Assembly (NCBI GenBank): GCA_048887225.1
Contig: JBHLJY010000003.1
Location: 46,420 to 110,419, forward strand
DNA from: Candidatus Hodarchaeota archaeon
GTDB lineage: Archaea > Asgardarchaeota > Lokiarchaeia > Sigyniarchaeales > SOKP01
Length of the DNA stretch: 64,000 nucleotides
Direction: 5' to 3'
The notes under the pieces were generated by a model. The model made no database searches, was not told the DNA's origin, and saw nothing but the letters and a program-made list of their open reading frames with translations. This document shows positions 1 through 64,000 of this stretch, one piece after another; position 1 is the stretch's first letter; each line of letters opens with the position of its first letter. The translations under genes and the position numbers were made by a program.

Positions 1-657
1 GTGCCCATTCTTATAGCATTTGCTACGGGAATACTTCTTGCTGCTGCATTATTAGGTCTAATACCCGAAGCTATTGAAGAAATGGGTGAGGAACCACATG
101 CGATTATGCCATTTATTTTGGGAGGTATTTTGTTCTTCTTTTTCATGGAAAAGATTGTGATATGGAGAAATTGTCGAGATAATACTTGTGAGGTTCATTC
201 ACATGCCTCAGGCCCTATTATACTTATTGGAGACTCCTTACATAATTTATCAGATGGAGTTGTAATAGCAGCTGCCTTTTTAATTGATTTTGCCCTTGGT
301 ATAGCAGCTGGTATTACAATTTTAATTCATGAATTAGCTCATGAGACAGGAGATTTTGGTATCTTACTTCATACAGGATATTCAAAAAAGAAAGCTTTTA
401 CATATAATATAGTTTCGAGCGCAACTACAATACCTGCCGCAATAATAGGTTATTATTTGTTGACTCCGTTTCTTTTTATTGTTCCCTTTTTGTTAGCTAT
501 CGCAGCAGCAAGTTTTATTTACATTGCATTAACAGATCTAACTCCTGAACTCCATAAACATACTAGTTTAAAGTATAGCATTCGTCAATTAATCCTAATT
601 TTAGCAGGAATTTTTACAATGTTCATATTATTATCGCTAAGCGGGCAAGCACACTAA
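1..657 (+). CDS. ZIP-family divalent metal transporter (5' end cut by window edge)
   Basis: Polytopic hydrophobic ORF open from base 1. Has the ZIP signature 'HELAHETGDFGILL' and the His-rich loop 'CEVHSHASG'. Stop codon at 655-657. Confidence 0.8.
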   Translation: MPILIAFATGILLAAALLGLIPEAIEEMGEEPHAIMPFILGGILFFFFMEKIVIWRNCRDNTCEVHSHASGPIILIGDSLHNLSDGVVIAAAFLIDFALGIAAGITILIHELAHETGDFGILLHTGYSKKKAFTYNIVSSATTIPAAIIGYYLLTPFLFIVPFLLAIAAASFIYIALTDLTPELHKHTSLKYSIRQLILILAGIFTMFILLSLSGQAH

Positions 658-814
658 TAACATCTAGTAGGTGCTACTGTGAGGAAGACCTCTAGATATA
701 TCATAAAAGAGCGTAATTAAAATGATAATAAATCGTATGTCAATAGACTTATTAACTCTACATCATTATACAATAAAAATATATTATATATCTACATAGT
801 ATTTAGTTTTTGTT

Positions 815-928
815 ATGAAAGAGAAAACTTCAAATTTATTGTTGGGTATTGCCGGAGGAATAATCATTCTTATTATTGTAATTACCATTATTGTGATAAT
901 ATTCCAACTCGTAAGAAAGTATCTCTAA
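815..928 (+). CDS. possible 37-aa single-pass membrane micro-protein
   Basis: Hand-translated ATG ORF 'MKEKTSNLLLGIAGGIIILIIVITIIVIIFQLVRKYL*' with one clean hydrophobic helix. It lies in an otherwise empty intergenic gap. A short ORF in AT-rich DNA could be chance. Confidence 0.25.
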   Translation: MKEKTSNLLLGIAGGIIILIIVITIIVIIFQLVRKYL

Positions 929-977
929 AAAAATAAACCTTTTTTTAAAAAAAGAATAAAAATTGGAACTTTTTAGT

Positions 978-1454
978 TTATTTAAGAATTTCATTAGAAG
1001 CATATGCTGTTAAGATCTTTCCAAAAAACACATGATGGCTCGCCATACTTCCAGAGCCACATTCATGAACAACTTTGCATTCATAACTTAGAATACAGTC
1101 TTTAATTGTAGGTACTTTAGTTCTTTTTCCCTCAATGATTTCTAGTCCTGCCTCTTTAAATTTATCCGTATTTCTACCTGAGGATGTTCCAGCAGTATTT
1201 ATAGCATGTTCAATTTTATTCGAAGGAATATTTATCGTAAATTCATTTATTTGGTTTAATAATTCAAAGGTATAACGACTTGGTGCGACTGCAGCAGTAA
1301 TTATAGGAATCATCCACAGCTCTCCTATCGTTTTCCATAACAAAGCCATAACATTTGGATTTCCATTTTTATCAATAGTACACATCAACGCTGCTTTAGA
1401 CATAAAATATTCAATGTACTCATATGGCCTAATTTCTTTCCTATTTTCTGACAT
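978..1454 (-). CDS. flavin reductase-like FMN-binding (split-barrel) protein
   Basis: 158-aa ORF whose size and strings ('NPNVMALLWKT', 'PSRYTFELL', 'FTINIPS') resemble the flavin-reductase-like domain family. Confidence 0.6.
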   Translation of the reverse strand: MSENRKEIRPYEYIEYFMSKAALMCTIDKNGNPNVMALLWKTIGELWMIPIITAAVAPSRYTFELLNQINEFTINIPSNKIEHAINTAGTSSGRNTDKFKEAGLEIIEGKRTKVPTIKDCILSYECKVVHECGSGSMASHHVFFGKILTAYASNEILK

Positions 1455-1546
1455 AATTTATCTGATTATTAAATTTAAATCAATTATAATATTAATTGAA
1501 ACAAATATCATTTAAAATTTATTAAAATAAAAAGCGACGATGTATT

Positions 1547-2506
1547 ATGAGTCCAGACCTAATAAGTTTAGGTGAACTCCTAGTTGAGATTATGCGAACA
1601 GAAGTAAATATTCCTCACGGAGATATTGGTGCAAAATATAAGGGCCCATTTCCAAGCGGAGCCCCAGCGATTTTTATTAATTCTGCTGCTCGTATGGGAA
1701 AACCATTCAATATAACAACTGGTTTTATCGGTGTTATTGGAAACGATGAATTTGGAGCAGCAATCGTTAATAAACTAAAAAGAGATGGAGTAGATATCTC
1801 TCAAATTAGAATTGCTAAAGATAAAACAACGGGAATAGCTTTTAATCAATATAATTCTGATGGTTCAAGAAAATTTATTTTTGCTGCAGGGGCTGCTGGT
1901 GAAACAAATCCTACAGATATTAAAAAAGAATATTTTAAAAATATCAAAGGTCTCCATATAATGGGCAGTGGGCTTTCAATAAGCGAAAATTCACGAGAGG
2001 CTTGTTATAAGGCAATTAAGATAGCGAAAGAACAAAACCCTGAAGTAATTATTTCATTTGATCCTAATTTACGACCCGAAATGCTAAATCTGGATACAAT
2101 TATTAAAATCTGTGAACCTGTTTTAGAAACCACTACTATATTACTTCCCAGCGGGAAAGAAGCTGAAATGTTGGCAGGAGTTAGTGGAGAAATTGAAGCA
2201 TGTGAAGAGTTATTAGATATGGGACCTAAAATCATTGTGTTGAAACAGCATAAAGAGGGTTGTACAATTTTCACTCACGATAATAGAGATGGAATCAAGG
2301 TATCGGGATTTAAAGTAAACGAAATAGATCCAACAGGTGCAGGAGATTCATTTGGAGGCGCATTTGTCGTGGGATATTTAGCTGGATGGGATTTAAAGAA
2401 AGCGGCAGAATTTGCAAATGCTATTGGTGCTTTAAAAGTAGAATTTTTCGGGCCTATGCCTGAAACTACTTATGAAGAGGCTATTAGTTTATTAGAAAAA
2501 GCTTAA
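1547..2506 (+). CDS. PfkB-family carbohydrate kinase (KdgK/ribokinase-like)
   Basis: 319 aa. The C-terminal PfkB signature 'DPTGAGDSFGGAFVVGYLAG' is present and the length is typical. Confidence 0.85.
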   Translation: MSPDLISLGELLVEIMRTEVNIPHGDIGAKYKGPFPSGAPAIFINSAARMGKPFNITTGFIGVIGNDEFGAAIVNKLKRDGVDISQIRIAKDKTTGIAFNQYNSDGSRKFIFAAGAAGETNPTDIKKEYFKNIKGLHIMGSGLSISENSREACYKAIKIAKEQNPEVIISFDPNLRPEMLNLDTIIKICEPVLETTTILLPSGKEAEMLAGVSGEIEACEELLDMGPKIIVLKQHKEGCTIFTHDNRDGIKVSGFKVNEIDPTGAGDSFGGAFVVGYLAGWDLKKAAEFANAIGALKVEFFGPMPETTYEEAISLLEKA

Positions 2507-2520
2507 TATATAAATTCTCT

Positions 2521-4560
2521 TTAATATCTTATCTTGTCTTCAAGCTCCATTTTTGAGCGAAAGGTTTTTGGCAGATCAATTAAATATAAAGAATATACAT
2601 CTGCTGCTACTATTTGATTGCTTTTTATTTTATAGTATCTAAATCCTGGAGCTTTAAACTTATATTTTAATGATATAGGTCCAACTGCCTGAGTTTGAAA
2701 TACAAAAGGTTTATCTACATCAAACCAAATTTTTAATTCTTTTAAATCTCGGAATTTTTTGAAAAAATCTCTATATCTATTAGTATATATTTCACAAGGA
2801 ATCCTTATGTATATTGGGAAAAAGAAATACCCAAAATTAATTCTTTCAGGTTCCCTTGCCTCTTTTAATCTAAATTCTTTAAGAGTGTGAGTATGACCAC
2901 AGAGTACCAGATCTACTTTTCTTCTGATGATTTTATCTGATCCTGTAAAAATTTTTAGTAGTGTGGCCCAATTATACATAATAGTCTGATATTTTAAGTT
3001 TAATAAACGATCTACTCTAGGATCTCCTAAATATTTCTCCAAATTATTTTCGTAAAAATCTCTCCATTCTATTTTTCGTTCTAATTTAAATATCCGTTTG
3101 AATTTCCTTTGTTTTAACATATTAAGGCTGGGAGATATTGGAGGCGTGTGCATAACAATAATAATTTTTTCATTATGAGCTAATCTTATATACGATCTTA
3201 ATAAATCGACTTGGTAATCTTTTATTCCTTTAGTAGATGGTCCACCGCTTAATAGATCATGTATATCCGCAATAGAATCGTGTCCTGTATCAATAAAAAT
3301 AAAATTATATTCATCCCCAATTTTCAATATATAGTTCAAATTAGGATTTAAATATTTGAAATAATCTTTTATGAACTTATCCTTTGATCTTATAACTGTA
3401 AAATAGTTAAAGAACTTAATATCGTAATATCCTTTAATATCTTTACGTCTCATTCCAAAAATCTTATGTGCTTTTGCTATTCTTAAACTGTAATGGCCCT
3501 TACGATAATCGTGGTTGCCAACTAGAGTAAAAATTGGGGCTAAAATTTCTTCTTTATTGATATATTCCTCTTCAGTAAAATATGGATATTTATCCAATCC
3601 CCTATTTATGCCAAGTAAGATTTCAATAAACACGAGAAAATTATTTTCATATTGATAATTTCCTCTCGCTATATCAATATAATCAACTAGATCACCTGTC
3701 ATTAGAACAAAATCCAGTTTTTTTTCTTTAACTCTCTCATTAATATAATTAATTAATTTTCTTATGTTTTGATTGAAATTATACTTCGCATAGCGTAATT
3801 TTTCAATATTTCCTGTCTGAAATTCTTTCCTAAATTCGAAATCTCTCGTTAAAATAAAATAAGCATTGCTGGAAATTTTCTTTTTCTGGCTTCTATATCT
3901 TTTAATTCTATCTTTAGCCTTATCCTTTAAAAATTTCGCAATAAAATCGTTCCTACGAGCAACATGAAAATCTGTGGCATGAATAAAATTAAAATCAGCC
4001 CAATCTTTATCGAAAAAAGCAATTGCGTGATAATTAATTTTATTTTCAATTAAATTTGGAATTTCGTGAATGATATCAAATATTAAAGAAGATCTATTAG
4101 TCTTAATTAAAAGTTCACGAATCTTTTTAACGTCTTTTACTTGAAATTTGATTTTATAAAGAACATCTCTCTCTCCAAAAAGGTCGTCAATCTGCAATAA
4201 TGTATTAAAGATATCCCACACCATACAATGCTCTTTTTTTAATACACCATTTTCTCTAAAATCTAATTTCTTTATTTTATTAATCTCTTGTATTTGTAAA
4301 GGATATCTTTCACCTCTTCTTTTGGTAAATTCACCTCTTTCTTTTACAATAGGTTGAATATAAATATTCAAGTGATAAGATTGTAGAATTTCTTTAGTGC
4401 TCTGCCCTGGAATTGCAATTATTAAGGCATCAAAAATAACTTTTTTTTTAAACGCTCCGCTCTCGTCCATAAAATCTCTTAAGTTTATCAAAATAGGCTG
4501 TCCAAAATTTGGCTGTATAATTATAGGATATTTGCCTTTTCTCAGATCTAAATTATACAT
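2521..4560 (-). CDS. large calcineurin-like metallophosphoesterase with ~190-aa N-terminal domain of unknown function
   Basis: The ordered metallophosphoesterase motifs are all present: 'HATDFHV', 'TGDLVDY', 'VGNHDY', 'VMHTPP', 'CGHTHT'. Confidence 0.75.
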   Translation of the reverse strand: MYNLDLRKGKYPIIIQPNFGQPILINLRDFMDESGAFKKKVIFDALIIAIPGQSTKEILQSYHLNIYIQPIVKERGEFTKRRGERYPLQIQEINKIKKLDFRENGVLKKEHCMVWDIFNTLLQIDDLFGERDVLYKIKFQVKDVKKIRELLIKTNRSSLIFDIIHEIPNLIENKINYHAIAFFDKDWADFNFIHATDFHVARRNDFIAKFLKDKAKDRIKRYRSQKKKISSNAYFILTRDFEFRKEFQTGNIEKLRYAKYNFNQNIRKLINYINERVKEKKLDFVLMTGDLVDYIDIARGNYQYENNFLVFIEILLGINRGLDKYPYFTEEEYINKEEILAPIFTLVGNHDYRKGHYSLRIAKAHKIFGMRRKDIKGYYDIKFFNYFTVIRSKDKFIKDYFKYLNPNLNYILKIGDEYNFIFIDTGHDSIADIHDLLSGGPSTKGIKDYQVDLLRSYIRLAHNEKIIIVMHTPPISPSLNMLKQRKFKRIFKLERKIEWRDFYENNLEKYLGDPRVDRLLNLKYQTIMYNWATLLKIFTGSDKIIRRKVDLVLCGHTHTLKEFRLKEAREPERINFGYFFFPIYIRIPCEIYTNRYRDFFKKFRDLKELKIWFDVDKPFVFQTQAVGPISLKYKFKAPGFRYYKIKSNQIVAADVYSLYLIDLPKTFRSKMELEDKIRY

Positions 4561-5003
4561 TTTTTTAGAGATTTTATTGACTTAATTGTTATTTGTTATA
4601 TTATTACGAAATATTTACAAAATAATTAAGGTTTATAATAATCAAACTATTTCATGATTAAGAATTAAAAACTTATTAGCAGTTAATTTTTCAGGGGAAA
4701 TAATCATATCCGAAGAAGAAGAAAAAAGAGAAGAAGAAATTTTTATGAAGTATATTAAAGAATTAGAAAAATTGATTAAAGAGCAAGTTGATCAAGATAA
4801 CGATAGATTCTGAGAAAGTTGTCAAAAAAGTATTGGTTATTTCCTTAGACTTTTTTAGAAGAATAATTGATGGCTCTTTTTTTATTCAAACAAGAATGGA
4901 TAATATGAGAAAAATTATAATCACATCCTTTTTTTGATTAATTTTTTATTTTAATAGATTATAATACCAAAATATTCAAAAAGAATATAAACGATATAAA
5001 AAT

Positions 5004-6497
5004 ATGAGTGAGGAAAGATTATATCAACCCGATTTTAGCAGTATTTTTGGAGAATCATATTCAAACGCTTTTCTTTATGGTCAAGTTGATACTCTAGTCT
5101 GGCCTATCTTTAATGACATTGAAATGTCTGACTCATTGAAAAATCTTTTAAAACTGACTAATAAAGAGGATCGAGAATATTTTTATCACAGAAAAATAAG
5201 TTTAGATGACGAAAAGATAGAATTAAATTGTTCTAATATAGATCTTGCGTTAATTCAGGCATTGGAATTAGGAAAAGAATATGGTATAACTAACTCTGAC
5301 GTTGTTGCCGTTGTAAAGAAAGATCCAAATATTTTTAAAGGGATTTTATCTTTTGATCTTCCAAATTCTTCGACCATTTCGGAGTTTATATCAGATTTAA
5401 AGAATATTGAAAAAGAAATAGATGTTGCTGGGATGGTTTTCTATCCTTCTTACACTAAATTAGATTTTACTGATGTAAAAAATAATGCACTTGAAGAATT
5501 TTTAAAACACTGTAAGGAGAAGAATTATTTTATTAAAATTGATGTTGGAAATTTAATGCTCCCAGATAATTATCCTGAATTTACATCTTACAATAAAATC
5601 AAATCTCTTCTGTCGAGAAATCAAGAAAATATGTTTATCTTAAGCGGATTAGATATTTCTGGAGATTTTAATCTATATTATCAACTATTAAAATATTATA
5701 ATAATCTATGGATTGAAATAGATCCACGGTCTTTCGGAGGTATGACTCCAACCGATTTTTTTAAGCAAATTTTTAATTTAAAAGGATTCGTTCAAAATAG
5801 CTGGTATAGAGTATTAATAGGAAGTGCAACCCCAACATTAGAAATCCCACAAATTGTTAGAGGTTTTATAGAAGCTACTGAACAACTTCCTTTTTCTCAA
5901 AAATGTATCTTGAGAACTTGGGCATTTCGAAATGTTAATAGATTAAATTCTTCTGTTTTTAGACCTATAATAAATGTTGATTTAAAACAATATAGAACCA
6001 TTTTGAACATCAATAAAATTAAAACTATTGAAAATGACAATGAAATTCACTTTATTTATAAAATTCAGCTTAGAAGCTATAGCATTACTCAATTAGTTTT
6101 TTTAACTAAATTAATTAATGAAGTTTTTAACGATACTATAAATAAAAATCCCAATTTACAGAACGGCGAGATGTTTATAAGATCTTATCATACGACTACA
6201 TCCTTACTTATTAACGAACATGAATATGGTAATTATCTTGATTTACATTACAAATTTGCTGAAATTTCAAAAAAAGATAGTTCTAACTTTTTACATACTG
6301 TCAGAGCCTTGGAAAATCGAGCAGACTTCAATCCTTATGATCATCAATTAGCCACCATCTACGGTAATAGGCAATTAATTCTTCCTATAATAAATAGAAA
6401 ATTAGATATTGGTAATAGAGAAAACTTCTATATTTTAGTTACATTTGGACCAAGAGAATTTCAGCTATATATAAGAATTAAATTCCTTAAGGAATAA
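5004..6497 (+). CDS. hypothetical fusion protein: degenerate amidohydrolase-like TIM-barrel N-half, YjbQ/UPF0047-like C-terminal domain
   Basis: 497-aa ORF. The C-terminus ('RSYHTTTSLLINEHEYG', 'YDHQLATIYGNRQLILPIINRKLDIGNRENFYIL') lines up with recalled E. coli YjbQ ('QHTSASLTLNENCDP', '[31 protein letters not shown]'). The N-half has 'LIGSATP', resembling the amidohydrolase-2 'GSDxP'. Confidence 0.45.
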   Translation: MSEERLYQPDFSSIFGESYSNAFLYGQVDTLVWPIFNDIEMSDSLKNLLKLTNKEDREYFYHRKISLDDEKIELNCSNIDLALIQALELGKEYGITNSDVVAVVKKDPNIFKGILSFDLPNSSTISEFISDLKNIEKEIDVAGMVFYPSYTKLDFTDVKNNALEEFLKHCKEKNYFIKIDVGNLMLPDNYPEFTSYNKIKSLLSRNQENMFILSGLDISGDFNLYYQLLKYYNNLWIEIDPRSFGGMTPTDFFKQIFNLKGFVQNSWYRVLIGSATPTLEIPQIVRGFIEATEQLPFSQKCILRTWAFRNVNRLNSSVFRPIINVDLKQYRTILNINKIKTIENDNEIHFIYKIQLRSYSITQLVFLTKLINEVFNDTINKNPNLQNGEMFIRSYHTTTSLLINEHEYGNYLDLHYKFAEISKKDSSNFLHTVRALENRADFNPYDHQLATIYGNRQLILPIINRKLDIGNRENFYILVTFGPREFQLYIRIKFLKE

Positions 6498-6854
6498 TAA
6501 AAAAGAAAATTACTTATTTTTTAAATATAGCAATTAATTTACTTAGCTTTAAGAGCAGAGTAATTGAAATTAAATTTTTTGCTACAATTACGAAAAATTT
6601 TCATATTTAAACTTATCTATAAAAATTTGAATTTCATTTATAAAAATCGGAAAAAATCAAACATTTAAATATGAGAAAAAGGTATATTTCATAGATATTT
6701 TTTTTAATTGGATGATTTTATATGAACAATTATCTATTTGTTTCAAAGAGTATTTTAATAAAAAATCATCTAGGTAATTTTTCATATTTAAATGAAAATT
6801 AAGTTTTAAAAGCTTTAATTCTAATAACTTATCAATTAAGAATATAATAAAAAT

Positions 6855-8321
6855 ATGGTTTATAATAGCGATATAATGTCTGACGACGATGAAGAAAAAG
6901 ACAGTAAAGCGGAAAAGGATATCGATAAAGTAGATAAAGAGTTCTTGTCCAAAGCTAAAAACTCAAGAGATATGATTGATAAAAAGTTGAAAACCTTCGA
7001 GAACACGATTAATGATATTTCAGAGAAAATTAAAGAAGATAAAGAAATACACAAAGAAGAGGACAAAAAAGAATTCTCTCAAATTCAAAAAGATATGAAA
7101 GAAGCACAGATTCAATTTGAGTCCATTTCAAAAAAAATAGCAGACAAAAAAGATTATCTCTCGGCTTTAGAAGAAAAAATTGCTGAGCTTGAAGAAAATT
7201 ATAATCGGAAAATCGAAGAAAATACTACTTTAGAAGAGCAATTAAAAATTACAAGGGAAAGTAAAGAGACATTAGACGAAGAATATAAAGAACTACTTAA
7301 AAACAATGAAGAATTAGTAAAAACTTATGAAAATAGACAAGTTGATTTGATTGTCCTTACAGACAGTATAAAGGAAAAAGTTGCAACTCAAGAGGACTTA
7401 AGAGCAAAAATCTCTAAATTAAATAAAGAAATTGAGGAACAGGAAAATAACATCGTCAAGCAAAAAGAAGAGGCAGAAATGATTGAGAAAAAATTGAAAA
7501 GTCTTAGAACTGAAAGCGATAATATTAAATTATCTATTGATAAAAATAAAATTGAGTACCACCATAGTGAAGAATTAGCAGAGGCAAAAGAAGCAGAGTT
7601 AAAACTATTAAACGAACAATTAGAAAAAAAAGAAGAAAGAATAAAAGAAATTGAAGCCTTGGTTAAAGAGTATCATGAAGGCTTTCCCGAAATGGAAAAA
7701 CAAAAGCAAACGTATGAAGAACTTCTTGAAAAATATAAAACTCAACTGACAGAAAAGCAACAAACTATGATTGATATTGAATCTCGGATACAAGAGCTAA
7801 ACGAATCTATGGAAGAAATACAAGAACAAATTAACGGAAAAGAAGATTTAATCAATGTTAGTGAAAAAAGATTAGAAGATATAAAAACCGCTATTGAAGA
7901 ATCAACTGTAGAGTATAAGGAGAGAGAAGATCGGCTTATTGCTTTAACTGAGAAAATTGATCATTTAAAGCCAGATTACGAGAAATTAGTTAATACAAAA
8001 GAAGTTATTGAAAAAAGTATTGGTGATTCTCGCGCACTTTTTCAGAATCTAAAAGATGAATTAGAATCTCAAGAGAAAGAAATCAGAGATAAAGAAGCGA
8101 GAATTCATCGATTAGAATTTTTATCGTTTATATATAGAGCGTCAAAGTTTTTTGGTGGGATTTTAATAGTCTTAGGTATTATTTTTATAATTTTAAGTAT
8201 TGGCTATCTTGTTAATATTGTAAACTTTGGAGATGCTAATAACTTTTTCATCTTTATTTTTTTGATAATCGCTGCTGGGTGTAGTATTCTCTCAGGAATA
8301 TTTCACCTAGAGAAATCTTAA
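6855..8321 (+). CDS. long coiled-coil protein with C-terminal double-TM anchor
   Basis: About 420 aa of E/K/L-rich heptad-like sequence, followed by two hydrophobic helices ('FFGGILIVLGIIFIILSIGYLV', 'FFIFIFLIIAAGCSILSGIF'). Confidence 0.6.
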   Translation: MVYNSDIMSDDDEEKDSKAEKDIDKVDKEFLSKAKNSRDMIDKKLKTFENTINDISEKIKEDKEIHKEEDKKEFSQIQKDMKEAQIQFESISKKIADKKDYLSALEEKIAELEENYNRKIEENTTLEEQLKITRESKETLDEEYKELLKNNEELVKTYENRQVDLIVLTDSIKEKVATQEDLRAKISKLNKEIEEQENNIVKQKEEAEMIEKKLKSLRTESDNIKLSIDKNKIEYHHSEELAEAKEAELKLLNEQLEKKEERIKEIEALVKEYHEGFPEMEKQKQTYEELLEKYKTQLTEKQQTMIDIESRIQELNESMEEIQEQINGKEDLINVSEKRLEDIKTAIEESTVEYKEREDRLIALTEKIDHLKPDYEKLVNTKEVIEKSIGDSRALFQNLKDELESQEKEIRDKEARIHRLEFLSFIYRASKFFGGILIVLGIIFIILSIGYLVNIVNFGDANNFFIFIFLIIAAGCSILSGIFHLEKS

Positions 8322-8399
8322 ATCATAAAACTTCTTTAAATTTAATAGCTAGATCTAATGTATAAAATTTCAAATTTTAAAATTTAGATGAATTAAGGT

Positions 8400-10295
8400 T
8401 TGAACGAGTCAGAATCAGAAGTAATTCCACTTGAAGTTGAGAAAAAATATGGAATAAAAGCTGGAGTTCTATATGGAATAGGTTGTGGAATTGGAGGTTC
8501 GATATTTATTCTCTTAGGTACAGGAATCGGTATAGCGGGACCTGGTGTTTTAATAAGTTTATTACTTGGAGGAATTTTGATTTTATTGATTGCCTTAAAT
8601 TATTCCGAGCTTTCAGCGAGTCTGCCAATTTCTGGTGGCGCATATAATTTTAGTAAAGAAGGTATAGGTGGTTTTTCAGCATATATTATAGGTTTTTTTT
8701 TATGGATTGCTAATATCGCCACATGTTCCTTTTCAGCCCAAGCATTAGCTTTAATAATCGTGATATTTTTTCCTTTCTTGAATAATTATATATTTATAAT
8801 CATTATTTCAGTGTTTTCAGTTTTATTCATAAGTATAGTATTTTTCAGGACTCAAAGATTTGCTGTAAGAACTTTAATCATACTAACAATAATTTTAATA
8901 GCAATTTTTTGTATTTTTATTCTCTCGGGATTATTAATTTCTCCATATACTAATGTATCTGGGTATAATCCTAATTTTATTTATTCTAAATCAAACTTTT
9001 TCGGTGTAATACAAATGTTTGCTCTTCTCTTTATATTTTTTACTTCAATTACATCAAATTTAGCATATTTTAACATAGATTTAAAAAATCCATCGAAAAA
9101 CATTCTAAAAGTAAATATTCTTGCAATATTAATAACCTTATTAATTTATTTATCAATAAGCTATGTTGTATTAATCAATGTTGGCAATAAAATAGACAGA
9201 ATAGGCGATTCTCCTATTTTATTAGGGGAAATCTTGTTCGATATATTAGGATCTGTAGGTTTTTATCTTATGGGTATAGCTGCTATTATATCAATCTTAA
9301 TTGCTATGAACGCGGCTCTTGGTTCTGCTGTTAGCGTTTTTCAAGCTTTATCAAGAGATCATTATTTCCCAAAGATTTTTAACGAAGTGAGTAAAAAATC
9401 TAATGTTCCAGTATATTCATTAATAATCACAACAATTATAGTAATAATTTTTACGTTTATTGCAACAATTTTTGCTAATATTGGATTTACGGCCGGAATA
9501 ACTATTTTCATATATTTTTTTGGATTAGCATTTGTTAATTTAGCTGCAGTTAATTTAAGATATAAGAGGAAAGAGTTAGATCGACCATTTAAAGCACCAT
9601 TTTTTCCTTTTTTACCAATTATTGTAGCAATAACTTGCCTAATATTAGCGTTTATTTTAGAGCCCAGTGCAATTATTTTAGGCTTAATTATATTTGCTAT
9701 TGCGGTAATTTACTATTTATTAACTATAGCTGATCGTTATTCTTTAGTAATTACATTTGCGGGAATAAAATTAATTTCTTTAATATTTGTAGGTCTTTTC
9801 ATTTGGATTATTAATAATATAAGCGTAATAAGTGTGTCTATTACCGGATTTAATATCTTTTTTCATTATGTTCTTTTGCGAATATTAATATTTATTTGTA
9901 TTTTCACAATTGGGACAATATTACTTGATTTAGTACCACTTCGAGAGTTAATTTATTTTTTTACTAAAAAATTAGATAAAGAAAGAGTTGCAATTGACCT
10001 TGGATTCGGGCAAATAATTGAATTAGATAAAATGAGATTAAAAATTCTTCAAAGGGTAAATTTAGCTATAGCAATTGGTCAAATAATATCCTCGTTATTT
10101 ATTTTCTTTATGATTTATTTATTTGGAATGGAGATTGTCTCAATTGAAAAAATTACTCTCGGAAATATAAATATTAGTCATATAATGGCAGAATATTTAT
10201 GGCTGACCTGTTTAATTTTATTAGGAAGTTCTCTCTTGGTTAGTGGTGTTTTAATGATATATATAAATCGCGAAGTACTATCGCTTGGAGTTTAA
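8400..10295 (+). CDS. APC-superfamily amino-acid/polyamine permease with extra C-terminal TM domain
   Basis: 631-aa polytopic ORF with a TTG start. The N-terminal region 'GIGCGIGGSIFILLG' and overall pattern fit APC permeases. About 180 extra hydrophobic residues lie at the C-terminus. Confidence 0.75.
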   Translation: MNESESEVIPLEVEKKYGIKAGVLYGIGCGIGGSIFILLGTGIGIAGPGVLISLLLGGILILLIALNYSELSASLPISGGAYNFSKEGIGGFSAYIIGFFLWIANIATCSFSAQALALIIVIFFPFLNNYIFIIIISVFSVLFISIVFFRTQRFAVRTLIILTIILIAIFCIFILSGLLISPYTNVSGYNPNFIYSKSNFFGVIQMFALLFIFFTSITSNLAYFNIDLKNPSKNILKVNILAILITLLIYLSISYVVLINVGNKIDRIGDSPILLGEILFDILGSVGFYLMGIAAIISILIAMNAALGSAVSVFQALSRDHYFPKIFNEVSKKSNVPVYSLIITTIIVIIFTFIATIFANIGFTAGITIFIYFFGLAFVNLAAVNLRYKRKELDRPFKAPFFPFLPIIVAITCLILAFILEPSAIILGLIIFAIAVIYYLLTIADRYSLVITFAGIKLISLIFVGLFIWIINNISVISVSITGFNIFFHYVLLRILIFICIFTIGTILLDLVPLRELIYFFTKKLDKERVAIDLGFGQIIELDKMRLKILQRVNLAIAIGQIISSLFIFFMIYLFGMEIVSIEKITLGNINISHIMAEYLWLTCLILLGSSLLVSGVLMIYINREVLSLGV

Positions 10296-10339
10296 TATCA
10301 AAAGAAGAAGATAATTAATCTAAAAAATTCTTTTTTAAA

Positions 10340-11068
10340 ATGGATTTTCCGAAAATAAATCTTCATACCCATACGATTTTTTCTGATGGTAGAAATAGCA
10401 TTAAAGAAATCGTAATGAAATCTCTCAAGAAGGGATTAAATTATCTTGCCATTACTGATCATTTTTCAAATTCATGGAAATCTGGTATAATTTCTACATT
10501 AAACACGACTGAAAAAATTCAGGAATACTTAAAACAGATATCAGATTGTCAGAACTTCTTAAAAAATACTAATAAAACTATGAAACTCTACAAAGGTATT
10601 GAAATCGATATTGGAAGTTCATTTAATTTTATAAAAAGGTTTATCCAACCAGTCAAATTTAATTTAATCTTATTTGAATATCTCGAAACTCCAGAAGGTT
10701 TAGCATATATTAGAAATATAATTGAATATTGGAAAAAAACCACTCCTATTAATAATAAATTTCCATTATTAGGCTTAGCTCATTTCGATCCATCAAGTTT
10801 TATGTATCAAGGCCTAGATCAATTAATATTTTTTCTAAAAGAATATAATATATATTTCGAGTTTAACTCAAGTTATTACGAATATTTTTCTCGAAGAAAT
10901 GAATTATTTTTTCAAAAATTAAAAAAACAAAATATACCTGTAGCTATAGGGAGCGATGCTCATAATTCAAGGGGATTGGATGAAATAGGAGAACCTTATG
11001 AAATGATTAAAGTTTATAATCTTGAGAAAAACTTAGAAGTATTTTTGGAAAATTTGAAAAAGAGATAA
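10340..11068 (+). CDS. PHP-domain (histidinol-phosphatase-like) metal-dependent phosphoesterase
   Basis: N-terminal 'NLHTHTIFSDGR', 'AITDH', and C-terminal 'GSDAHN' PHP motifs. Confidence 0.75.
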   Translation: MDFPKINLHTHTIFSDGRNSIKEIVMKSLKKGLNYLAITDHFSNSWKSGIISTLNTTEKIQEYLKQISDCQNFLKNTNKTMKLYKGIEIDIGSSFNFIKRFIQPVKFNLILFEYLETPEGLAYIRNIIEYWKKTTPINNKFPLLGLAHFDPSSFMYQGLDQLIFFLKEYNIYFEFNSSYYEYFSRRNELFFQKLKKQNIPVAIGSDAHNSRGLDEIGEPYEMIKVYNLEKNLEVFLENLKKR

Positions 11069-11091
11069 TTAAGAAATTATTGGTTTCTTGA

Positions 11092-11523
11092 TTAAATTGA
11101 AAAATTTAATTTGATTTTTCCACTCATTACTTTGTCACCACCTAGTTTTTCTGCTTGGTATTCACAATCTACAATTTTTTTATTATTTTTAGTCTTGATG
11201 TCAGAAATCTTTCCTTTAAATACTATTACGTCGTCTGGATAAACGGGATTCTCAAATTTTACGGTAATATTACTTAATGCTTTTATATTACTATCAATCC
11301 AATCAATTATCCATTTAGGGATAAAAGAAAATAAAAAATTGCCAGCTACAAGAACATCATTATAGCCTAATCTTTGCACATAAATTTTACTAAGATGCAT
11401 TGGATTAATTTCCCCTATTAATCTGTTATATTGCTTATAGGTTTTTTTATCAACTTTTACATTTAGAGGTGGAATAAGTTGCCCTATTTTTATCGTATTT
11501 AGATCCAATTTTTTATCCAACAT
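11092..11523 (-). CDS. MaoC-like hotdog-fold dehydratase subunit
   Basis: 143 aa. 'GEINPMHL' resembles the hydratase-2 motif. It is adjacent to a second hotdog ORF. Confidence 0.65.
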   Translation of the reverse strand: MLDKKLDLNTIKIGQLIPPLNVKVDKKTYKQYNRLIGEINPMHLSKIYVQRLGYNDVLVAGNFLFSFIPKWIIDWIDSNIKALSNITVKFENPVYPDDVIVFKGKISDIKTKNNKKIVDCEYQAEKLGGDKVMSGKIKLNFSI

Positions 11524-11547
11524 TTTAAGTGCATCTAATTTTATTTA

Positions 11548-12039
11548 TTATAATCTGAAAAAACATATATGATTATCAATGGCATAAATATTATTATTTT
11601 CATCTAAAACAGAAAATTTAAAAGTTATAGAACAGTAAACTCCCTTCTTTCCTTTTTTTTCAATTGGTTCTGATAGTTCTACTTTTATTGTGTATTTTTT
11701 ATTCATTAAAAGTGGCATAAAAAATTCTACTTCTGATCCCACATGTATAAATGCTTTAACCAAATTTGAGAATAAATCTGGTCCACTTTTAGTTAGAATT
11801 TGCTGAACTAAAGGATTTGTAAGACTCATTAAATAACCTGGATGGATTATTTTACTTTCAAAACCTGCTTTAATTGCTGTTGAATCGTCTCGAAAAATTA
11901 AATTGTTATCTTCAATCAATTCGCAATATTTTACAATCTCCATTTCATCTTGATCAATTTCTGTAATACCAATATCTTCCATATTTTTTTTCAATCGCAT
12001 ATTAAGTTCTTCTATTTTTGATGAACTAATGTTTGTCAT
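11548..12039 (-). CDS. hotdog-fold protein (MaoC N-terminal-like partner subunit)
   Basis: 163 aa with hotdog-like size and pattern. It lies 24 nt upstream of the MaoC-like ORF on the same strand. Confidence 0.55.
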   Translation of the reverse strand: MTNISSSKIEELNMRLKKNMEDIGITEIDQDEMEIVKYCELIEDNNLIFRDDSTAIKAGFESKIIHPGYLMSLTNPLVQQILTKSGPDLFSNLVKAFIHVGSEVEFFMPLLMNKKYTIKVELSEPIEKKGKKGVYCSITFKFSVLDENNNIYAIDNHICFFRL

Positions 12040-12162
12040 AGATTAAACTCTTTTAAAAAGAATTTTTAAATAATCAAATTTTCACAATTTAATTCCTTTT
12101 ATTAATAATGAAAGTAAACATAATAATTATCTTTTTATAATCGAAGTTTCTTAGTTTATATT

Positions 12163-12915
12163 ATGGATTTAGAAGAAAAAATTGAATTAGCTGCAAAATG
12201 GGTCGCCGATTCAAAAAAGTTAGTGGTTTTTACAGGTGCAGGAATATCAACAGATAGCGGATTACCGGATTATAGGGGACCAGAGGGTGTTTGGACAAGA
12301 CGCGATAAAGGGTTACCTCCACCTAAATCACCTCCGTGGGATCAAGTAACACCTAATGCTGGACATATGGTTATTGTGGATTTATTAAAAATGGGAAAAT
12401 TAGATTATCTTATCTCTCAAAATGTTGATGGACTCCACGCAAAATCAGGAATCCCTTTTGAAATCATGGCAGAATTACATGGAAACATGTACTTCATGAA
12501 ATGTTTAGGGGATTGTGGAAAAAAAATGACATTTGAAGATGCTGGATGGGATAAAAAAAAGTGGGGGAAAGGATATCTCACCAATCGGATAAGAAAAGAT
12601 CAGCCTAATTGCCCTAACTGTGGGGGAAGACTTATTAATAGTATTGTGAACTTTGGAGATCCTTTACCTCAAGACGAATTATATGAATCAATAAGAAGAT
12701 CTGAACAATCAGATGTTTTTTTTGTTATCGGATCTTCCTTAGTCGTAACACCTGCGGCTAGTATGCCTGGGATTGCAAAAAAAAATGGGGCGAAGCTAAT
12801 TATTTTGAATGCGGGTGAAACGCCTTATGATCAAGTAGCTGACTTAAGATTTTTTAATACAATAAGTGAAGTACTTCCTCCAATCATGGAAAAAGTAAAA
12901 GCTATGGTTAATTAG
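12163..12915 (+). CDS. NAD-dependent protein deacylase, Sir2 family (SIRT6/7-like)
   Basis: '[20 protein letters not shown]', 'QNVDGLH', 'ELHGN', and a Zn ribbon with 'CPNCGG'. Near-collinear with recalled human SIRT6. Confidence 0.9.
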   Translation: [250 protein letters not shown]

Positions 12916-12924
12916 AGGCTTTAC

Positions 12925-14568
12925 TTATTTTAACTTAGCAAAAATTTTTTTATTTCTGTCGACTTCTTTGAGAATTCTTCTTCCTTCTTGATTAGATAAG
13001 GATAAATTAATATCACTACTTCTACTTAATGAACCTGTAAAAATAAGCTCATTTTCTGCAAAGACTTCAATGTTTTGACTCGCATATTGAGGATCTGCTT
13101 GAATTATAATTTTTTTTTTATCAATTGTAATGTCTAATTCAATCATTTTTTTCATTGATTTCTTCTTTTTATTCGGGAATTCTGAGAGTTTTTTCCCTCT
13201 CCTTGGTTTTATCGGGACTATTACTACATCTTGACCAAAAGAATAAATCTCATATTTTAATTGCCCAGTACCATAATCTCTAACATCAACAACGGGGCGC
13301 GCTAAGTCTTTATCTCTAAATCCATTTGGAACCTTTACTGTCATTTTCAGGACTAAAACATTGGTAATATCTCCTCCTTCTATGAAAATAATTGTATCAA
13401 TAATAGAAGGAAGCATTCCTAGTTCTACACGACCTATAAATCTCTGGATGGCATCTATAGCGGAGGAAGAATGAACCACTCCTATCATACCTACTCCTGA
13501 TAAACGAAAATCAGCATAAATTTCAAAATCTTTTGTAGTTCTCACCTCGTCAAAAATAGTATAATCAGGTCTTACAAGCAGTAAAACGTCCGCAGAATTT
13601 TCTAGACTTCCTTCAAGCTTAGTATATTGTGTGATCTCTGGTTCAACTTGTAAATCTCTAACACTTTCTAATGTTTTTACTACTTTGTCTCGTTCTAAAT
13701 AATAATTTGCCAATGCTGCTGAAAACGTTGATTTTCCCGCACCTGGCGACCCCGCTACTAAAATACCTTCTGCCTTTTGTAATCTTTCTCTTAATCTACT
13801 ATCAATACTATAATCATTTAAAGTTAAGCTAACTAAAGGGCGGACTGCTGTAATTTCCACATCATTAGAAAAGGGAGGTCGAGTGATGACAATTCTAAAT
13901 TCTCGTAATTGTGCAACTACGGCGCCTTCTTTTTCGATTTCGATAAAGGAACGTTCATCTTCTCTAACATTTTCTATTATTTCAAGAGCAATATCTTCTA
14001 TTAATTTATTGTTAATAGACTCATGATCTACCTTTACTAAATGCCAATCACCTGGAGCACCTTTTTTCGCATAAGGGGGCAAACCTCGTTTAAGATGAAC
14101 ACTCATAGTTGTCTCATCAAAATAATCAAAAATCTTGAGCTTTAAAGATTCTTTTCTAAGGGGTGGCTTCTTTTCCCAAGCAAATAAAACTTCTAAACCC
14201 TCAAAAATACCTACATCCCCTTGAATTCTATCTGCCGTAATTAATATAGCATTGTTTTCTAAAGCAGATTTCCGTATTAATGCATCGAGCTCCCCACCTG
14301 GACTCATTTTTATTTCCTCTCTCGTTGGGCGACTCCCTATGATTTTCAAATTAATTTTTTTCTCATTATGAAGTTCTCGTAATTCTTTTAAGATATTAAG
14401 CCCGTAAAATCCTATCTCTTTTTGAATATTTGTACGATATTCAACTTCTGCAATAACAATATTAGAAATAATGATTTCTGGATTGTCTCCCAATTCTCCA
14501 TCCTCAATAAGACTTAGAATCTGACCATTAAAAATAACAGAAGTGTCACATGCAAATTTATCTGGCAT
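12925..14568 (-). CDS. archaeal PIN-domain / PilT-type ATPase / KH-domain protein (COG1855-like)
   Basis: 547 aa with an N-terminal PIN-like segment and Walker A 'GSPGAGKSTF'. Length and layout are typical of the conserved archaeal PIN-ATPase-KH protein. Confidence 0.8.
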   Translation of the reverse strand: MPDKFACDTSVIFNGQILSLIEDGELGDNPEIIISNIVIAEVEYRTNIQKEIGFYGLNILKELRELHNEKKINLKIIGSRPTREEIKMSPGGELDALIRKSALENNAILITADRIQGDVGIFEGLEVLFAWEKKPPLRKESLKLKIFDYFDETTMSVHLKRGLPPYAKKGAPGDWHLVKVDHESINNKLIEDIALEIIENVREDERSFIEIEKEGAVVAQLREFRIVITRPPFSNDVEITAVRPLVSLTLNDYSIDSRLRERLQKAEGILVAGSPGAGKSTFSAALANYYLERDKVVKTLESVRDLQVEPEITQYTKLEGSLENSADVLLLVRPDYTIFDEVRTTKDFEIYADFRLSGVGMIGVVHSSSAIDAIQRFIGRVELGMLPSIIDTIIFIEGGDITNVLVLKMTVKVPNGFRDKDLARPVVDVRDYGTGQLKYEIYSFGQDVVIVPIKPRRGKKLSEFPNKKKKSMKKMIELDITIDKKKIIIQADPQYASQNIEVFAENELIFTGSLSRSSDINLSLSNQEGRRILKEVDRNKKIFAKLK

Positions 14569-15163
14569 TAAAATCAGAATTGATATCTTTATTCATAATC
14601 TGAAAATTCTTCACATTGTAATAAATAGGCTTACTTAACCTGTCTACTGTTGCAACAATTAGTTCCTTGCGAGAACTCATGGCAACTCTAGAAATTTTGT
14701 CTAAATCTCTTAATTCTATCGGATCTCCCTCAAAAACGGGGAAAATTAAATATTTAGCGGAATCTTTTTCGTAATCTGCACCTCTTTTATACACCCGAAA
14801 TTCAATTCCATCTCCATATCCCGTACGAACTATATATCCTCTCTTTCTTAAATCCATATAGATTATGTACTTATGCCATAATTTTTCGTCAAATTGAGTA
14901 AAATAAGTTAAAATATCTTCAAAATTGTATTGCTTCTTATTCTTATCATTATCTTCCCATATCAATATCCTATGCCTTTCACTAAGGAGTAATACTTCAA
15001 CAGAATCTAAAATTAAAATTTCTTTTCCTTCCCTATTTTTTTCAACATTCCCTATATATGAAATTTTGTAAAATTCTTCAATTCCTGCAAGATCCGAAAT
15101 CAATACTTTATCTTTCTCTATTGCGCCTTCTACTTGTATTTTCTCATCAGATTTTTCTGTCAT
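14558..15163 (-). CDS. endA: tRNA-splicing endonuclease subunit (EndA family)
   Basis: Collinear with recalled M. jannaschii EndA: 'DLRKRGYIVRTGYGDGIEFRVYKRG' and 'VAMSSRKELIVATVD...IYYNV'. Overlaps the downstream PIN-ATPase gene by 11 nt. Confidence 0.8.
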   Translation of the reverse strand: MTEKSDEKIQVEGAIEKDKVLISDLAGIEEFYKISYIGNVEKNREGKEILILDSVEVLLLSERHRILIWEDNDKNKKQYNFEDILTYFTQFDEKLWHKYIIYMDLRKRGYIVRTGYGDGIEFRVYKRGADYEKDSAKYLIFPVFEGDPIELRDLDKISRVAMSSRKELIVATVDRLSKPIYYNVKNFQIMNKDINSDFNAR

Positions 15164-15262
15164 ATCCTAATTGATCAATTATATTTTCTAATTAATGAAT
15201 TTAATCATTTCTTTACCCAATTAGAAAAATTAATTTGGTATCGAGTATTTTTTTCCTTAACT

Positions 15263-15832
15263 ATGAAAGAACTGCTGGAAAAATTGCTAATTCGATTAAA
15301 GGGCGCAAAAAAAGTCCTATTTATGGGTATTGGTGAAGAAAAAATGACGGATGATGGAGTAGGACCTTATATTACAAGTGAACTTCTTAATTATTCCAGC
15401 GAAAAATTCTTATTTATAAATGCTAATATTGATCCAATGTCAAGAATCGATTATATTTTTAATTTTCATCCTTCTCATTTAGTCATTTTGGATACATGCA
15501 CATTAGATGCCCCTCCTGGCACCATTGCTCTTTTAGAACGAGAAAATATAGGTGAATTTGTACCAATATCTTCTCATACTATACCAATTCATATTGTAAT
15601 TGATTTAATCCTCGAAAAAATCCCTAATTTGAGTGTACTTATGATCGGTTTTGTTCCAGAAAGTCTTGAAGGATTCGAGGAGCTTACTTTATATAAAGAT
15701 AGAGAATTCACTATTGATGATAAAAACGAAAATTTAGACATACCTTTTTTTAATTTTCAACTTACCGAAACAATTCAAAAAGTAGCTGACGAAATGATTA
15801 TTGTTATTAAAGAATTAATTAAAAAGTTGTAA
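15263..15832 (+). CDS. hydrogenase maturation endopeptidase (HycI/FrhD-like)
   Basis: 'LFMGIGEEKMTDDGVGPYI' and 'VILDT...SSHTIP' match the protease family. I use the internal ATG at 15263 (M44 of the tracked ORF 15134..15832). The upstream extension is low-complexity and overlaps endA. Confidence 0.7.
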   Translation: MKELLEKLLIRLKGAKKVLFMGIGEEKMTDDGVGPYITSELLNYSSEKFLFINANIDPMSRIDYIFNFHPSHLVILDTCTLDAPPGTIALLERENIGEFVPISSHTIPIHIVIDLILEKIPNLSVLMIGFVPESLEGFEELTLYKDREFTIDDKNENLDIPFFNFQLTETIQKVADEMIIVIKELIKKL

Positions 15833-15899
15833 AATTTTCTCTTGAATCTTTAATATAATGATATAAACGTCTTAGAAAGATTTTTAAAAATTGCTTTGC

Positions 15900-16724
15900 C
15901 TAACATACTAAACAATTTTCTCTCTTTTCTAAAATATAACTTTCTAAAGTGTTGGAAAATAGGTCAAATATGATTCGATTTGGGCAATCTTTTCTATGGA
16001 TTGCTTGAATTAATATATTCACTGCTAAAGTCGAAGAAACCATTGCTGTTAGAATCATAGTTGCTCCAAATTCTAGATTTTTAAAATCATGGTTCTCCAG
16101 TTCTTTCCAATCTATTTTCTCGAATGATAAGATATTATCTTGTGAAAATTTTTTAACCATTTGTTTACTCCTCACAGAACACAAAATTGCTTGAAGACAT
16201 TCGTAACACGGTTTATTTCCGTCTGAAGCTTGATATAGAATCATCCCCGAATATCCAGAAAAAGGGTCAGTTCCACTATAAATCATTGGTTTCCCTAGTT
16301 TTAAACATACAATACCAACTAATGATCTCTTTATTTCTGGTAAATCTAAACTATTCATGATAAAATCACTTTCCTTAACGATTTCTACTGTTTTTTGCCA
16401 ATCCTCAAAAATGTCGTAATTGTAGGCTACGATTTCTGAAGATAAATTATCCAAACGATCTAATGTATTTTTTGCTACGTTGGCTTTATTCTTTCCGATA
16501 TCTTTCTTTGAATAAAGAGTTTGTCTATTTAAGTTTGAGGCCTCAACGATGTCGTAATCAACTAAAATTATTTTTTTAAATCCAATTCTCGTAGCTAATA
16601 ATGCAATATTGCAACCTATACCTCCAATCCCTAAAATAGACAAAATCGACGATCTTATTTTATTCTGCGAAAACCATGGTATTTTTTCTTGACGGGAGAA
16701 AAATCTATTATTATATTTACTCAT
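15900..16724 (-). CDS. compact E1-like adenylyltransferase (ThiF/MoeB/UBA family)
   Basis: 'LGIGGIGCNIA' nucleotide loop, 'DYDIVEASNLNRQ', and Zn-type pairs 'CYEC' and C-terminal 'CLVC'. Start set at M15 ('MSKYNN'); the tracked ORF extends to a TTG at 16766. Confidence 0.8.
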   Translation of the reverse strand: MSKYNNRFFSRQEKIPWFSQNKIRSSILSILGIGGIGCNIALLATRIGFKKIILVDYDIVEASNLNRQTLYSKKDIGKNKANVAKNTLDRLDNLSSEIVAYNYDIFEDWQKTVEIVKESDFIMNSLDLPEIKRSLVGIVCLKLGKPMIYSGTDPFSGYSGMILYQASDGNKPCYECLQAILCSVRSKQMVKKFSQDNILSFEKIDWKELENHDFKNLEFGATMILTAMVSSTLAVNILIQAIHRKDCPNRIIFDLFSNTLESYILEKRENCLVC

Positions 16725-16801
16725 AATTAATGAGAAAAAAGGAGTAAAGAAATATAAAAATAACAAATTTAAATAATAAAAAATTATAAAAAAAAAAATT
16801 T

Positions 16802-17062
16802 TTAAATCAAAAATCCTCCTGCTTGCGTAGCCATAACAGTTATTACGTCTTTTTTAGGGTGAATCCCGATTTTAGCAAATTTTAAATTATCTGGTAGTAC
16901 CTTTCCTTTAAAAATAAATTGAATTGCCAAGATAGGATTCAATTTATATTCTCTCTGAACTGATTTTTTGATATCAGCAATATTTTGATTAGGATCTACC
17001 TCAATTAATTTAATAGCTTGGTCTGGAGGGACACCAGTAAGTCGGAACCTATATTGAGTAAT
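16802..17062 (-). CDS. ubiquitin-family beta-grasp protein with GG + 3-residue C-terminal tail (start codon unresolved)
   Basis: Hand translation of the open frame 16805..17065 gives 'ITQYRFRLTGVPPDQAIKLIEVDPNQNIADIKKSVQREYKLNPILAIQFIFKGKVLPDNLKFAKIGIHPKKDVITVMATQAGGFLI*'. It matches the ubiquitin pattern xIFxGKxLxDxxxLxxxxIxxxxxIxxV...GG. There is no in-frame ATG/GTG/TTG, which is why it is absent from the ORF track. Confidence 0.6.
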   Translation of the reverse strand: MTQYRFRLTGVPPDQAIKLIEVDPNQNIADIKKSVQREYKLNPILAIQFIFKGKVLPDNLKFAKIGIHPKKDVITVMATQAGGFLI

Positions 17063-17203
17063 TTTTTATCACTTTCTTTTTTTAGATTAGGATTTATTAT
17101 ATCTATTATATCATTTGAAATAATTAAGGATTTTTATCTAAATAATTATACTTAAGTTTGATGTTTTAAAATTTAAATCTATTCCCAAGATAAAATTTGA
17201 TCT

Positions 17204-17392
17204 TTAAATTCGAAATGGTTCGGGTGGTGGCGGGGGACCAGGTGGTGCTGGGCCTGGATGAATAGGAGGGCTTGGTCGAAACGGAGGGCGTTGAAATAAG
17301 TTTTCTAAGGACGAAAGTCGATTTTCTAACTCATCTATTTTTTTTTCAATTTTATTTATCCTTTCCAATAAATTCGGGTTTTCTATTGACAT
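17204..17392 (-). CDS. 62-aa micro-protein: short coiled coil + polyproline tail
   Basis: 'LLERINKIEKKIDELENRLSSLENL' followed by 'RPPFRPSPPIHPGPAPPGPPPPPEPF'. The tail is a locally GC-rich island in AT-rich DNA, which argues for selection on the coding frame. Confidence 0.45.
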   Translation of the reverse strand: MSIENPNLLERINKIEKKIDELENRLSSLENLFQRPPFRPSPPIHPGPAPPGPPPPPEPFRI

Positions 17393-17601
17393 CTTTAAAT
17401 AATTTCAATTTATTTTTTTCAATTTTAATTGTTTCATAATAATGGAACTCATTTTTTTTAAAATTTTTATCTAAATTTTTTTAAAAACAATCTATTTTTA
17501 TAATCCATACTAAATTTTAATTTTAAGTATTTTTCAAAATATTAAGTTTTAGTTTAGAAAAAAAGTATAATTTTTTATATTAATACCACTATTATTCTAT
17601 T

Positions 17602-18717
17602 ATGGAAAGCTGGAATATTTCTAAGAAGCTAAAAAGTGAGTTATTATCAAAAGCCAGTGGTATTGAAGATAATAGCAGAAGGATATTATTTATTCTAAGA
17701 AATCTAGGACCACAAAGATTTACCAATTTAATAAAATATTCCAATTTAAGTAGATCTACAGTCTCAAAATACTTAAATCTCCATAGTGAAAATAATTATA
17801 TTGAACAGAAATTAATTCCCGATAAATTTTCCAATCAACGATATCGTGGATATGTCATAACAGATAAAGGCAAGGAAAAACTCGGTGCGGAACCTTTAAA
17901 GTTAAAGGAAGAATTATTTATGATAAATCAGCTTAAAGAAAACGTTAAAAAGCTTGAAAATTTAATTTCTTTTTATAAAGAAATAGGTATTGAAGATTCT
18001 TTTATTTTTCATGTTGTACGAATTGTTTCAAAAATTGGAGAAAATTTCTTCGAAATTCAACAAGATAGAGATCTTTACCTTGCATTGTTTTATGTTTTTT
18101 ACAATTCTATTCTTGGTCAAGGTGCTTTTGCTAAAAAATATTGGAGGTTTGATGAGTCAAAAGTAGAACCTCAAGAGTTAGATAAAAATTTTCCTGGCTA
18201 TAAATTGAATCTAGATCAATTTTGTGAAATTTACAATGTGGCACCAGAGGCTATTAATTACTTAGCAAGATTAAAATTAATGTCAAGTGAATTAGGATTT
18301 TATTTGATTAAACGTGAAAATGATGATTTCTTTTTTCACGAGGAAGATCTACTAGGAACAACAGCTTTACGCTTAATTAAAGACCGACTAATTGAGGAAA
18401 TTATATATATTAATTCCGGATTCCATACAGAACTCTATGATTTAGATAAAATGGCAGCAGAAATAACAGAGCAATTAAAGGAAATGGGAATAATATGGGA
18501 GGCGATCCAAGAACAATTTGAAATATTAATTTTGAATCTTATTATAAAAAATTCTATCGATATGGGCTTTTTAGAAACGGATAGAAAAAAACTAATGGAG
18601 AGAATTTCAGAATCAAAAAAATTAACTAACTCAATAGAAGGTAGAAAACTTAAAGAGAATATTTTGGAAGGATTTAATATACAAAAAGATTTGAATATTC
18701 TTACAATCATAAAATAA
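17602..18717 (+). CDS. winged-helix (MarR/ArsR-like) DNA-binding protein with large C-terminal domain
   Basis: N-terminal 'RILFILRNLGPQRFTNLIKYSNLSRSTVSKYLNLHSENNYIEQK...YVITDKGKE' fits a wHTH domain. The remaining ~270 aa are unassigned. Confidence 0.5.
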   Translation: MESWNISKKLKSELLSKASGIEDNSRRILFILRNLGPQRFTNLIKYSNLSRSTVSKYLNLHSENNYIEQKLIPDKFSNQRYRGYVITDKGKEKLGAEPLKLKEELFMINQLKENVKKLENLISFYKEIGIEDSFIFHVVRIVSKIGENFFEIQQDRDLYLALFYVFYNSILGQGAFAKKYWRFDESKVEPQELDKNFPGYKLNLDQFCEIYNVAPEAINYLARLKLMSSELGFYLIKRENDDFFFHEEDLLGTTALRLIKDRLIEEIIYINSGFHTELYDLDKMAAEITEQLKEMGIIWEAIQEQFEILILNLIIKNSIDMGFLETDRKKLMERISESKKLTNSIEGRKLKENILEGFNIQKDLNILTIIK

Positions 18718-18765
18718 ATAAGAAAAAAAAAAATTAAATAGTTTAACCTTACTCTTTGAGTATGT

Positions 18766-19674
18766 CTATTTCCTTTTCTTTTTGATTACTATTATAAGTA
18801 TAATTACCCCAATAATCGCAGCTACAACAATTAGAGTAATCCACCACCAATTTTCTAAGGTATAGACTAAACTTTGTCCTAATATTGACAATTCAAATTT
18901 AGCGATTGTATCCCCGTCATATTCATATTCATAATAATAAAGAATTCCATCATCTGTGTATCTTGTTTCGGAATCAAAATCTTCAACACCCGCAGTTGTT
19001 GATTCTCTGTTTGTTTTTATACCAACGCCTTTATCTTGGAAAAAATAATTAACTTCCACATCATCGACAGCCCTCGTATCCTCCAAATTGTTGTCATCTA
19101 ACCAATCATCGATCTCATTAACAATTTTATTCCATTTAAGATTTTTCGGAACAACAAATTGATAAAGCCCAATACCTAAGATATCTTGAAGTCCGTGTAA
19201 TGCGATTTCAGCATAGACTATTTCTTCGGCTTCATATATAGTGTATGATTCAAGTTTATCAAAGTCGTCCCAAGCTTCAGCATCACTTAAATCTTCTGTT
19301 TCATACATATTGACTAGAATTTTTACATGTTTGACATCATCCTCATCATCAAGTCTATTAGTAATGTCATCCCAATCAGATTCCTTCTCATCTCTAATGT
19401 CTTCTACATAAATTTTCCAAGCTTCTACATCATCATCCCAATCATACCAAGAAAAAAATGTATCTGCATTTTGTTCAGCTACTAACTCAGATAAACCAAT
19501 ATCTTCGAAATAGTCCTCTAATGGTCCCTTATCGAATTCTGTCTTCCAAATAACCTCTTGCCCTTCGCTTACTCCTAGATATCTAGGTTTATCCGCAGCG
19601 TAACCAACGGCAATATAGGGCATTAATAAAGATACCATCAACATTCCGTATACTAATATTTTTGATACTTTCAT
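18766..19674 (-). CDS. acidic surface protein, N-terminal signal + C-terminal TM anchor (paralogue A)
   Basis: Signal-like 'ILVYGMLMVSLLMPYIAVGYA', a D/E/W/Y-rich ectodomain, and C-terminal 'ENWWWITLIVVAAIIGVIILIIVIKKKRK'. Confidence 0.6.
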   Translation of the reverse strand: MKVSKILVYGMLMVSLLMPYIAVGYAADKPRYLGVSEGQEVIWKTEFDKGPLEDYFEDIGLSELVAEQNADTFFSWYDWDDDVEAWKIYVEDIRDEKESDWDDITNRLDDEDDVKHVKILVNMYETEDLSDAEAWDDFDKLESYTIYEAEEIVYAEIALHGLQDILGIGLYQFVVPKNLKWNKIVNEIDDWLDDNNLEDTRAVDDVEVNYFFQDKGVGIKTNRESTTAGVEDFDSETRYTDDGILYYYEYEYDGDTIAKFELSILGQSLVYTLENWWWITLIVVAAIIGVIILIIVIKKKRK

Positions 19675-19822
19675 TTTTCTATCATTTTTTTTTGGAAATT
19701 AGCCTTAAGTTATTATTTTATTCTTTTATTTAAAAATATTATTTAAAATAGGGAGAAAATCATTTGAGATTACATAGTTTTGATATTATGTCATACAAAA
19801 AAGAGAAAAAATAAAGAAATTC

Positions 19823-20686
19823 TTATCGTTTTTTGACTTTTATTATGATAATAAGGATTATCATAACGATACATATTGCTCCAGCTAATAAAACCATCCA
19901 CCACCAATTTTCGCGCAAATATGTACCTCCTATGGTATCCAATTCGAATCTAGCAATTACATCACCATCATAACTAAATTCATAGTAATAAAGAATCCAA
20001 TTAGTTGTATATTTGGAAATCGATCCGAAATCCTCCACTTCCGAACTATATTCGTTATTATATTCAGTAGTTATTCCTACTTCTTGTTGAGCGAAAAAAT
20101 ATGTTCTTTTTGTGGTATCAATGCTGAGTCTATCTTCATCACCAGTATCGTCAACACTGTCCTCAATCTCATTTACAATCTTATAAAATTTAAGATTCTT
20201 TGGAAGAAAAAACGCAGAGAGTCCCATAGTGTAAGGAATAAATGCTGAATAAAGTTCTTCATCGGGTTCAAAAATTTTCGAGGTTTCATATTTTTCCATT
20301 TTCTTCCAAGCTTCAGGATCATTGATATCTTTTGTTTTGTACATATTATAAATAAATTTAACTCGATCATATTCTTCTGTGCCAACAGAATCTTCTTTTT
20401 CTTCTCTAATGTCAACGATATATATTTTTCTCCCCTCATCCTTTTCATTCCAATCCATAAGATCAAAATCCTCGTCAGCTTCCAACTCTGCTTCAGTTTC
20501 AGTCTTTCCTAGATCTTCATAATAATCTTCTAATGGGCCTTTATCGAATTCTGTCTTCCATATATACGTTACGCCTTCATCGATTCCCACATATTCAGGC
20601 TTTTTTTCTGCTTTAGCGATAACTATATACGATACGAAGAAAGATGCAAGAAGTAAACCATATAATAAAATTCTACACTTTTGCAT
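19823..20686 (-). CDS. acidic surface protein, N-terminal signal + C-terminal TM anchor (paralogue B)
   Basis: Collinear with 18766..19674. Shared strings include 'IWKTEFDKGPLEDY', 'PKNLK..KIVNEI.D', 'ILYYYE..YDGD.IA.FEL' and 'ENWWW...KK'. Confidence 0.6.
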   Translation of the reverse strand: MQKCRILLYGLLLASFFVSYIVIAKAEKKPEYVGIDEGVTYIWKTEFDKGPLEDYYEDLGKTETEAELEADEDFDLMDWNEKDEGRKIYIVDIREEKEDSVGTEEYDRVKFIYNMYKTKDINDPEAWKKMEKYETSKIFEPDEELYSAFIPYTMGLSAFFLPKNLKFYKIVNEIEDSVDDTGDEDRLSIDTTKRTYFFAQQEVGITTEYNNEYSSEVEDFGSISKYTTNWILYYYEFSYDGDVIARFELDTIGGTYLRENWWWMVLLAGAICIVMIILIIIIKVKKR

Positions 20687-20790
20687 TTGAACTCTTTTTT
20701 TTTGAATTAGTATTAAATATGTACCATCTTCACTAGTAAAAAAGTTTTTTTTAATTCCTTAAAAAACGAAAAAAAAGCGATTTTCATACT

Positions 20791-21735
20791 TTAAGAATAA
20801 TCTAACATTTTATTAATAGGGATTAGAGCTTTTTCGGCAATCGGTTTTGGAACTTTAATTTCAAAATTTTTATCATCCAAATTTTCGAGGAGATATTTAA
20901 TCAACTCAAGACTGTGTTTTTTCATATTATAACAAATCATCTTATCACTTGCTAAATAATAGTCATTATTCGGAAAATCCGCAGCCATACGTTCCATAAG
21001 ACCTTTTTCAGTTCCTATTACAAATTCATTTATCTCAGGTGGACTTTCTTTAACGTATCTATACATATGTGACGTAGAACCAACGAAATCTGATAATTCT
21101 CTAACATTTCGAACGCATTCTGGATGTACTACCACTTTAGCATTAGGATACTCTTTTTTTTTTTGCTTAATATCATCTGCCGTCAATTGAGAATGAACAT
21201 AACAATGCCCTTTTTCAGGCATTTTGATTGTTTTAATGCCTGATATTTGTTCAGTATAATCTGCCAAATTTGCATCAGGACCAAATAGAATTGCTTCAGC
21301 ATCAAATTCTTCCTTTATTTTTTGTACTATTTTTACGGCGTTGGAGGATGTACAACAAATGTCTGATTCTGCTTTTACAGCTGCGGTAGAATTAACATAA
21401 GTTACGACAGGTAAGCCGGGATAATTTTGTCTAAATTCTTTTACCAATTCTGGCGTAAGAAACGCTGCCATTGGGCAACAAGATTCATAATTAGGAATTA
21501 AAACATGCTTATCTTGATTCAATATTGATGCTGTTTCAGCCATAAAATCAACTCCAGCAAATATTATATATTCTGTATTTGCTTTTTCTTTGGCTGTACG
21601 AGATAATCCGAGTGAATCTCCTAAGAAGTCAGCGATCTCTTGAATTTCTATTATTTGATAATAATGAGCTAAAATAGTAACATCATTTTTCTTTTTTAAA
21701 TCCAAAATTTCTTCTTGGAGTTGATTCATATTCAT
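20791..21735 (-). CDS. nadA: quinolinate synthase
   Basis: 314 aa with typical NadA layout and strings ('ILAHYYQ', 'FMAETA', 'CCPMA', 'YVNS.A..KA..D.CCTSSNA', 'VHPEC'). Confidence 0.9.
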   Translation of the reverse strand: MNMNQLQEEILDLKKKNDVTILAHYYQIIEIQEIADFLGDSLGLSRTAKEKANTEYIIFAGVDFMAETASILNQDKHVLIPNYESCCPMAAFLTPELVKEFRQNYPGLPVVTYVNSTAAVKAESDICCTSSNAVKIVQKIKEEFDAEAILFGPDANLADYTEQISGIKTIKMPEKGHCYVHSQLTADDIKQKKKEYPNAKVVVHPECVRNVRELSDFVGSTSHMYRYVKESPPEINEFVIGTEKGLMERMAADFPNNDYYLASDKMICYNMKKHSLELIKYLLENLDDKNFEIKVPKPIAEKALIPINKMLDYS

Positions 21736-21836
21736 AAGTATTTGAAATCTAAAATGATTTTATTATTCAATATAAGTTTCACAGACAATTAAATCATCTG
21801 ATTATAAAAAAAATATCTTAAAATTTAAGTAATTAT

Positions 21837-23630
21837 ATGATAAAATCAATGGAGAAGAAAAAAATTTATTTAATTCTTAGTCTCTTTCTTATAATCTCTA
21901 GTATAATTTTAGCTGTTCTATCGATAATTTTTGCGTATTCCATATCAATACAAAGAAATTCATTTCTTGAGAAAGAAGAGATTTATTTTGAGAAGTTTTC
22001 TGTAAAAGTGAAAGATGGGATTGAAATTAAAGGATTATTATATGTAGATGAAGATCTAGAGGAAAAAGAAGACAATTCTGTTCCATCTGTATTATTACTC
22101 CATGGATTAAATGGTCGTAAGGAACATAAAATGGATATTGTTTTTCAGTTTGTTAAATGTGGATTTGCCGTTTTTTCTGTGGAGCAGCGCGGACATGGAG
22201 ATTCTGGTGGTTTTATCAGTTTTTTAGATAAAGAACCGGGCGATATGGAAGATGTAATTGATTATATTGAGGACCATTTTGATTTTTCTAATGTATCACA
22301 CATCGCCTTATTAGGCTTTTCATATGGAGGTGGAATTGGCGCAATCCTACAATCTTCTGATGATAGAATTTATGCCTCTGTTTTATATCACCCTCTAGTC
22401 TCAATAAAACATTTAACTGAATTAATGCCTTTCCAAAATCTCATTGGAGTTACTTATAGCGTAGGCCCTCTTGAAGATATTAAAGATGGATTCGATGTTT
22501 GTACTCCAACTAATACAGCTAATTTACTTTTAATTCATGGAGAAGATGACGAACTCATTTCCTCAGATGATAGTAAAGAATTATATGAACAAGTTGATGG
22601 AAATTATCGAAATGATATTGGTTTGGAAATTCGACCAGACTTGAATCATTTTGAAACCGAAGTAGACGATGAATCCTTAAAATATGCTATTGTATGGTTA
22701 GAGCATTTTTATCACGATAAGACTATCGATATTACTAATAGAGATTTTGAAATAAGCTCAATAAAATTAAAAGATTTTGATTATCCTGAGAGTTTACTTC
22801 CAGAATATTTAATTTTGATTTCAGCAATAATTTTATTTCTCGGAATTAGTTTATTATTATTGCCAAGAAAAATATGGCCTCTTTCAAGCGACATTCCTTC
22901 AAATGAAACAATAGATGACGAGAGAGATCCCCAACTCTATAAAAAAATGGTGTTATCGCATATAGTAATTTATGTTATTCCCGTAATTATAGGCGCACCC
23001 TTATTTGCTATTTTTAATCCCTCTTATCTATTTGGATACTCCTTAATAATACCTATAGCAACGATAATTTTGTTTCTGTTAATGCCAAGGTTTGGATATT
23101 CTGATTGGAAATCAAAATATAGCTCACATTTAAAAACGGAATGGAATGATTGGTATAACAATAATTTGAAATTACTTCTATATGGCTTATCCATAGTTAT
23201 GGTTCCAGTATTATTTTACGTTATAATCTTTAATTTTAATGCTAATCTAATGACTAGCTTTCCCATTCCTTTTTTCAATACTACAATGATTCTCTACCTC
23301 TCAATGGGTATTAGTACTTTTTATATGGATTATTTAATGATACGTGGCATAAAAACTCAACATTCTATTATATTAATTGGACTAAGATCTTTAACTTTGA
23401 TTATATTCTTCACATTTATACCAATTCCACCATTTGGTTTTACTGGGCTTCCCATAAGTGGTGAAATTGCTCAAATATTAATTTTTTCATTGATGGGGCT
23501 TGTTTTTTGGGCAGCTCTTATGTTGATGAGATTACTTAAGAAGATCTACAAAAATATTATTCCAGTTATGCTGATCTTCTTTCTCCCCTTAACTATATTT
23601 TTATTATTTTTAGTTATCAGAATAGTATAG
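21837..23630 (+). CDS. alpha/beta-hydrolase domain fused to a C-terminal polytopic membrane domain
   Basis: N-terminal TM helix, 'LLLHGLNG', nucleophile elbow 'GFSYGG', and 'LIHGEDDE...H'. These are followed by ~270 aa with several hydrophobic helices. Confidence 0.7.
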   Translation: MIKSMEKKKIYLILSLFLIISSIILAVLSIIFAYSISIQRNSFLEKEEIYFEKFSVKVKDGIEIKGLLYVDEDLEEKEDNSVPSVLLLHGLNGRKEHKMDIVFQFVKCGFAVFSVEQRGHGDSGGFISFLDKEPGDMEDVIDYIEDHFDFSNVSHIALLGFSYGGGIGAILQSSDDRIYASVLYHPLVSIKHLTELMPFQNLIGVTYSVGPLEDIKDGFDVCTPTNTANLLLIHGEDDELISSDDSKELYEQVDGNYRNDIGLEIRPDLNHFETEVDDESLKYAIVWLEHFYHDKTIDITNRDFEISSIKLKDFDYPESLLPEYLILISAIILFLGISLLLLPRKIWPLSSDIPSNETIDDERDPQLYKKMVLSHIVIYVIPVIIGAPLFAIFNPSYLFGYSLIIPIATIILFLLMPRFGYSDWKSKYSSHLKTEWNDWYNNNLKLLLYGLSIVMVPVLFYVIIFNFNANLMTSFPIPFFNTTMILYLSMGISTFYMDYLMIRGIKTQHSIILIGLRSLTLIIFFTFIPIPPFGFTGLPISGEIAQILIFSLMGLVFWAALMLMRLLKKIYKNIIPVMLIFFLPLTIFLLFLVIRIV

Positions 23631-23660
23631 GAACTTTACTCAATAATAAAAAAGATAAAA

Positions 23661-24878
23661 TTAAATGAGATTGTATTTTTTAGCAATCTCTAGAAAACTT
23701 TTTGTAAAATGCCTTACCTGTTCCCATGTAAGGCCATAAGTGCTATACTTCATATCTTTAGAAATACCAGGGAGCATGCCTATAATCCCTCTTTCTTTAA
23801 ATTCGTCTCTCACAAAGAACCCTTTTCGTGGATGTGTTTTAGCAACATTAGCAAAACCTTCTGTTGTTATATTAGTTAATGGATGAATCTTTGGTAATTT
23901 GCCATTAACATATAAACCTTTCACTTTTTTAATTTCATTAATGACGTAATTAGCTTTTTTAGCTTCTTCTTCTGTGAATTTCTTCTGTGTTCTTTTAACC
24001 ACAGTAGGAAAGCTTGCCATAAGTGTAATTAACGGAGCTCCATAAACTGGTGGGCACCCCATAACATTACAAATTTTGCTTGGAAAAGATTTCGAAGAGA
24101 TATTACCTTGTATTTTTGATAGATTGATGATATCTTCGTAGAAATCTTCTCCAAATCCTAAAATACCGATTGGACCCGACGCCGCCATTGATTTGTGTCC
24201 ACTACAAGTTATGAAATCCACTTGAGAATCTTTACAATCAACAGGTAAGGTACCTACAGAATAAGCAGCGTTTAATAAGAAGGGCAGATTGTATTTCTGG
24301 CAAATCTCAGCGATAGGTTTAGGATCATTATAATTTCCAAATTTGTAATCGACATGAGTTAAAAGTACTAACAATGGTAATTCGTTTTCTTGATCTTTTA
24401 CCTCCTTAATAATGTTCTCGTAATCTGAAGGATCTATTTTAAATTCTGGATCTCCTGAATTGGGGACTTCACTCAGATTTAAATTATTTGATTCTATCGC
24501 GAGATATGTAGTATAATGTGCTAAACTATCAATTACAACAGTTTTTCGTTTTGGATATTTTTTAGCAAGAATTTGCATGACCATATTCTTGGATTCTCTT
24601 GCTGAAGCAGTAATCAAAACATTATCTATATTCAGAAATCTAGCTAAATCTTTTATGAATTCAATAATTGGAGGATTTTCTATTTTATCAATTCTCCCTT
24701 TCATACAATTGTCACATATACTATATCCATCCCCATAAGCTATTAATGCTTTATAAGCTTGTAGTGTTAAAATACCTCCTCTTTGAATCGGATGAATATT
24801 TATAAACTCTTCATTAACCGTACGAGAGAGATTTCCGTATTTTTGGACTAACTCGTTATTATATTCTAATTTTGACAT
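23661..24878 (-). CDS. pscS: O-phosphoseryl-tRNA(Cys):Cys-tRNA synthase (SepCysS)
   Basis: 'INIHPIQRGGILT', 'DGYSICDNC', 'LTHVDYKFGNYND', and 'CSGHKSMAASGPIG' (PLP lysine). Collinear with recalled methanogen SepCysS. Confidence 0.75.
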   Translation of the reverse strand: MSKLEYNNELVQKYGNLSRTVNEEFINIHPIQRGGILTLQAYKALIAYGDGYSICDNCMKGRIDKIENPPIIEFIKDLARFLNIDNVLITASARESKNMVMQILAKKYPKRKTVVIDSLAHYTTYLAIESNNLNLSEVPNSGDPEFKIDPSDYENIIKEVKDQENELPLLVLLTHVDYKFGNYNDPKPIAEICQKYNLPFLLNAAYSVGTLPVDCKDSQVDFITCSGHKSMAASGPIGILGFGEDFYEDIINLSKIQGNISSKSFPSKICNVMGCPPVYGAPLITLMASFPTVVKRTQKKFTEEEAKKANYVINEIKKVKGLYVNGKLPKIHPLTNITTEGFANVAKTHPRKGFFVRDEFKERGIIGMLPGISKDMKYSTYGLTWEQVRHFTKSFLEIAKKYNLI

Positions 24879-25005
24879 AAATCTTACCGATAATCTTTTT
24901 TCTAATCTTTCTACATGATTAAATTTTTATAAATTTAAAAAGAATTTTTAAAAATTACGCCAAATTTACTATTGTATTATATATTTAAAATTTAAGAGGA
25001 AAATT

Positions 25006-25554
25006 ATGCCGATTATTATGCCTAGTCCGAGAACAGGAAAAGAACCTCAGATTCACGAGAAAGCTTATATAGCACCAAGTGCAACAATCATTGGCGACAT
25101 AGCAATTGAGGAAGGAGTTAATGTGTGGTTCGGAGCGGTTTTAAGAGGTGATTGGGGTACAATTAAAATTGGTAAAAACACAAGTGTCCAAGAAAACGTT
25201 ACGATTCATATAGAAATGGGATCAACAGTAGAGATTGGAGAGGATTGTATTATAGGACATCATGCGATGATCCATGGTCCATGTGTTATTGAAAGAGGAT
25301 GTCTTGTGGGAATAGGTGCGAATGTTTTACATAGATCCAAATTAGGAGAAGGTTCTGTACTAGCTGCTGGTGCTGTTTTATTAAATAAGGAAATTCCTCC
25401 TAGAAGTTTAGCAGTAGGGATCCCCGCAAGCGTTAAAAAAGAAGGTATCTATAAAGGAAAACTGGAAGGCGCCAAAACATCAGGCGAATATGCTAAAAAC
25501 GGTATTGCTTTTAAGGAATTTTTTAAAAAAAATCCTGAATATACGAAATATTAG
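25006..25554 (+). CDS. gamma-class carbonic anhydrase-like left-handed beta-helix protein (YrdA/PaaY family)
   Basis: Hexapeptide repeats and 'VLRGD...I.IG..TSVQENV.IH..' with His ligands. 182 aa. Confidence 0.85.
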   Translation: MPIIMPSPRTGKEPQIHEKAYIAPSATIIGDIAIEEGVNVWFGAVLRGDWGTIKIGKNTSVQENVTIHIEMGSTVEIGEDCIIGHHAMIHGPCVIERGCLVGIGANVLHRSKLGEGSVLAAGAVLLNKEIPPRSLAVGIPASVKKEGIYKGKLEGAKTSGEYAKNGIAFKEFFKKNPEYTKY

Positions 25555-25578
25555 TTATTTTATTTTATCTTTTTTTAT

Positions 25579-26328
25579 TTATTTTGAGCATAAGCAATTC
25601 TCGTCTTTAACAACTTGTATTTTATCAAATCTTAAATCTAATAGATTTACCATTAGTAAATGGTTATATAGATTTGGAAGCCCTAATGCTGTCTTAATAA
25701 TTTCTAAAGCCTCTAATGTTCCTAATATTCCTGGAGTAACACCTATTACCGGTAAAGGACCTGCATTTGGATCTATCGAATCTTTTTCAGGACCAGGAAA
25801 AACACATTGATAGCATGCGCTCTTTTTAGGGTTAATTGTAATGATTTGACCATAAAAGTCTTTTATTCCTGCAATTACACATTTCATATTGTTTTCCACG
25901 GCAACTTTATTAACAAGAAATTTAGTTGGTAAATTGTCACTACAATCAACAATAAAATCTTGACCTTTTAAATACTTTTTAATTGAAGTCTCGTCTATAT
26001 GATCCTTATATGTGTTTACTTGAACTTCAGAATTGAGATTTGATAAAACTTCTTTTGTTAAATCAGCTTTATTTTTTCCAATTTGCGTTTCGTTATATAA
26101 AATTTGCCTCTGTAAATTCGAAATGTCGAGAATATCGTTGTCTAATATTGTCAGTTCTTTTATTCCTGCAGCGGTTAGATATAATGAGCAAGGAGACCCT
26201 AATCCCCCAGCTCCAATTTGCAAAATGCTAATTCTTGACAATTTTTTTTGCCCTTCCTCACCAATTAAGGGGGATATTATTTGTCGAGAATATCTCTTTT
26301 TTTGATCTTCAGTTAAAATTAAATTCAC
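25579..26328 (-). CDS. MoeB/ThiF/UbaA-type E1-like adenylyltransferase
   Basis: 'RYSRQI', 'GAGGLGS', 'DNDILDISNLQRQ', 'CYQC', and C-terminal 'CLC'. 249 aa. Confidence 0.85.
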   Translation of the reverse strand: MNLILTEDQKKRYSRQIISPLIGEEGQKKLSRISILQIGAGGLGSPCSLYLTAAGIKELTILDNDILDISNLQRQILYNETQIGKNKADLTKEVLSNLNSEVQVNTYKDHIDETSIKKYLKGQDFIVDCSDNLPTKFLVNKVAVENNMKCVIAGIKDFYGQIITINPKKSACYQCVFPGPEKDSIDPNAGPLPVIGVTPGILGTLEALEIIKTALGLPNLYNHLLMVNLLDLRFDKIQVVKDENCLCSK

Positions 26329-26329
26329 C

Positions 26330-26710
26330 TCAGAAATTTAATATAGCTTTAATTTTTTTAATAGTTTCTTCAATTTCTATAAGAATTAAGCCTAAATTAA
26401 CGTTCAAATCCAGTAATGAGACAAGAATTATCTGGTCAGTTATTTTTAGTACAATTAATTGGTATTCTGTTCCTAATTCTACTATAAGATTATTAAATTT
26501 AGTAGGTCCTAAAGTTTTTATAGCAGTTTCAATAGCCCCAAACATAGTAGCAGCCATTGCTCCAAATTTTCGATCATCTATATCTCTTGGTAATCTAGAA
26601 GTAATTAATAAACCATTACTTTTCACTATAGCAGTACCGATTATGCCGCTAATTACCTCTAAATTCATTAATAATCCGTGAAGGTCTTCACTTTTGCTTT
26701 CTGAACTCAT
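26330..26710 (-). CDS. Roadblock/LC7 (MglB-like) domain protein
   Basis: 126 aa. 'GIIGTAIVKSNGLLITSRLP...KFGAMAATMFGAIETA...LIVELGTEYQLIVLKITDQIILVSL' fits the Roadblock pattern. Its stop is 1 nt from the start of the MoeB-like gene. Confidence 0.7.
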   Translation of the reverse strand: MSSESKSEDLHGLLMNLEVISGIIGTAIVKSNGLLITSRLPRDIDDRKFGAMAATMFGAIETAIKTLGPTKFNNLIVELGTEYQLIVLKITDQIILVSLLDLNVNLGLILIEIEETIKKIKAILNF

Positions 26711-26839
26711 TAATTCGTAAAATTGACTTAATTCTAAAATCTCACTAAAAATGTGATATAAAATAAACTCATTTATAAAAATATATAATATTTTTGAATA
26801 AAATAAAGAAAACTTTAGATTTATAAATTACACAGGATA

Positions 26840-27040
26840 TCATCTATAAAATCCTTTATTACCATTAAACGGTCTATATCGGTTTCGCCAGCTAGGTTGC
26901 CTCAATTTGGCAGTTCTTCCGAAACCACAACTTGCGCAGTATCTCTTTCTCCTGTGAAAAGAATGTTTTCCACAACGCCTACATGTCTTATGAGTAGCGG
27001 CCTTATTCTTCTTGCCTTTGCTAGGTGTTCCTTTACCCAT
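26840..27040 (-). CDS. rpl37e: 50S ribosomal protein eL37 (L37e)
   Basis: 'MGKGTPSKGKKNKAATHKTCRRCGKHSFHRRKRYCASCGF', with a zinc-ribbon CxxC...CxxC. Confidence 0.95.
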   Translation of the reverse strand: MGKGTPSKGKKNKAATHKTCRRCGKHSFHRRKRYCASCGFGRTAKLRQPSWRNRYRPFNGNKGFYR

Positions 27041-27044
27041 ATTT

Positions 27045-27362
27045 TCACCCTTCCTCCTCTAATTCGTCTCTATGCATTAACTCGTCGTGATCAAGTTCGG
27101 ACTCCGAAAATAAAAGCTTTTCTCTTTCTTGACCAATAAAAATAATTGAAGCACCTCTAATCATAACTGTACCCAAGTTTTTAGATCTTTTTCCTCCCCT
27201 CCCAAAATAGATTTCTTTAGCGTTTTCAACTATTAAATTCATGTAATTATCAAATTTTATTAATTTTCCAGTTAAATATGTGTTCCAGATTTTTAACTTT
27301 ATACGTATCTCTGGTTTTAATATCGCTTTACTAAGTGTCCTCGAAACTGTATGTTGAGACAT
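27045..27362 (-). CDS. Sm-like (LSm/SmAP) protein with acidic C-terminal tail
   Basis: Sm1 'LTGKLIKFDNYMNLIVENAKE' and Sm2 'LGTVMIRGASIIFI'. It sits in the conserved archaeal position immediately upstream of rpl37e. Confidence 0.85.
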   Translation of the reverse strand: MSQHTVSRTLSKAILKPEIRIKLKIWNTYLTGKLIKFDNYMNLIVENAKEIYFGRGGKRSKNLGTVMIRGASIIFIGQEREKLLFSESELDHDELMHRDELEEEG

Positions 27363-27592
27363 CGAAAAAAACTCTCTATGAAGTTATTTCTATTTAAGTT
27401 TGTAAATTATCCCAAATTATAAATATTTTTTTATTTAAGAAAGGATTTGCACTATTAACGCTCAAATTTAAACAATTGTAATTGAGTTGAATAATAATTA
27501 GTAAAATAGGATATTTTGATGCGGATGTCGTAAGCCCCGAAGAGATTTTTATAGCCGCTGGCTTTACTCCTATTAGACTTCTAGGAGATCCT

Positions 27593-28534
27593 ATGATAGA
27601 ACATGACAAAGTTAATGAACATATACCTCCTACTCATTGCGTCTGGGCAAAAAATGTCCTTGAACAAGCATTAAGAGGGCTTAATTCAGATATAAAAGGA
27701 GTAGTAACGAGCCATGGTTGCGATTGTACCAACCGGGAGTTTGATATTTGGAGGGAGACTGTTGATATAGATTTCTTGTTTTATTTGAATGTTCCTTTAA
27801 AGAGAGATAAGACCGCATTAAAGTTTTTTATAACAGATCTTAAAGAATTGGTGGTCCAACTAGAAGAGCAATTTAAGGTCAAGATTGAGTCTGAAAAAAT
27901 TAAAAATGCCATTAAATTAACGAATCAGATTCGAAGATTGTTGAAAGAAATTTCCGAATATAGGAGCAAAATGATAATTAAAGGATCAGAATTTCATGAA
28001 TTAGTTAAACTCTGTCAGACCAGTGAGAAGTTGTATGCTTTAGAAATCTTGAAAAAAAAATTAAAACAATTAAAAAATAAAACACCCTTTATAGATAAAA
28101 AAATGAAACGGATTTTACTCACTGGTTCTGTTATTGATGACACAGAATTTTTAAAATTCTTAGAAGAAAAAGGATTTCAAGTAGTAGCAGACGATTTGTG
28201 TATTGGTTCAAGGTATTTTTGGAATAGTATTGATGAAGATAGGGATCCAATAGAAGCAATTGCTAAATATCATTTAAGTAAGCCATTATATTCTACCAAA
28301 ATGCCCTCATACGATCGCTTTATATTCTTAAAAGAATTAGCCGAAAAATACGAAGTGGATGGAGTTTTAAATATCGTGCAAAAGTTCTGCGAACCTATGC
28401 TTTATGATCATCCATATCTTAACAAAAAATTTAAGGAATTAAAAATCCCTTACACTTTTATCGAAATGTTATATAATAGAGAACAATTTAAACAACTTTC
28501 AACAAGGTTCGAAGCCTTTGCTGAAATAATTTAG
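27593..28534 (+). CDS. 2-hydroxyacyl-CoA dehydratase / benzoyl-CoA reductase family subunit (HgdB/BcrB-like); true N-terminus probably upstream (open frame from 27491)
   Basis: Family-typical length and strings. The frame upstream of the first ATG reads 'IIISKIGYFDADVVSPEEIFIAAGFTPIRLLGDP', which is the family's conserved N-terminal motif, but it contains no canonical start codon. Confidence 0.7.
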   Translation: MIEHDKVNEHIPPTHCVWAKNVLEQALRGLNSDIKGVVTSHGCDCTNREFDIWRETVDIDFLFYLNVPLKRDKTALKFFITDLKELVVQLEEQFKVKIESEKIKNAIKLTNQIRRLLKEISEYRSKMIIKGSEFHELVKLCQTSEKLYALEILKKKLKQLKNKTPFIDKKMKRILLTGSVIDDTEFLKFLEEKGFQVVADDLCIGSRYFWNSIDEDRDPIEAIAKYHLSKPLYSTKMPSYDRFIFLKELAEKYEVDGVLNIVQKFCEPMLYDHPYLNKKFKELKIPYTFIEMLYNREQFKQLSTRFEAFAEII

Positions 28535-28536
28535 AG

Positions 28537-29811
28537 GTGAGAGAGCTGTCAGAAAAGAAAAGTAAGATGTTAAAAGCTACTTTAGGATTAAAAAATGAAA
28601 TGGGTAGGCATTACTTAGCTATTGAGCAAGCTTATCGTGATGGTACTCCTACTGCCTGGGCAACTTCAGGCACTCCCGTTGAGCTTTTATATGCGATGGA
28701 TGTGCAACCAATGTTACCTGAAAATTCAGCCACAATATCAGCAGCACAAAAATATTCACAAGATTTTGTTGAAATTGCTGAGCAGGAAGGATTTTCTTAT
28801 GATATGTGTAGCTATTTTAAAACTAATATTGGCGCTATAATGAGAGATGTAGATGTGTTTAAAGGAGGGATAAGAAAGCCTACATTTATGTTATCGAGTG
28901 ATGTCATTTGTGATACCCATGTTCATTGGTTCCAAGTTCAAGCTGAAAGATTAGGAGGTGTTCCACACTATACCATCGATGTTCCTCATGTTGTAAGTAA
29001 TACAAATAGGCGACAATTAGGTTACTTTAAAAAATATGTCGAGGAACAAATATGGGAGCTTTTAGAATTTATAAAGAAACACACAGGTAATGATATCGAT
29101 ATGGAAAAGGCAAAAAAAGTCGCAGCTAATTCTTATGAGTTAAGCGAAGTATGGAGAGATATTTACGAGTTAAGAAAGACCATCCCTTGTCCCATTAGCA
29201 CTAAAGATACTTTTGGAGGTTTATTTCCATTATTTACTATGCCTGGCTTAAGATCACCTATTAAATTATATAAGAAAATGTATAAAGAAGCAAAGGCAAG
29301 GGTAGAAGTTGGACAAGGAGCTCTTGAAAAAGAGGAGTTTAGGCTTATGTTTGAAGGAATCCCTTTCTGGTATAATCTTAAGTATTTTGCTATGTTAGAA
29401 AAATTTAACGCGATTATAGTCTATGAGCCTTACACATTTGCCTTCTCGAAGTTTTTCTCCAATCCATTTGAGACTATTACTAAAGAACAACTTTTAAATG
29501 ATCCTATAAAATGTATGAGTTCATTGATGTTAAGCTTCTGGTATATTTTTGATCTCGAAACTAGAGTAAAATGGTTTAAAGATACAGTTAGTGCTTGGAA
29601 AATTGATGGCGTTTTAATGCATAATAATGTTTCTTGCAGACCAAATACATGTGCTTTCTATGATTTAAAACGACGCTTGACGGAAGAAGCAGATATTCCC
29701 TGTCTAATCATTGATGGAGATCAAAATGATCCTAGAAAGCTAAATAAAGTTCAAACTGCTAATCAGATTGAAAGTTTTATTGAAGTTCTTAGAGAAAGGA
29801 AGAAAAATTAA
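28537..29811 (+). CDS. 2-hydroxyacyl-CoA dehydratase family subunit (HgdA-like, D-component)
   Basis: 424 aa with a GTG start 2 nt after the preceding stop. 'WATSGTPVELLYAMDVQP', 'CSYFK' and 'CRPN' are typical of the HGD-D family. Confidence 0.8.
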   Translation: MRELSEKKSKMLKATLGLKNEMGRHYLAIEQAYRDGTPTAWATSGTPVELLYAMDVQPMLPENSATISAAQKYSQDFVEIAEQEGFSYDMCSYFKTNIGAIMRDVDVFKGGIRKPTFMLSSDVICDTHVHWFQVQAERLGGVPHYTIDVPHVVSNTNRRQLGYFKKYVEEQIWELLEFIKKHTGNDIDMEKAKKVAANSYELSEVWRDIYELRKTIPCPISTKDTFGGLFPLFTMPGLRSPIKLYKKMYKEAKARVEVGQGALEKEEFRLMFEGIPFWYNLKYFAMLEKFNAIIVYEPYTFAFSKFFSNPFETITKEQLLNDPIKCMSSLMLSFWYIFDLETRVKWFKDTVSAWKIDGVLMHNNVSCRPNTCAFYDLKRRLTEEADIPCLIIDGDQNDPRKLNKVQTANQIESFIEVLRERKKN

Positions 29812-29864
29812 TATTAAATTCGTTTTTTATCATTTGATATATTTATAGGAGGTATTAACTTAAA

Positions 29865-31169
29865 TTGAGTGAAAAAAGTAAGAAGTTGTATGAAGATTTA
29901 AAGACAAAAATTAATAGATTAAGAGAACAAGGAACTAAGGAAAAACAATTTGTGGATTTTTGGAGGTTAGCTTGTACTGCTAAATACAAATCTCATGATA
30001 TGAGGTATTTATATGATGATACAAGCCGAGAATTCATTGAAAAACACAGAAATCAATTAATAAAGATTAGAGAAGACTTCGTTGAAAATCTTGATTATTA
30101 TGTGGAAAAATGTATAGAACGGATGAGACAAACTAATAAATTCAGAGTTTATTACGCAAAAACTAACGAAGAAGCTCATAAAATGTTTATGGAAGAGCTA
30201 GGAGATGAAACCAAAATTTATAAATCTGTTTCTAACGAAGCAAAAGATATCGGACTAATTGAATTTTTAAACAAAAACGAGATTGAAATTAAAGAAACTG
30301 CAATAGGGGATATTCTTGCCCGTTTACTTGATTATAAATTACCAACATATCAATTAGGTTCCAGTGTTCATTTTAGCGTAGAGGAAATTGTTGCGAAAAT
30401 TAAAAAGGAATATAACGTTGATATCGAACCAAAAAGTGAAGCTATATTAAAATATTATAGAGACAATTATCGTCCAGAAATAGTTAATAATGTAAAGGTT
30501 TCGTTAACATCTGCTAATGCCATTGCTGCTGATGATGGGAGTATTTTTATTGGAGAAAACACTGGAAATATAAGTTTGATAACAAGATTGGCCGAAAAGC
30601 ATATCGTTGCAGTTGGAATCACTAAAATCGTTCCAACATCTTTTGATGCCTTTCTTGTAACAAAGACTCTATCTAGAATAAATAAAACATCTATGGCATA
30701 TCTTAGTATAATTTCAGCACCTTCAAATACGTCAAGCATTCAAGGTAAAACTACTCAAGGAGCCTTTGGTGCAAGAGATGTGGTTGTAATCTTTGTGGAC
30801 GAATGGCGTAGGAATGCAGTCGAAAAAAACCTTATATATAAGGATTTTTTAAAATGTATCAGTTGTAAAAGCTGTAGCTTCGTTTGCACTGCCTCTCGAG
30901 CCTTTGGTAACATTTTTGCAAGCAAATATGGATTGGGTGCTACAGCGATTATTAGAGAATATATCCACAATGGAATCGAAGCTGCTGTGAATTCTGGATT
31001 ATTTCTATGCACCGGCTGCGATAATTGTTATAAATGGTGCCCCGTTGGTGTAAATTTAAGAGAAATAATGACAAATATAAAGAAAGAAGCAATTGAAAAG
31101 GATTTATGTCCACCACCTTTAATGGACTATAGAAAAAATATTCTTGTAAACAAAAATCCATTTAAATAA
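29865..31169 (+). CDS. LUD-domain / 2x[4Fe-4S] protein (LutB-like)
   Basis: LUD-like 'SANAIAADDGSIFIGENTGNISLITRLAEKHIVAVGITKIVP'. Two ferredoxin-type motifs, 'CISCKSCSFVC' and 'CTGCDNCYKWCP'. A GGAGGT lies upstream of the TTG start. Confidence 0.7.
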   Translation: MSEKSKKLYEDLKTKINRLREQGTKEKQFVDFWRLACTAKYKSHDMRYLYDDTSREFIEKHRNQLIKIREDFVENLDYYVEKCIERMRQTNKFRVYYAKTNEEAHKMFMEELGDETKIYKSVSNEAKDIGLIEFLNKNEIEIKETAIGDILARLLDYKLPTYQLGSSVHFSVEEIVAKIKKEYNVDIEPKSEAILKYYRDNYRPEIVNNVKVSLTSANAIAADDGSIFIGENTGNISLITRLAEKHIVAVGITKIVPTSFDAFLVTKTLSRINKTSMAYLSIISAPSNTSSIQGKTTQGAFGARDVVVIFVDEWRRNAVEKNLIYKDFLKCISCKSCSFVCTASRAFGNIFASKYGLGATAIIREYIHNGIEAAVNSGLFLCTGCDNCYKWCPVGVNLREIMTNIKKEAIEKDLCPPPLMDYRKNILVNKNPFK

Positions 31170-31188
31170 GTTAAGAAAAAAGATTTAA

Positions 31189-31197
31189 TTTTTTTTT
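31189..31197 (+). terminator. oligo-T tract (T9) downstream of the dehydratase/LutB-like operon
   Basis: A T9 run 20 nt after the stop at 31169. Archaeal transcription commonly terminates at oligo-T. Confidence 0.4.
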
Positions 31198-31384
31198 CTT
31201 TTGAAATTCTTTCGATAGGAGGATATATGCTATATTTCACAACATGGGAAAAGAAAAAAGTTTTAAAAACTAGCATCAAAAAAAATGAAAAATTTATATA
31301 CTAAAAGATTGAAAGAAATCTAATAATTGATTAAATTTTTTGAAAAAATACAAAGAGATATGAAAAACAAGAGATGTTATTAAA

Positions 31385-32644
31385 ATGTCAAAGCTTGATG
31401 CGTTAGCTAAGAGAAAAGCGGAAAAAGGAGAAGAAACATTATTAAGATCTAAAGGATATCTTTTATTTATCATTATATATATGGGATTAATCGGTTTAAT
31501 GGATAATTATTTAGCTTTAATTGAGAATGTTGCCTTTTATTATGTTATGGAGGATTTCGGAGTATCACCAGCCGAACTCGCATTCTGGCAAGGTATATAT
31601 GGGATTATTTCGTTTGGAGTTTTCTTAATAGGTTGGTTCTCTGATTCTTTTGGGAGAAAAAAGGGAATGTTACTTTTAATTTTAGTGATGGGTATTCCTG
31701 CACTTTTAATTGGGTTGATCTCTATTACATTTCATTTGTTTATGCTCTTATACGCATTTGTTACATTTGGCACCATATCTAATCTGTGGGAGGTACCCAT
31801 AACAGAAGAAGCACCAGCTGAAAAGCGTGGAACTTATGGAGGATTGGTCACTCTCTTAAGTTTAATCCCATTATATGCATTTGTTGGAGTAGCCATCGCT
31901 ACAAATTTAGGATGGCGATGGACTTATGGTATAATGTTTTTCTTCATGATAATCCTTTTGATTCCACTAATTTTTATGAAAGAACCAAAGAGATGGTTGG
32001 ATGCTAAAGAGGAAAGAGGTCATAAATTTCTTAAACTAAAAACTGCTATAAAATCTTTAAATAGAAAAGATGTTATATATATACTCCTCGCAACTTTGGT
32101 ATATGGTACCTGGGGTGTGGTTTTCAAATTAAGTTCAACTTGGGGTATGCACTACTATGTGAATGTTGTTGGTTACTCAGAGGCAGACTATAGTAGAGTA
32201 TTAATGGTTGCAGGGTTGTGTATATTAGGAGGCGCAATAACAGCAGGCATATTATTGGACAAAATAGGAAGAAAAATAACGCTGATTGTTGGATGTAGTG
32301 GTTCTGTGATAGGTTTTATCTTTCTTGGAATTACTGCTTTACCAATTTTCGTTTGGATGGTTTACTTTTTTATGGCTCTGACATTTGTATGGATCATGGT
32401 TTATTTCGCAGAAATCTTCCCTAACGAAATTAGATCAACGGCCACTGGTATCACTGCGTCTACAGCTCGAGTTTCCTATGTAATGGGCCCTTTGTTAGCA
32501 TCTGTTTTACTGTTAATATTTCCCACAATGGAGTGGTATTGGATAATAGCTGGCATGCTCATGCTTATTCCTTTGCTTTCTCTATTAGCAAAACCTTACG
32601 AAACAAAAGGTAAGACATTAGAAGAGATTCAAGAAAAGAGATAA
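31385..32644 (+). CDS. MFS transporter (sugar-porter/general substrate type)
   Basis: 12-TM-like ORF with 'DSFGRKKG', 'PAEKRGTYGG' and 'EIFPNEIRSTATGI'. Confidence 0.85.
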   Translation: MSKLDALAKRKAEKGEETLLRSKGYLLFIIIYMGLIGLMDNYLALIENVAFYYVMEDFGVSPAELAFWQGIYGIISFGVFLIGWFSDSFGRKKGMLLLILVMGIPALLIGLISITFHLFMLLYAFVTFGTISNLWEVPITEEAPAEKRGTYGGLVTLLSLIPLYAFVGVAIATNLGWRWTYGIMFFFMIILLIPLIFMKEPKRWLDAKEERGHKFLKLKTAIKSLNRKDVIYILLATLVYGTWGVVFKLSSTWGMHYYVNVVGYSEADYSRVLMVAGLCILGGAITAGILLDKIGRKITLIVGCSGSVIGFIFLGITALPIFVWMVYFFMALTFVWIMVYFAEIFPNEIRSTATGITASTARVSYVMGPLLASVLLLIFPTMEWYWIIAGMLMLIPLLSLLAKPYETKGKTLEEIQEKR

Positions 32645-32670
32645 AAATTGTAACTTTTTTTTCATAATTA

Positions 32671-33045
32671 TTAAAAAAATTGGTTCGCAATTTTAACATG
32701 TGGGCTGGGTGTTAAAATTAGGTATTGATCGCCTATTCGACCAATAGATCCACCGCGCATTTCTAAGAATGATTTAATTTCCTCTATACAATATTTTAAT
32801 TCTTGAATTGGAATTTTATTATTTTCGAGAAGTTCTTTTGCATTGATCACTAATATTTTTCTTCCCAAAAGTTGTTGTTTTATATCTTCTAGCTGCTCAA
32901 TTGACTGGAACTTATATTTTTTAATTAAGAATTTTTGAATCATATATGGAACTTGAAGATAGTTTCTCTCTTTCGCAAAACCAAGTGTCTCATGAGGAGA
33001 TCCATCTCCTAAAATGTCATCATATTCTTTTTTCCAAAATTTCAT
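32671..33045 (-). CDS. sepF: SepF-like cell-division protein
   Basis: 124 aa. 'SIEQLEDIKQQLLGRKILVINAKEL....IQELKYCIEEIKSFLEMRGGSIGRIGDQYLILTPSPHVKI' is collinear with recalled archaeal SepF (DUF552). Confidence 0.6.
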   Translation of the reverse strand: MKFWKKEYDDILGDGSPHETLGFAKERNYLQVPYMIQKFLIKKYKFQSIEQLEDIKQQLLGRKILVINAKELLENNKIPIQELKYCIEEIKSFLEMRGGSIGRIGDQYLILTPSPHVKIANQFF

Positions 33046-33437
33046 TTTTAACCTTCACACACCATAACCTTTATTTTAAATTTTATTATTACAAGGATAT
33101 TTTTAATTTAAAGATATTTAAAGGGATGAGTTATCGGGATGTATTCTTAAAAAGTATACATATATGATGTTGAAGATAATAAGAGTAATATTGAGATCTT
33201 ATTAAAAGATAATCAATTATAATTTTTTTTCTAAAATCTATGGTTACAGTTAATATCGCTAATATTTTAAAAAATATAACATCTAAATATTACAGATGAA
33301 GTTTTAATATTAATAAATAGAGCTTTAAATCAAATTAAAATGTATAAATAACCTTACGATAAATTTATCATTAACAATAAATTTTATTAAAAGTCCTAAA
33401 AAGTCAATTAAAATTAAAAATTACGAATAAAAAGAAA

Positions 33438-33899
33438 ATGACCGAAAAAGTAATTATAACAAATAAAGGGATGGTACGAGCAGAATTTAATTTCTGGGTC
33501 GGAAAATATATGGATAAATTCTACGATAACTTAGAAAATAAGAAGATAATAGGAAATAAATGTACGAAATGCGGAGTTGTTTTTGTACCGCCGAGAAAAA
33601 TCTGTGGTAATTGTAATTTAGTAATTTCACTCGACCAAAACTGGGTTGATTTACCTAATACTGGTACTTTAATGAATTATACAATTACACCCTATAAAGT
33701 CACCGAAAGAGGTTCAAGAAACGTAAAAAAGGGGCAGATAATAGGGCTGATAAATATTGACGGGAGCAATACAGGGATAGTTTATAAGTTATTGAATATG
33801 GAACCTGGAGAGGTTAAAACAGGGATGAAAGTCAAAATAGAATGGGCTGAAAAAACAAAAGGGGCCCCTTCAGATATAAAAGGGTTCGTAAAGGCGTGA
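33438..33899 (+). CDS. DUF35 OB-fold/zinc-ribbon acyl-CoA-associated protein
   Basis: Zn ribbon 'CTKCGVVFVPPRKICGNC' followed by an OB-like region. 153 aa. Confidence 0.8.
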   Translation: MTEKVIITNKGMVRAEFNFWVGKYMDKFYDNLENKKIIGNKCTKCGVVFVPPRKICGNCNLVISLDQNWVDLPNTGTLMNYTITPYKVTERGSRNVKKGQIIGLINIDGSNTGIVYKLLNMEPGEVKTGMKVKIEWAEKTKGAPSDIKGFVKA

Positions 33900-33904
33900 G
33901 GTGG
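33898..33904 (+). promoter_or_regulatory. Shine-Dalgarno-like GAGGTGG upstream of 33914 (operon-internal)
   Basis: A purine-rich GGTG-type motif 9 nt before the ATG, overlapping the preceding stop codon. Confidence 0.5.
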
Positions 33905-33913
33905 TAAAGTCAA

Positions 33914-35056
33914 ATGGAAAAAGTAGGAATTGTAGGTTATAATCAAGTCAAATTATCATCAGACGCGAATTATGGTCGTTATGAAATGATCTTTGAGGCT
34001 GTTAGAGGAGCAATTGACAAAGCAGGCTTAAAAAAGAAGGATATAACTACAGTTATCTCTTGTACAAATGATTATTACGATGGGCGGACGATTTCAAATT
34101 GTTTTACAGTTGAAGTTGGAGGGGGCTACATGGCAGATGAGAGTAAAGTGGAGATGGATGGTGCACATGGTGTTTTATATGGATTAATGCGTATATTATC
34201 TGGTAATCATAAACTAGCTGTGGTGTGGGGTGGAAGCATGGCTTCTTGCTTTCCATATCACACGACAAAATTATATGAAACAGATCCAACATGGGAACGA
34301 CCAACACAATTAGTAAATGATATAACAGCCAGCGGATTTCAAATGAGGGCTTACATGGAAAAATTTGGTGTAAGTGCTGAAAATATAGCAAAGGTGGCTG
34401 TTAAAAATAGGAAAAACGCAGCTAAAAATATTTTAGCATTACCAGAAGCACAAAATCCTAATTTATCTGTTCAAGATGTATTAAATTCTGATAATTACGC
34501 AGATCCTGTCACTGAATTAATGGTTGCTCAGCCTTGTGATGGCGTCGCTGCACTATTGTTAGCTCCTGAACAGCAAGCCCGAAAAATCACGGATAAGCCC
34601 GTATGGATTACTGGCGTAGGATGGTCTCAAGATACTTATTATTTAGGCGATCGAGATTTATCTACAATTAAATCAATGGAAATTGCGGGCAAAAAAGCAT
34701 TTGAAATGGCGGGGCTTAATAATCCTCGAAGTCAAATAGATGTAGCTGAATTATTTGAAGCATATGCGCATGAAGAATTAATTATGGCCGAAGCTTTAGG
34801 TTTGGCCGAGAAAGGCAAAGGATCAAGTTTAAACTCTGAAATTGGCGGTGAATTTCCAATCAATCCTTCAGGTGGTGCAATTGGTGGTAATCCTCTTTGT
34901 GCTACAGGAATAATCAGGATCATAGAAGCAGTTAAACAACTCAGGGGGGAAGCTAATGGTTATCAAGTAAGTGGTGTTAAAAGGGCAATAGCTTCGGGAC
35001 AAATCGGTATGTGTGCTCAAAATAATATATTATATGTATTGGAGGGAGATAATTAA
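33914..35056 (+). CDS. thiolase-fold (SCP-x/archaeal thiolase-like) protein lacking the nucleophilic Cys
   Basis: 380 aa with thiolase-like N- and C-terminal halves ('NPSGGAIGGNPLCATG'). The position of the CxSG nucleophile reads 'KVEMDGAHGV'. Confidence 0.75.
   Translation: MEKVGIVGYNQVKLSSDANYGRYEMIFEAVRGAIDKAGLKKKDITTVISCTNDYYDGRTISNCFTVEVGGGYMADESKVEMDGAHGVLYGLMRILSGNHKLAVVWGGSMASCFPYHTTKLYETDPTWERPTQLVNDITASGFQMRAYMEKFGVSAENIAKVAVKNRKNAAKNILALPEAQNPNLSVQDVLNSDNYADPVTELMVAQPCDGVAALLLAPEQQARKITDKPVWITGVGWSQDTYYLGDRDLSTIKSMEIAGKKAFEMAGLNNPRSQIDVAELFEAYAHEELIMAEALGLAEKGKGSSLNSEIGGEFPINPSGGAIGGNPLCATGIIRIIEAVKQLRGEANGYQVSGVKRAIASGQIGMCAQNNILYVLEGDN
35041..35047 (+). promoter_or_regulatory. 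Shine-Dalgarno-like GGAGGGA upstream of 35059
   Basis: Located 11 nt before the ATG, inside the 3' end of the preceding gene. Confidence 0.5.
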
Positions 35057-35058
35057 TA

Positions 35059-36306
35059 ATGGGAAGACAAGTATGTTGTATAAGTGCAGGTTTTTCAGAA
35101 CATGCTTCTAAACGCTCTGATGTAAGTATGCCTGAATTAATCAATGAAGCTATTCAGGATTGCATGAAGAAAATTCCAAGCATTGGTTTGGATGATATAG
35201 ATGCTTTTGTTAATGGAAATATGCCCGCTTTTGAGGGTTCTAATATTCCTGAATTATGGATGACTGATTGGTTGGGAGCGAGAAATAAACCATTAATGCG
35301 AGTAACAACTGGAGGTACAACTGGGGGGACAGTCGCTATTTGTGGATATTATAATGTTGCCGCAGGAATACCTGGTGTTGATACTGTGTTAGCTATCGCA
35401 TTTGAACAGCAAAGTCAAGGTGATACAAGCTTAGGTCTTGCAAGTGTTGCACTAGGTGAAATATCAATACTTAACACTTTAGGGATAACTTATGAACAGC
35501 TTACACGTTTATTATCTGCTGGTGCAGCTATAGGAGTTGCTGCTTATCAAGCTACTACCTATATGAATAAAACAAGGATAACTGAGGAAGATTTAGCAAG
35601 AGTTGTCGTTCAAAATAGGAGAAATGCTGCAAAAACGTGGTGGGCTCACTTAAGAATGCCAAATCTTACAATTGAAGATGTTTTAGATACTCCATATATT
35701 CAATATCCGTTGCGTTATGGGATGGTTTGTCCTTCGTCCGATGGAGCTTGCGCAATGTTATTTACAACGGAAGAAAAAGCTAAAGAATGGGCTGACATCC
35801 CTGTTTATGTAAATGGTGTGGCTAGTGTTGCTAATGAAACAGCTATACTTGGATATGATGGAGCAGGTTCAGCGCAAATTGATCCTTCAACTCAATTAGG
35901 TGCCATGAAATCAGCAGAATTGGCTTATAATCAAGCTGGAATCTCATTTCCGAGAAAGGAAATTGATTACGCTGAAGTTTATGCCCCTTTCCCAAATCAG
36001 GAACTCATGTGGGTAGAAAAATTAGGTTTATTCGAAGAAACTACGGCTCCACAAATGTATGAAACAGGTGTGACAGCTCTAAATGGTGAACTTCCAGTAT
36101 GTTGTACAGGGGGTGTTGTTTCTACAAACGCAATCGGCGCTAGTGCTATGGAGCGACCCGCTGATGCAGCTTTGCAAATAATGGGAAAATCAGCCAACCA
36201 AGTTCCAAAGACGGTACATACATCCATTGGACATGGATGGGGTGGATCGCTTAATTTATGTACACTTATGGTATTTTCGGATGAACCAAAAAGAAAATGG
36301 AGGTAA
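35059..36306 (+). CDS. second thiolase-fold protein lacking the nucleophilic Cys
   Basis: 415 aa, thiolase-like. The nucleophile region reads 'RVTTGGTTGGTVAI', and the C-terminal 'GHPxGATG' position reads 'STNAIGASA'. Confidence 0.75.
   Translation: MGRQVCCISAGFSEHASKRSDVSMPELINEAIQDCMKKIPSIGLDDIDAFVNGNMPAFEGSNIPELWMTDWLGARNKPLMRVTTGGTTGGTVAICGYYNVAAGIPGVDTVLAIAFEQQSQGDTSLGLASVALGEISILNTLGITYEQLTRLLSAGAAIGVAAYQATTYMNKTRITEEDLARVVVQNRRNAAKTWWAHLRMPNLTIEDVLDTPYIQYPLRYGMVCPSSDGACAMLFTTEEKAKEWADIPVYVNGVASVANETAILGYDGAGSAQIDPSTQLGAMKSAELAYNQAGISFPRKEIDYAEVYAPFPNQELMWVEKLGLFEETTAPQMYETGVTALNGELPVCCTGGVVSTNAIGASAMERPADAALQIMGKSANQVPKTVHTSIGHGWGGSLNLCTLMVFSDEPKRKWR
36299..36304 (+). promoter_or_regulatory. 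Shine-Dalgarno-like GGAGGT upstream of 36313
   Basis: Located 8 nt before the ATG and overlapping the preceding stop region. Confidence 0.5.
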
Positions 36307-36312
36307 AATGTA

Positions 36313-36846
36313 ATGTCAGAAAAGAAATTATCTAAAAGAACAGAAAGAAAAGCTTTAGATTATATTAAGAAGGATTATGTAAGAACAAGAGCAATGCCTG
36401 GCGCATGGTATTTATCAAGTTACAAATTTAAATTCAATATAACTCATATGCAACCTTTCTTAAAGAAATTGAAAGATAAGAAACTTGTTGGAAATCGATG
36501 TTCTGGATGCAATAGAATATTTTTCCCTCCAAGACAAGTGTGCGGAGAATGTCTATTAAAACCAGATAGATGGGTTGATATCAGAGAAACTGCCAATGTT
36601 TCTACTTACGCTATTGCATATCTTAAGAATGCTGAAACAGGTGAGACTGAGGAAAAACCAATGGTCCTGATTCAGCATGATGGCTCAGACACTTGCTCAG
36701 TAGCTGAATTAGCTCTCAATATTGATGTCAAGGATACTTATATAAATATGCCAATAAAGGTTCATTGGCGCGATGAAAGAACAGGTGGATTAATGGATAT
36801 CGAGTATTACGATAAGATAGAAGATGATTCGAAGGATATAGACTAA
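36313..36846 (+). CDS. DUF35 OB-fold/zinc-ribbon protein (second copy)
   Basis: 'CSGCNRIFFPPRQVCGEC' plus an OB-like C-terminal region. 177 aa. Confidence 0.8.
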   Translation: MSEKKLSKRTERKALDYIKKDYVRTRAMPGAWYLSSYKFKFNITHMQPFLKKLKDKKLVGNRCSGCNRIFFPPRQVCGECLLKPDRWVDIRETANVSTYAIAYLKNAETGETEEKPMVLIQHDGSDTCSVAELALNIDVKDTYINMPIKVHWRDERTGGLMDIEYYDKIEDDSKDID

Positions 36847-36895
36847 CATTAATAAAACTAAATTTATTCTTTTTTAATTATCTTTTTTTAAATAA

Positions 36896-37540
36896 TTATC
36901 GCCAAAAGTGGATTATTGGAGAAAAAGTTTCACCTAACCAATAAAAAAAAGATATCCAATAAATACAAGTTAAACCTAGATATAAAAGTCCAAAAAGGGC
37001 TCCAAATAGAAATCCAAATAATACATCAGTTGGGAAGTGAGCACCCAATATCAATCGAGTTATTGCCACAATTACATCAAGTATAATAAAAATTAATAAA
37101 ATTATCCAATTCTGGAAGAAAAAAGCAAATATTATCCCAAAAAACAATAAAAAAGTAACATGTCCAGAAGGAAATGATTTATCTTCTCTAATTAATTCAT
37201 CGTGCTGTTTGACTCCTTCTTCTTCTAATTTTACATAAGGTCGGTTTCTTTTTACAATTTTATAACGAATAATAATGTGAAGTATTATGCTTTGAATAAA
37301 TCCGCCAGTAAATAAAACAAAAAGATAATAATCTTTAGTAATATAACCATAAATAGCCCAAATAAGCCAAATTAAACCCCAAAATTGCATATTGGCGATG
37401 AATGAGAAAATTTTAGCAAACAATATAATTCTTTTTCCTTTAAGAAATTTATTTTTATAAAGTTTAAGAAATGTTTTTTTATCCCACTCATTAATTCTTT
37501 GAATTATCCCTCTTGAAGAAGTCTTTTCTGATAATATCAT
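36896..37540 (-). CDS. PAP2-family membrane phosphatase
   Basis: 'KSFPSGHV' and 'TRLILGAHFPTDVLFG' acid-phosphatase motifs. Multi-TM. Confidence 0.8.
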   Translation of the reverse strand: MILSEKTSSRGIIQRINEWDKKTFLKLYKNKFLKGKRIILFAKIFSFIANMQFWGLIWLIWAIYGYITKDYYLFVLFTGGFIQSIILHIIIRYKIVKRNRPYVKLEEEGVKQHDELIREDKSFPSGHVTFLLFFGIIFAFFFQNWIILLIFIILDVIVAITRLILGAHFPTDVLFGFLFGALFGLLYLGLTCIYWISFFYWLGETFSPIIHFWR

Positions 37541-37791
37541 TATATTATTTATATAAAATAATATTAGCCTTAAATTTTGAATATGTATAAAGGCAGATAT
37601 TTATATTTTTTCCTAACTATAATCGTTTTACTAACTTTAATCATTTGAATATTTGTTTAATTTAATTACTATTTTGTAAAGCTGAATAATTGAATACAAT
37701 TAAGTCAGTCTTCTTAAAGAAAATTATTATTTTTAATCTAATATTTAAAATTCTAGATAAAATTTTTCAAATTATAAAGAATTTATAAGAA

Positions 37792-39174
37792 GTGTGTTTT
37801 ATGGTAGAAAGCGTAAGTATATATGAAAAATATTTTAAAGATCCGAAGCGTGAACCTGTCTTAATTGATTATGTCAGGACGCCTATCGGAAAGAGAAGAG
37901 GGACAGTAGTCCGACATCGTGGCGATGATTTGGTAATACATTGCTATGAAACGCTTTTAAATCGGAATGATTTTGATAAAAGTGTTCTTGGTGATTCGAT
38001 TGTTTCATGTAATAGTCAGATAGGTGAATGTGCACTAGACATTGGTAGAAACGCCGCTATGGGAGCACATTTACCTGTTTCTGTCCCAGGTTTCAGTGTA
38101 AATAGGCATTGTGCGAGTGGCGCTCAAGCTGTTTTATCTGGCTGGCAAGCTATTGCATGCGGTGCAATGGATGCTGTAATTTGTGGCGGTATAGAACTTC
38201 AAAATAAATATCCTATTATGGCGGACGCGTATGTATTTAATGAAGAATTAGGAAAACCTCTAATGGTTGCCCCAAATAAAAAGATTTTAACAAATCCTGA
38301 AGTTGCTGCTAAGTTAAAAGAATTTAATACAACATTATCAGGGCAAATTAATTCAGCTCACGTTTTAGGTATTCATTATTACAGTAAACATAAAGGGATC
38401 TCAATGAATGAATTTAAAGGTGAGTATCGAGATGAGTTTAAACAAGAATTGGATCAAATATCATTACTTTCTCATCAAAAAGCATGTAGCACATACGATG
38501 ATAGAGCTAAAGAAATTGAACCAATATGGTGCCCTAAACTTGACGAAAACGGAAAACCTATGCTTGACGAAAATAATAATGTTGCTCAAGATGAAAGTCT
38601 TTCTGTATTAACGACTCAAGATGAAGGACCTCGCCCAACTACAAGTATAGAAGCATTATCAAAACTAAAAACAATAATAGGGCGTAAAAGTCAAGCATTT
38701 TTAACGGCTGGAAACAGTTGTCCTACAAGCGATGGTGCTGCCGCACAAATCTGGATGACGAGAGGATTAGCTGAAGATTTAGGTCTTAACCCTAGAGCCA
38801 CCATTTTAAATTTTGCTATTGTCGGTACTGACCCTGTATTAATGCTAGATGGTCCAGTTAGAGCTATGCCTGAAGCATTAAAGCGCGCTAACTTATCATT
38901 TGATGATATGGCTTTTATTGAAATTAACGAAGCTTTTAGTTCTGTTGTGTGGTCTTGTTGTAAAGAATTAGGGATAGATTGGAACGATCCAAGATTTAAT
39001 CCATGGGGCGGAGCAATCGCACTAGGGCACCCAACAGGAATGACGGGATGCCGACTAATAGGTACAAATTTACACCAATTAGAGAAGGCTGGAAAAGAAT
39101 ACGCAATTAGTTCTATGTGCGTTGGATTTGGGATGTCTATAGCAACAATTGTAAAAAACGAAAATCCTAAATAA
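37792..39174 (+). CDS. acetyl-CoA C-acyltransferase (bona fide thiolase; start GTG 37792 or ATG 37801)
   Basis: 'VNRHCASGAQAV' (nucleophilic Cys), 'NEAFSS', 'GGAIALGHPTGMTGCR' and 'SMCVGFGMS'. There is a ~60-aa insertion relative to typical ~395-aa thiolases. Confidence 0.85.
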   Translation: MCFMVESVSIYEKYFKDPKREPVLIDYVRTPIGKRRGTVVRHRGDDLVIHCYETLLNRNDFDKSVLGDSIVSCNSQIGECALDIGRNAAMGAHLPVSVPGFSVNRHCASGAQAVLSGWQAIACGAMDAVICGGIELQNKYPIMADAYVFNEELGKPLMVAPNKKILTNPEVAAKLKEFNTTLSGQINSAHVLGIHYYSKHKGISMNEFKGEYRDEFKQELDQISLLSHQKACSTYDDRAKEIEPIWCPKLDENGKPMLDENNNVAQDESLSVLTTQDEGPRPTTSIEALSKLKTIIGRKSQAFLTAGNSCPTSDGAAAQIWMTRGLAEDLGLNPRATILNFAIVGTDPVLMLDGPVRAMPEALKRANLSFDDMAFIEINEAFSSVVWSCCKELGIDWNDPRFNPWGGAIALGHPTGMTGCRLIGTNLHQLEKAGKEYAISSMCVGFGMSIATIVKNENPK

Positions 39175-39182
39175 GATTCTTA

Positions 39183-39200
39183 TTTTTTTTCTTTTTTTTT
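39183..39200 (+). terminator. oligo-T terminator candidate (T8-C-T9) after the thiolase gene
   Basis: 'ttttttttcttttttttt' begins 9 nt after the stop at 39174. Confidence 0.5.
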
Positions 39201-39463
39201 GATTAAAGAATTAATAAAAAATCATCTATTTGATAATTATTTTTTGAGAAATACTAAAAATCAAAGAATAGATCTTCTAATATTGTTAAGATCTCATCCA
39301 TCTGAGCTGTTTTTTTCTTTATTATTTCTATTTTCCTTAATTTCAAATGATTGTTGGATCTAACTGTATTCATTTTTAAATATAATTCCGAAATAAATTT
39401 AAATAATATTTCAATAAAACAAGAGTATTATAACCAGCTTTTACAAATATGGAGGGAGTGGGA

Positions 39464-39493
39464 AATCCGAGAATCGAGGAGATCTCGAAAGTT
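39464..39493 (-). other. tRNA intron 2 (~30 nt, in T-loop, about position 59/60; boundaries +/-2 nt)
   Basis: The insert 'AACTTTCGAGATCTCCTCGATTCTCGGATT' sits between TTCGAA and T-CCCAC. It contains the hairpin TCGAG-ATCTC-CTCGA. Confidence 0.7.
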
Positions 39494-39539
39494 TTCGAAC
39501 CCACGAAGGCCTATGCCACTGGATCTTAAGTCCAGCACC

Positions 39540-39569
39540 TCTAATCGGTCTTGACCCATATCAAGAGAG
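39540..39569 (-). other. tRNA intron 1 (~30 nt, in D-loop/D-stem junction, about position 22/23; boundaries +/-2 nt)
   Basis: The insert 'CTCTCTTGATATGGGTCAAGACCGATTAGA' interrupts an otherwise canonical class-II D-arm. It contains internal complementary segments (TCAA/TTGA, GGTC/GACC, CTCT/AGAG). Confidence 0.7.
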
Positions 39570-39618
39570 TTTGACCAGGCTCGGTAATCCCTCCAGCTAA
39601 ATTATAACAGATCGAAAT

Positions 39619-39626
39619 CATATAGC
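39619..39626 (-). promoter_or_regulatory. candidate TATA box for the tRNA-Leu gene
   Basis: Minus-strand 'CTATATG' is centred about 27-28 nt upstream of the tRNA 5' end, which is the expected archaeal spacing. AT-rich background lowers specificity. Confidence 0.35.
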
Positions 39627-39822
39627 GAATTTACTTTCTTAGCTGTTAAAGACAATAATTTAAAATAAAAATTTAGATTTAAAATTTATCTTTGCTATAG
39701 ATTTAAATAATACCAAGATATTAAAATAGTGATAACAAGATAAGTTTTATATAAACTGAGATTCATTTCTAATTTAACTATTATAAAAAAATTATTATTT
39801 AGATTAAAACGAGGTTAGTATT

Positions 39823-40200
39823 TTGCCTATTGGTATCTTAATAATTAGATGGGATAATGAAATAGGGCCTATAAACGAAGGATTTTATCCTGATAATTTA
39901 AAAATTACAAACAACTTGTTGACACAAGTATATTCAAGTCATAGATATCAATCTTTAAAGCCTGGTTTTGCTTCAATCTCCCTCAAAAATAATAAAGTAG
40001 TATCGTTTTTCTCTGGAGTTGGTGAGGATCATATTTCTGTCGAAAACCATGTAATTGCGCTTTTATTACGTCGTGATGAAAAACCCAATAAATATAGGGA
40101 AATTTTAAAAAAAATTGCGGCAGAACTTCTTGATAAAATTCCCGATGGTACGTTTAAAGGCTCCCTACCTGATTTGTATCAAGAATTAGCAAAAGTGTAG
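39823..40200 (+). CDS. small alpha/beta protein, possibly longin-like fold
   Basis: 125 aa with a TTG start preceded by GAGGT. Predicted order by eye: beta ('GILIIRW'), beta ('PINEGFYP'), alpha ('LLTQVYSS'), beta ('FASISLKN'), beta ('KVVSFFSG'), beta ('HVIALLLRR'), alpha ('KYREILKKIAAELLDKI'), alpha. This is the longin topology. Confidence 0.35.
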   Translation: MPIGILIIRWDNEIGPINEGFYPDNLKITNNLLTQVYSSHRYQSLKPGFASISLKNNKVVSFFSGVGEDHISVENHVIALLLRRDEKPNKYREILKKIAAELLDKIPDGTFKGSLPDLYQELAKV

Positions 40201-40301
40201 TGTTTAAGATATTTCTAATAATTTTCATGAAATATAGCTTTTTTTATTACAAAATAGACAAATATTATAAAGAACAATAAAATAATAAGAAAATAAAGTC
40301 T

Positions 40302-41405
40302 CTATTCAAATTTTTTGGCCGTTATTTTTCCATCAGCGCTCATTTCGACAGCTCCGATTTTTTGCAATCGGTCAACATCTCTTTTCACTGTTACCATTGG
40401 CGTACCCACAGCACCTCTTAGATCTTCCAAAGAAATTGAACCGACATCTTGGATTATAAAAAAAGATTTAAAAATCGGATCCTCTTCCATTATTGGCCTT
40501 AATGTATCAAGGAAAAATATTTTTGAAAAATTCTCTTCCTTGAACTTCTTTAGGTCAACAATACTTTGTTCAAAATTTTTAATTTTTTCATTAGCTTCAT
40601 TGTTTTTATCGCTTAATTCGCTTAATGTGCTTTTCATCTCATTATACTTTTCAGCCATATCTTTCGCTTCAGCTATTTTTTCTTTATACTCTATATTTTG
40701 CTCTAATAATTGAGTTTCCAATTTTGATATTTCTTGCTTTAATTTTTGTTTTTCTTCTGAATGTTCTAATTTTAAATCTTCAACTACTTTTATTTTTTGA
40801 TCTACCAATTGAGTTTCCAATTTTGATATTTCTTGTTTTAATTTTTGTCTTTCTTCTGAATGTTTGATTTTTAAATCGTCAACTACTGTTTTAGGAATAC
40901 CTGCTTTGAAATCCTCCAACTGTGCTTTTAAAGCTTCAGCTTCTGATTCTGCCTCTTTTATTCTATTTGATAAAGTTTTTAAAGTTTCATTTTTTGCATT
41001 AACTTCTGTATTTTTTCCTGCCAATTCTGCTTTTAGATCTCCAATCGTTTCAAGAGCAGCTTCTATTTTTATTTGAGTAGGATTCATGCGTTTTATTGTT
41101 AATTCTAATTCTTTTTGAGCTTGAACCATTGAACCTTTAGTATGATCTAATTCTAAATCCTTTTCTCTAAGTTGGGCTCGTTGTTCGCCTATAATTCTTT
41201 TTAATTCTATTATATCATCTGGTATATCATCTATTTCGGCTAATTTTGATTTCTGCTCATCCAAGAGAGCTGTCTGTTCACTTATAATTTTTTTCTGTCT
41301 CTCAACTAATTCAGTTAAACGCCCTATTTTTTCTTCCATGCGTGCTGTCATGTCTTGGCTTTTTTCGAGGTTATCAAGAGTTTTTCTTAAATCTTTTTTT
41401 GCCAT
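40302..41405 (-). CDS. coiled-coil protein with C-terminal winged-helix-like domain
   Basis: About 280 aa of E/K/L/Q heptad sequence, then 'ISLEDLRGAVGTPMVTVKRDVDRLQKIGAVEMSADGKITAKKF'. Confidence 0.55.
   Translation of the reverse strand: MAKKDLRKTLDNLEKSQDMTARMEEKIGRLTELVERQKKIISEQTALLDEQKSKLAEIDDIPDDIIELKRIIGEQRAQLREKDLELDHTKGSMVQAQKELELTIKRMNPTQIKIEAALETIGDLKAELAGKNTEVNAKNETLKTLSNRIKEAESEAEALKAQLEDFKAGIPKTVVDDLKIKHSEERQKLKQEISKLETQLVDQKIKVVEDLKLEHSEEKQKLKQEISKLETQLLEQNIEYKEKIAEAKDMAEKYNEMKSTLSELSDKNNEANEKIKNFEQSIVDLKKFKEENFSKIFFLDTLRPIMEEDPIFKSFFIIQDVGSISLEDLRGAVGTPMVTVKRDVDRLQKIGAVEMSADGKITAKKFE
40707..40886 (-). repeat. 99-bp (33-codon) in-frame tandem duplication, ~1.8 copies, inside the coiled-coil gene
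   Basis: 'aattgagtttccaattttgatatttcttg.tttaatttttgt.tttcttctgaatgtt...' recurs with a 99-nt period. It encodes 'VVDDLKIKHSEERQKLKQEISKLETQLVDQKIK' / 'VVEDLKLEHSEEKQKLKQEISKLETQLLEQNIE'. Confidence 0.9.
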
Positions 41406-41670
41406 CGTGATCTTTTCTTCTTTATATTAATTTTAAATCGTAAGTATTAAATGATAATGGAATTATTTATTTTTTTCCATCAAATATCTATAACTAATAA
41501 TAGGGTAATCTTTTAAATTGTTATCAAATTATTTAAAATTTTAGTCGATTTACTTTAAATAATTTATTACGATTAAAAGGTGATTTCATTTTTCAGCTAT
41601 ATATTTTAAATCTAAAATATCTAATCTTTTTATCCTAATATCTTATAATTATAAAAATGAAACCGAGAGA

Positions 41671-42165
41671 TTGGTTTTAAACTCTATTATTTTTTTTAAA
41701 AATAAAAAAGATATATTAGATTACATTGAAACTAATGATTTGAATTTAAAGAAAAATATTAGTCCAAATGAAGATATTTTACTACAAAATCTATTTATTT
41801 TAATTAGCAATTATTTTTCAGGTAAAAAATTCAGTTTGTACCAAAAAATTAAAGATTTAAAAATAGATTTAAATCTAAAAGATAAATTTTCAACAGAATT
41901 TGCTTTAAAGGTTATTAATCACATATTAAGCATTAAATATGGTGAAGTTACAACTTATTCAGATATAGGAAAAGAAATAGGTTCAAAAGCCTATAGAGCA
42001 ATAGGAAATGTTTTAAAAAAGAATCCTTTACCTCTTATTATTCCTTGTCATCGGATTATAAGAAAAAATGGAAAAATCGGGGGTTTTATGGGAAAAATGA
42101 ATAATACATGGCAACAGAATCTTAAGAAATATTTATTAAATTTGGAAAGGCAAAAATCTATTTAA
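41671..42165 (+). CDS. ogt: O6-alkylguanine-DNA alkyltransferase
   Basis: 'TYSDIGKEIGSKAYRAIGNVLKKNPLPLIIPCHRII' with the PCHR active site. TTG start. Confidence 0.85.
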   Translation: MVLNSIIFFKNKKDILDYIETNDLNLKKNISPNEDILLQNLFILISNYFSGKKFSLYQKIKDLKIDLNLKDKFSTEFALKVINHILSIKYGEVTTYSDIGKEIGSKAYRAIGNVLKKNPLPLIIPCHRIIRKNGKIGGFMGKMNNTWQQNLKKYLLNLERQKSI

Positions 42166-42179
42166 ACATTAAGTCCTTT

Positions 42180-43217
42180 TTAAAACACACCCGTTCTAAT
42201 ATCAAAAACAGTTCCTACAGAACAATTAAAAGCTTTAGTGTTGAGAATTCTTGATGTATTTATTTCATGAATAAATCTCTCTCCAGTGCAATGAATAGGA
42301 AAAAGATATAAAAACTTGTAATTTTCTTGAAATGTTTTTAAGTATCTTATTGTAGCTCTAATTCTTTCCATCGGAGCGTTGGCCAAGTGAATTCCTCCTA
42401 TAATATGAGTTATTAATTTATCAGTCGAATCTTTTACATAATCTATGGTATTCATAATTCCAGAATGACAACACCCTGTTAACAATACCACATTTTCATT
42501 ATACTCGAAAATTAAGCATTTATCATCTAAAATCTTATCTGCTTCAAGTGTTCCTTCTTGAAGTGAGAAAAAATTGTTAAAATCTTCTTCCTCGTATTTT
42601 CTTGGTATTTCACCACTTACGGTGATTTTTAAATTTTCATCCTTAAATAGCTCGTAAGGATGTCTTGAAAAAAACATACTCCCACTTAAATCTTTAATTT
42701 TTTCTAAATCCACTGGCTCTTGATTTACTATCTTAGATGTATTTAATAAATGTAAAATTTCTTCCCGGGTTTTGCCTTCCAAATCATTATTTTTAATTTC
42801 TTCAGAGCGTCTAAAAAAGCGTTCATATTTTGCATCATTATGGCAAATAATTGTAATATCTCTTTCAATTCGTTTTAAAATCTCATTTAATCCACCAATA
42901 TGGTCGTGATGCCAGTGTGATAGAACAATATAGTCAACCTCATGAACACTGTAATTTCTAATATCTAAATTATGTAAGAAAGTTAAATTGGTTCCACCAG
43001 TATCAAAAATGATTTTTTTTTTCAATTTTGGCCCCCATTGATCGTCAAGGTCATCCATATCATAAATATTAATTAAAAATCCTAAACCATGCTCAGCCAA
43101 CGACTTATTAGCAAAAAACTTATTCAAATCTATAAAATCTAAATTGTATATTTTTTGGAGTTGTTGAAATGGTAAAACAACATTGTTCGCTAGAAGAATT
43201 ATTTCTGTTTTAATCAT
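42180..43217 (-). CDS. metallo-beta-lactamase-fold protein (COG1237-like)
   Basis: 'IVLSHWHHDHIGG' HxHxDH motif and a later 'CCHSG'. 345 aa. Confidence 0.75.
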   Translation of the reverse strand: MIKTEIILLANNVVLPFQQLQKIYNLDFIDLNKFFANKSLAEHGLGFLINIYDMDDLDDQWGPKLKKKIIFDTGGTNLTFLHNLDIRNYSVHEVDYIVLSHWHHDHIGGLNEILKRIERDITIICHNDAKYERFFRRSEEIKNNDLEGKTREEILHLLNTSKIVNQEPVDLEKIKDLSGSMFFSRHPYELFKDENLKITVSGEIPRKYEEEDFNNFFSLQEGTLEADKILDDKCLIFEYNENVVLLTGCCHSGIMNTIDYVKDSTDKLITHIIGGIHLANAPMERIRATIRYLKTFQENYKFLYLFPIHCTGERFIHEINTSRILNTKAFNCSVGTVFDIRTGVF

Positions 43218-43232
43218 TTGAAAATTAACTCC

Positions 43233-44186
43233 CTACAGAAATAATATTATATAATTTCCTAGAATAATTAAACCCACCGCGATTATGAATCTTTTTCTAA
43301 ATTTCTCCTTTAAAATAAGAATTGAAAAAATTTGTTGAACCATTGGTGTGTTTGCTGTTATTGTACTTGTCAGTACTAATCCATTTATTTCTGCAGCTTT
43401 ATAAAATAACGAATCAGCAAAGCCTAAAGATAAAGATCCAGCAATTCCGATATAAGCGTAATACTTTAAATATTTTTTATTTTCCTTTTTAAAGCCAGAA
43501 TAGTATTCTCTTTGAGATATACCTAATAAAGCTGTGCTAACTGTGGCAAAAGCGATTCGAATGAAATTAGTGACAAATACATCACCACTAATAATTCTTG
43601 CTTGATGAAAAGAGACCATTGCAAGTGCCCAAAAGAATGCAGTTCCAATAGCAAAAATAATTCCTATAATAATCTTCTCAGATTCCTTTTGTTTTAACTC
43701 ATTTTCTTCAATTGAATGAGTATCATTTTGTTTTTCTACCTCTTTATCTTTTTTAATTAATAAAAAAACGCTTGAAAGGATTAATATACCTCCTATAAAA
43801 ATTGAGATTGTAATATTTTCACCAAATAAGAAATATGCAAAAGGATAAACAAAAACTAGTGAAATTTGCGTTAATGGATATGCCCTGGAAGCATCAATTT
43901 TTTTTAATGAAGCAAAGTAAAATATATCACCAATTGTTACTGTAACTCCAGAGATTAAACAAGCAATTAAAAATATATATAATTCCTCTTCATTTAATTC
44001 AGGAAAAAATTGATAATTTCCAAGAACTAAAGAGATAAGAAGAGTAAAAGCGCTAACACAACATAGTCTAAATAGTATTGTTCCCTTTGGATCCGTTTTT
44101 TCTAATCCTTTTTTATATACCAATGATGCAATAGCCCATGTAAAAATAGCGTCAAGGGCTAATATATATCCAATTAATTCTGGCAT
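43233..44186 (-). CDS. EamA/DMT-superfamily transporter
   Basis: About 10 TM helices in two halves separated by a charged loop, the typical EamA duplication. 317 aa. Confidence 0.75.
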   Translation of the reverse strand: MPELIGYILALDAIFTWAIASLVYKKGLEKTDPKGTILFRLCCVSAFTLLISLVLGNYQFFPELNEEELYIFLIACLISGVTVTIGDIFYFASLKKIDASRAYPLTQISLVFVYPFAYFLFGENITISIFIGGILILSSVFLLIKKDKEVEKQNDTHSIEENELKQKESEKIIIGIIFAIGTAFFWALAMVSFHQARIISGDVFVTNFIRIAFATVSTALLGISQREYYSGFKKENKKYLKYYAYIGIAGSLSLGFADSLFYKAAEINGLVLTSTITANTPMVQQIFSILILKEKFRKRFIIAVGLIILGNYIILFL

Positions 44187-44224
44187 TTAATTCGACTAAC
44201 TAGTTATTTATTTTTATATATTAC

Positions 44225-44788
44225 TTATTTTAGAGAATCATCAATTATTTTTCCGATCAAAATTCTATTAATATATATACCCTCTTTTAATTTAGCTCCA
44301 TATTTCCTTCTACCTTCGATTTGATATTTTAACTTCTCAACATATAACTTTTCTGCCATTAGATTGTTATTAAAATATTCAGTTTCCAGTTTTTTAAGTC
44401 CTCTTTCTTTTGCGATATTCTCTATTATTAAAAGTAATCTCGTTCCTAAACCCTTATTTTGAAACTCAGGATGGATTGCTATACCCCATTTCCCGATATG
44501 ACCCATTTTTTTATTTCTAAGGTTTAATTCCAAGTTAGCAGTAGCTATAATTTTTCCATTATATATGGCCCCTATCATAATATAATTGTCTTTATTTGAC
44601 ATTATTATTTCAAAATTTCTTCTATCTTGCTCTAAATTTTCCTTATCAAACTCTAAAGCTAGATATTTATTTACTTGATTAAGCCAACTGTGAACATATT
44701 CATAATTTTTATTGATTTTGTAATCATCCATCGTTAATCTTTTGATGATTACGACTCTTCCGTCTTTTATTTTAAACTCTTCAATCAT
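44225..44788 (-). CDS. GNAT-family N-acetyltransferase
   Basis: 'IAIHPEFQNKGLGTRLL' acetyl-CoA-binding motif (Q/RxxGxG/A). 187 aa. Confidence 0.8.
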   Translation of the reverse strand: MIEEFKIKDGRVVIIKRLTMDDYKINKNYEYVHSWLNQVNKYLALEFDKENLEQDRRNFEIIMSNKDNYIMIGAIYNGKIIATANLELNLRNKKMGHIGKWGIAIHPEFQNKGLGTRLLLIIENIAKERGLKKLETEYFNNNLMAEKLYVEKLKYQIEGRRKYGAKLKEGIYINRILIGKIIDDSLK

Positions 44789-44926
44789 ATCTCTTTATTT
44801 AATCGATTTTAATTTTAACTAGTTTTAAATAATTTTAAAAGTATATTAAAAATAAGTTAAATGAATGCTTAGCCGTTTTATAATCTTATTTGAATTTCTT
44901 CAATTTAGTAATGAAATGTGATTTAA

Positions 44927-45196
44927 TTGAATTTTATCGAATTAATAAAAGAATTGATTCTAATTCATTGCGCAAGAGGTCCACTGAGGTGTGACAAATG
45001 CAAAAAATTGGTCGCGAAAGGAAAAAAATTCTGTTTAATCAAAGCTTATTTAAAAGCAGGAAAAATTGCTCGACCTATGACTCAAATTAATATCAACAAT
45101 GAGGAAGTATTTTGTGAATACGACGTTGAAAAAGTGTTTGTAGACGAAAATAAAGCAAAGAAATATGCTATAAATAATGGGATAGAAATTCAATAG
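44927..45196 (+). CDS. hypothetical small protein
   Basis: 89-aa TTG-start ORF containing 'CDKCKK'. No recognisable family and the start is uncertain. Confidence 0.3.
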   Translation: MNFIELIKELILIHCARGPLRCDKCKKLVAKGKKFCLIKAYLKAGKIARPMTQININNEEVFCEYDVEKVFVDENKAKKYAINNGIEIQ

Positions 45197-45261
45197 TCCA
45201 ATATGAGAATTTATTTTTAATTTGGAGAAATTTAATATATTTTAAGTTATTTTATGAAATT

Positions 45262-45966
45262 ATGAGAAAAGAAGATATATTAAGGTCTATAGATGCTAAT
45301 GTCCTAAGGGACTCTAATATTCAAAAAATAGACCTAAGTAAAAATCAAAAGATAAATAAATCATTAACGTTTAGTTCAGGAACGACCACTGTTGGCTTAA
45401 AATGTAAAGATGTAGTTGTCTTAGGCACTGATAAAAGAGCTACGATGGCATACTTTATTGCTAGTAAAATATCTGAAAAATTATTCAAGATCCAAGATCA
45501 TTTATGGATGACAACAGCGGGATCTGTGGCTGATTCTCAGTATATCATTGACATAATAAGGGCAGAAACAACGATATATCAACTTCAAAAAGAAAAACCA
45601 GTTCCTATAAAATCAGCTGGAAAAATGTTGTCAAATCTTCTCTATAGATATAAATTATTTCCCTTTCAAGTTGGTCTTATTTTAGGAGGCGTGACCAGAG
45701 AAGAAGGCCCCGTATTATTGGATATAGGCGCTTATGGTTCAATTTTACCAGAAAAATACGTTGCTGTAGGGAGCGGACAGAATTTTTCTTATGGTGTGTT
45801 AGAAGCTAAGTATAAAGAGGGATTATCAGTTGAAGAAGGGAAAAAAATCGTCAAGTCAGCTGTAACATCTTCAATAATCCGAGATATGGCAAGTGGGAAT
45901 GGAATTGATATTGTTGTTGTTAAAGAGAAGGGTCCCGCAGAAAAGGAGTTTATTTCAATAAAATAA
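45262..45966 (+). CDS. psmB: proteasome beta subunit precursor
   Basis: The propeptide ends at 'SSG|TTTVGLKCKDVVVLGTDKRAT', with the catalytic Thr after Gly. 234 aa. Confidence 0.9.
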   Translation: MRKEDILRSIDANVLRDSNIQKIDLSKNQKINKSLTFSSGTTTVGLKCKDVVVLGTDKRATMAYFIASKISEKLFKIQDHLWMTTAGSVADSQYIIDIIRAETTIYQLQKEKPVPIKSAGKMLSNLLYRYKLFPFQVGLILGGVTREEGPVLLDIGAYGSILPEKYVAVGSGQNFSYGVLEAKYKEGLSVEEGKKIVKSAVTSSIIRDMASGNGIDIVVVKEKGPAEKEFISIK

Positions 45967-46219
45967 TGTGGATTCTGCATTCTTAAGAGTAATCCATAAT
46001 TTTGCTTTGAATTTTGTATTTTCCCATTATTTTTCTTTTAATAATTACCCTCACTATTTATTAAGTTTTTTCTTTAAGAATAAAGTTTAAAAATATAAAA
46101 TTTTCTAATTTTAATGATTCTAGTAAATTTATTAATAATAGCATATCTTTATAAAGATAAATTACATAATTAAGTCAAAATAGTAAACTAATAGATTAAT
46201 ATTGTTTTTGTGAAGAAAT

Positions 46220-46951
46220 TTGACACCTCTACGTGTAATCGTTGATTTATCACATAACGAAAAATTAGAAGATTTTCCGGAGTTTTCTTTAGGTGAAGAC
46301 GATTACGATGTTGATTATATAGATAAAACTGATGCTTTCATTGATTTTGATTTAGAAGACTATGATCTTTTATTTATTGGAAATATTTCCCATTCAAAAA
46401 AAAAAAAATCTTCTTTTTTTATACCAGATGAATTAAAGCAAATAAAAAGATTTGTAGGTGAAGGTGGTGGTTTATTATTAACATCTGGTGCAGGTGGAGA
46501 TCAAGATATTCCTATGAAACAAGGTTCTATTAGAGTATTATATAAAGTAACAGGAGTTCGAAGATTTTGGAATGGCAGAATATTAGAATCGGGTACTAAT
46601 TTCTTAGTAAAAAAAAAAAATGTTTTGATTACTGAATTGTTTTCCCATCCAATTACTAAAGGAATTACAGAATTAGTATTTCCTAATTGTACATTTTTTA
46701 ATTTGACAGAAGAAGAAGTTGAAGATATAATAGTAACTTCAGAAAAAGCAGAATTTCAATATCACAACGATGATGATATTGATGAAGTAGGACAAGTGCC
46801 TATATGTGTTGTTAGTGAATTCTTTAATGGAAGATGTGTAACGATTGGCTCCTCAGATTGGCTAATTGAAGATAGCGACTACGGCTTAGACGCGGGGGAT
46901 AATCTCAAGTTCTTGGAAAATATTATTAAATGGTTATCTTTTGAAATATAA
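46220..46951 (+). CDS. hypothetical protein, GATase1-like/DUF4350-like
   Basis: 'GGGLLLTSGAGGD', 'HPITKGI' and 'GRCVTIGSSDWL...DN..FLENIIKWL' resemble the DUF4350/GldG-type fold. It contains A13 and A12 homopolymers. Confidence 0.4.
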   Translation: MTPLRVIVDLSHNEKLEDFPEFSLGEDDYDVDYIDKTDAFIDFDLEDYDLLFIGNISHSKKKKSSFFIPDELKQIKRFVGEGGGLLLTSGAGGDQDIPMKQGSIRVLYKVTGVRRFWNGRILESGTNFLVKKKNVLITELFSHPITKGITELVFPNCTFFNLTEEEVEDIIVTSEKAEFQYHNDDDIDEVGQVPICVVSEFFNGRCVTIGSSDWLIEDSDYGLDAGDNLKFLENIIKWLSFEI

Positions 46952-46965
46952 AAATTTTTTCTACT

Positions 46966-48081
46966 ATGGTTTTTAGAATTTTACGTCCAGACTCGCATTC
47001 AGTTTGGCAAAACGAAGATATTCTTAAACGTTTTTCTAAATATAGAGGTATCTTAGATGGAAAGCAAATAGCAAGATATTTAATAGCTAAAAGCTTAGAA
47101 TGCAACTTTAACTCCAAGACCGATTCTTTAGAGAATTTAGAGATGTTATTAAAAGAAAAATCTATTGAATTTAACGAGTTATTGAAAAATATACCTGAAG
47201 AACTTAAAAATCGTGAGATTAAATCAAGTTCTTACGTTGATTTAGCTGAAGATATCGCAAGAAAATATCTTGAAAATTGTATTTTTTGCGAAAGAAAATG
47301 CGGGGTTAATAGAATTCAAGATGAAAAAGGGTATTGCTTATTAACAAAGGACTCATACGTTTCCTCAGCTTTTTTACATTTTGGAGAAGAATCTGTTCTC
47401 GTTCCATCTGGAACAATATTTTTTCAATCTTGTAATTTTGGGTGTGTATTTTGCCAAAATTATGATATCTCTCAAGCTTGGAAAGGTAGAAAAAATATTG
47501 AGGATATAGCTCAAAAAATTGATAAAGAAAAATTAGCAGCTATAGCAAAAAGACTGGTTGAGAAAGGAGCATTAAATATAAATTATGTTGGAGGTGATCC
47601 TATACCAAATTTACACACGATTGTTGGTAGTTTAAAATATCAAACATCGAACATTTGTCAGTTATGGAATTCAAATTTCTATTTAACTAATGAATCATTG
47701 TCATTAATTATTGATTTTATGGATTTTTGGTTACCTGATTTTAAATATGGGAATAATATATGCGCTGAAAAATATTCTGGTATTAAAAATTATTTCGATG
47801 TTGTATCTCGTAATCATAAGAGAATACATGACGAGGGTAGTGCCGAAATTATAATTCGCCATCTTGTATTACCGAATCATATTGAATGTTGTTCTAAACC
47901 GATCTTAGATTATGTAGCAAAAGAGATACCCAAATGTGTTGTCAACATTATGGGACAATATAGACCGCAATACAAAGCCCATAAATATAAAGAAATTAAT
48001 AGACATCCCTCAACAAGAGAAATGATAGATGTAAAGAATTACGCTGATGAATTAGGAATATTATATACCCCTGTCTCATGA
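46966..48081 (+). CDS. radical SAM protein (PflX-like, COG1313)
   Basis: 'CNFGCVFCQNYDIS' (CxxxCxxC) plus an upstream Cys cluster 'CIFCERKCGVNR...GYC'. Confidence 0.8.
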   Translation: MVFRILRPDSHSVWQNEDILKRFSKYRGILDGKQIARYLIAKSLECNFNSKTDSLENLEMLLKEKSIEFNELLKNIPEELKNREIKSSSYVDLAEDIARKYLENCIFCERKCGVNRIQDEKGYCLLTKDSYVSSAFLHFGEESVLVPSGTIFFQSCNFGCVFCQNYDISQAWKGRKNIEDIAQKIDKEKLAAIAKRLVEKGALNINYVGGDPIPNLHTIVGSLKYQTSNICQLWNSNFYLTNESLSLIIDFMDFWLPDFKYGNNICAEKYSGIKNYFDVVSRNHKRIHDEGSAEIIIRHLVLPNHIECCSKPILDYVAKEIPKCVVNIMGQYRPQYKAHKYKEINRHPSTREMIDVKNYADELGILYTPVS

Positions 48082-48191
48082 ATCGTTTTAAGTTTTAATT
48101 CTGCCATTTAAAATTTATCATCTTTCAATCTCTTTTTAGAAAAATCTATAAGGAATCTAATATTTTTAATTTTACCTAATTATCAATAATA

Positions 48192-49325
48192 ATGTTCAAC
48201 TTTTATCAATTTATTATGAGTTTTAAATTGGAAGACGTTAAAGGTTTAGGCAAAAAAGCGGGAAATCTTAAGGATGCCGGAATAGATTCAGTTGAAAATT
48301 TAGCAAATGCTAAAGAAGATGATTTAATAAAGATTAAAGGTATTGGTAAAGCATCTGCCCAAAAGTTTATCAATAATGCAAAAAAATTATTGAAAAGTAA
48401 AACTAGCGAAGATATGTATGAAGAAAAGGTAGTTTCCGAAGAAATTAATGAGGAAGAAAAAAAAGTTCAAGAAGAACATAAAAGATTAGAGGAAAAGAAA
48501 AGGAATTTAGAAGGAAATACGGTTGAGAAAAATGATTTCATTCTTGTAAAGGTAACAGGGAGAACACAAAAGGGAAAAATCTTTCAAGTTTCTTCTGTAG
48601 ACGATGCAAAGAAAGCTGGTATCTATGACGAGAAAAAAGAACATCTTTATACACCTGAATTTGTAATTGTAGGAACACCTGGATTTTTAAATGAGGGTCT
48701 TATGGAAACCATTGAGAATATGAATTATTTTGAAAAAAAATCGGTGCGAATTCCGCCAACAAAAGCTTTTGGTAAACGGGATCCCACAAAAATTGAAAGA
48801 ATTGGTATTGCTAAATTTAGGAGAATGAATGATGGGAAGAAACCAGAAATCGGACAAGATTTTACAAGGAAGGATGGTCAGAGAGGTACGGTAACTAATA
48901 TTTTACAAGGTAGGGTTATCATAGATTATAATCATCCTTTAGCTGGGCAATCACTTGATTACAATATTGAAGTAATTGATAAAATCGAAGATTTTAACAA
49001 AAAGATTGAACATTTTATGATATCAAAAGGAATTCCTAAACAAAATGTTTCAGACTTTAATATAAATTACAATAAGGATGATCAATCAATTGAATTTACA
49101 ATCCCGAAACAGTTCTTGTTCCAAAATTTGGCATTATTAAAATTTAGTCTAGCAATAGATTTACAAACTCATATGACAGATGAAATCAATGATGTAAAGT
49201 TTATCGAAATTTACGAAAAAATGCCAATACCACCAACGCCGTCAGAATCAGTAATGGAAAAAATTGAAGAATATGATAAAGAACATGAAGAACAAAAAAA
49301 AGATCAGACAGATAATAAAAAATAA
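48192..49325 (+). CDS. FKBP-type peptidyl-prolyl isomerase with N-terminal helix-hairpin-helix domain
   Basis: HhH 'VKGLGKKAGNL...IKGIGKASAQKF'. The FKBP core has 'FVIVGTPGFLNEGLMETIENM' and 'IDYNHPLAGQSLDYNIEVI'. The start is probably the internal M at 48216. Confidence 0.8.
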   Translation: MFNFYQFIMSFKLEDVKGLGKKAGNLKDAGIDSVENLANAKEDDLIKIKGIGKASAQKFINNAKKLLKSKTSEDMYEEKVVSEEINEEEKKVQEEHKRLEEKKRNLEGNTVEKNDFILVKVTGRTQKGKIFQVSSVDDAKKAGIYDEKKEHLYTPEFVIVGTPGFLNEGLMETIENMNYFEKKSVRIPPTKAFGKRDPTKIERIGIAKFRRMNDGKKPEIGQDFTRKDGQRGTVTNILQGRVIIDYNHPLAGQSLDYNIEVIDKIEDFNKKIEHFMISKGIPKQNVSDFNINYNKDDQSIEFTIPKQFLFQNLALLKFSLAIDLQTHMTDEINDVKFIEIYEKMPIPPTPSESVMEKIEEYDKEHEEQKKDQTDNKK

Positions 49326-49331
49326 TTATAT

Positions 49332-50336
49332 TTAATCTAATTCACACTTAAGTATTAATTCGTGCTTTTTAATTTCCTTCTCTTTTTTAAATTCTAATTT
49401 TATTTTATAAAATTCTTCTCGTTTTTGTTCAAGTTCAGTTGAGATTTTTGCTGATTTACCTTTTTTTTTTAAAAGTTTCTTTTTTGCTTTCTTGTACGCT
49501 TTTTTAGCCTTCTTATATTGTTTGTTCTTCATCTTATAAACTTTGTATTTCTCATTGATTTCCTGTCTATAGCTTTTAGATATCTCTTTAAGTCCAATAC
49601 AGTCTAATTGTTGCTTAAATTTTTTGAATGACTCGAAATTAACTACAATCATACCTAATTTTCTGGCAGGTACCAAGTTTTGAATCTTATCATCGATATA
49701 TATAACCTGTTTAGCTTTAGCATCTAATTTTTTCAAAACATATTTATATTTATCTATCTTAGGCTTGATAAGACCAATCTCATTCGAGAGAAACACGTAA
49801 TCAAATGAATCATAAAATCCTCTTAATTCATTCGATTTAGCATATACATCATAAACGTTAGACATTAAGCTCACAGTATATCCAGCACTATGAAAAGTTT
49901 CAACAATATTCTTCATATCAGAGGATAATTTTGTTAATTTAGTATGTAATTCGAACCATAATTCTAGATAATAGTCCAAGTTAACTTTTTTGGCTGGTAA
50001 GGCTCCATTATGTTTTTGATAAGGATAATAATATCTATCACTTATTTTTTCTAGAAATTCTCGTGAAGTTAATCGTCCAGAGCTTAATTTTCGTTTAAGT
50101 TTTTTAATGTAAGGATTATCTATTCTAGGTATTTTAATCTTTAAATCGCTTTCAATACTATCTAGTAGATTCTTTAAAACGAATGATCTCTCAGACATTA
50201 CACCACCAAAATCAAATATTATATGCCTAATCTTATATAACTTAACTTTTTGGCGTCCAAACATTTTTGATGAAGAATTCTTATAAGATTTATTGCTATT
50301 TTGAAGACTCATTCTCTTTATATAATAATTACTCAA
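49332..50336 (-). CDS. HAD-superfamily phosphatase-like protein with ~70-aa polybasic C-terminal tail (paralogue 1)
   Basis: Motif I 'IIFDFGGVM' (DxG variant), motif II 'VSLMSN', 'KPK' and 'YIDDK'. The tail is 'KQYKKAKKAYKKAKKKLLKKKGK...'. TTG start. Confidence 0.7.
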   Translation of the reverse strand: MSNYYIKRMSLQNSNKSYKNSSSKMFGRQKVKLYKIRHIIFDFGGVMSERSFVLKNLLDSIESDLKIKIPRIDNPYIKKLKRKLSSGRLTSREFLEKISDRYYYPYQKHNGALPAKKVNLDYYLELWFELHTKLTKLSSDMKNIVETFHSAGYTVSLMSNVYDVYAKSNELRGFYDSFDYVFLSNEIGLIKPKIDKYKYVLKKLDAKAKQVIYIDDKIQNLVPARKLGMIVVNFESFKKFKQQLDCIGLKEISKSYRQEINEKYKVYKMKNKQYKKAKKAYKKAKKKLLKKKGKSAKISTELEQKREEFYKIKLEFKKEKEIKKHELILKCELD

Positions 50337-51307
50337 TATATTTTAATTCTTGAAACTAATTCTTTCTTTTTCAATTTTGCTTTTTTATATTCAGCTTTTT
50401 TAATCATATAATCTTCATATTTTATTTCAAGATTAGTTTTCTTTTTTGAGGAGTCCTTTTTATTTTTTAAATAGTAGTTTTTTGCCTTCTTATATGCTCT
50501 TTTAGCCTTACGAAATTCTCTCTTTATTTCTTTATATAGTTTGTATTTGTTTTTAATTTCACGTCGAGATAACGAGCTTATATCTTTTATGCCAAGTTCT
50601 TTTAATTGCTCTTTAAATTTATCTATAGACTCAAATTTTAGGACATTCATACCCAATTGTTTAGCAGGAATGAGATTTTTGAGTTTATTGTCAATAAAAA
50701 TGCAATATTTGGGTTTTGTTTTCAATTTTTTTATTACATATTTATATTTTTCTAAATCTGGTTTCCTAAATCCAATTTCGTTTGATAAAAAAATAAAATC
50801 AAATAAATTATAAAATCCTTTAAGCTTATTTGATTTTACATGAACATCAAAAGTATTTGACATTAAGCTAACCGTATATCCTGCTTTATGTAGTTTTAGG
50901 ACAATTTCTTCCATGTCCATAGATAAATGGGAAAATTTAGAATATAATTGAAACCATAATTCTAAATAATAGTCCAAGTTAACTTTTTTGGCTGGTAAGG
51001 GTCCATCATTTTTCTTATTTGGATAATAATATCTCTTAAGAACTTTCTCTATAAAATCACGTGATGTGATTATACCCGCGCCTAATTGCCTAAACAATTT
51101 TCTATAATAAGAATCTTCTGATCGAGGGATTATTATATTTAAATCGTTTTCTATTATATCAAATAGATTCTTAATACTATGAGTCGGTTTTATGAGTACA
51201 CCTCCAAAATCAAAAATGAAGTGTTCAATTTCATATAATTTAACTTTTTGAAACCCGAATACTTTTCGAATAATATCTTCTTCTTGGTCTTGAAAGCTCA
51301 TTATCAT
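50333..51307 (-). CDS. HAD-superfamily phosphatase-like protein with polybasic tail (paralogue 2)
   Basis: 'FIFDFGGVL', 'VSLMSN', 'RKPD' and 'FIDNK'. The tail is 'REFRKAKRAYKKAKNYYLKNKKDSSKKK...'. The stop overlaps the start of paralogue 1 by 4 nt. Confidence 0.7.
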   Translation of the reverse strand: MIMSFQDQEEDIIRKVFGFQKVKLYEIEHFIFDFGGVLIKPTHSIKNLFDIIENDLNIIIPRSEDSYYRKLFRQLGAGIITSRDFIEKVLKRYYYPNKKNDGPLPAKKVNLDYYLELWFQLYSKFSHLSMDMEEIVLKLHKAGYTVSLMSNTFDVHVKSNKLKGFYNLFDFIFLSNEIGFRKPDLEKYKYVIKKLKTKPKYCIFIDNKLKNLIPAKQLGMNVLKFESIDKFKEQLKELGIKDISSLSRREIKNKYKLYKEIKREFRKAKRAYKKAKNYYLKNKKDSSKKKTNLEIKYEDYMIKKAEYKKAKLKKKELVSRIKIY

Positions 51308-51340
51308 CTTAAACTAAATCAATTATTTAATAAATATATT

Positions 51341-52132
51341 TTAAATTTCCTTTTTTAATTTTTTAAACTCTCTCAAAATCAGATTCCCAATTTTAGAAAC
51401 AGGATCTCCTCCACATTTCCAATTTGTAAACTCTGGAAATGATCCCGGATCAACAACAAACAATTTACCAGTATTTTTTTCTTTAACAATGTCTAAATGT
51501 CCGAATAATAGATTATAACTATTTTTCCATTTTAAAATAATTTCTAGGATATCATTAGGCGTATCTCTTTTTATCATATCAGAATGTTCATTTTTTAAAG
51601 GAAGTTTTTCTAAAGTACATATTTCATTATCAATAAAATAAACAGTATAATGTATGCCTTCAATAAATTTTTCTAAATATAAAATTTCATCTGAATTTGC
51701 TTCAAAATCTCTGAAGGTGTTTATAATTTTAACGCCTCTGCTTCCAGAACTCGTAATTGGCTTTAAAAGTAATGGAAAGTCGTTTTCTGTAAGATTTTTT
51801 ATCAGAGCCTTTAATGCTCCGTAATAAATATGTGGATATAATAAACCGGCATTTTTTATTAGTAAATAAGCTTCTAATCTGTTTCTGTGTTTATAACTAA
51901 TTTCTGGATTTGGTATAACTGGAATATTATTTGCCTCAATATAATATCCCGCATAGATAAAAGGTATTTGATGTTTAGATTTTAATATGTATAAATCATT
52001 CTCAAGTAATGACTCATCTATGCATAGATTTTCCTTTGTATAGATTTTAACACGATATCCTTTACTTTCATAAAATATTTTTAATTTCCCGGTAAAATAT
52101 CCTGTTCTTTTAGATAATATTCCTATTTTCAT
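51341..52132 (-). CDS. ATP-grasp protein (divergent; RimK/ITPK-like)
   Basis: 'PLLLKPITSSGSRGVKII', 'LYLEKFIEG' and 'FGHLDIVKEKNTGKLFVVDPGSFPEF'. 263 aa. Confidence 0.65.
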   Translation of the reverse strand: MKIGILSKRTGYFTGKLKIFYESKGYRVKIYTKENLCIDESLLENDLYILKSKHQIPFIYAGYYIEANNIPVIPNPEISYKHRNRLEAYLLIKNAGLLYPHIYYGALKALIKNLTENDFPLLLKPITSSGSRGVKIINTFRDFEANSDEILYLEKFIEGIHYTVYFIDNEICTLEKLPLKNEHSDMIKRDTPNDILEIILKWKNSYNLLFGHLDIVKEKNTGKLFVVDPGSFPEFTNWKCGGDPVSKIGNLILREFKKLKKEI

Positions 52133-52145
52133 GTTATAATTCTAT

Positions 52146-52973
52146 TTATTGTTTTTTAGCTTGTTCTATTAAAAATTCCGCAAATATTTTTGGTCCATTT
52201 TCAATATAATTAAAATTTGGCATGGAATTTATGTCTGTTAGATAATAAGTCCCATCTTTTGATTTTAAAAAGTCTAAAGATGAAGCCTTAAGGTCTAGAA
52301 TTTTTATTGCTTTTAATGCGATTTCTTTTAATTCAGAAATCTCTTGGATTTTTCTTCTGGTTTCCATTTTATCTGGGTTTACTAAAAATGGAATTTGTTT
52401 ATAGAAAAACAATTTATCTCCAAAACCATATATTTTATATTCCCACTTACTTTTAACGAATTTCTGGTAATAATAATATTGATAATCCTCCTCTCCTCCA
52501 TTAACTTCTTTAATTGCTCTCTCATCACTGATCTTTAGATGTCCATTTTCTTTTAAAATATTTGGCTTAAAAGTGTATGTTTTTTCGTCAACTATATTCT
52601 TTATAATATAATCTTTAAATGGGGCTTGACAAGTTGAGGGAAATAATGAAAAATCAGGTACACAGATACCAACTTTTCTTAATAAAATACTATTTAAAAA
52701 TCTATGTGATGCTAGCCAAATTGCTTTTGAAGGATTAATTACGGGGATTGAAGTTTCGTTTTCAATCATTCGAGCAAGAGAAACCAAAAATTTTCCTTTA
52801 CCCTTAACAAAAAATAGATCTTCGTCAAATTCTAAATTTTTATTTTTAAGTAAGTAAGAATCTTCTACATATAGTTTTACATTAGATTTAGATTTTAAAT
52901 ATTTTAATAAATCTGATATTTTATATTTCAAATGAAATTTATCAATAATGATTCCAATTTTTGGTTTTTTCAT
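52146..52973 (-). CDS. ATP-grasp protein (divergent; ITPK-like C-terminal motif)
   Basis: 'YYQKFVKSKWEYKIYGFGDKLF' and 'SSLDFLKSKDGTYYLTDINSMPNFNYI'. 275 aa. Confidence 0.6.
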   Translation of the reverse strand: MKKPKIGIIIDKFHLKYKISDLLKYLKSKSNVKLYVEDSYLLKNKNLEFDEDLFFVKGKGKFLVSLARMIENETSIPVINPSKAIWLASHRFLNSILLRKVGICVPDFSLFPSTCQAPFKDYIIKNIVDEKTYTFKPNILKENGHLKISDERAIKEVNGGEEDYQYYYYQKFVKSKWEYKIYGFGDKLFFYKQIPFLVNPDKMETRRKIQEISELKEIALKAIKILDLKASSLDFLKSKDGTYYLTDINSMPNFNYIENGPKIFAEFLIEQAKKQ

Positions 52974-53178
52974 AAATATCTAAATTATAATCTGATATTA
53001 AATACATGAGATTTATTCGATTTAAATGAATATATAATGATTTATATATTATAATTTAGATTAAAAAATTATTTAAGTAAAGCTGTTTGGCGATTCCCTA
53101 TATAGATCCCATATATAAATAATAAATAGATTTATAAAGAATGTTTTTTATAAGAAACCAAACTGATGAGATTTTTTT

Positions 53179-54096
53179 ATGTCTAAAAAAATCATTGTTG
53201 GTTCGATCTGTAATCGAGATCTCGAAGTTTTTAACGAGATCAAGAGATTTTCTAAGATTCATTATAGAATAAAGTTTGTTAATCTCATAAAAAACGATTC
53301 TTCTTTTTCTATCAAATATTTCAAAAAAAAATTGAAAAAATACAATATAGATTTCTTAATTGTTAAATTATATTCAGAGGAATCAAATCATAAAGTATAT
53401 GACGCAATTAAATCATATGCATCTAATATCCCCCGATTGAATAGTTTAAAATCTGTTCAAACATGCGAGAGCCGAAAGGAAACATTTAAATTAGTAGAGG
53501 AAAAATGCAAAAAACTAAAGATTCCTAAATCTTTTTATTCAATAAACGCTGCGTTTGAAGCAGTATCGAATGGAACGCCTTTAATTATAAAATTAGATAC
53601 ACATAATATAAGAAATTTATCTAAATATGATCGAATTCTTGGTGTCGCGAAATCTAATGATGATTTCGTTAAGTTAATTAGAAAATATGATGTAGAGAAT
53701 AACACTTTATTTTTCCAAGAATATTTAGGTAAACATGATGATATTTATAAAGTGTATGTAATTGATCGTTATGTACAAACAATCACATCTCAAAATCTTT
53801 TATTACAACATAAGTTTTCCCCTTTAGAATTAGTACACCTTAGAGCACCGATAGAAAAAGAATTTAAAAGACAAATTTTAAGATTAGGGCGAAAATTTGG
53901 TATGACAATCTTCGGTGTTGATTATGTCTTAAAAGATGACATTCCCTATATAGTAGATATTAATGATTTTCCTAGTTTTAGATATATCCCCGAGGCTATA
54001 AGCATGATATCTGATTATATATACAAGTTCTGTGTTGCGAGACAAACTCTTACTAAGATTCCAATGAGATTAAAAGTAAAAACTTATACTATGTAA
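53179..54096 (+). CDS. ATP-grasp kinase, inositol-tetrakisphosphate 1-kinase (ITPK1)-like
   Basis: 'FLIVKL', 'PLIIKLDTHN', 'FFQEYLGKHDDIYKVYVIDRY' and 'IFGVDYVLKDDIPYIVDINDFPSFRYI'. Collinear with recalled human ITPK1 motifs. Confidence 0.7.
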   Translation: MSKKIIVGSICNRDLEVFNEIKRFSKIHYRIKFVNLIKNDSSFSIKYFKKKLKKYNIDFLIVKLYSEESNHKVYDAIKSYASNIPRLNSLKSVQTCESRKETFKLVEEKCKKLKIPKSFYSINAAFEAVSNGTPLIIKLDTHNIRNLSKYDRILGVAKSNDDFVKLIRKYDVENNTLFFQEYLGKHDDIYKVYVIDRYVQTITSQNLLLQHKFSPLELVHLRAPIEKEFKRQILRLGRKFGMTIFGVDYVLKDDIPYIVDINDFPSFRYIPEAISMISDYIYKFCVARQTLTKIPMRLKVKTYTM

Positions 54097-54123
54097 GAAT
54101 AGCAATACAATTAAATTCTTATA

Positions 54124-55215
54124 TTATCGCGATCTTTTTCCTTGGATAAATCTTACAAGGCGTCGTTTCGCCCTAAAATCTTGGAGCTGTTTTGGAGGGT
54201 GTTTCATAAAAAAAGAACTTGCTGAATGTAATACGCCTCCAATCTGTCGATCTTTAGCTATTTTTGATATTCGAATGCAATCTGCAATAATACCTGCTGA
54301 ATTATTCCCGTCTTCAACAAACATGGTGATATCTACTCTGACAGGAGCGCCTCCAAAAATACGTCCTTCTAATCTCATATATGCTTCTTTTTGATTTTTT
54401 AAGAATGGAATATAATCAACAGCAGAAATTTGACATTCAACAGTATCTTTATTTTGTAACTTAGCAACGACTGCCTCAGTTTTGGATTGGCGTTTTCCTT
54501 CTTCATAAATTAGCTCCCCGTTCGGTTTAGGTGTTAGAAGGTTCAAGAAATCGCTACATCCGCCCCAATCAAGCTGTATTGTTCTATCCAATATCGCTCC
54601 ACGCATTGGAAAAAGATTTGCTAAAGCTCTATGAATAATTGTCGCACCAACCTGAGATTTCACATCGTCTCCAATTAAAGAAAGTCTTAATTCTTCTGCT
54701 TTTTGGACTATTTCTGGATCTTTCGCTACATTTGATGGTATTCCACACACAATACAGGCTCCTGCATCAAGAGCAGCCATTGCATAAAATTTCACAGCTC
54801 TATGGGCCCCAGTTGGTAGAAGAATTACAGCGACATCAACACTTCGTTCTCTTATTTCTCTAGCAATATCAGCTTCTTTTTGGTTATTATCAACAGGCAC
54901 AATATTCTTTATGTTGCTATCCAAACCATCCATTATAGGACCTTTAATGACTGGAGCATTTAGAAAATCTGGACGATATAGTTCCATATTACAATTTGGT
55001 TCAGCAAATATGGCTTCACTAAGATCTTTTCCAACTTTGTTTGCGTTGACTTCTATGCCCAATACAAAACTTATATCATTGATGCTATATTGTATTATTT
55101 CTGGTAGAATTCCTATAATTTTATCTGGATTTCTTTTATAGTTTTCGATTCCTTGGACAAGAGCAGATGCAACATCTCCAATCCCTATCAGACAAACATT
55201 AATTTTATTTGTCAT
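54124..55215 (-). CDS. ino1: myo-inositol-1-phosphate (inositol-3-phosphate) synthase family protein
   Basis: 'VCLIGIGDVASALVQGIENYK', 'LIGDDVKSQVGATIIHRALANL', 'LDWGGCSDFLNLL' and 'FFMKHPP'. Collinear with the recalled Thermotoga/actinobacterial-type MIPS. Confidence 0.75.
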   Translation of the reverse strand: MTNKINVCLIGIGDVASALVQGIENYKRNPDKIIGILPEIIQYSINDISFVLGIEVNANKVGKDLSEAIFAEPNCNMELYRPDFLNAPVIKGPIMDGLDSNIKNIVPVDNNQKEADIAREIRERSVDVAVILLPTGAHRAVKFYAMAALDAGACIVCGIPSNVAKDPEIVQKAEELRLSLIGDDVKSQVGATIIHRALANLFPMRGAILDRTIQLDWGGCSDFLNLLTPKPNGELIYEEGKRQSKTEAVVAKLQNKDTVECQISAVDYIPFLKNQKEAYMRLEGRIFGGAPVRVDITMFVEDGNNSAGIIADCIRISKIAKDRQIGGVLHSASSFFMKHPPKQLQDFRAKRRLVRFIQGKRSR

Positions 55216-55423
55216 GATAATGGGTATAATTAAATTATTATATTTAAATCATTACGAATAAGAATAAGATCTTTAAATCTTTCACAAAGTATCTTCAATT
55301 CTTTTTCCTTTAAATATGGTAAAAAATCATAATTCAATATGTATTAAATCGTAATCTATAAGTATAAAAAATTATAATTCAAGATAAGCAAACTATCAAA
55401 CAATAAAAGACTGTTTTACTAAA

Positions 55424-56701
55424 ATGGAAAAAATAGAAAAATTACCTCGAAAAGTAAAGAGAACTGCCATCCTAGTAGGAATCTTATTCGCTGGAGCGAC
55501 TATATTCGGTTATTTCGAAGCCACTTTCTTCAATACTTACTTAGATCATCAATTAAATTTACCATATTATTACATCTCCATAATGGTATCGTTATCAGCC
55601 ACAATGGGATTAATAATGATGGTCGTTTGGGGAATAAAAAGTGACAATACGAGATCGAAATTTGGTAGACGAAGTCCATACCTTCTATTGGGTTTTATAG
55701 CAGGATTTGCAATGATAGCTTTCGCTTTTGCTGAAGATTTTCTAATGTGTATAATTTTAGATGTGATTATTATTGGAATTGCGTCTAATGCATATTATGT
55801 AGCTCAAAGATCGTTTATTCCAGATTTAGTCGAATCTGAACATCGAGGGCGAGCTAATGGAATTACTAATGCTATAGGAAATCTCGGATTATTAATTGCG
55901 ATTGGTTTAACTTTAGTCGCAAATGAATTATTTACGGTTAAAAGAGGCACTGGAAACATTTTAACTCGCGAAGGTCATTTATTTTTGTTCATTATGGGGG
56001 GTGGGGCAATTATACTATGTAGTATGATTGGTTTTATATTCATAAAAGAATTACCTCAATCGGAGTTGCCTCCAAAAAAAGCATTTATGCTTGAACTAAA
56101 AGAAATCTTTGATATTGAAGAATTCAGAAAACAAAACCAATTTTTTAGAATTGTTTTAGCAGAAACAATTTTTAGAGCACATATCTATGTAGTATTACCA
56201 TTTTTGTTTAGCTATTTATTCTCTTTAGCATTGACTACATTTGAGTTTATTTTAATCATTGCGGTGTCTACTCCGGTTATTGTTGTAGTAATGGTGATTT
56301 TAGGTAAAATGGCAGATAAATTTGGCCGAAAAACTTCATTAGCACCTGGAATCATTATTGCCAGTATAGGATTATTCATGATGCCATTTGCTATATTCTT
56401 TCCTCAATATAAGATAATAATCTTACTTCTTGCATTTCCCTTGGTTTTAATCGGGCTTTTAGGGCTTGAAGTACCTCTTAACGCTTGGTCCCAAGATCTT
56501 CTTCCAGAAGATAGAAGAGGTAAATTCTTGGGAATATTAAATGTAGTTAGAACAATATCACAAATTATAGGGGTAACCGTAGGAGGTATTGTTGCCACGA
56601 TTTACGGTCTTGAATGGGTTTTTATTTTCGCTCCAATATTTCTAATTGGATCTATCTTCTTTTTCAGAAGAGTAAAAGAAACACTAACATTTGAAGAATA
56701 A
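55424..56701 (+). CDS. GPH-family (glycoside-pentoside-hexuronide) cation symporter
   Basis: 12-TM ORF with the GPH signature 'SDNTRSKFGRRSPYLLLG'. It lies adjacent (convergent) to the beta-glucuronidase gene. Confidence 0.75.
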   Translation: MEKIEKLPRKVKRTAILVGILFAGATIFGYFEATFFNTYLDHQLNLPYYYISIMVSLSATMGLIMMVVWGIKSDNTRSKFGRRSPYLLLGFIAGFAMIAFAFAEDFLMCIILDVIIIGIASNAYYVAQRSFIPDLVESEHRGRANGITNAIGNLGLLIAIGLTLVANELFTVKRGTGNILTREGHLFLFIMGGGAIILCSMIGFIFIKELPQSELPPKKAFMLELKEIFDIEEFRKQNQFFRIVLAETIFRAHIYVVLPFLFSYLFSLALTTFEFILIIAVSTPVIVVVMVILGKMADKFGRKTSLAPGIIIASIGLFMMPFAIFFPQYKIIILLLAFPLVLIGLLGLEVPLNAWSQDLLPEDRRGKFLGILNVVRTISQIIGVTVGGIVATIYGLEWVFIFAPIFLIGSIFFFRRVKETLTFEE

Positions 56702-56749
56702 CAAATATGATATTTTATTATTTATGCCTTAATTATGATTTTTTCATCT

Positions 56750-58459
56750 CTAAGATTTTTTCCATAATTTACGAAGCACATGTGCTGCCATTTTTGGTCG
56801 GCGATCTCTTGTAAATACTCCTTTATAATTCAAACCTCCCGCCCTCAATATACCTTGTGCAGTTTTGAAATCACACAAGTTCCAGACATGTTGTCCTACA
56901 ACATAATCTTTAGTATTTAAAAGCTCAATATATCTCCTTATGAATTCCATTTGATACTCTTCGCTAAACATTTCTGGAGGTTGAGCATGACATCCTGGAA
57001 TGGTATCGGTTCCAAATTCAGATAAGATTATTGGTTTAGAGTATTTTTTATATAATTTGTCCAATTCTTCAGATAGTAATTCGATACCTTCTTCAATTCT
57101 TCCTGGTTGAGTATACCATCCATAATAACGATTTAAACAGATAATATCTAAGAATTTGAAAGTGTTTTCTCCTGTACCCATCATATTAGCTATAGTAACT
57201 GGTCGAGTTGCATCTTTTTTCTTCGCAATTTCATATAATTTACGGAAAAAATCTCTTGCTCTAATACTCCTATGGGGTTCATTAGCTAAACTCCACATTA
57301 TTACGCTTGGATGATTTTTATCTCTTTCGATTAATTTTTGAATATATTGCTGGCATAATTCGAAATGACGATCAATAATTTTGAGATCAAATGTGAGCCC
57401 TACTGCTGGTGTTTCATCAATAACTAAAAAGCCTAGACGGTCAGCTAAGTCCATCATCTGTTCTGAATAAGGATAATGAGATGTGCGAAAGGAATTGGCA
57501 CCTATCCAACTTAATAAGGCGAAATCTTTAATCAAAATCACTGGAAAATAACCCTTTCCAATTATCGGAAAATCTTCATGACGTCCAAATCCAGTCAATT
57601 TTATTGGTTTTCCATTTAGGAGTAATTGATTACCTTTAACTTCAATTGTTCGAATTCCTATTGATAAAGAGTACGAATCAAAAATAATGCCATCATGAGA
57701 GAGCTCTACAATCATATCGTATAAGTTTGGGGATTCTGGAGACCATAGTGCTGCATTATCCACTGATAAAGTGGTTTTTGCTAATTCTCCAGTAAGCGGA
57801 ACTTCAGAAATAATATTTGCACTATGTCCGCTCAATTTAATCAATACATTTTCTCCATAGTTGCCAGTTCTCTGAATTTTAATATTAATATATCCATTAG
57901 TACCTTCAATGGTAGTTATAACTGTCAGATCTTTAATCCCCTCTTTAGGCATTGTATAAATTAACACTGGGCGATGTATTCCACAGAAAGGAAAAAAATC
58001 AAAATTTGTATTAGGATAATTTAAAGGTCTACCACTAGGAGGAACATGTTCTTTGGCTAAATTCCCATCCACTCGCACAATTAATCGATTTTTTTCTGTT
58101 TTTATTAAAGATGTAATATCATATTCGAAAGGCAAGTGGCCACCTTCGTGCTGACCAAGATTTTCACCATTTAACCAAACATTTGCCACGTAGTTGACAG
58201 AGCCAAATCTCAAAAATATACGATGATTTTCCCAACTCCACGGCAGATTAAAAAAAGTCTGGTACCATGCGGGACCTAAAAAATCACGATTACCAGCGAA
58301 TTGTTCGTTCCAACTAGCTGGTACTGCTATTGGGTGAGCATCATTAAGACCATTTTGCCAATTATTTATCAGACCTTCATCATTAAAATCAAAACGAAAA
58401 TCCCACAAACCAGATAAATCAATGCATTGGCGATATTTATTTATTTGAGGATAAAGCAT
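56750..58459 (-). CDS. uidA: GH2 beta-glucuronidase
   Basis: The N-terminus 'LSGLWDFRFD...AVPASWNEQFA...WYQ...RIFLRFGSVNYVANVWLNGENLGQHEGGHLPFEYDIT' is collinear with recalled E. coli GUS. 'NEP' and 'SEFG' catalytic Glu contexts are present. Confidence 0.85.
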   Translation of the reverse strand: MLYPQINKYRQCIDLSGLWDFRFDFNDEGLINNWQNGLNDAHPIAVPASWNEQFAGNRDFLGPAWYQTFFNLPWSWENHRIFLRFGSVNYVANVWLNGENLGQHEGGHLPFEYDITSLIKTEKNRLIVRVDGNLAKEHVPPSGRPLNYPNTNFDFFPFCGIHRPVLIYTMPKEGIKDLTVITTIEGTNGYINIKIQRTGNYGENVLIKLSGHSANIISEVPLTGELAKTTLSVDNAALWSPESPNLYDMIVELSHDGIIFDSYSLSIGIRTIEVKGNQLLLNGKPIKLTGFGRHEDFPIIGKGYFPVILIKDFALLSWIGANSFRTSHYPYSEQMMDLADRLGFLVIDETPAVGLTFDLKIIDRHFELCQQYIQKLIERDKNHPSVIMWSLANEPHRSIRARDFFRKLYEIAKKKDATRPVTIANMMGTGENTFKFLDIICLNRYYGWYTQPGRIEEGIELLSEELDKLYKKYSKPIILSEFGTDTIPGCHAQPPEMFSEEYQMEFIRRYIELLNTKDYVVGQHVWNLCDFKTAQGILRAGGLNYKGVFTRDRRPKMAAHVLRKLWKKS

Positions 58460-58538
58460 ATTATTAAATATTAATAAAAGTTTTTATGCTTTTTTAGAAT
58501 TTGAATAATTAAATAAAACGGCTTTAATCAGAGTTTAT

Positions 58539-59687
58539 ATGAATAGTAGAGAGAGAGTAAAAAAGGCGTTCCATTTCGATAAACCCGATAGAGTACCTAT
58601 GTCTCAAATGAACTTAAAAACAGATTTTTTTCCAGTCCATCAATATCATCCTAAATCTTGGCAACCACAAAATTATCCTCCTCACGTAAGAGGGGGTGTT
58701 GAAAAAATAACTAAAATAACTTATAGAAAATTCGTATATAATTGGAAAAATACAATGAGAAAAGAAGCAGGATATTCTAAGAAGTGGTGGAAAAATCCTC
58801 ATGAGAGTATTGATGAATGGAATACTATTTGGAAATCTTCAGGAACAGAAAGTGCTGATGTAACAAAAGGTCATCCCTTTAAAGGTTTTCTTCAAGATGA
58901 TTGGGATAAAATTAATGATTACAAAATCCCTGACGCATCAAATCCGGAGCGATATAGGATGATAAAAACAAAAATATGGAAATTATTAGGTAAGAATAGA
59001 TATACGGTTGGCGAAATGGGAGCTAATGGTCTATTCAATCAATGTAGTCAAATTAGGGGTTTTACTAATCTTCTTATTGACTTTGCTAGACATTCACAAG
59101 AAGTAGATCAATTAATCAATAAAATACTTCCTTTTTACCTGATTCAAATTGAAAAATTTAAAGGATATTATCCAACACTAGATTCAATTATTATCGCAGA
59201 TGATTTAGGAACTCAAAAATCGCCGTTCATCAGCCCAAGAATTTTTCAAAAATTTTTTAAAGAACCTTATAAAGAAATCATAGATTTAACTCATGAATTA
59301 GGAATGGATTTTATTCTACATTCTTGCGGCCAAATTTTCGAATTAATGCCAGATATAATTGATATTAATGTTGACGTGTTTGAATTTGACAGCCCCCATA
59401 TGACTGGAGTCGAAAATTTTAAAAAATTTGCAAAGGAACGAAAGGTGGCATTCTGGCTTTCATCAAATATTCAGAGTACATATCCTCTTGGAACACCTGA
59501 AGAAGTAGAAGAAGAAATAAAACATTACATTAAAGAAGTGGGTAATAATGAAGGAGGATTAGCTATTTATGAATATATGTCAAATAAGGTTTTAAGGACA
59601 CCAAAAGGAAATATTATATCACAAAGAGAAGCTACTCTTAAATGGGGTAATTACAATGAAAATGGTTTTATTGATTGGTTAGCTTAG
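58539..59687 (+). CDS. uroporphyrinogen-decarboxylase (URO-D) superfamily protein, MtaA-like/unknown substrate
   Basis: 'SRERVKKAFHFDKPDRVP' and 'IIADDLGTQKSPFISPRIFQKFFKEPYKEII...ILHSCGQI' fit URO-D family patterns. Confidence 0.6.
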   Translation: MNSRERVKKAFHFDKPDRVPMSQMNLKTDFFPVHQYHPKSWQPQNYPPHVRGGVEKITKITYRKFVYNWKNTMRKEAGYSKKWWKNPHESIDEWNTIWKSSGTESADVTKGHPFKGFLQDDWDKINDYKIPDASNPERYRMIKTKIWKLLGKNRYTVGEMGANGLFNQCSQIRGFTNLLIDFARHSQEVDQLINKILPFYLIQIEKFKGYYPTLDSIIIADDLGTQKSPFISPRIFQKFFKEPYKEIIDLTHELGMDFILHSCGQIFELMPDIIDINVDVFEFDSPHMTGVENFKKFAKERKVAFWLSSNIQSTYPLGTPEEVEEEIKHYIKEVGNNEGGLAIYEYMSNKVLRTPKGNIISQREATLKWGNYNENGFIDWLA

Positions 59688-59740
59688 AATCGTTATTCTA
59701 TCAAAACCTTAAGAAGTTAAATAATATTTTATTCCTTAAT

Positions 59741-60631
59741 ATGGCAAAAAAAATAGTTCTTTCCGCCAAAAAAGAACATGATGTTATTATAAATGTTATA
59801 AAGAAGCTAAAAGAAATCCAAAATATTGATTTAATTTTACATGATCCAACTGAAGATTTTCTTAACTTAGAAGATATGCATAATCAATTTGGAGATGCTG
59901 ATTTTATAATAGCAAAAGTCGCAAGCGATTGTTCTATTGATTTACTCCATTTTGCTAAACTTTACAAAATTCCTACATTGCATGATATTGACACAGTTCT
60001 AATGTGTAAAAATAGAGTTGCTCTTGACCATGTTTTAAGAAGAATTTTTAATAAATATTCGAAAGAGTTAGATAAATTTTTATTACCAAAATCTTGGACG
60101 CATTCCTTATTAAATATAAATAGATTTAAGGAATGGGCTTCTTCACGATTGCCAATAGTTATTAAAAGTCATTATCAACACGATAAATACAATCGATTTA
60201 ATTTCTTGGTTCGGGAAATAGAAGAAGTTAATAAATTTTGTAAATTATATTCAAATTTTTTATACTATGATGTATATATTCAAGAATTTGTGGAATGTGA
60301 TGGAATAGAGCTAAAAGTATATGTGGTTGGAGATAAAGTATTTGGAATTAAAAGAGAAAATCCAATTTACATTTTTTTAAGAGATAAACTCATTTCTATT
60401 GATGTTGAGACTATAGAAAGAGTCAAATTTAAAGTCCCAGATGATATGAAAAATTTAGCTAAAGTTCTTGCAAAAGAACTAAATTTAAAACTATTTGGGT
60501 TTGATTTAGTTAAACCTCTTAATCAAGAGGGATATTTTCTAATTGATTTAAACGATTTTCCTGGTTTTAGGGGTATTAACAATATTGATAAAGTAATAGC
60601 TGACTTTATTAAAAAATATTTAAATCGATGA
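59741..60631 (+). CDS. ATP-grasp kinase, ITPK1-like (second clear copy)
   Basis: 'FIIAKV', 'PIVIKSHYQHD', 'YIQEFVECDGIELKVYVVGDKVF' and 'LFGFDLVKPLNQEGYFLIDLNDFPGFRGI'. Start taken at the ATG at 59741 (M23 of the tracked ORF 59675..60631). Confidence 0.7.
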   Translation: MAKKIVLSAKKEHDVIINVIKKLKEIQNIDLILHDPTEDFLNLEDMHNQFGDADFIIAKVASDCSIDLLHFAKLYKIPTLHDIDTVLMCKNRVALDHVLRRIFNKYSKELDKFLLPKSWTHSLLNINRFKEWASSRLPIVIKSHYQHDKYNRFNFLVREIEEVNKFCKLYSNFLYYDVYIQEFVECDGIELKVYVVGDKVFGIKRENPIYIFLRDKLISIDVETIERVKFKVPDDMKNLAKVLAKELNLKLFGFDLVKPLNQEGYFLIDLNDFPGFRGINNIDKVIADFIKKYLNR

Positions 60632-60730
60632 GAAGCATAATCTATAAATTTTTATTCAAATTTATTGAGTAAATTCATATCAAATTTTTTTATATTTTTA
60701 AATAACTAAGTTCTATTATTAATAGTAAAA

Positions 60731-62236
60731 ATGTCTCAAAGTGAAGTTTTATTAGATTGGACTTCTCCCCTACAATCGCCTCCACTTTTTAATTACCTTC
60801 GACAAGAAATACCGATTGAAGATCTTCGTGATTATGCTAGTCCTAGAAGGATTAAATCGATAGATTTCGTAAAGGGCTTAGCAATAATTTTAATTATGAT
60901 GGCGCACATATCCGAAGCATGGTTAGATTCAGATTGGGTATATATTTACGCAATGATTTTTTGTATAATGGATGTCTTTGGTCCATCATTATTTATCTTC
61001 CTTTCAGCACTCAGCGTAGTTTTTAGTATAAAAAAAAAACAAGGAAAAGTCCACCCTAAAATTATTAGAAACCAAATTCTTTCGCGTGGAGCGTCAATCG
61101 CAGTAATTGGAATGATAATAAATCTAGCATGGTTAAATCAAGGACCTACAGATTATCGCCCAATATTTCCTCTAAGTTTATGGGGTTGGAATATTCTTAT
61201 GTTTTTAGGCTTTTCTCAAGTATTTTCATATTATGCATTAAAATTAACTAAAAAATGGCGGATCATTATCGGCTTAATAATTATCTTTATTTCTATGCCC
61301 CTTAGACAATTTCTTATATATTACAGAGAAGATTATTTAATGGTTTGGATATTACATTTCATTATAACTTCGCCTGCTCCTCAATTGCCGCTTTTTCCTT
61401 GGCTTTCAATATGTTTTTTATCTACAATATTCGGTGAATATCTGTACGAGGCAATGATTGAAGGAACTGAAGATGCTTATGTAGGACTCATTCGGATTTT
61501 TCTATTCTGGGGGGTAATATTTATAATTTTTGGAGTTATTGCTCCCTCTATAAATTTGGGATTACCCCCTAAAATATCTTGGGGATGGGAACTACAAACC
61601 ACCGAAACGATGAATATGAATGAATATCCCCATTTATACGTCTTGGGTATTATGAACCAGCAAAAATATTATAAATTTCATGGAATTCCTCTATTTTTAA
61701 TAAGGAGTACAACAGCAAATATGATTTATAATTTAGGCGCAGCTCTGTTAATCATTGGAATTTTCTTCTATATTATTGATTTAAAGAAGAAAGAAAATAA
61801 TTTTACCTCAATGTTAATATATTACGGAAAAGTGTCGTTAAGTCTATTTCTCATACATTTTATTTTTATTCTGATTTTCGTTAGTCAATTTAGTATAGTA
61901 GTATTTCCGTTTGTTATTCTCGCTTATGTGGGATTAATGGGCTTTTCTATGTATATATGGAATGAGTATGGTAATGGGGTAGGTTCTCCAGAATGGGTGA
62001 TGATACAAATCAGCAGAATCGGTCAAAAGACAGGAGAACAAGTCAAAAGAGAACTTAGAAAAACGGAGGATTTAATTAAAAACTTTACAAAAATGATAAT
62101 GCCTAAAAAGACTTTACAAAAGATGGAGGACTTTATAGCGGAGAGAAAAGAAAAGAGATTAGAAAAAATAAGGAAACAAGAATTAAGAAAAAAGAGAAAA
62201 AAGCTTGAAGATAGAGTTGGTCATATAGAAGATTAA
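60731..62236 (+). CDS. DUF1624/HGSNAT-like polytopic membrane (acyltransferase-like) protein with charged C-terminal tail
   Basis: 'RRIKSIDFVKGLAIILIMMAHI' is the family-typical N-terminal motif. About 10 TM helices. The tail is 'RKEKRLEKIRKQELRKKRKKLEDR'. Confidence 0.6.
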   Translation: MSQSEVLLDWTSPLQSPPLFNYLRQEIPIEDLRDYASPRRIKSIDFVKGLAIILIMMAHISEAWLDSDWVYIYAMIFCIMDVFGPSLFIFLSALSVVFSIKKKQGKVHPKIIRNQILSRGASIAVIGMIINLAWLNQGPTDYRPIFPLSLWGWNILMFLGFSQVFSYYALKLTKKWRIIIGLIIIFISMPLRQFLIYYREDYLMVWILHFIITSPAPQLPLFPWLSICFLSTIFGEYLYEAMIEGTEDAYVGLIRIFLFWGVIFIIFGVIAPSINLGLPPKISWGWELQTTETMNMNEYPHLYVLGIMNQQKYYKFHGIPLFLIRSTTANMIYNLGAALLIIGIFFYIIDLKKKENNFTSMLIYYGKVSLSLFLIHFIFILIFVSQFSIVVFPFVILAYVGLMGFSMYIWNEYGNGVGSPEWVMIQISRIGQKTGEQVKRELRKTEDLIKNFTKMIMPKKTLQKMEDFIAERKEKRLEKIRKQELRKKRKKLEDRVGHIED

Positions 62237-62287
62237 TTTCTTTTAACAATTCAAAATTCTTTTTATTTATCTTAAAATTCTTTAATT

Positions 62288-62767
62288 TTAACAAGAAAAT
62301 TTTTCTAAACCTTTCATTAAACATTCTGTAATTTCGTCCCGAGCAATTCTAAATCCTTCTATTCCTTTCATAGAGGGATCTGCAATATCACCGTATTCAC
62401 CTGCGAATTCTTTTATTGTAAAGACCTCTTTATTATCAACTTCTTCATATTTCAGTATTTCTTCTTTATGCTCCTTAGTAAGGGTTAATATTAAATCTGC
62501 CTTTTTAATTAATCCTTTATGTCTTTTTAAATCGAAAGACTTAGATTTATCAGATAAATTAATTCCAATTTCTTCCATTGCTAATTTAGCATCCATTGAA
62601 ATCAACATTCCGTCCCTTGCATTTGAAGCAATACCTCCTGAATTAACCTTAACCTCTAAATTATTTTTTAAGAAATAGTCTTTTAATAAACCCTCAGCCA
62701 TACAACTTCTCGCAGTATTAACACTACAGACAACTAAAATAGATTTGTATGGAAAATCATTAACCAT
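62288..62767 (-). CDS. low-molecular-weight protein-tyrosine phosphatase / ArsC-like
   Basis: P-loop 'VCSVNTARSCMAEG' (CX5R-S) with the Asp-containing region downstream. 159 aa. Confidence 0.8.
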   Translation of the reverse strand: MVNDFPYKSILVVCSVNTARSCMAEGLLKDYFLKNNLEVKVNSGGIASNARDGMLISMDAKLAMEEIGINLSDKSKSFDLKRHKGLIKKADLILTLTKEHKEEILKYEEVDNKEVFTIKEFAGEYGDIADPSMKGIEGFRIARDEITECLMKGLEKFSC

Positions 62768-62814
62768 GATTTAGAAAAAGATAACTATCATTAATTTTTT
62801 ATCTATGAAAATAA

Positions 62815-63492
62815 TTAGTTTTTGAAACTGTCTTTATTCGCAAATTTAATACTTTTATTAACCATATTTTCTAAGGAGTTTGAAATGTTTCCAGGAGGGA
62901 GATCAATTCCTTTTGTCAAATCAACTAAGAAATATACTTCAAATCCTAAATCAACACCATCTATGGCAGTAAAATAACAACAATAATCTAATGCTAATCC
63001 ACACACAAAAATCTTGTCAATTCCTAAAGATCTTAATTTATTAGCTAAGCCTGTTTCTGATTTCTTATCATTTTCGATGAATCCTGAATAACTGTCAATT
63101 TCAGGATTCATTCCTTTTTGGATAATTGCATCCGCCAAATTTTTTTTTAAATCCTTATGAAAGTCTGCACCTATAGAATCTTGTACACAATGGTCTGGCC
63201 ATAATATGGGGCCAATTCCCTCTGATTGAAATTCATCGCCCGCATTTTTATTTAGATGTTGACTTGCAAAAGACTTATGATTTTTCGGGTGCCAATCTTG
63301 AGTTAAAACCACTTTTCCATTTTTTTTTTTGAAAAAATCTGCAACTTTATTTATCCCATCTACTATTAGATCGCCTTCTTCTACAGGCAAAGCACCATTA
63401 GGCATAAAATCATTTTGCATATCAACTATGATTAGAGCATCTTTAATGTTAATCTCAATTTCTTTATCAATCTTTAAATCTTCAATATTCAT
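62815..63492 (-). CDS. pncA: isochorismatase-family hydrolase, nicotinamidase-like
   Basis: 'LIIVDMQNDFMP.GALPV', 'TQDWHPKNH', and 'FVCGLALDYC' (catalytic Cys). 225 aa. Confidence 0.75.
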   Translation of the reverse strand: MNIEDLKIDKEIEINIKDALIIVDMQNDFMPNGALPVEEGDLIVDGINKVADFFKKKNGKVVLTQDWHPKNHKSFASQHLNKNAGDEFQSEGIGPILWPDHCVQDSIGADFHKDLKKNLADAIIQKGMNPEIDSYSGFIENDKKSETGLANKLRSLGIDKIFVCGLALDYCCYFTAIDGVDLGFEVYFLVDLTKGIDLPPGNISNSLENMVNKSIKFANKDSFKN

Positions 63493-63585
63493 TTTTATCC
63501 TGAAATTTGCTTTTCTTAATTATTACAAAATATTTTTTTTAATAAATAAACCTAGTTCCTATGAAATGAAATAGAAAGACAATTT

Positions 63586-64000
63586 CTACACTTTCAATCT
63601 TTTATAAAGAGTGTATATACTAATTTCTATAGTCCAAGCGCCTAAAACGAAAAAAACGATCCATTCTACTATAGACCATCTTACTGCTATATAAAAAATA
63701 ATTAATCCAGCAGTGATAAATCCGAAATATGCATGCATCTTTGAAAATTTATTTTCTCTTAACATTATTAAACTAAAATAGATAAGTGATAAACATTCAC
63801 CTACAAAAAATATAACTGCTAACATAGCATGAATTACAATCATAACTAAATTTATTACTGGGAAAAAGGCTATTAATGATAAAGCTATACAACTCGTTAT
63901 AGATATTTTTACAGCTCGCTTTGTTAATTTCTTATTCTCGTTTTCTTGCTGTAAAATTCGTCCAAGAAAAATAACAAATGGTATAGCAAAAACACCTATC
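63586..64000 (-). CDS. integral membrane protein (5' end beyond window)
   Basis: The tracked ORF 63586..63843 stays open upstream to the window edge in the same frame (hand translation '...IPFVIFLGRILQQENENKKLTKRAVKISITSCIALSLIAFFPVINLVMIV...'). Several hydrophobic helices. Confidence 0.5.
   Translation of the reverse strand, partial: IGVFAIPFVIFLGRILQQENENKKLTKRAVKISITSCIALSLIAFFPVINLVMIVIHAMLAVIFFVGECLSLIYFSLIMLRENKFSKMHAYFGFITAGLIIFYIAVRWSIVEWIVFFVLGAWTIEISIYTLYKRLKV

Follow-up and report, generated by a model that had tools for sequence, protein, structure and literature searches.

The window analysed here, the whole 64,000-nucleotide stretch of a Lokiarchaeial (Asgard) genome, contains an operon that, judged from its sequence, encodes two thiolase-shaped proteins without thiolase chemistry (subunits A and B) together with two zinc-ribbon helpers, DUF35a and DUF35b (Table 1). 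We give about an even chance to the view that its product is an aldolase-type C-C lyase that is heteromeric and non-thiolytic and has B as the catalytic subunit. The first-pass annotation of this DNA had suggested a Cys-less heteromeric enzyme, aldolase-like or purely scaffolding; the aldolase-like part is the best-supported reading, with the catalytic residues lost and Sal- and Ltp2-like substitutions in B, and the scaffolding part is the less probable of the two, as the loops of the former active site do not vary in either subunit. The A/B/DUF35 module does not amount to a new type of machinery; by its sequence features the operon is distantly related to the bacterial Ltp4/Ltp3 "aldol-lyase" set.

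The four genes are tightly packed, with gaps of 14, 2 and 6 nt by the ORF coordinates, as had been described. A GGAGG-like motif had been reported for each gene; it is present for the three inner genes (GAGGTGG, GGAGGG and GGAGGT) and missing for the first, with no Shine-Dalgarno motif in the intergenic sequence upstream of the DUF35a gene (33046-33437), where the operon promoter presumably lies. A convergent PAP2 gene terminates at the T-rich run (36847-36895), and the neighbours in the window are SepF, PAP2, MFS, an HGD pair and a thiolase (37792-39174). In Pfam, the outer two proteins are DUF35 (zf-ChsH2, with or without OB_ChsH2_C), and the inner two match Thiolase_C_1 and, weakly, Thiolase_N (PF22691, 97 and 77 bits; PF00108, barely over the cut-off). 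Residue conservation was assessed in 70 Lokiarchaeial sequences (69 for DUF35a). The zinc Cys residues 42, 45, 56 and 59 of DUF35a show no variation in its 69 orthologues, and those of DUF35b (63, 66, 77 and 80) are invariant; the latter protein also has a basic N-terminal extension and an acidic tail.

Table 1 Features of the operon and its flanks (positions in the window)
Feature	Position	Strand	Description
SepF-like gene	32671-33045	-	divergent from operon
AT-rich intergenic region	33046-33437		between DUF35a gene and divergent SepF-like gene
DUF35a	33438-33899	+	153 aa, zinc ribbon and OB-fold
Subunit A	33914-35056	+	380 aa, SCP-x-type thiolase fold
Subunit B	35059-36306	+	415 aa, SCP-x-type thiolase fold
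DUF35b	36313-36846	+	177 aa, zinc ribbon, weak OB part
T-rich run, archaeal-terminator-like	36847-36895	+	3' of last stop codon

When the catalytic positions were mapped by HMMER alignments to solved thiolases, the motifs named in the first-pass annotation were found where expected: VEMDGAHGV and TTGGTTGG at the catalytic positions, GNPLCATG and TNAIGASA at the GHP His site of the thiolase-fold pair, and NRHCASG in the neighbouring true thiolase. The alignment agrees that the nucleophilic Cys is missing from both proteins and shows both catalytic His to be missing too; no Cys/His/Cys or Glu/Cys/His triad was located in A or B. In subunit A, the nucleophile Cys falls within a 3-residue deletion inside the invariant loop ESKVEMDGA, and Phe281 and Asn326 stand at the HDCF and GHP His positions (motifs F-E-A-Y and G-N-P). 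In subunit B, Gly86 replaces the nucleophile Cys, Tyr308 the HDCF His and Asn357 the GHP His (motifs Y-A-P-F and T-N-A, the former being Y-A/S-P-F across orthologues). The nucleophile-site states, the deletion in A and Gly86 in B, are identical in 70 orthologues, in which Tyr308 and Asn357 of B are also unchanged, and these three residues together with His197 are invariant even in B-type proteins at 34-70% identity.

In A and B, no part is better conserved than the loops at the former active site. Across Lokiarchaeia, the identity of A and B is 80-82%, against 55-71% for neighbouring genes, and synonymous four-fold sites are saturated (0.36-0.40 versus 0.32-0.34), so the high identity reflects purifying selection and not recent transfer. 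GC3 (0.22-0.23) does not differ from the value for the neighbours, which places the surplus GC at the first and second codon positions and hence in the amino-acid make-up. Two other explanations were therefore rejected: pseudogene decay by the invariant loops and the level of identity, and a foreign "GC island" or recent horizontal transfer as the source of the high identity and raised GC by the saturated four-fold sites and the neighbour-like GC3.

Among the subunits, B is probably the catalytic, aldolase-type one and A probably a non-catalytic or auxiliary partner. In Sal (Gly89 and Tyr302) and Ltp2 (Tyr294), Cys is changed to Gly and His to Tyr, with the Tyr acting as the catalytic base (PMC12329534). 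These steroid side-chain aldolases, solved as Ltp2-ChsH2(DUF35) and Sal-Shy(DUF35) (PDB 6OK1 and 9MYR), resemble B in having an SCP-x thiolase fold with Gly in the nucleophile position. Like B, they also have Tyr in place of the HDCF His and a residue other than His at the GHP site, a position that aligns with Sal Gln352 and is Asn357 in B. The aldolase Tyr is kept only by B, and A has Phe281 aligned with Sal Tyr302. However, the second catalytic residue of the aldolases (Ltp2 Tyr344 or Sal Cys304) has no counterpart in the operon proteins: B has Asn357 and Pro310 at the respective sites, and A, with Asn326 and Ala283, has no match either. The choice of B as the catalyst is not secure, because A is closer to Sal in sequence (2e-23 versus 4e-4) and its loop is equally invariant; Ltp2 and Sal are in any case remote in sequence (E-values of 1e-11 to 1e-23). 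For B, AlphaFold2 confidently predicts an SCP-x thiolase fold (pLDDT 89, pTM 0.91) with TM-scores of 0.80-0.84 to archaeal thiolases; the true archaeal thiolases 7yvy and 6et9 are structurally closest, Ltp2 and Sal rank 20 and 48, and residues ~124-147 form an insertion of low model confidence. The CoA-binding Arg216 of Sal was considered as a test for CoA binding and discarded as uninformative, because true archaeal thiolases likewise have no counterpart of it.

We infer that the four genes give one complex, in which a pseudo-symmetric A-B heterodimer of anciently diverged thiolase-fold paralogues would form the core and each of the two would be capped by its own DUF35 protein. Such a DUF35-enzyme-enzyme-DUF35 layout would mirror the solved Ltp2 and Sal complexes, where a DUF35 cap also sits on each thiolase-fold subunit. 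Unlike the proposed heterodimer, Ltp2 and Sal are homodimers, and the MaoC hydratase that precedes them supplies their DUF35 as one of its domains, whereas DUF35a and DUF35b stand alone and have no MaoC domain; a hydratase fused to either of them or conserved beside the operon was not found among 80 Promethearchaeota loci. The aldolase chemistry, the choice of catalytic subunit and everything about the substrate are likewise deduced. The complex would be unable to carry out thiolysis or Claisen condensation via an acyl-enzyme. Its substrate would most likely be a CoA thioester, and the reaction a retro-aldol split of a 3-hydroxyacyl-CoA that gives acetyl-CoA or propionyl-CoA together with an aldehyde or a ketone, or else runs in the opposite direction. 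In B, Tyr308 may be the general base acting on the 3-hydroxyl, with the Gly86 backbone and the Asn357 side chain holding the hydroxyl and the enolate. Subunit A would be essential in a different role, such as binding, gating or the supply of the missing general acid.

A thiolase-fold enzyme with non-aldol chemistry, for example decarboxylation of malonyl- or 3-oxoacid-type CoA esters, hydration, isomerisation, thioester hydrolysis or non-covalent acyl transfer, is somewhat unlikely in our estimate. It would suit the lack in B of the catalytic acid of Sal and Ltp2, and the loop E-S-K-V-E-M-D-G-A of A, which is invariant in 70 orthologues and common to actinobacterial A, could hold the key residues in its acidic Glu80 and Asp82. 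Varied neighbours of the operon (acyl-CoA synthetase, acyl-CoA dehydrogenase, BKACE, NMO-like) also fit general CoA-ester metabolism; genes for threonine-aldolase-like proteins, acyl-CoA synthetase, ACAD and BKACE each occur in only 14-30 of the 80 loci. A further parallel is TbSLP, a Cys-less SCP2-thiolase-like protein that binds malonyl-CoA and acetoacetyl-CoA and whose function is unsettled (PMC12329534; PDB titles). TbSLP (PDB 5AB4-7), which has a YDCF motif, and ST0096 (PDB 4YZO) have, as A and B do, a thiolase fold without the nucleophilic Cys, but both are homomeric and without the paired A/B and two-DUF35 architecture, and ST0096 keeps both His, unlike A and B. Non-aldol chemistry is at odds with the three substitutions of B, which are those of characterised aldolases, and no known decarboxylase or hydratase motif was found.

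Quite unlikely, in our view, is a non-catalytic complex, that is, a pseudo-enzyme scaffold, a protein that binds and carries acyl-CoA or lipid, or a regulatory unit to which other enzymes dock via the DUF35 proteins. Every canonical catalytic residue is gone from both subunits, DUF35 proteins serve as molecular staples in several other complexes (PMC12329534; bioRxiv 10.1101/2024.07.05.601840), and there is a precedent in PhlA, the inactive thiolase-fold partner within PhlABC (PMC2954200). The multi-component acyltransferases PhlABC and MucABC (PDB 5M3K and 9VBO) are heteromers of two thiolase-fold proteins, one of them inert, with DUF35; in PhlABC, however, PhlC retains the catalytic Cys88, PhlA is of KAS III rather than SCP-x type and there is a single DUF35 type. 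A scaffold would have no need to preserve Tyr, Asn and Gly unchanged at catalytic sites across domains of life, nor would it explain why the former active-site loops are the best conserved parts or why constraint on the operon exceeds that on neighbouring enzymes. Furthermore, no catalytic partner is kept beside the operon, as a search for a conserved adjoining enzyme across the 80 loci found none.

A true thiolase or condensing enzyme with a relocated nucleophile (e.g. in archaeal fatty-acid synthesis or the mevalonate pathway) would agree with archaeal condensation being driven by KT/DUF35 pairs, of which Asgard genomes average 3.8 (bioRxiv 10.1101/2024.07.05.601840), and with the fold of B being nearest to archaeal thiolases, but it is highly improbable, since both His are missing, the sole invariant Cys of B (Cys224, C-P-x-S-D-G motif) recurs in canonical thiolases at a non-catalytic site, and the genome already has a canonical KT/DUF35 pair adjoined by a MaoC gene, several classical thiolases and HMGCS. 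The first-pass annotation was right to deny that this is the mevalonate complex. DUF35 is encoded with thiolase-fold genes, as in that complex, and an HMGCS subunit is absent, with neither A nor B matching an HMG-CoA synthase model. The genuine proteins, which it had advised locating, lie elsewhere: HMGCS (545 aa, G000:C3:195661-197298) beside HMG-CoA reductase, and the canonical thiolase (PRK06064, above the cut-off) with its own DUF35 at C1:14450-16159; the mevalonate complex is thus ruled out. The canonical archaeal systems resemble the operon in pairing DUF35 with an SCP-x-type thiolase-fold protein, and their thiolases are the nearest structural matches to the B model; unlike A and B, they retain Cys and both His and catalyse Claisen condensation, with HMGCS or a reductase/dehydratase as their partner. 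Eight of the 14 SCP-x-type "thiolases" of the genome cannot be thiolases. Many "acetyl-CoA acetyltransferases" are annotated in Asgard genomes, and models of their butyrate, fatty-acid and lipid metabolism draw on these numbers.

Returning to the aldolase-type lyase, we also propose, as a decidedly doubtful extension, a thiolase-independent shortening of acyl-CoA, in which the complex would split 3-hydroxyacyl-CoA and the aldehyde would pass to a tungsten-type aldehyde:ferredoxin oxidoreductase, of which the genome has nine. The substrate might carry a non-oxidisable tertiary alcohol and be branched or derived from an isoprenoid, and the products would be acetyl-CoA and an aldehyde or ketone. 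If true, this route would yield low-potential reduced ferredoxin, not NADH, which would suit a hydrogen-producing syntroph, and Lokiarchaeia would have a core catabolic pathway that had escaped notice.

The nearest known relative, Ltp4/Ltp3 with tandem-DUF35 (M. tuberculosis Rv3522/Rv3523/Rv3521; NCBIfam PRK07937 and PRK08313), belongs to actinobacterial sterol catabolism; neither this set nor the restriction of the Tyr to B had been named in the first-pass annotation. Both systems have two adjacent Cys-less SCP-x-type paralogues, A then B, and two DUF35 units. Loki and actinobacterial A share the ES[KH]VEMD loop with its 3-residue deletion, and the B proteins share T-x-G-[ST]-x-G-G, Y-x-P-F and [ST]-N-[AP]-I-G-A-S. 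However, identity is low (34-38% for B and 29-30% for A), Loki B has an extra insertion, and the Loki proteins fall below the NCBIfam cut-offs (B, 354.5 vs 514 bits; A, 190.3 vs 419 bits, with PRK06066 as its best match), whereas the actinobacterial counterparts score 550-734 bits in PRK07937/PRK08313. In Loki each DUF35 unit has its own gene, one on either side of the A-B pair, and the two are fused into one upstream gene in actinobacteria, where tandem-DUF35 is followed by A (PRK07937) and B (PRK08313) as in the Rv3521-ltp4-ltp3 layout, also at two plasmid loci (L085 and L086); no clear correspondence was seen between DUF35a or DUF35b and the two halves of the fused protein. The sterol-catabolic context (fadD19, echA19, cyp, F420 oxidoreductase) is present in type at a Tsukamurella locus and absent from the neighbours of the Loki operon in the window. 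Strict orthology with Ltp3/Ltp4 was considered and is unsupported by family scores or tree. Ltp3 and Ltp4 are described as retro-aldol lyases that release propionyl-CoA (PMC10832528), and the statements on them found in the literature were genetic only. The chemistry of one A/B/DUF35 member would settle that of Ltp3/Ltp4 in sterol-degrading actinobacteria and would also put right the pathways reconstructed for Lokiarchaeia.

Few gene sets in its neighbourhood are as strongly constrained as the module, which uncultured bacteria also have. Of the 80 Promethearchaeota loci, all that are sufficiently complete have the genes in the order D-A-B-D, so the arrangement is not due to chance, and it recurs in high-GC bacterial metagenome contigs, the bacterial gene context being drawn from a metagenome scan. 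A and B always co-occur with two DUF35 units, and the genome holds four such modules. SepF and PAP2 frequently adjoin the operon at these loci, but on the opposite strand. In a tree of 43 rows, the Cys-less paired family stands apart from canonical thiolases (SH-aLRT 100). Its members form an A clade (93) and a main B clade (86), with B3 and one representative outside the latter. Loki and actinobacterial proteins fall within the same A and B superclades of this quick tree, which has no labelled Ltp2 or Sal rows; B1/B2 are sister to the representative P0126 (99), A1/A2 group with Loki A4 and not with actinobacterial A, and the Loki B clade is sister to a group of uncultured Actinomycetota rather than to PRK08313.

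The operon consists of four tightly spaced genes, in which two SCP-x-type thiolase-fold proteins, A (380 aa) and B (415 aa), are flanked by the zinc-ribbon genes DUF35a (153 aa) and DUF35b (177 aa). The ORF coordinates give intergenic gaps of 14, 2 and 6 nt, in agreement with the first-pass annotation, and every motif string quoted there was found in the translated sequences. The GGAGG-like motif which it assigned to each gene is present at the three inner starts (GAGGTGG, GGAGGG and GGAGGT), but the first gene has none. Upstream, DUF35a shares a 392-nt AT-rich spacer with a SepF-like gene in divergent orientation; the last stop codon is followed by a T-rich run.

Genes of the DUF35/thiolase-fold operon in window positions
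Gene	Position	Strand	Evidence
DUF35a	33438-33899	+	ORF; Pfam DUF35 (zinc ribbon, with or without OB domain)
A	33914-35056	+	ORF; Pfam Thiolase_C_1 and weak Thiolase_N
B	35059-36306	+	ORF; Pfam Thiolase_C_1 and weak Thiolase_N
DUF35b	36313-36846	+	ORF; Pfam DUF35 (zinc ribbon, with or without OB domain)

The window, with a GC content of about 30%, comes from a Lokiarchaeial (Promethearchaeota) genome, the name under which its homologues are listed; the genes nearby include a proteasome subunit and SepF. The GC content of 33438-39174 is above that of its surroundings, with 0.38-0.40 in A and B compared with about 0.30. Because the GC3 of the operon (0.22-0.23) is as low as that of its neighbours and the excess sits in codon positions 1 and 2, the raised GC is an effect of amino-acid make-up, and a foreign "GC-rich island" origin of the block was rejected on the same GC3 values. 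A pair of HGD-D (2-hydroxyacyl-CoA dehydratase) subunits and, after them, a LUD/4Fe-4S protein are encoded at 27593-31169; since no more than about a dozen of 80 loci keep the HGD-D pair in synteny with the operon, the two are not functionally tied.

Catalytic positions were mapped by HMMER alignment to SCP-x and archaeal thiolases of known structure (7YVY, 4YZO, 7PXP and 6ESQ). The site of the nucleophilic Cys falls inside a 3-residue deletion in A (VEM---DGAHG) and is Gly86 in B (RVTTGGTTGG), which bears out the earlier claim of a thiolase-fold pair without this residue, and an acyl-Cys intermediate is out of reach for both proteins. The His of the HDCF motif is replaced by Phe281 in A and Tyr308 in B, and that of the GHP motif by Asn326 and Asn357, respectively. 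The correspondence with the steroid side-chain aldolase Sal was set by aligning A with Sal (9MYR), where the HDCF His equals Tyr302, the next-but-one residue Cys304 and the GHP His Gln352. In Sal and the related Ltp2, the Tyr at the HDCF site is the catalytic base, Sal has Gly at the thiolase nucleophilic-Cys site, and the catalytic acid is Cys304 in Sal and Tyr344 in Ltp2, the latter being equivalent to Sal Gln352 (PMC12329534); through the A-Sal mapping, Ltp2 Tyr344 falls on the GHP His site. By these alignments, B carries the aldolase Gly and Tyr, its residue at the third site is an amide as in Sal, and Pro310 occupies the site of Sal's acid (Cys304). When A was aligned to Sal and the thiolases, no aldolase residue was found at its mapped catalytic sites.

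The loss of Cys from A and B and the aldolase Gly and Tyr in B support the first-pass interpretation of a Cys-less heteromeric, aldolase-like enzyme. By analogy, we give an even chance to an A-B heteromer in which B would be a retro-aldol/aldol-type lyase acting on 3-hydroxyacyl-CoA. Its core would be an A-B heterodimer with one DUF35 cap per subunit, as in the analogous 6OK1 and 9MYR; B would perform retro-aldol cleavage of 3-hydroxyacyl-CoA, or the reverse aldol reaction, with Tyr308 as the base, and A would be an auxiliary subunit. A, B and two DUF35 units always co-occur, and the literature found describes Ltp3 and Ltp4, the actinobacterial B and A, as "aldol lyases" on the grounds of genetic requirement only. 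Three features count against this reading: B is without the general acid of the known aldolases; the acidic loop of A is as invariant as the loops of B, which makes B less certain as the catalyst; and no hydratase tethered to the complex or conserved beside the operon was found among the Loki loci compared. A different chemistry on the same thiolase-fold scaffold would accommodate the missing acid and the invariant loop of A but leave the Gly and Tyr of B without a role taken from Sal, and we regard it as rather unlikely.

Conservation was assessed in species-representative genomes, with 80 loci whose titles place them in the Promethearchaeota; a few are labelled Hod-, Hermod-, Odin- or Thorarchaeota, and one contig is labelled Nanopelagicaceae. 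The DUF35a-A-B-DUF35b order was present in every sufficiently complete locus. Among 70 orthologues, the B loops R-V-T-T-G-G-T-T-G-G, Y-A-E-V-Y-[SA]-P-F-P and S-G-G-V-N-S-T-N-A-I-G-A-S-A are invariant or almost so, no variation occurs in the A loop E-S-K-V-E-M-D-G-A or at the eight zinc-ribbon Cys of DUF35a and DUF35b, and Phe281 and Asn326 of A are conserved in 60 and 64 proteins, respectively. Relative to the window sequence, A has a median identity of 80%, B of 82% and the DUF35 proteins of 67-70%, compared with 55-71% for the neighbouring SepF, PAP2 and HGD-D pair. At four-fold degenerate sites, A and B reach an identity of 0.36-0.40 and most neighbours 0.32-0.34 (SepF, 0.25), which indicates saturation of synonymous sites, and with GC3 also like that of the neighbours, the high protein identity of A and B reflects purifying selection. 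Decay of the two genes is ruled out by the invariant loops and the 80-82% identity, and the pockets of A and B are both strictly constrained. A scaffold or carrier without catalytic activity would agree with the missing Cys but sits poorly with pockets so constrained, and we consider it improbable. A thiolase with a displaced nucleophile, which would keep thiolase chemistry in spite of the deletion in A and Gly86 in B, is highly improbable. On the contig deposited as 'Candidatus Nanopelagicaceae bacterium' (DATKTW010000129.1), the Loki operon is present at 85% identity and is accompanied by its Loki neighbours (SepF, PAP2 and two window ORFs), so that the label of this public record probably stems from a binning error.

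B served as a marker in a sample of 300 genomes of the phylum. Copies with at least 76% identity were confined to the window's own family, where roughly 48 of 68 genomes have one, and a 70-72% copy was found in three genomes, all in one other family. Several near-complete own-family genomes gave weak matches or none, and one genus had 0/4. The operon is widespread and strongly constrained where present, yet not universal.

B was modelled with AlphaFold2 from a 50-sequence alignment, giving a confident SCP-x thiolase fold (pLDDT 89, pTM 0.91) with low confidence in a clade-specific insertion (about 124-160) and at 263-266. The best Foldseek matches were two true archaeal thiolases, that of P. 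furiosus (7YVY) and the one found in the thiolase/HMGCS/DUF35 complex (6ET9/6ESQ), along with ST0096 (4YZO), which is Cys-less; Ltp2 ranked 20th and Sal 48th. The predicted fold confirms the family and does not discriminate the chemistry. In a search against 1.84 billion representative sequences, the entire Loki clade fell in one 50% cluster, followed by an uncultured Actinomycetota MAG cluster (43% identity) and then by Dehalococcoidia and Streptomyces "thiolase domain-containing proteins". A metagenome scan with the 43% relative gave 51 loci (L087-L137), and all 12 longer contigs in which ORFs were called, which are bacterial with 45-66% GC, have the DUF35-A-B-DUF35 cassette; a small number of its neighbours were scanned, and among them are a two-component system, an NMO-like flavoprotein and an acyl-CoA synthetase. 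These high-GC bacterial cassettes suggest an old exchange between domains.

Actinobacterial plasmids (S. clavuligerus, Tsukamurella) carry a gene with two DUF35 units followed by A and B, which score far above the cut-offs of PRK07937 and PRK08313, the NCBIfam families of actinobacterial A and B. The Tsukamurella neighbours (F420 oxidoreductase, crotonase and AMP-binding enzyme) mirror the M. tuberculosis order fadD19, echA19, Rv3520c, Rv3521, ltp4, ltp3. Actinobacterial A subunits read ESHVEMD[GA]A and have the deletion of Loki A, and Y-x-P-F and [ST]-N-P-I-G-A-S are motifs common to the B subunits. The window A and B score well below both cut-offs. A maximum-likelihood tree of 43 rows, built quickly and with SH-aLRT support, sets the Cys-less paired family apart from canonical thiolases (100) and shows within it an A clade (93) as well as a main B clade (86), with B3 and one representative outside the latter; Loki B1/B2 are sister to the uncultured Actinomycetota representative (99) and not to the PRK08313 group. 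Tree position and scores place the operon in one architectural family with Ltp4/Ltp3/Rv3521 but in what appears to be a subclade of its own, and strict orthology is not supported. Among known systems, the Ltp4/Ltp3 pair and its tandem-DUF35 protein come closest, and the mechanistic models are Ltp2 and Sal.

In the assembly of the window (3.27 Mb, 98% complete), 14 genes encode SCP-x-type thiolase-fold proteins, and eight of them are the A and B genes of four modules with two DUF35 genes each. Besides the operon, three of these modules are packed head to tail on another contig (G000:C6:65981-77483; L001:5982-17484). One of the three is a full paralogue in the same order as the operon (B 70%, A 61% identical), and the other two are ordered A-B-DUF35-DUF35, one matching the NCBIfam equivalogs PRK06066 and PRK06065, neither with a functional name. 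Cys and the GHP His are absent from all eight proteins, Tyr is present in 4/4 B subunits, and the HDCF-His site of the four A subunits reads F, F, D and Y. An acyl-CoA dehydrogenase lies upstream of this triple block, a BKACE gene between two modules and an alpha/beta hydrolase downstream, with an AOR-type aldehyde oxidoreductase about 3.5 kb beyond it (C6:81066).

A canonical Cys-bearing PRK06064 thiolase (above cut-off) with its own DUF35 is encoded on contig C1 (L003:4451-6160), adjoining a MaoC dehydratase gene (G000:C1:16389-16688); the same trio is the fatty-acid synthase core of S. acidocaldarius (bioRxiv 10.1101/2024.07.05.601840). The assembly has three more Cys-bearing SCP-x types and several classical thiolases, including 37792-39174 of the window. 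HMGCS (545 aa, adjoining HMG-CoA reductase) lies about 150 kb from the operon on the same contig. Since the canonical thiolase/DUF35 pair and HMGCS are encoded separately, the operon is not the mevalonate-pathway complex, which settles this point of the first-pass annotation. The HMGCS locus (L004:5662-9909; G000:C3:195661-199908) encodes a long form with HMG_CoA_synt_N and HMG_CoA_synt_C, then a Glu/Leu-dehydrogenase-like gene and the reductase, with no thiolase/DUF35 pair adjoining. A lone SCP-x-type protein (G000:C1:92751-93983), next to a classical thiolase (C1:91419-92633), has Pro at the nucleophile site and keeps both the HD and GHP His, and it is another kind of Cys-less thiolase-like protein than the A/B pairs.

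Asgard genomes average 3.8 "KT/DUF35 pairs", which a preprint about fatty-acid synthesis in archaea read as possible condensing enzymes (bioRxiv 10.1101/2024.07.05.601840). In the present assembly, most of these pairs are Cys-less A/B modules, for which condensation by the thiolase mechanism is out of reach. Hydratases and aldehyde sinks are on hand in the genome, which encodes nine AOR-type aldehyde oxidoreductases, 14 crotonases and 5 MaoC proteins, and none of these genes is linked to the operon. Across Loki genomes, the contexts (acyl-CoA synthetase, ACAD and BKACE) point to CoA-ester metabolism only. A Beta_elim_lyase (threonine-aldolase-like) gene is located downstream of the module in 30 of 80 Loki loci, where the window has PAP2; in the locus inspected (L014:8825-9880), it is convergent and directly adjoins the module.

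Follow-up and report, generated by a model that had tools for sequence, protein, structure and literature searches.

A tRNA-Leu(UAA) gene of a Lokiarchaeia-type Asgard archaeon with two predicted endonuclease-type introns, in the D-arm and the T-loop

Introduction

In the archaeal bulge-helix-bulge (BHB) motif, the two splice sites lie 2 bases 3′ of a 4-bp central helix (H), on opposite strands, and each falls within a 3-nt bulge. Among Asgard archaea, 92-95% of the tRNA genes of Atabeyarchaeia and Freyarchaeia bear introns, which are often non-canonical and multiple (Valentin-Alvarado et al. 2024, PMC11291895). For the tRNA-Leu(TAA) gene of Atabeyarchaeia-1, tRNAscan-SE called introns that span positions 25-40 and 140-170 of the 184-position gene (PMC11291895, Supplementary Data 4), so that the 5′ exon has 24 nt and the 3′ exon 14 nt, and these are the same two sites that are interrupted in the gene described here, which lies in a 64-kb stretch of DNA (the window, meaning the whole stretch analysed). 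The tRNA-Leu(TAA) gene of Atabeyarchaeia-2 likewise has a 14-nt 3′ exon. The Atabeyarchaeia-1 gene and the window gene thus share a superphylum, an isoacceptor and the presence of multiple non-canonical introns per gene; the Atabeyarchaeia genes, compared by published coordinates alone, differ from it in having a third intron, in their intron lengths (16 and 31 nt) and in belonging to a different class.

Multi-intron tRNAs are also known from Thermoproteales and other Crenarchaeota (Sugahara 2007/2008), as in the P. islandicum tRNA-Pro, which is interrupted at 25/26, 37/38 and 56/57. Like the window gene, these tRNAs have two or three short introns, of BHB or relaxed-BHB type, that occupy non-canonical positions, D-arm sites and 59/60 among them, and they depend on a broad-specificity (αβ)2 splicing endonuclease, EndA (PMC4090602, PMC6379350); the known non-canonical archaeal positions include 20/21 and 22/23 in the D-arm and 59/60 in the T-loop (PMC4090602). 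The window gene differs from them in phylum and in having no intron at 37/38, and with a single tRNA gene the window provides no evidence of intron families spread across many tRNAs, as they are in Thermoproteales and Crenarchaeota. Introns of the D-arm and T-arm, sometimes several per gene, are found as well in Cyanidioschyzon merolae and in cryptophyte nucleomorphs (PMC4090602), with BHB-like junctions in C. merolae, though these hosts are eukaryotes with Sen-type enzymes and the window is archaeal.

A single site of the window gene has close counterparts in the TACK archaea, where tRNA-Leu genes of Bathyarchaeia, Thermoprotei and Pyrobaculum (L002-L016) carry an intron at exactly its D-arm position; the 24-nt 5′ exon recurs in 10 TACK tRNA-Leu genes. 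The junctions are alike in having AA|N and NN|A bulges and a helix H in which exon GG(U/A)C pairs with the intron, whereas the TACK genes have only the one intron, of 15-28 nt and usually with a stricter BHB, belong in several cases to other isoacceptors (CAA), and lack both a T-loop intron and the GGGTCAAGACC element of the Lokiarchaeial genes. Our literature search found no specific description of the Lokiarchaeial tRNA-Leu gene itself. Multi-intron tRNA genes are already documented in both Asgard and TACK archaea, of which the window gene is an ordinary further example; it leaves current understanding unchanged, and its main value lies in annotation and in the comparative series that its relatives provide.

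Results and Discussion

The tRNA-Leu(UAA) locus and its spliced product

The gene occupies positions 39450..39594 of the window on the minus strand, as do all of its parts given below, and encodes a 145-nt pre-tRNA body with a G+C content of 51%, compared with 29.8% for the 64-kb window. A preliminary description had read this GC-rich island as a class-II tRNA-Leu(UAA) that becomes foldable once two inserts are removed, and ARAGORN bears this out, since deletion of both 30-nt inserts leaves an 85-nt sequence that it calls as tRNA-Leu(taa). In the product the acceptor stem has 7 bp, the D-loop contains GG (G18G19), the anticodon loop reads CTTAAGA and the T-loop TTCGAAT, the variable arm is long and the discriminator is A73. 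It is assembled from a 24-nt 5′ exon (GGAGGGATTACCGAGCCTGGTCAA; 39571..39594), which holds the 5′ strands of the acceptor stem and D-stem and the D-loop as far as A21; a 47-nt middle exon (39494..39540), which runs from A22 and the 3′ strand of the D-stem through the anticodon arm, the variable arm and the 5′ strand of the T-stem to A59 in the T-loop; and a 14-nt 3′ exon (TCCCACTCCCTCCA; 39450..39463), which comprises T60, the 3′ strands of the T-stem and acceptor stem, and A73. Intron 1 therefore lies at Sprinzl position 21/22, at the junction of the D-loop with the 3′ strand of the D-stem, and intron 2 at 59/60 in the T-loop. As had been proposed, neither is at 37/38, and the UAA anticodon (39526..39528) sits in an uninterrupted CUUAAGA loop.

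Before splicing, the gene escapes common scanners. ARAGORN reported zero tRNAs in the whole 64-kb window, with or without intron options (-i, and -i0,60 on the genomic sequence), and Rfam gave nothing at gathering score for the genomic, unspliced sequence; in E-value mode the sole model to align end to end was tRNA-Sec, at 17.6 bits and with large insertions of ~33 and ~30 nt in the D-loop and T-loop. A covariance-model score below the curated level is the expected outcome of 60 nt of ectopic introns. The earlier expectation that standard tRNA scanners would miss the gene thus holds for ARAGORN and Rfam, and we limit it to these two because tRNAscan-SE 2.0 applies BHB models in an iterative search of archaeal candidates (PMC8450103); in its archaeal mode, tRNAscan-SE 2 called both sites in the Atabeyarchaeia tRNA-Leu(TAA) (PMC11291895). 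When a Lokiarchaeia-type MAG is annotated with ARAGORN, or with the Rfam tRNA family or another generic covariance model, the essential tRNA-Leu(UAA) would be missing and tRNA completeness therefore understated; incomplete tRNA sets have been reported for Asgard genomes (Kaneta et al. 2018).

The unspliced 145-nt RNA folds with z = -2.58 relative to shuffled sequences, and its acceptor stem, anticodon arm, variable arm and T-arm (the T-stem) are already present in both the minimum free energy (MFE) and the centroid structures. No convincing conserved archaeal TATA box was found at the expected distance from the gene, and a sigma-70 and terminator scan was uninformative, the host being archaeal. 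A scan of the G+C islands of the window and of the GGTTCRAA motif, whose count equals that expected by chance, disclosed no other missed tRNAs; tRNA-Leu(UAA) is the only tRNA gene in the window. The other G+C islands were rejected as tRNAs and are coding (a Pro-rich 62-amino acid ORF at 17204-17392, and ordinary ORFs); one at ~26867-27040 was likewise rejected, and by eye appears to be the reading frame of a zinc-ribbon ribosomal protein.

Low G+C content of the window, together with the ectopic D-arm and T-arm introns known from the Guillardia nucleomorph and from C. merolae (PMC4090602), might suggest eukaryotic DNA of a nucleomorph or red-algal type, with the inserts removed by a eukaryotic Sen complex. 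The window, which has dense intron-less ORFs, encodes an archaeal-type EndA (TIGR00324), a proteasome beta subunit, SepF and a Roadblock/LC7 protein, and the nearest DNA is found in Promethearchaeota MAGs; we judge a eukaryotic origin to be refuted and give it practically no probability. Thiolase/OB-fold pairs and an Sm/LSM protein add to the archaeal gene content. The preliminary description had cited Thermoproteales and a few other archaeal lineages as the typical setting of multiple non-canonical BHB introns; the type of intron was correctly recognized, and the host belongs to the Asgard archaea, being of Promethearchaeota/Lokiarchaeia type, and not to Thermoproteales.

Orthologues and intron turnover

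When one genome per species was scanned by pattern, three Asgard MAGs proved to carry the gene together with both of its inserts. One of these, labelled Thorarchaeota (L011), has a single base substituted in the gene and keeps synteny with the window over 8 kb, at 79-93% identity; the other two (L005 and L013), labelled Promethearchaeota, show 76-79% identity to the window. The gene adjoins a divergently oriented gene for a 125-amino acid protein (39823-40200) that belongs to no Pfam family and is 83-96% identical to more than 300 proteins, the named ones of which come from Promethearchaeota or Lokiarchaeota MAGs. Orthologous loci were retrieved with this neighbor as an anchor, and one was added from a pattern scan of metagenomes, which gave only that locus. 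In this way 15 distinct versions of the tRNA gene were obtained, all of them beside the same conserved 125-amino acid gene.

Identity to the window across these orthologues is 88-100% in the exons and 44-100% in the introns. Where the acceptor and T stems differ, the changes compensate each other, as in GGCGGGA/TCCCGCC and GGGAG/CTCCC, and when the ten complete versions that lack an extra D-loop intron are spliced at both sites, each gives an 85-nt tRNA-Leu(taa) by ARAGORN. The D-arm intron is present at the identical site in 15/15 distinct orthologues, with lengths of 16-64 nt; as to its absence, the collection scans excluded intron-less copies by design, and the synteny-based retrieval did not. 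In some relatives another intron interrupts the D-loop at an earlier point, after CCGAG. The T-loop intron is found in eight versions (the window, L011, L018, L017, L005, L013, L019 and L024/L027), and it is exactly missing, leaving GGGTTCGAATCCC, from another six (L022, L023, L029, L034, L040 and L043), while the sequences of L021 and L042 end before its site.

Were the locus a pseudo-tRNA in decay, or a cloverleaf that arose by chance and bears random insertions, and were it not expressed as a working tRNA, this would account for the rejection of the genomic sequence by ARAGORN and Rfam and for the imperfect BHB motifs described below. Such a relic would not be expected to keep a perfect 85-nt cloverleaf, once spliced, in 15 distinct orthologues, to compensate its stem changes, to conserve exons far more than introns, or to share its intron sites with a gene in another Asgard class, and we regard decay or coincidence as highly improbable. 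An architecture that recurs in 15 distinct orthologous loci is far beyond chance, and the pattern, as read from these loci, is the signature of a functional gene with intron turnover and not of a pseudogene. Judged by its sequence and those of its relatives, then, the locus is a real, functional tRNA-Leu(UAA) gene of a Lokiarchaeia-type Asgard archaeon.

With a D-arm site common to Lokiarchaeia, Atabeyarchaeia and several TACK lineages, a splice helix there that covaries, and a T-loop intron that has been gained or lost among close relatives, these tRNA-Leu genes form a natural series in which to study how introns turn over and how relaxed BHBs are recognized, within the archaeal lineage most closely related to eukaryotes.

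The T-loop intron

Intron 2 is 30 nt in length (AACTTTCGAGATCTCCTCGATTCTCGGATT) and lies at 39464..39493, exactly where the preliminary description had put it; its boundaries are defined by its precise absence in the six orthologue types listed above. The exon strand of its helix H is UUCG (T54-G57; 39496..39499), which is followed by the bulge A58 A59 | A and pairs with CGGA in the intron (39466..39469), and this intron strand is followed by the bulge U U | U60 and then by the 3′ strand of the T-stem. At the 3′ site, the 5-bp T-stem therefore adjoins a 3-nt UU|U bulge and then the UUCG/CGGA helix, while the 5′ site opens into an internal loop ahead of a 5-bp hairpin, UCGAG-AUCUC-CUCGA (39474..39488). 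The MFE fold and, independently, RNAalifold both contain the T-stem, the 3-nt bulge and H, with H lengthened to 5 bp by an A58-U pair, and RNAalifold also recovers the intron hairpin.

Comparison of relatives supports both helices. In 7 distinct sequences, about 96% (96.2-96.4%) of the cells of H are paired, a share that falls to 21-65% when the register is slid; double changes occur at four pairs, and the observed covariation was matched by no shuffle. The hairpin has compensatory changes in 3/5 pairs across relatives, and takes the form CUCGAG/CUCGAG in L013 and UUUGGG/CCCAAA in L019, the latter being a version in which the whole intron is unrelated in sequence and forms a continuous 10-bp h′ helix. 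No kinship between introns 1 and 2 was detected (alignment score p ~0.14 versus shuffles), and there is therefore no evidence for transposition of an intron within the gene.

The D-arm intron

Intron 1, also of 30 nt (ACTCTCTTGATATGGGTCAAGACCGATTAG; ACTCTC...GATTAG), has ends that are ambiguous by one base, with an A on either side, and both placements give the same mature RNA. We place it at 39541..39570, one base from the 39540..39569 of the preliminary description, because the intron of the relative L017 starts with G, which puts its 5′ site after GGTCAA and its 3′ site before AGGTG. In the proposed BHB, the exon strand GGUC (G18 G19 U20 C20a; 39573..39576), followed by the bulge A A | A, pairs with GAUU in the intron (39543..39546), which is followed by the bulge A G | A. 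The 3′ site thus falls in a 3-nt AG|A bulge that is closed by a weak outer helix h of 2-3 bp, and the 5′ site (A20b A21 | A) falls within a 6x2 internal loop ahead of a 7-bp hairpin. The intron hairpin, UCUUGA-UAUGGG-UCAAGA (39549..39566), occupies the h′ region and includes part of the invariant 3′ element GGGUCAAGACC.

The MAFFT alignment of intron 1 was unfit for counting pairs, with a 5′ strand that shifts register, and the count was made on mini-sequences of the junctions, 21 in all from Asgard and TACK genes. In these, 98.8% of the cells of H are paired, versus 20-64% in slid registers, the outer helix h is paired in only 63.5% of cells, and one pair covaries from U-A to A-U (GGAC/GTCC versus GGTC/GACC). 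The intron strand appears as GAUC, GACU, GACC or GAUA in relatives and as GUCC opposite GGAC in Thermoprotei. Near-canonical forms of the motif occur in L023, with GGUC/GACC and an h′ of UUG/CAA; in L021 and L034, with an h′ of GGUCUU/AAGACC; and in L019, with an h′ of UUGACC/GGUCAA and an H of GGUC/GACU.

In the window, H (GGUC/GAUU) includes two G-U pairs, the BHB conformer lies 4.4 kcal/mol above the MFE, and a competing perfect pairing, GGUC/GACC, is present four bases upstream of the proposed intron strand. The 3′ site might then lie 4 nt upstream, with a GGUC/GACC helix, a GA|U bulge and a D-loop longer by 4 nt (…GGUCAA+UUAGAGGU…), a reading that gains from the invariance of GACC in most orthologues, from its perfect pairing with exon GGUC, from the use of GAC(C/U) itself as the H strand in L023 and L019, and from the two G-U pairs of the GAUU alternative. 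Yet L019 and L023, with exons otherwise near-identical, must give a standard ...GGUCAA|AGGU D-loop, and the 4-nt block in question varies (GATT, GATC, GATA) while keeping three or four pairs with GGUC. The upstream site would also produce a D-loop of 15 nt (the paired strands of the stem being 17 nt apart), which is unknown for tRNA-Leu; ARAGORN accepts the standard product only, and all of the TACK homologues resume at AGG. The upstream site is thus an improbable one, and we infer that the exact 3′ site of intron 1 is the downstream one, after GAUUAG.

The 3′ part of the intron, GGGUCAAGAC(C), is unchanged in 15/15 distinct Lokiarchaeial orthologues, while the 5′ half varies in length and register and keeps its pairing with this invariant element, which resembles the exon D-loop (UGGUCAAAGG). 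There is a slim chance that the element does more than provide a BHB strand: it could mimic the D-loop or chaperone folding, be recognized by an enzyme that modifies or processes the RNA, or form the functional core of a stable circular intron RNA.

Splice motif and proposed splicing route

Folding of the junctions, which the preliminary description had named as a check, gives for both introns a central 4-bp H with each splice site 2 nt 3′ of it on opposite strands. When held to the strict hBHBh′ form, the 3′ sites lie in 3-nt bulges and the 5′ sites in bigger internal loops (6x2 and 7x4 nt), and in these predicted structures both motifs are real but relaxed, of the hBH/BHL type, and not strict hBHBh′. 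Relaxed motifs of this type need a broad-specificity endonuclease (PMC6379350).

That the inserts might be removed by some other route, as self-splicing or mobile elements, or be kept in the mature RNA as expansions, is a very remote prospect, which nothing specific favors beyond the odd invariance of the 3′ element in intron 1. With 30 nt each, the inserts are much too short to be group I or group II introns, they interrupt the stretch from G18G19 to A21|A22 and the T-loop, both of which are needed for the tRNA elbow, and the pairing at their junctions obeys BHB geometry, with an H of 4 bp and, on either strand, a splice site 2 nt beyond it. The orthologues, the BHB-type pairing and the precise presence or absence of intron 2 together support the reading of both inserts as archaeal endonuclease-type tRNA introns at non-canonical sites, a reading drawn from sequence comparison.

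It is very likely, in our estimate, that this is a functional single-locus tRNA-Leu(UAA) gene whose two endonuclease-type introns are cut out by EndA and whose exons are joined by RtcB. From the observed gene, its conservation, its intron sites and their pairing pattern, we infer a course of cleavage and ligation, an order of events and a set of enzymes as follows. Transcription of the minus strand would yield the 145-nt body with its two 30-nt introns, after which the ends would be processed. Each intron would pair with the neighboring exon as a relaxed bulge-helix-bulge, with an inner hairpin in each. In the D-arm, G18G19U20C20a would pair with intron GAUU, and cuts would fall after A21 in the larger internal loop and after AG in the 3-nt bulge; in the T-arm, the 5-bp T-stem would be followed by the UU|U bulge and by the helix of T54-G57 with CGGA, and the 5′ site would lie after A59 in the internal loop. 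The archaeal splicing endonuclease (EndA) would thus cut at four sites, and an RtcB-type ligase would join exons of 24, 47 and 14 nt into the 85-nt tRNA. CCA is not encoded at the gene, where the 3′ flank is TATTTG, and since this flank begins with TAT, CCA would be added post-transcriptionally to the spliced tRNA. In the predicted structure the H helices of both introns tie up exactly the nucleotides that form the tRNA elbow (G18G19 in one case and T54-C56 in the other), and there is again a slim chance that splicing could serve as an ordered folding checkpoint.

A splicing endonuclease subunit encoded in the window

No RtcB was present among the window ORFs scanned. The window does encode an EndA-family (tRNA-splicing endonuclease) subunit of 201 amino acids at 14558..15163 on the minus strand, 24 kb from the tRNA-Leu gene. 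The protein matches Pfam PF01974 (E 5e-20), TIGR00324 (84.3 bits, against a cut-off of 59.6) and the M. jannaschii EndA structure PDB 1a79 (E 2e-24). It keeps the catalytic Tyr and Lys, and the catalytic His (H125 in M. jannaschii) is replaced by Ser; in the window protein and six orthologues this position is Ser or Thr, and the nearest ~60 EndA cluster representatives are also without the His, those that are named coming from Loki-, Hel- and Hodarchaeia, Methanomethylicia and Bathyarchaeia. Because of this replacement, the sequence suggests that the window protein is a non-catalytic partner in a heteromeric enzyme; a catalytic, His-bearing partner was not found within the 64-kb window, and the His-bearing family representatives that a wider comparison gave carry neither name nor taxonomy. 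Asgard EndA has been reported as a broad-specificity (αβ)2 enzyme in which an L1 loop gives relaxed specificity (PMC5829648), and the His-less subunit fits such a heteromer. At the CSL site, this His-less paralogue has a 5-residue insertion relative to the M. jannaschii protein that contains Lys and Arg (VEKNREGKEI) and is shorter than that of S. tokodaii. The annotation of Atabeyarchaeia-1 includes two K01170 genes, the lower-scoring of which lies beside a hydrogenase maturation protease gene (PMC11291895), and the window EndA gene likewise adjoins a hydrogenase maturation protease, the HycI-like ORF at 15134-15832.

Conservation of the D-arm intron and variation in intron number

The 3' element of the D-arm intron (intron 1, 39541-39570, minus strand) of the tRNA-Leu(UAA) gene, GGGTCAAGAC(C/T), is unchanged in 15 of 15 distinct ortholog versions (loci L005, L011, L013, L017-L019, L021-L024, L027, L029, L034, L040, and L043). 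Outside this element, the remainder varies in length among the orthologs, between 16 and 64 nt, and its pairing register shifts. The exon D-loop, TGGTCAAAGG, is similar to the intron element, and across the 15 versions we found no reason for the invariance of GGGTCAAGAC other than pairing in the bulge-helix-bulge (BHB) motif. In the orthologs L022, L023, L024/L027, and L043 there is an extra intron of about 29-30 nt, which lies earlier in the D-loop, after CCGAG, and several of the orthologs containing it have no T-loop intron, so that the tRNA-Leu(UAA) gene contains one to three introns depending on the lineage.

Among public sequences the nearest relative, represented by L011 (JBHLQY010000006.1) and P0122, shares 79-93% DNA identity with the window and 96% identity in EndA. 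Its label is Candidatus Thorarchaeota, nearly all other close homologs are labeled Promethearchaeota or Lokiarchaeota, and the G+C content is about 30%; the Thorarchaeota label of L011 may be inconsistent.

An EndA-family subunit without the catalytic histidine

The window encodes a 201 amino acid subunit of the EndA family of tRNA-splicing endonucleases (14558-15163, minus strand), which retains the Tyr and Lys residues and has replaced the catalytic His with Ser/Thr. This substitution is common to the Asgard orthologs and to the nearest ~60 cluster representatives, among them Methanomethylicia and Bathyarchaeia, and proteins of this kind are labeled "tRNA-intron lyase" by automatic annotation. 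The subunit is probably the structural partner within an (αβ)2 enzyme. Its gene adjoins that of a HycI-like protease (15134-15832), an arrangement that Atabeyarchaeia-1 also shows for one of its two EndA genes.

Sequence and genes flanking the tRNA gene

In most close orthologs a TATAA-like, A/T-rich motif (TTATAATTTAGCT, GCATAATATAGCT, GGTATAAAATA) is found only 5-13 nt before the mature 5' end of the tRNA, in the window within 39595-39610 (minus strand), which is too near for a classical archaeal TATA box if transcription were to start upstream of +1. Another conserved block, GCTAAGAAAGTAAA..TCGCT, occurs 27-60 nt upstream, its distance differing between orthologs.

Always adjoining the tRNA-Leu(UAA) gene is the gene of a 125 amino acid protein without a Pfam family (39823-40200, plus strand), which is 83-96% identical to more than 300 proteins from Promethearchaeota/Lokiarchaeota MAGs, a notably strong conservation for a small uncharacterized protein. 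Beside it is encoded a 367 amino acid coiled-coil protein with internal repeats and no family (40302-41405, minus strand). On the other side, a plus-strand run of genes for thiolase-like and zinc-ribbon/OB-fold proteins (33438-39174) stops 275 nt short of the tRNA gene; it comprises a ChsH2-type protein (33438-33899), three large ORFs that by eye look thiolase-like at 33914-35056, 35059-36306, and 37792-39174 (the last also with Pfam Thiolase_N/C), and a second, putative zinc-ribbon-like ORF (36313-36846).

Other genes and G+C islands

The most pronounced G+C island in the window (17182-17321, reaching 69%) is not an RNA gene; it encodes the proline-rich C terminus (PPFRPSPPIHPGPAPPGPPPPPEP) of a 62 amino acid ORF with a coiled-coil N terminus (17204-17392, minus strand). 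A further G+C island is explained by a zinc-ribbon reading frame at about 26870-27040 (minus strand), which by eye resembles ribosomal protein eL37. This frame lies in a minus-strand cluster of small genes (26330-27362), typical of Asgard and eukaryote-like biology, with a Roadblock/LC7 protein (26330-26710) and an Sm/LSM protein (27045-27362); SepF is encoded at 32671-33045. A class-V aminotransferase-fold protein (23661-24878, minus strand) matches the SepSecS family (PF05889, E 3e-16) and may be either an enzyme for the tRNA-dependent conversion of Sep-tRNA or an ordinary PLP enzyme.

Follow-up and report, generated by a model that had tools for sequence, protein, structure and literature searches.

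Conserved gene order around an inositol-3-phosphate synthase and ITPK-family ATP-grasp proteins in an Asgard archaeal genome

Results

The window analyzed, a 64,000-nucleotide stretch of an Asgard MAG labelled Hodarchaeota, carries a gene for a myo-inositol-3-phosphate synthase (MIPS), four ATP-grasp genes designated A to D, and two HAD-IA phosphatase genes. The coordinates of these seven open reading frames listed in an initial annotation of the DNA were all correct and every peptide string quoted there was found in the translations; a Pfam search likewise returned ATP-grasp models for A–D, HAD_2 and Hydrolase for the two HAD proteins, and Inos-1-P_synth for the synthase.

The product of 54124..55215 (minus strand, 363 aa) is a genuine MIPS, as had been proposed. 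It scored 75.8 bits with Pfam Inos-1-P_synth (cutoff 27) and among PDB sequences matched Ino1 of M. tuberculosis (1gr0) over its full length (residues 3–359, E = 4.9e-79), with a weaker match to five-membered-cyclitol-phosphate synthase (2.8e-41). Its TIGR03450 score of 286 bits is under the equivalog cutoff of 638, and the NCBI label for the protein is inositol-3-phosphate synthase.

Two ATP-grasp genes flank MIPS and belong by profile to the ITPK family. D (59741..60631, plus strand, 296 aa) was read from an ATG that agrees with NCBI protein MFX0186959.1 and with orthologues, an upstream TTG at 59675 being also possible. It scored 53.4 bits with PF05770 (cutoff 23); as a single sequence its best PDB matches were all ITPK1 (6e-8), its family profile matched ITPKs only (best 4.9e-10), and hhalign gave a probability of 95.5% with human ITPK1. 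In that alignment K142, H147, K192 and R205 of D correspond to human K157, H162, K199 and R212, the magnesium ligands D255, D269 and N271 to D281, D295 and N297, and R152 to H167, a change from His to Arg. The aligned positions, which include catalytic and substrate-contact residues of ITPK1, are invariant throughout the D family, and more than 120 clusters with identities of at least 61% occur across Asgard. The resemblances to human ITPK1 motifs that the initial annotation had proposed for D were reproduced by HMMER and hhalign, and D is the clearest ITPK1 homologue of the locus. The NCBI pipeline labels D a “RimK family alpha-L-glutamate ligase”, at odds with its ITPK-specific matches.

C (53179..54096, plus strand, 305 aa) is convergent with MIPS, 27 bp away in the window, and the two are neighbors in 66 loci, where the median distance between them is 43.5 bp. 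Its single sequence scored 20.8 bits with PF05770, slightly under the cutoff of 23, and its family profile matched only ITPKs in PDB (AtITPK4 5.4e-7, StITPK1 7e-6, human 8e-6, Entamoeba 6e-3). By hhalign it reached 98.4% with the D family and 92.6% with human ITPK1, pairing K63 with K59 and K191 with K199; equivalents of human H162, H167 and R212 had no confident alignment. Of the ITPK1 motifs proposed for C, the C-terminal and K199 motifs held, but PLIIKLDTHN and PFICKTRVAHG did not align in the proposed register. C is best described, from these profiles, as a divergent ITPK-family ATP-grasp protein. None of A, B, C or D showed the ITPK1 N-terminal Pfam domain at E ≤0.1.

The remaining four genes form an operon on the minus strand, divergent from C, in the order B, A, HAD2, HAD1, with spacings of 13 bp (B–A) and 33 bp (A–HAD2) and a 4 bp overlap (HAD2–HAD1). 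Between B and C lies an A+T-rich intergenic region of 205 bp (52974..53178; median 257 bp across 61 loci), presumed to hold the promoters of both genes, in which there was no Rfam match.

B (52146..52973, minus strand, 275 aa) passed no Pfam model cutoff. Against PDB its family profile favored ArgX (8e-6), and ArgX, LysX and RimK precede ITPK (0.037); no sequence-level match to PPIP5K/Vip1/Asp1 appeared at E ≤1. By hhalign B reached 96.5% with the D family and 96.7% with the A family, but just 0.8% with human ITPK1. An AF2 model (pLDDT 92.2) matched in Foldseek LysX at 8.6e-15, Vip1/PPIP5K2 at 2.4e-14 to 8.7e-14, ZmITPK1 at 8.7e-14 and RimK at 7e-13, so that the predicted fold is indistinguishable between ligases and kinases. 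The glycine-rich loop is missing from B, as from C and D. Among 1.84 billion representatives 264 relatives of B were found; its distant relatives are mostly Pfam RimK (68/100) and some near ones match PF05770. B appears to be an orphan Asgard ATP-grasp protein, with no relation to human ITPK1 detectable in these comparisons, and its description as ITPK1-like was not supported.

A (51341..52132, minus strand, 263 aa) scored 27.3 bits with Pfam ATP-grasp_3; its family profile matched PurK (3e-5) and ArgX (2.7e-4) in PDB, with ITPK just at about 0.1, and hhalign gave 48% with human ITPK1. In Foldseek the top eight matches of its AF2 model (pLDDT 93.4) were ArgX or LysX (E = 1.4e-16, TM about 0.8, rmsd 3.4–4.0 Å), and ITPK1 was absent from the top 50. 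The glycine-rich loop, KPITSSGSRGVKII, is of the ligase type. On these grounds the assignment of A as an ITPK is not supported; a ligase-type best structural match is the outcome that the initial annotation itself had named as contrary to its ITPK1-like assignment, and it concerns A alone. The model points instead to a LysX/ArgX/RimK-like, ligase-type ATP-grasp protein, not demonstrably an ITPK. A reads VVDPGSFPEF, with D-P-G at the E-x-N magnesium ligands of ligases; the canonical asparagine is missing, and ordinary ligase chemistry is therefore not assured. The NCBI pipeline labels A, too, a “RimK family alpha-L-glutamate ligase”, and a small number of its family members match PF05770.

The HAD proteins, copy 1 (49332..50336, minus strand, 334 aa) and copy 2 (50333..51307, minus strand, 324 aa), are 58% identical. 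Copy 1 scored 46.9 bits with Pfam HAD_2 and 35.7 with Hydrolase; copy 2 scored 47.7 with Hydrolase and, with its top NCBIfam family TIGR02247, 74.6 bits, under the cutoff of 125. In PDB, copy 2 came closest to the N-terminal phosphatase of sEH (4.4e-10), followed by YihX (1.2e-7), and phosphatases of this type are the closest prediction for both proteins. Neither is closest to a known inositol-phosphate phosphatase, and the role assigned to the two HADs in the initial annotation is unsupported; to our knowledge, no established inositol-phosphate phosphatase belongs to this class of HAD-IA enzyme. Both copies have a polybasic C-terminal tail of about 90 aa (32 K+R per 89 aa in copy 1), which is kept in 41 orthologues. 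The tandem duplication is confined, among 80 related loci, to the closest relatives of the window.

Synteny was assessed in 80 species-level Asgard genomes or loci collected with D-subfamily-specific patterns, so that the loci sample one clade only. The order HAD–A–B–C–MIPS–(variable)–D–LMW-PTP–isochorismatase recurs in about 60 Asgard species. Of the loci, 61 extend 8 kb or more upstream of D; among these, MIPS was present in 61, C in 57, B in 55 and A in 54, and conservation of the neighborhood in relatives is thereby borne out; the same order in most of the 80 genomes also argues that the clustering is not due to chance. The insert between MIPS and D ranges from 61 to 9160 bp, yet MIPS remains near D; rearranged loci have MIPS-family paralogues near D, and some loci are without A, B or C. 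In the window this variable gap holds an MFS transporter (55424..56701, plus strand, MFS_1 134.8 bits), which has a counterpart directly upstream of D in 31/80 loci, mostly in the reverse orientation and about 50% identical, and a lineage-specific insertion (56750..59687) of a GH2 beta-glucuronidase (56750–58459, minus strand, NF007538 610 bits, cutoff 544) and a URO-D/MtaA-like protein (58539–59687, plus strand, URO-D 44.6 bits). With GH2 in just two and URO-D in one of the 80 related loci, this insertion is probably outside the module.

Downstream of D are genes for a low-molecular-weight phosphotyrosine-phosphatase-family protein (LMW-PTP; 62288..62767, minus strand, LMWPc 70.6 bits) and an isochorismatase-family hydrolase (62815..63492, minus strand, Isochorismatase 94.5 bits), found in 62/62 and 61/62, respectively, of the loci that continue for 3 kb or more past D. 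The isochorismatase is probably functionally unrelated and marks the extent of a general synteny block, in which the clearly unrelated radical SAM, FKBP, BacA and isochorismatase genes are equally well conserved, so that order by itself supports functional coupling only weakly. BacA/UppP lies in this block in relatives, and an acyltransferase replaces it in the window.

Discussion

We lean toward reading the locus as an Asgard MIPS–ITPK neighborhood, a reasonably probable reading in which C and D would raise inositol-3-phosphate to higher inositol phosphates and the B-A-HAD genes would act on an inositol-derived product. MIPS would convert glucose-6-phosphate to inositol-3-phosphate, and the flanking C and D would phosphorylate the inositol monophosphate with ATP, by a route that needs no lipid or phospholipase C step, a scheme earlier proposed for the orthologous LcIK genes of Lokiarchaeum. 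The substrates and products of C and D are suggested by analogy with one of these, LcIKC, which partly restores InsP6 in plc1-delta yeast (PMC6900528). B, A and the HADs, none of which could be shown to be an inositol-phosphate kinase or phosphatase, would most likely modify or turn over the inositol-derived product. Of the inositol-polyphosphate module first envisaged, the synthase, the ITPK-family membership of C and D and the conserved neighborhood stand, whereas the ladder of four kinases and the HAD roles do not; likewise two of the four supposed ITPK1-like paralogues, C and D, are retained and A and B are not.

An alternative explanation could be that the B-A-HAD operon, possibly with C and D, makes an inositol-derived conjugate by ligase chemistry and not a polyphosphate, for example a compatible solute, the side chain of a cofactor or the head group of a lipid, with the polybasic-tailed HAD dephosphorylating a membrane-bound or anionic intermediate such as archaetidylinositol phosphate. 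The LysX/ArgX-like structure of A, the largely RimK-type distant relatives of B and the BacA/UppP gene of related loci are consistent with this, as are the HADs, whose nearest solved relatives (the sEH N-terminal domain, AstC and drimenol-synthase HADs) use lipid or isoprenoid phosphates and whose tail would be suited to binding acidic membranes; inositol-3-phosphate in archaea is moreover described as the precursor of inositol lipids and di-inositol phosphate (PMC6900528). We nonetheless consider it unlikely, as neither the cluster nor the window contains a CDP-alcohol phosphatidyltransferase, a cytidylyltransferase or a LysW-type carrier protein, A has lost the canonical E-x-N asparagine, D keeps the inositol-phosphate contact residues of ITPK1, and LcIKC produced InsP6 in yeast (PMC6900528).

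That all four ATP-grasp proteins form an inositol-phosphate kinase ladder, with the HADs as the phosphatases and MIPS completing a self-contained system, is decidedly unlikely. A–D do behave as distant paralogues in profile-profile comparison (A–B 96.7%, B–D 96.5%, C–D 98.4%) and all cluster genes are co-conserved; B lacks the ligase loop, its model fits PPIP5K2/Vip1/Asp1 and ITPK1 to much the same degree as ligases, and PF05770 reaches some of its near relatives and, in the A family, a few proteins. Against this are the ArgX/LysX structural matches of A, free of ITPK1 in the top 50, and its canonical glycine-rich loop, the negligible hhalign probability of B with human ITPK1 and its ligase-leaning profile, and HADs nearest to lipid/isoprenoid-phosphate and sugar-phosphate phosphatases. 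Inherited order in one Asgard clade, with MIPS functionally uncoupled from the ATP-grasp and HAD genes, would account for the equal positional conservation of radical SAM, FKBP, BacA, LMW-PTP and isochorismatase in loci drawn from a single clade, but is very unlikely given that MIPS-family genes stay near D despite insertions of 0.06 to 9 kb and losses of A, B or C, that B-A-HAD spacing is operon-like, and that ITPKs use the substrate class made by MIPS (PMC6900528).

The MIPS–ITPK reading can be set beside several known systems. Eukaryotic ITPK1 (human 2odt, 2q7d and 2qb5, maize 7tn5-8, potato 8oxe, Entamoeba 1z2n) has its ATP-grasp kinase core in common with C and D, together with the seven ITPK1 residues matched in D and with K59 and K199 in C; it differs in its low identity to D (25% across 135 alignment columns), in H167, which D replaces by Arg, in an N-terminal Pfam domain that went undetected in A–D, and in that C falls under the Pfam cutoff. 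The amino-acid ligases LysX, ArgX and RimK (3vpb, 5k2m, 3vpd, 4iwx) give the best superposition for the A model, share the glycine-rich loop with A and include the best profile match of B; they differ from A in the E-x-N motif and from the locus in that no LysW-like carrier gene is nearby, and none of A–D reached the NCBIfam cutoffs for rimK_fam, LysX, MptN or CofF. The kinase domains of PPIP5K/Vip1/Asp1 (3t9b, 5bya, 9gr8, 8e1h), which are ATP-grasp inositol pyrophosphate kinases, match the B model at 2.4e-14 to 4e-13, equal to the ligase match and non-discriminating. In sequence the HAD core most resembles the sEH N-terminal and YihX-type HAD-IA phosphatases, which do not have the polybasic tail of the cluster HADs.

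Also among the closest known systems is that of Lokiarchaeum, where four ITPK1 homologues, LcIKA–LcIKD, were reported to flank two IPS (MIPS) genes (Desfougeres et al. 2019, PNAS, PMC6900528), and where the weak, heterologous rescue by LcIKC is the sole functional test of any Asgard homologue. The pairing of synthase and ITPK1 relatives is therefore already known, contrary to the initial annotation, which had taken such a cluster to be uncharacterized in archaea. Contigs of the same Loki's Castle data set have the identical order HAD–A–B–C–MIPS–D–BacA–LMWPc–isochorismatase, with D orthologues at 61% identity to that of the window, and we infer that the four Lokiarchaeum homologues comprise two genes of the C type and two of the D type. 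The window represents another genome, with tandem HADs, GH2 and URO-D-like insertions and BacA replaced by an acyltransferase. In its main text the Lokiarchaeum paper names only the four ITPK1 homologues, with A-type, B-type and HAD genes unmentioned there (PMC6900528), and the conserved B-A-HAD operon with its polybasic-tailed HAD looks to be an undescribed part of the locus.

Results

All of the open reading frames reported in the initial annotation were found at their coordinates, every peptide quoted there was present in the translations, and its HAD, Inos-1-P_synth and ATP-grasp assignments were upheld by Pfam. Two tandem HAD-IA phosphatase genes, HAD1 (49332-50336) and HAD2 (50333-51307), overlap by 4 bp on the minus strand, encode proteins with 58% mutual identity, and are followed on the same strand by the ATP-grasp genes A (51341-52132) and B (52146-52973); these four are termed here the B-A-HAD operon. 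Divergent from it on the plus strand is a third ATP-grasp gene, C (53179-54096), then comes the inositol-phosphate synthase homologue, MIPS (54124-55215, minus strand, Inos-1-P_synth in Pfam), and finally the fourth ATP-grasp gene, D (59741-60631, plus strand). The encoded proteins correspond by exact sequence match to NCBI MFX0186952-59, in whose NCBI pipeline annotation A and D both carry the name "RimK family alpha-L-glutamate ligase" and B and C are hypothetical proteins; the database label "RimK family glutamate ligase" (D, A, B) is misleading at least for D. An Rfam scan of window positions 48000-64000 at E ≤ 0.1 returned zero matches.

The source taxon is an Asgard phylum. The closest relative, at 92% identity for D, is filed as Thorarchaeota and the MAG containing the window as Hodarchaeota, and a contig bearing the whole Asgard syntenic block (DATKTW010000070.1, locus L066) is classed as "Candidatus Nanopelagicaceae bacterium", probably through mis-binning. 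Taxon labels of these MAGs and contigs look unreliable.

The synthase is a genuine MIPS, in agreement with the original proposal. It matched M. tuberculosis Ino1 (1gr0; 269 bits, E 4.9e-79, residues 3-359) far better than the five-membered-cyclitol-phosphate synthase 6k96 (145 bits, E 2.8e-41), and therefore does not group with non-MIPS members of the family. It passes Pfam PF01658 and scores 286 bits against TIGR03450, under the equivalog cutoff of 638 for that model, which from its name we take to describe the mycothiol-linked Ino1 subgroup.

Profile evidence places D and C in the ITPK family. For Pfam PF05770 (Ins134_P3_kin) the cutoff is 23 bits; D passes it with 53.4 bits, and C as a single sequence falls just under it at 20.8 bits; no match of A or B to this model was found in the Pfam scan. 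As a single sequence D had only ITPK1 among its best PDB matches, and its family profile matched only ITPK1 and ITPK4 in the PDB (E 4.9e-10 to 8e-6). The C family profile likewise matched ITPKs only (AtITPK4, StITPK1, human, maize and Entamoeba), the 10 best spanning 5.4e-7 (AtITPK4) to 6e-3 (Entamoeba). The human ITPK1 sequence used for residue comparison agreed with seven residue numbers in PMC6900528 and with a fragment printed by HMMER. D aligned with it at an hhalign probability of 95.5%, pairing K142 with K157, H147 with H162, K192 with K199, R205 with R212, and D255/D269/N271 with D281/D295/N297, and with R152 at H167, both being basic. These positions, together with K59, are invariant in a 24-member alignment of the D family. 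D thus retains both classes of residue considered, those for ATP/Mg (human K157, D281, D295 and N297) and the proximal InsP contacts (H167, K199 and R212), the H167 position being Arg. Among the distal contacts (human K18, K59 and G301), K59 is kept in both D and C, the counterpart of human K18 is variable across the D family and the G301 position is Gly in the window D and Ser in some orthologues. C aligned with human ITPK1 at a probability of 92.6%, with K63 paired to K59 and K191 to K199, and carries the D-x-N motif; the counterparts of H162, H167 and R212 are ambiguous in the alignment. The N-terminal, pre-ATP-grasp domain of ITPK1 gave no match at E ≤ 0.1 in the Pfam scan. C and D are the only ITPK-like gene types in the locus, exactly two.

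A is ligase-like in its model and its sequence, with a LysX/ArgX-like fold apart from the E-x-N site. Its family profile found PurK and ArgX first in the PDB and ITPK only at about 0.1. Foldseek with the AF2 model (pLDDT 93.4) returned ArgX/LysX as the top eight matches (E 1.4e-16 to 3.5e-14, TM about 0.8). Ddl, PPIP5K2 and PsnB came next, and ITPK1 was absent among the top 50. A has the ligase-type glycine-rich ATP loop KPITSSGSRGVKII, and B, C and D are without it. At the magnesium-ligand site where ligases have E-x-N, A reads D-P-G, and A and all of its orthologues carry there an invariant V-V-D228-P-G230-S-F-P-E-F (residues 228-235); this stretch aligns with V-V-N-E-L-N-D-V-P-E-F of ArgX so that the Asn position is Gly. 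The D-x-N motif is kept in B, C and D.

B is an orphan ATP-grasp protein. It passes no Pfam model, and its family profile placed ArgX (8e-6), LysX and RimK ahead of ITPK (0.037) in the PDB, and its alignment to human ITPK1 had a probability of 0.8%. That search gave no sequence-level match to PPIP5K, and placing B in the PPIP5K family was set aside for this reason. Its AF2 model (pLDDT 92.2) matched LysX/ArgX at 8.6e-15, Vip1 at 2.4e-14, PPIP5K2 and ZmITPK1 both at 8.7e-14, and RimK at 7e-13; because LysX, Vip1, PPIP5K2, ITPK1 and RimK all lie within 8.6e-15 to 8e-13, the structural comparison does not split kinase from ligase. The B family is very small: a search of 1.84 billion proteins yielded 264 representatives at E ≤ 1e-3. 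Pfam scanning of 100 distant relatives gave a mixed picture, RimK for 68 and PF05770 for 40, and the nearest non-orthologues tilt weakly to PF05770, one of them passing with 31.8 bits. MIPS was absent near the more distant B-like proteins, which lie on short contigs where NTP_transferase, AP_endonuc_2 and another ATP-grasp were found. Such distant B-like ATP-grasp proteins occur in other gene contexts at L087:6902-8781 and L085:80-2433; one gene of this set is paired divergently with another ATP-grasp gene and a gene for AP_endonuc_2 (xylose-isomerase-like TIM barrel), and another adjoins NTP_transferase. Cyclitol or inositol-phosphate enzymes occur in both of these neighbour families.

An inositol conjugate made by a ligase-type pathway is a live alternative. 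Of the NCBIfam ligase models, none of TIGR00768 rimK_fam, TIGR02144 LysX, NF040720 MptN and TIGR04443 CofF reached its cutoff with any of A to D, the best score being that of B against rimK_fam (46.7 bits, cutoff 143.4) and those of A, C and D lower.

The two phosphatases exceed the cutoffs of the HAD_2 and Hydrolase Pfam models. In both copies and in 41 orthologues HAD motif I is D-F-G-G-V, with the nucleophile Asp kept and Gly at the Asp+2 position, as in YihX. Their assignment to inositol phosphates in the initial annotation found no homology tie: the nearest matches were the soluble-epoxide-hydrolase N-terminal lipid/isoprenoid-phosphate phosphatase (4.4e-10) and the YihX glucose-1-phosphate phosphatase (1.2e-7), with terpene-synthase-associated HADs also near, the top NCBIfam model (TIGR02247) scored under its cutoff, and Pfam and NCBIfam gave no IMPase/FIG, histidine-acid or PTP-like phytase, or NUDIX/DIPP match. 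These neighbours keep a membrane-associated lipid-phosphate phosphatase as a live alternative. The proteins end in a conserved tail of about 90 aa with YKKAKKE-like repeat units, seen in both window copies and in orthologues (e.g. L004:4899-5867), and in the 41 orthologues Lys or Arg occupies 40-45 of the last 95 residues. This tail could bind polyanions (InsPs, polyphosphate or nucleic acid) or acidic membranes. The LMW-PTP gene downstream of D was also considered as an InsP phosphatase and set aside, nothing being in its favour beyond conserved position; the LMW-PTP (LMWPc) fold differs from that of PTP-like phytases.

Taken as a set, the four ATP-grasp proteins are distant paralogues that are not equivalent. 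In BLASTP, C and D were 26% identical across 310 aa (E 7e-13), B and D matched at 3e-8, and A was marginal only; profile-profile comparison gave 98.4% for C-D, 96.5% for B-D, 96.7% for A-B and 85% for A-D. The earlier suggestion of four ITPK1-like paralogues holds for C and D, with their ITPK-only profile matches, is mixed for B, whose profile puts ligases ahead of ITPK and whose model matches both, and is not supported for A. The corresponding ladder, in which all four would be inositol-phosphate kinases, is possible but disfavoured for A by the ArgX/LysX structural neighbours and the glycine-rich loop.

Conservation of the neighbourhood was assessed in one genome per species, by tblastn of the window proteins against 80 loci with D orthologues (54-92% identity), almost all from Asgard MAGs. 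Where at least 8 kb was available upstream of D (61 loci), MIPS was present in 61/61, C in 57/61, B in 55/61, A in 54/61 and a HAD in 41/61, so the neighbourhood is conserved in relatives; where at least 3 kb was available downstream, LMW-PTP was present in 62/62 and an isochorismatase-family gene in 61/62. Spacing was tight, with median gaps of 20 bp between A and B matches and 43.5 bp between C and MIPS, and a median of 257 bp separating the divergent genes B and C. Between MIPS and D the distance ranged from 61 to 9160 bp, with inserts that differ among genomes. Exceptions indicate that the block is modular: one locus (L022) keeps C-MIPS-D and has only a truncated B, two (L059, L060) have lost A, B and C but keep MIPS and D, and in two (L007, L024) the genes near D include distant MIPS paralogues. 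Functional coupling is not proved by synteny alone, since the clearly unrelated radical SAM, HHH-FKBP, BacA and isochorismatase genes keep their position equally strongly.

Several features of the surroundings are recorded here. In the rearranged loci L007 (3-2131, a tandem pair) and L024 (5-1057), the canonical MIPS is replaced by MIPS-family paralogues of 33-40% identity beside D, with two MFS transporters also beside D; these paralogues may represent another kind of cyclitol-phosphate synthase. Several relatives have large ORFs (815-945 aa) between MIPS and D, at L010:7532-9979, L059:4727-7552, L060:4727-7564 and L024:2286-5093, and the one scanned, from L010, had no Pfam match. In the window the MIPS-D gap (55424-59687) encodes an MFS transporter, a GH2 beta-glucuronidase (610 bits, NCBIfam equivalog cutoff 544) and a URO-D/MtaA-like protein; GH2 was found in 2/80 loci and the URO-D-like gene in 1/80, indicating a lineage-specific insertion, which may be a small glucuronide-utilisation island. 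A BacA/UppP undecaprenyl-diphosphatase gene lies between D and LMW-PTP in most relatives (BacA 165 bits; e.g. L004:10894-11739), and instead of it the window has a 501-aa HGSNAT/acyltransferase_3-like membrane protein (60731-62236) common to only 3/80 loci. A Pfam survey of the 30 other large ORFs of the window found no IMPase, CDP-alcohol phosphatidyltransferase, cytidylyltransferase or other InsP kinase, and only a PAP2 phosphatase (36896-37540) and a PfkB-family carbohydrate kinase (1547-2506; 157 bits), both far from the cluster, the latter by 47 kb. The PfkB fold is also that of TK2285, the known myo-inositol kinase of archaea. Two ThiF/E1-like genes (15900-16766 and 25579-26328) and a pair of 2-hydroxyglutaryl-CoA-dehydratase D-component genes (27593-29811) are unrelated to the finding.

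Discussion

The best-supported reading of the locus is that MIPS would supply Ins3P and that the C-type and D-type ITPK kinases would phosphorylate it by a lipid-independent route, a reading based on family membership, residue conservation and a published result in yeast. The divergent B-A-HAD operon may act on, or turn over, an inositol-derived product, and it offers concrete candidates for missing steps or for such a product. A more ambitious proposal is that B-A-HAD, C, MIPS and D, with LMW-PTP, form a complete prokaryotic inositol poly- or pyrophosphate system in which B, and perhaps A, are new inositol (pyro)phosphate kinases related to ITPK1 and PPIP5K and the polybasic-tailed HAD is a dedicated phosphatase. 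We regard this as unlikely; if true, the archaeal lineage nearest to eukaryotes would contain the ancestral form of their InsP network.

The presence of Asgard ITPK homologues beside MIPS is the main genomic argument that lipid-independent InsP synthesis predates eukaryotes, and was published in 2019. That paper (Desfougeres et al. 2019, PMC6900528) describes four ITPK1 homologues of Lokiarchaeum, LcIKA-LcIKD, which flank two IPS genes, with a modelled InsP pocket, and reports a partial recovery of InsP6 in plc1-delta yeast expressing LcIKC; later papers again state that ITPK1 is of Asgard origin. A literature search found no publication on A-type genes, B-type genes or the HAD, and the conserved B-A-HAD operon, with its two ATP-grasp proteins and polybasic-tailed HAD, appears to be undescribed. 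In Loki's Castle contigs from the same data set the order is HAD, A, B, C, MIPS, D, BacA, LMWPc, isochorismatase, as in the window, and precomputed PF05770 matches fall on C-type and D-type genes only, from which we infer that two contigs each contributed one C-type and one D-type gene, or some other split of two of each, to LcIKA-LcIKD. The core MIPS-ITPK arrangement is already known, and the window locus is an orthologous member of it in another Asgard genome; the arrangement is stable across about 60 or more Asgard species rather than confined to a single composite Lokiarchaeum bin.
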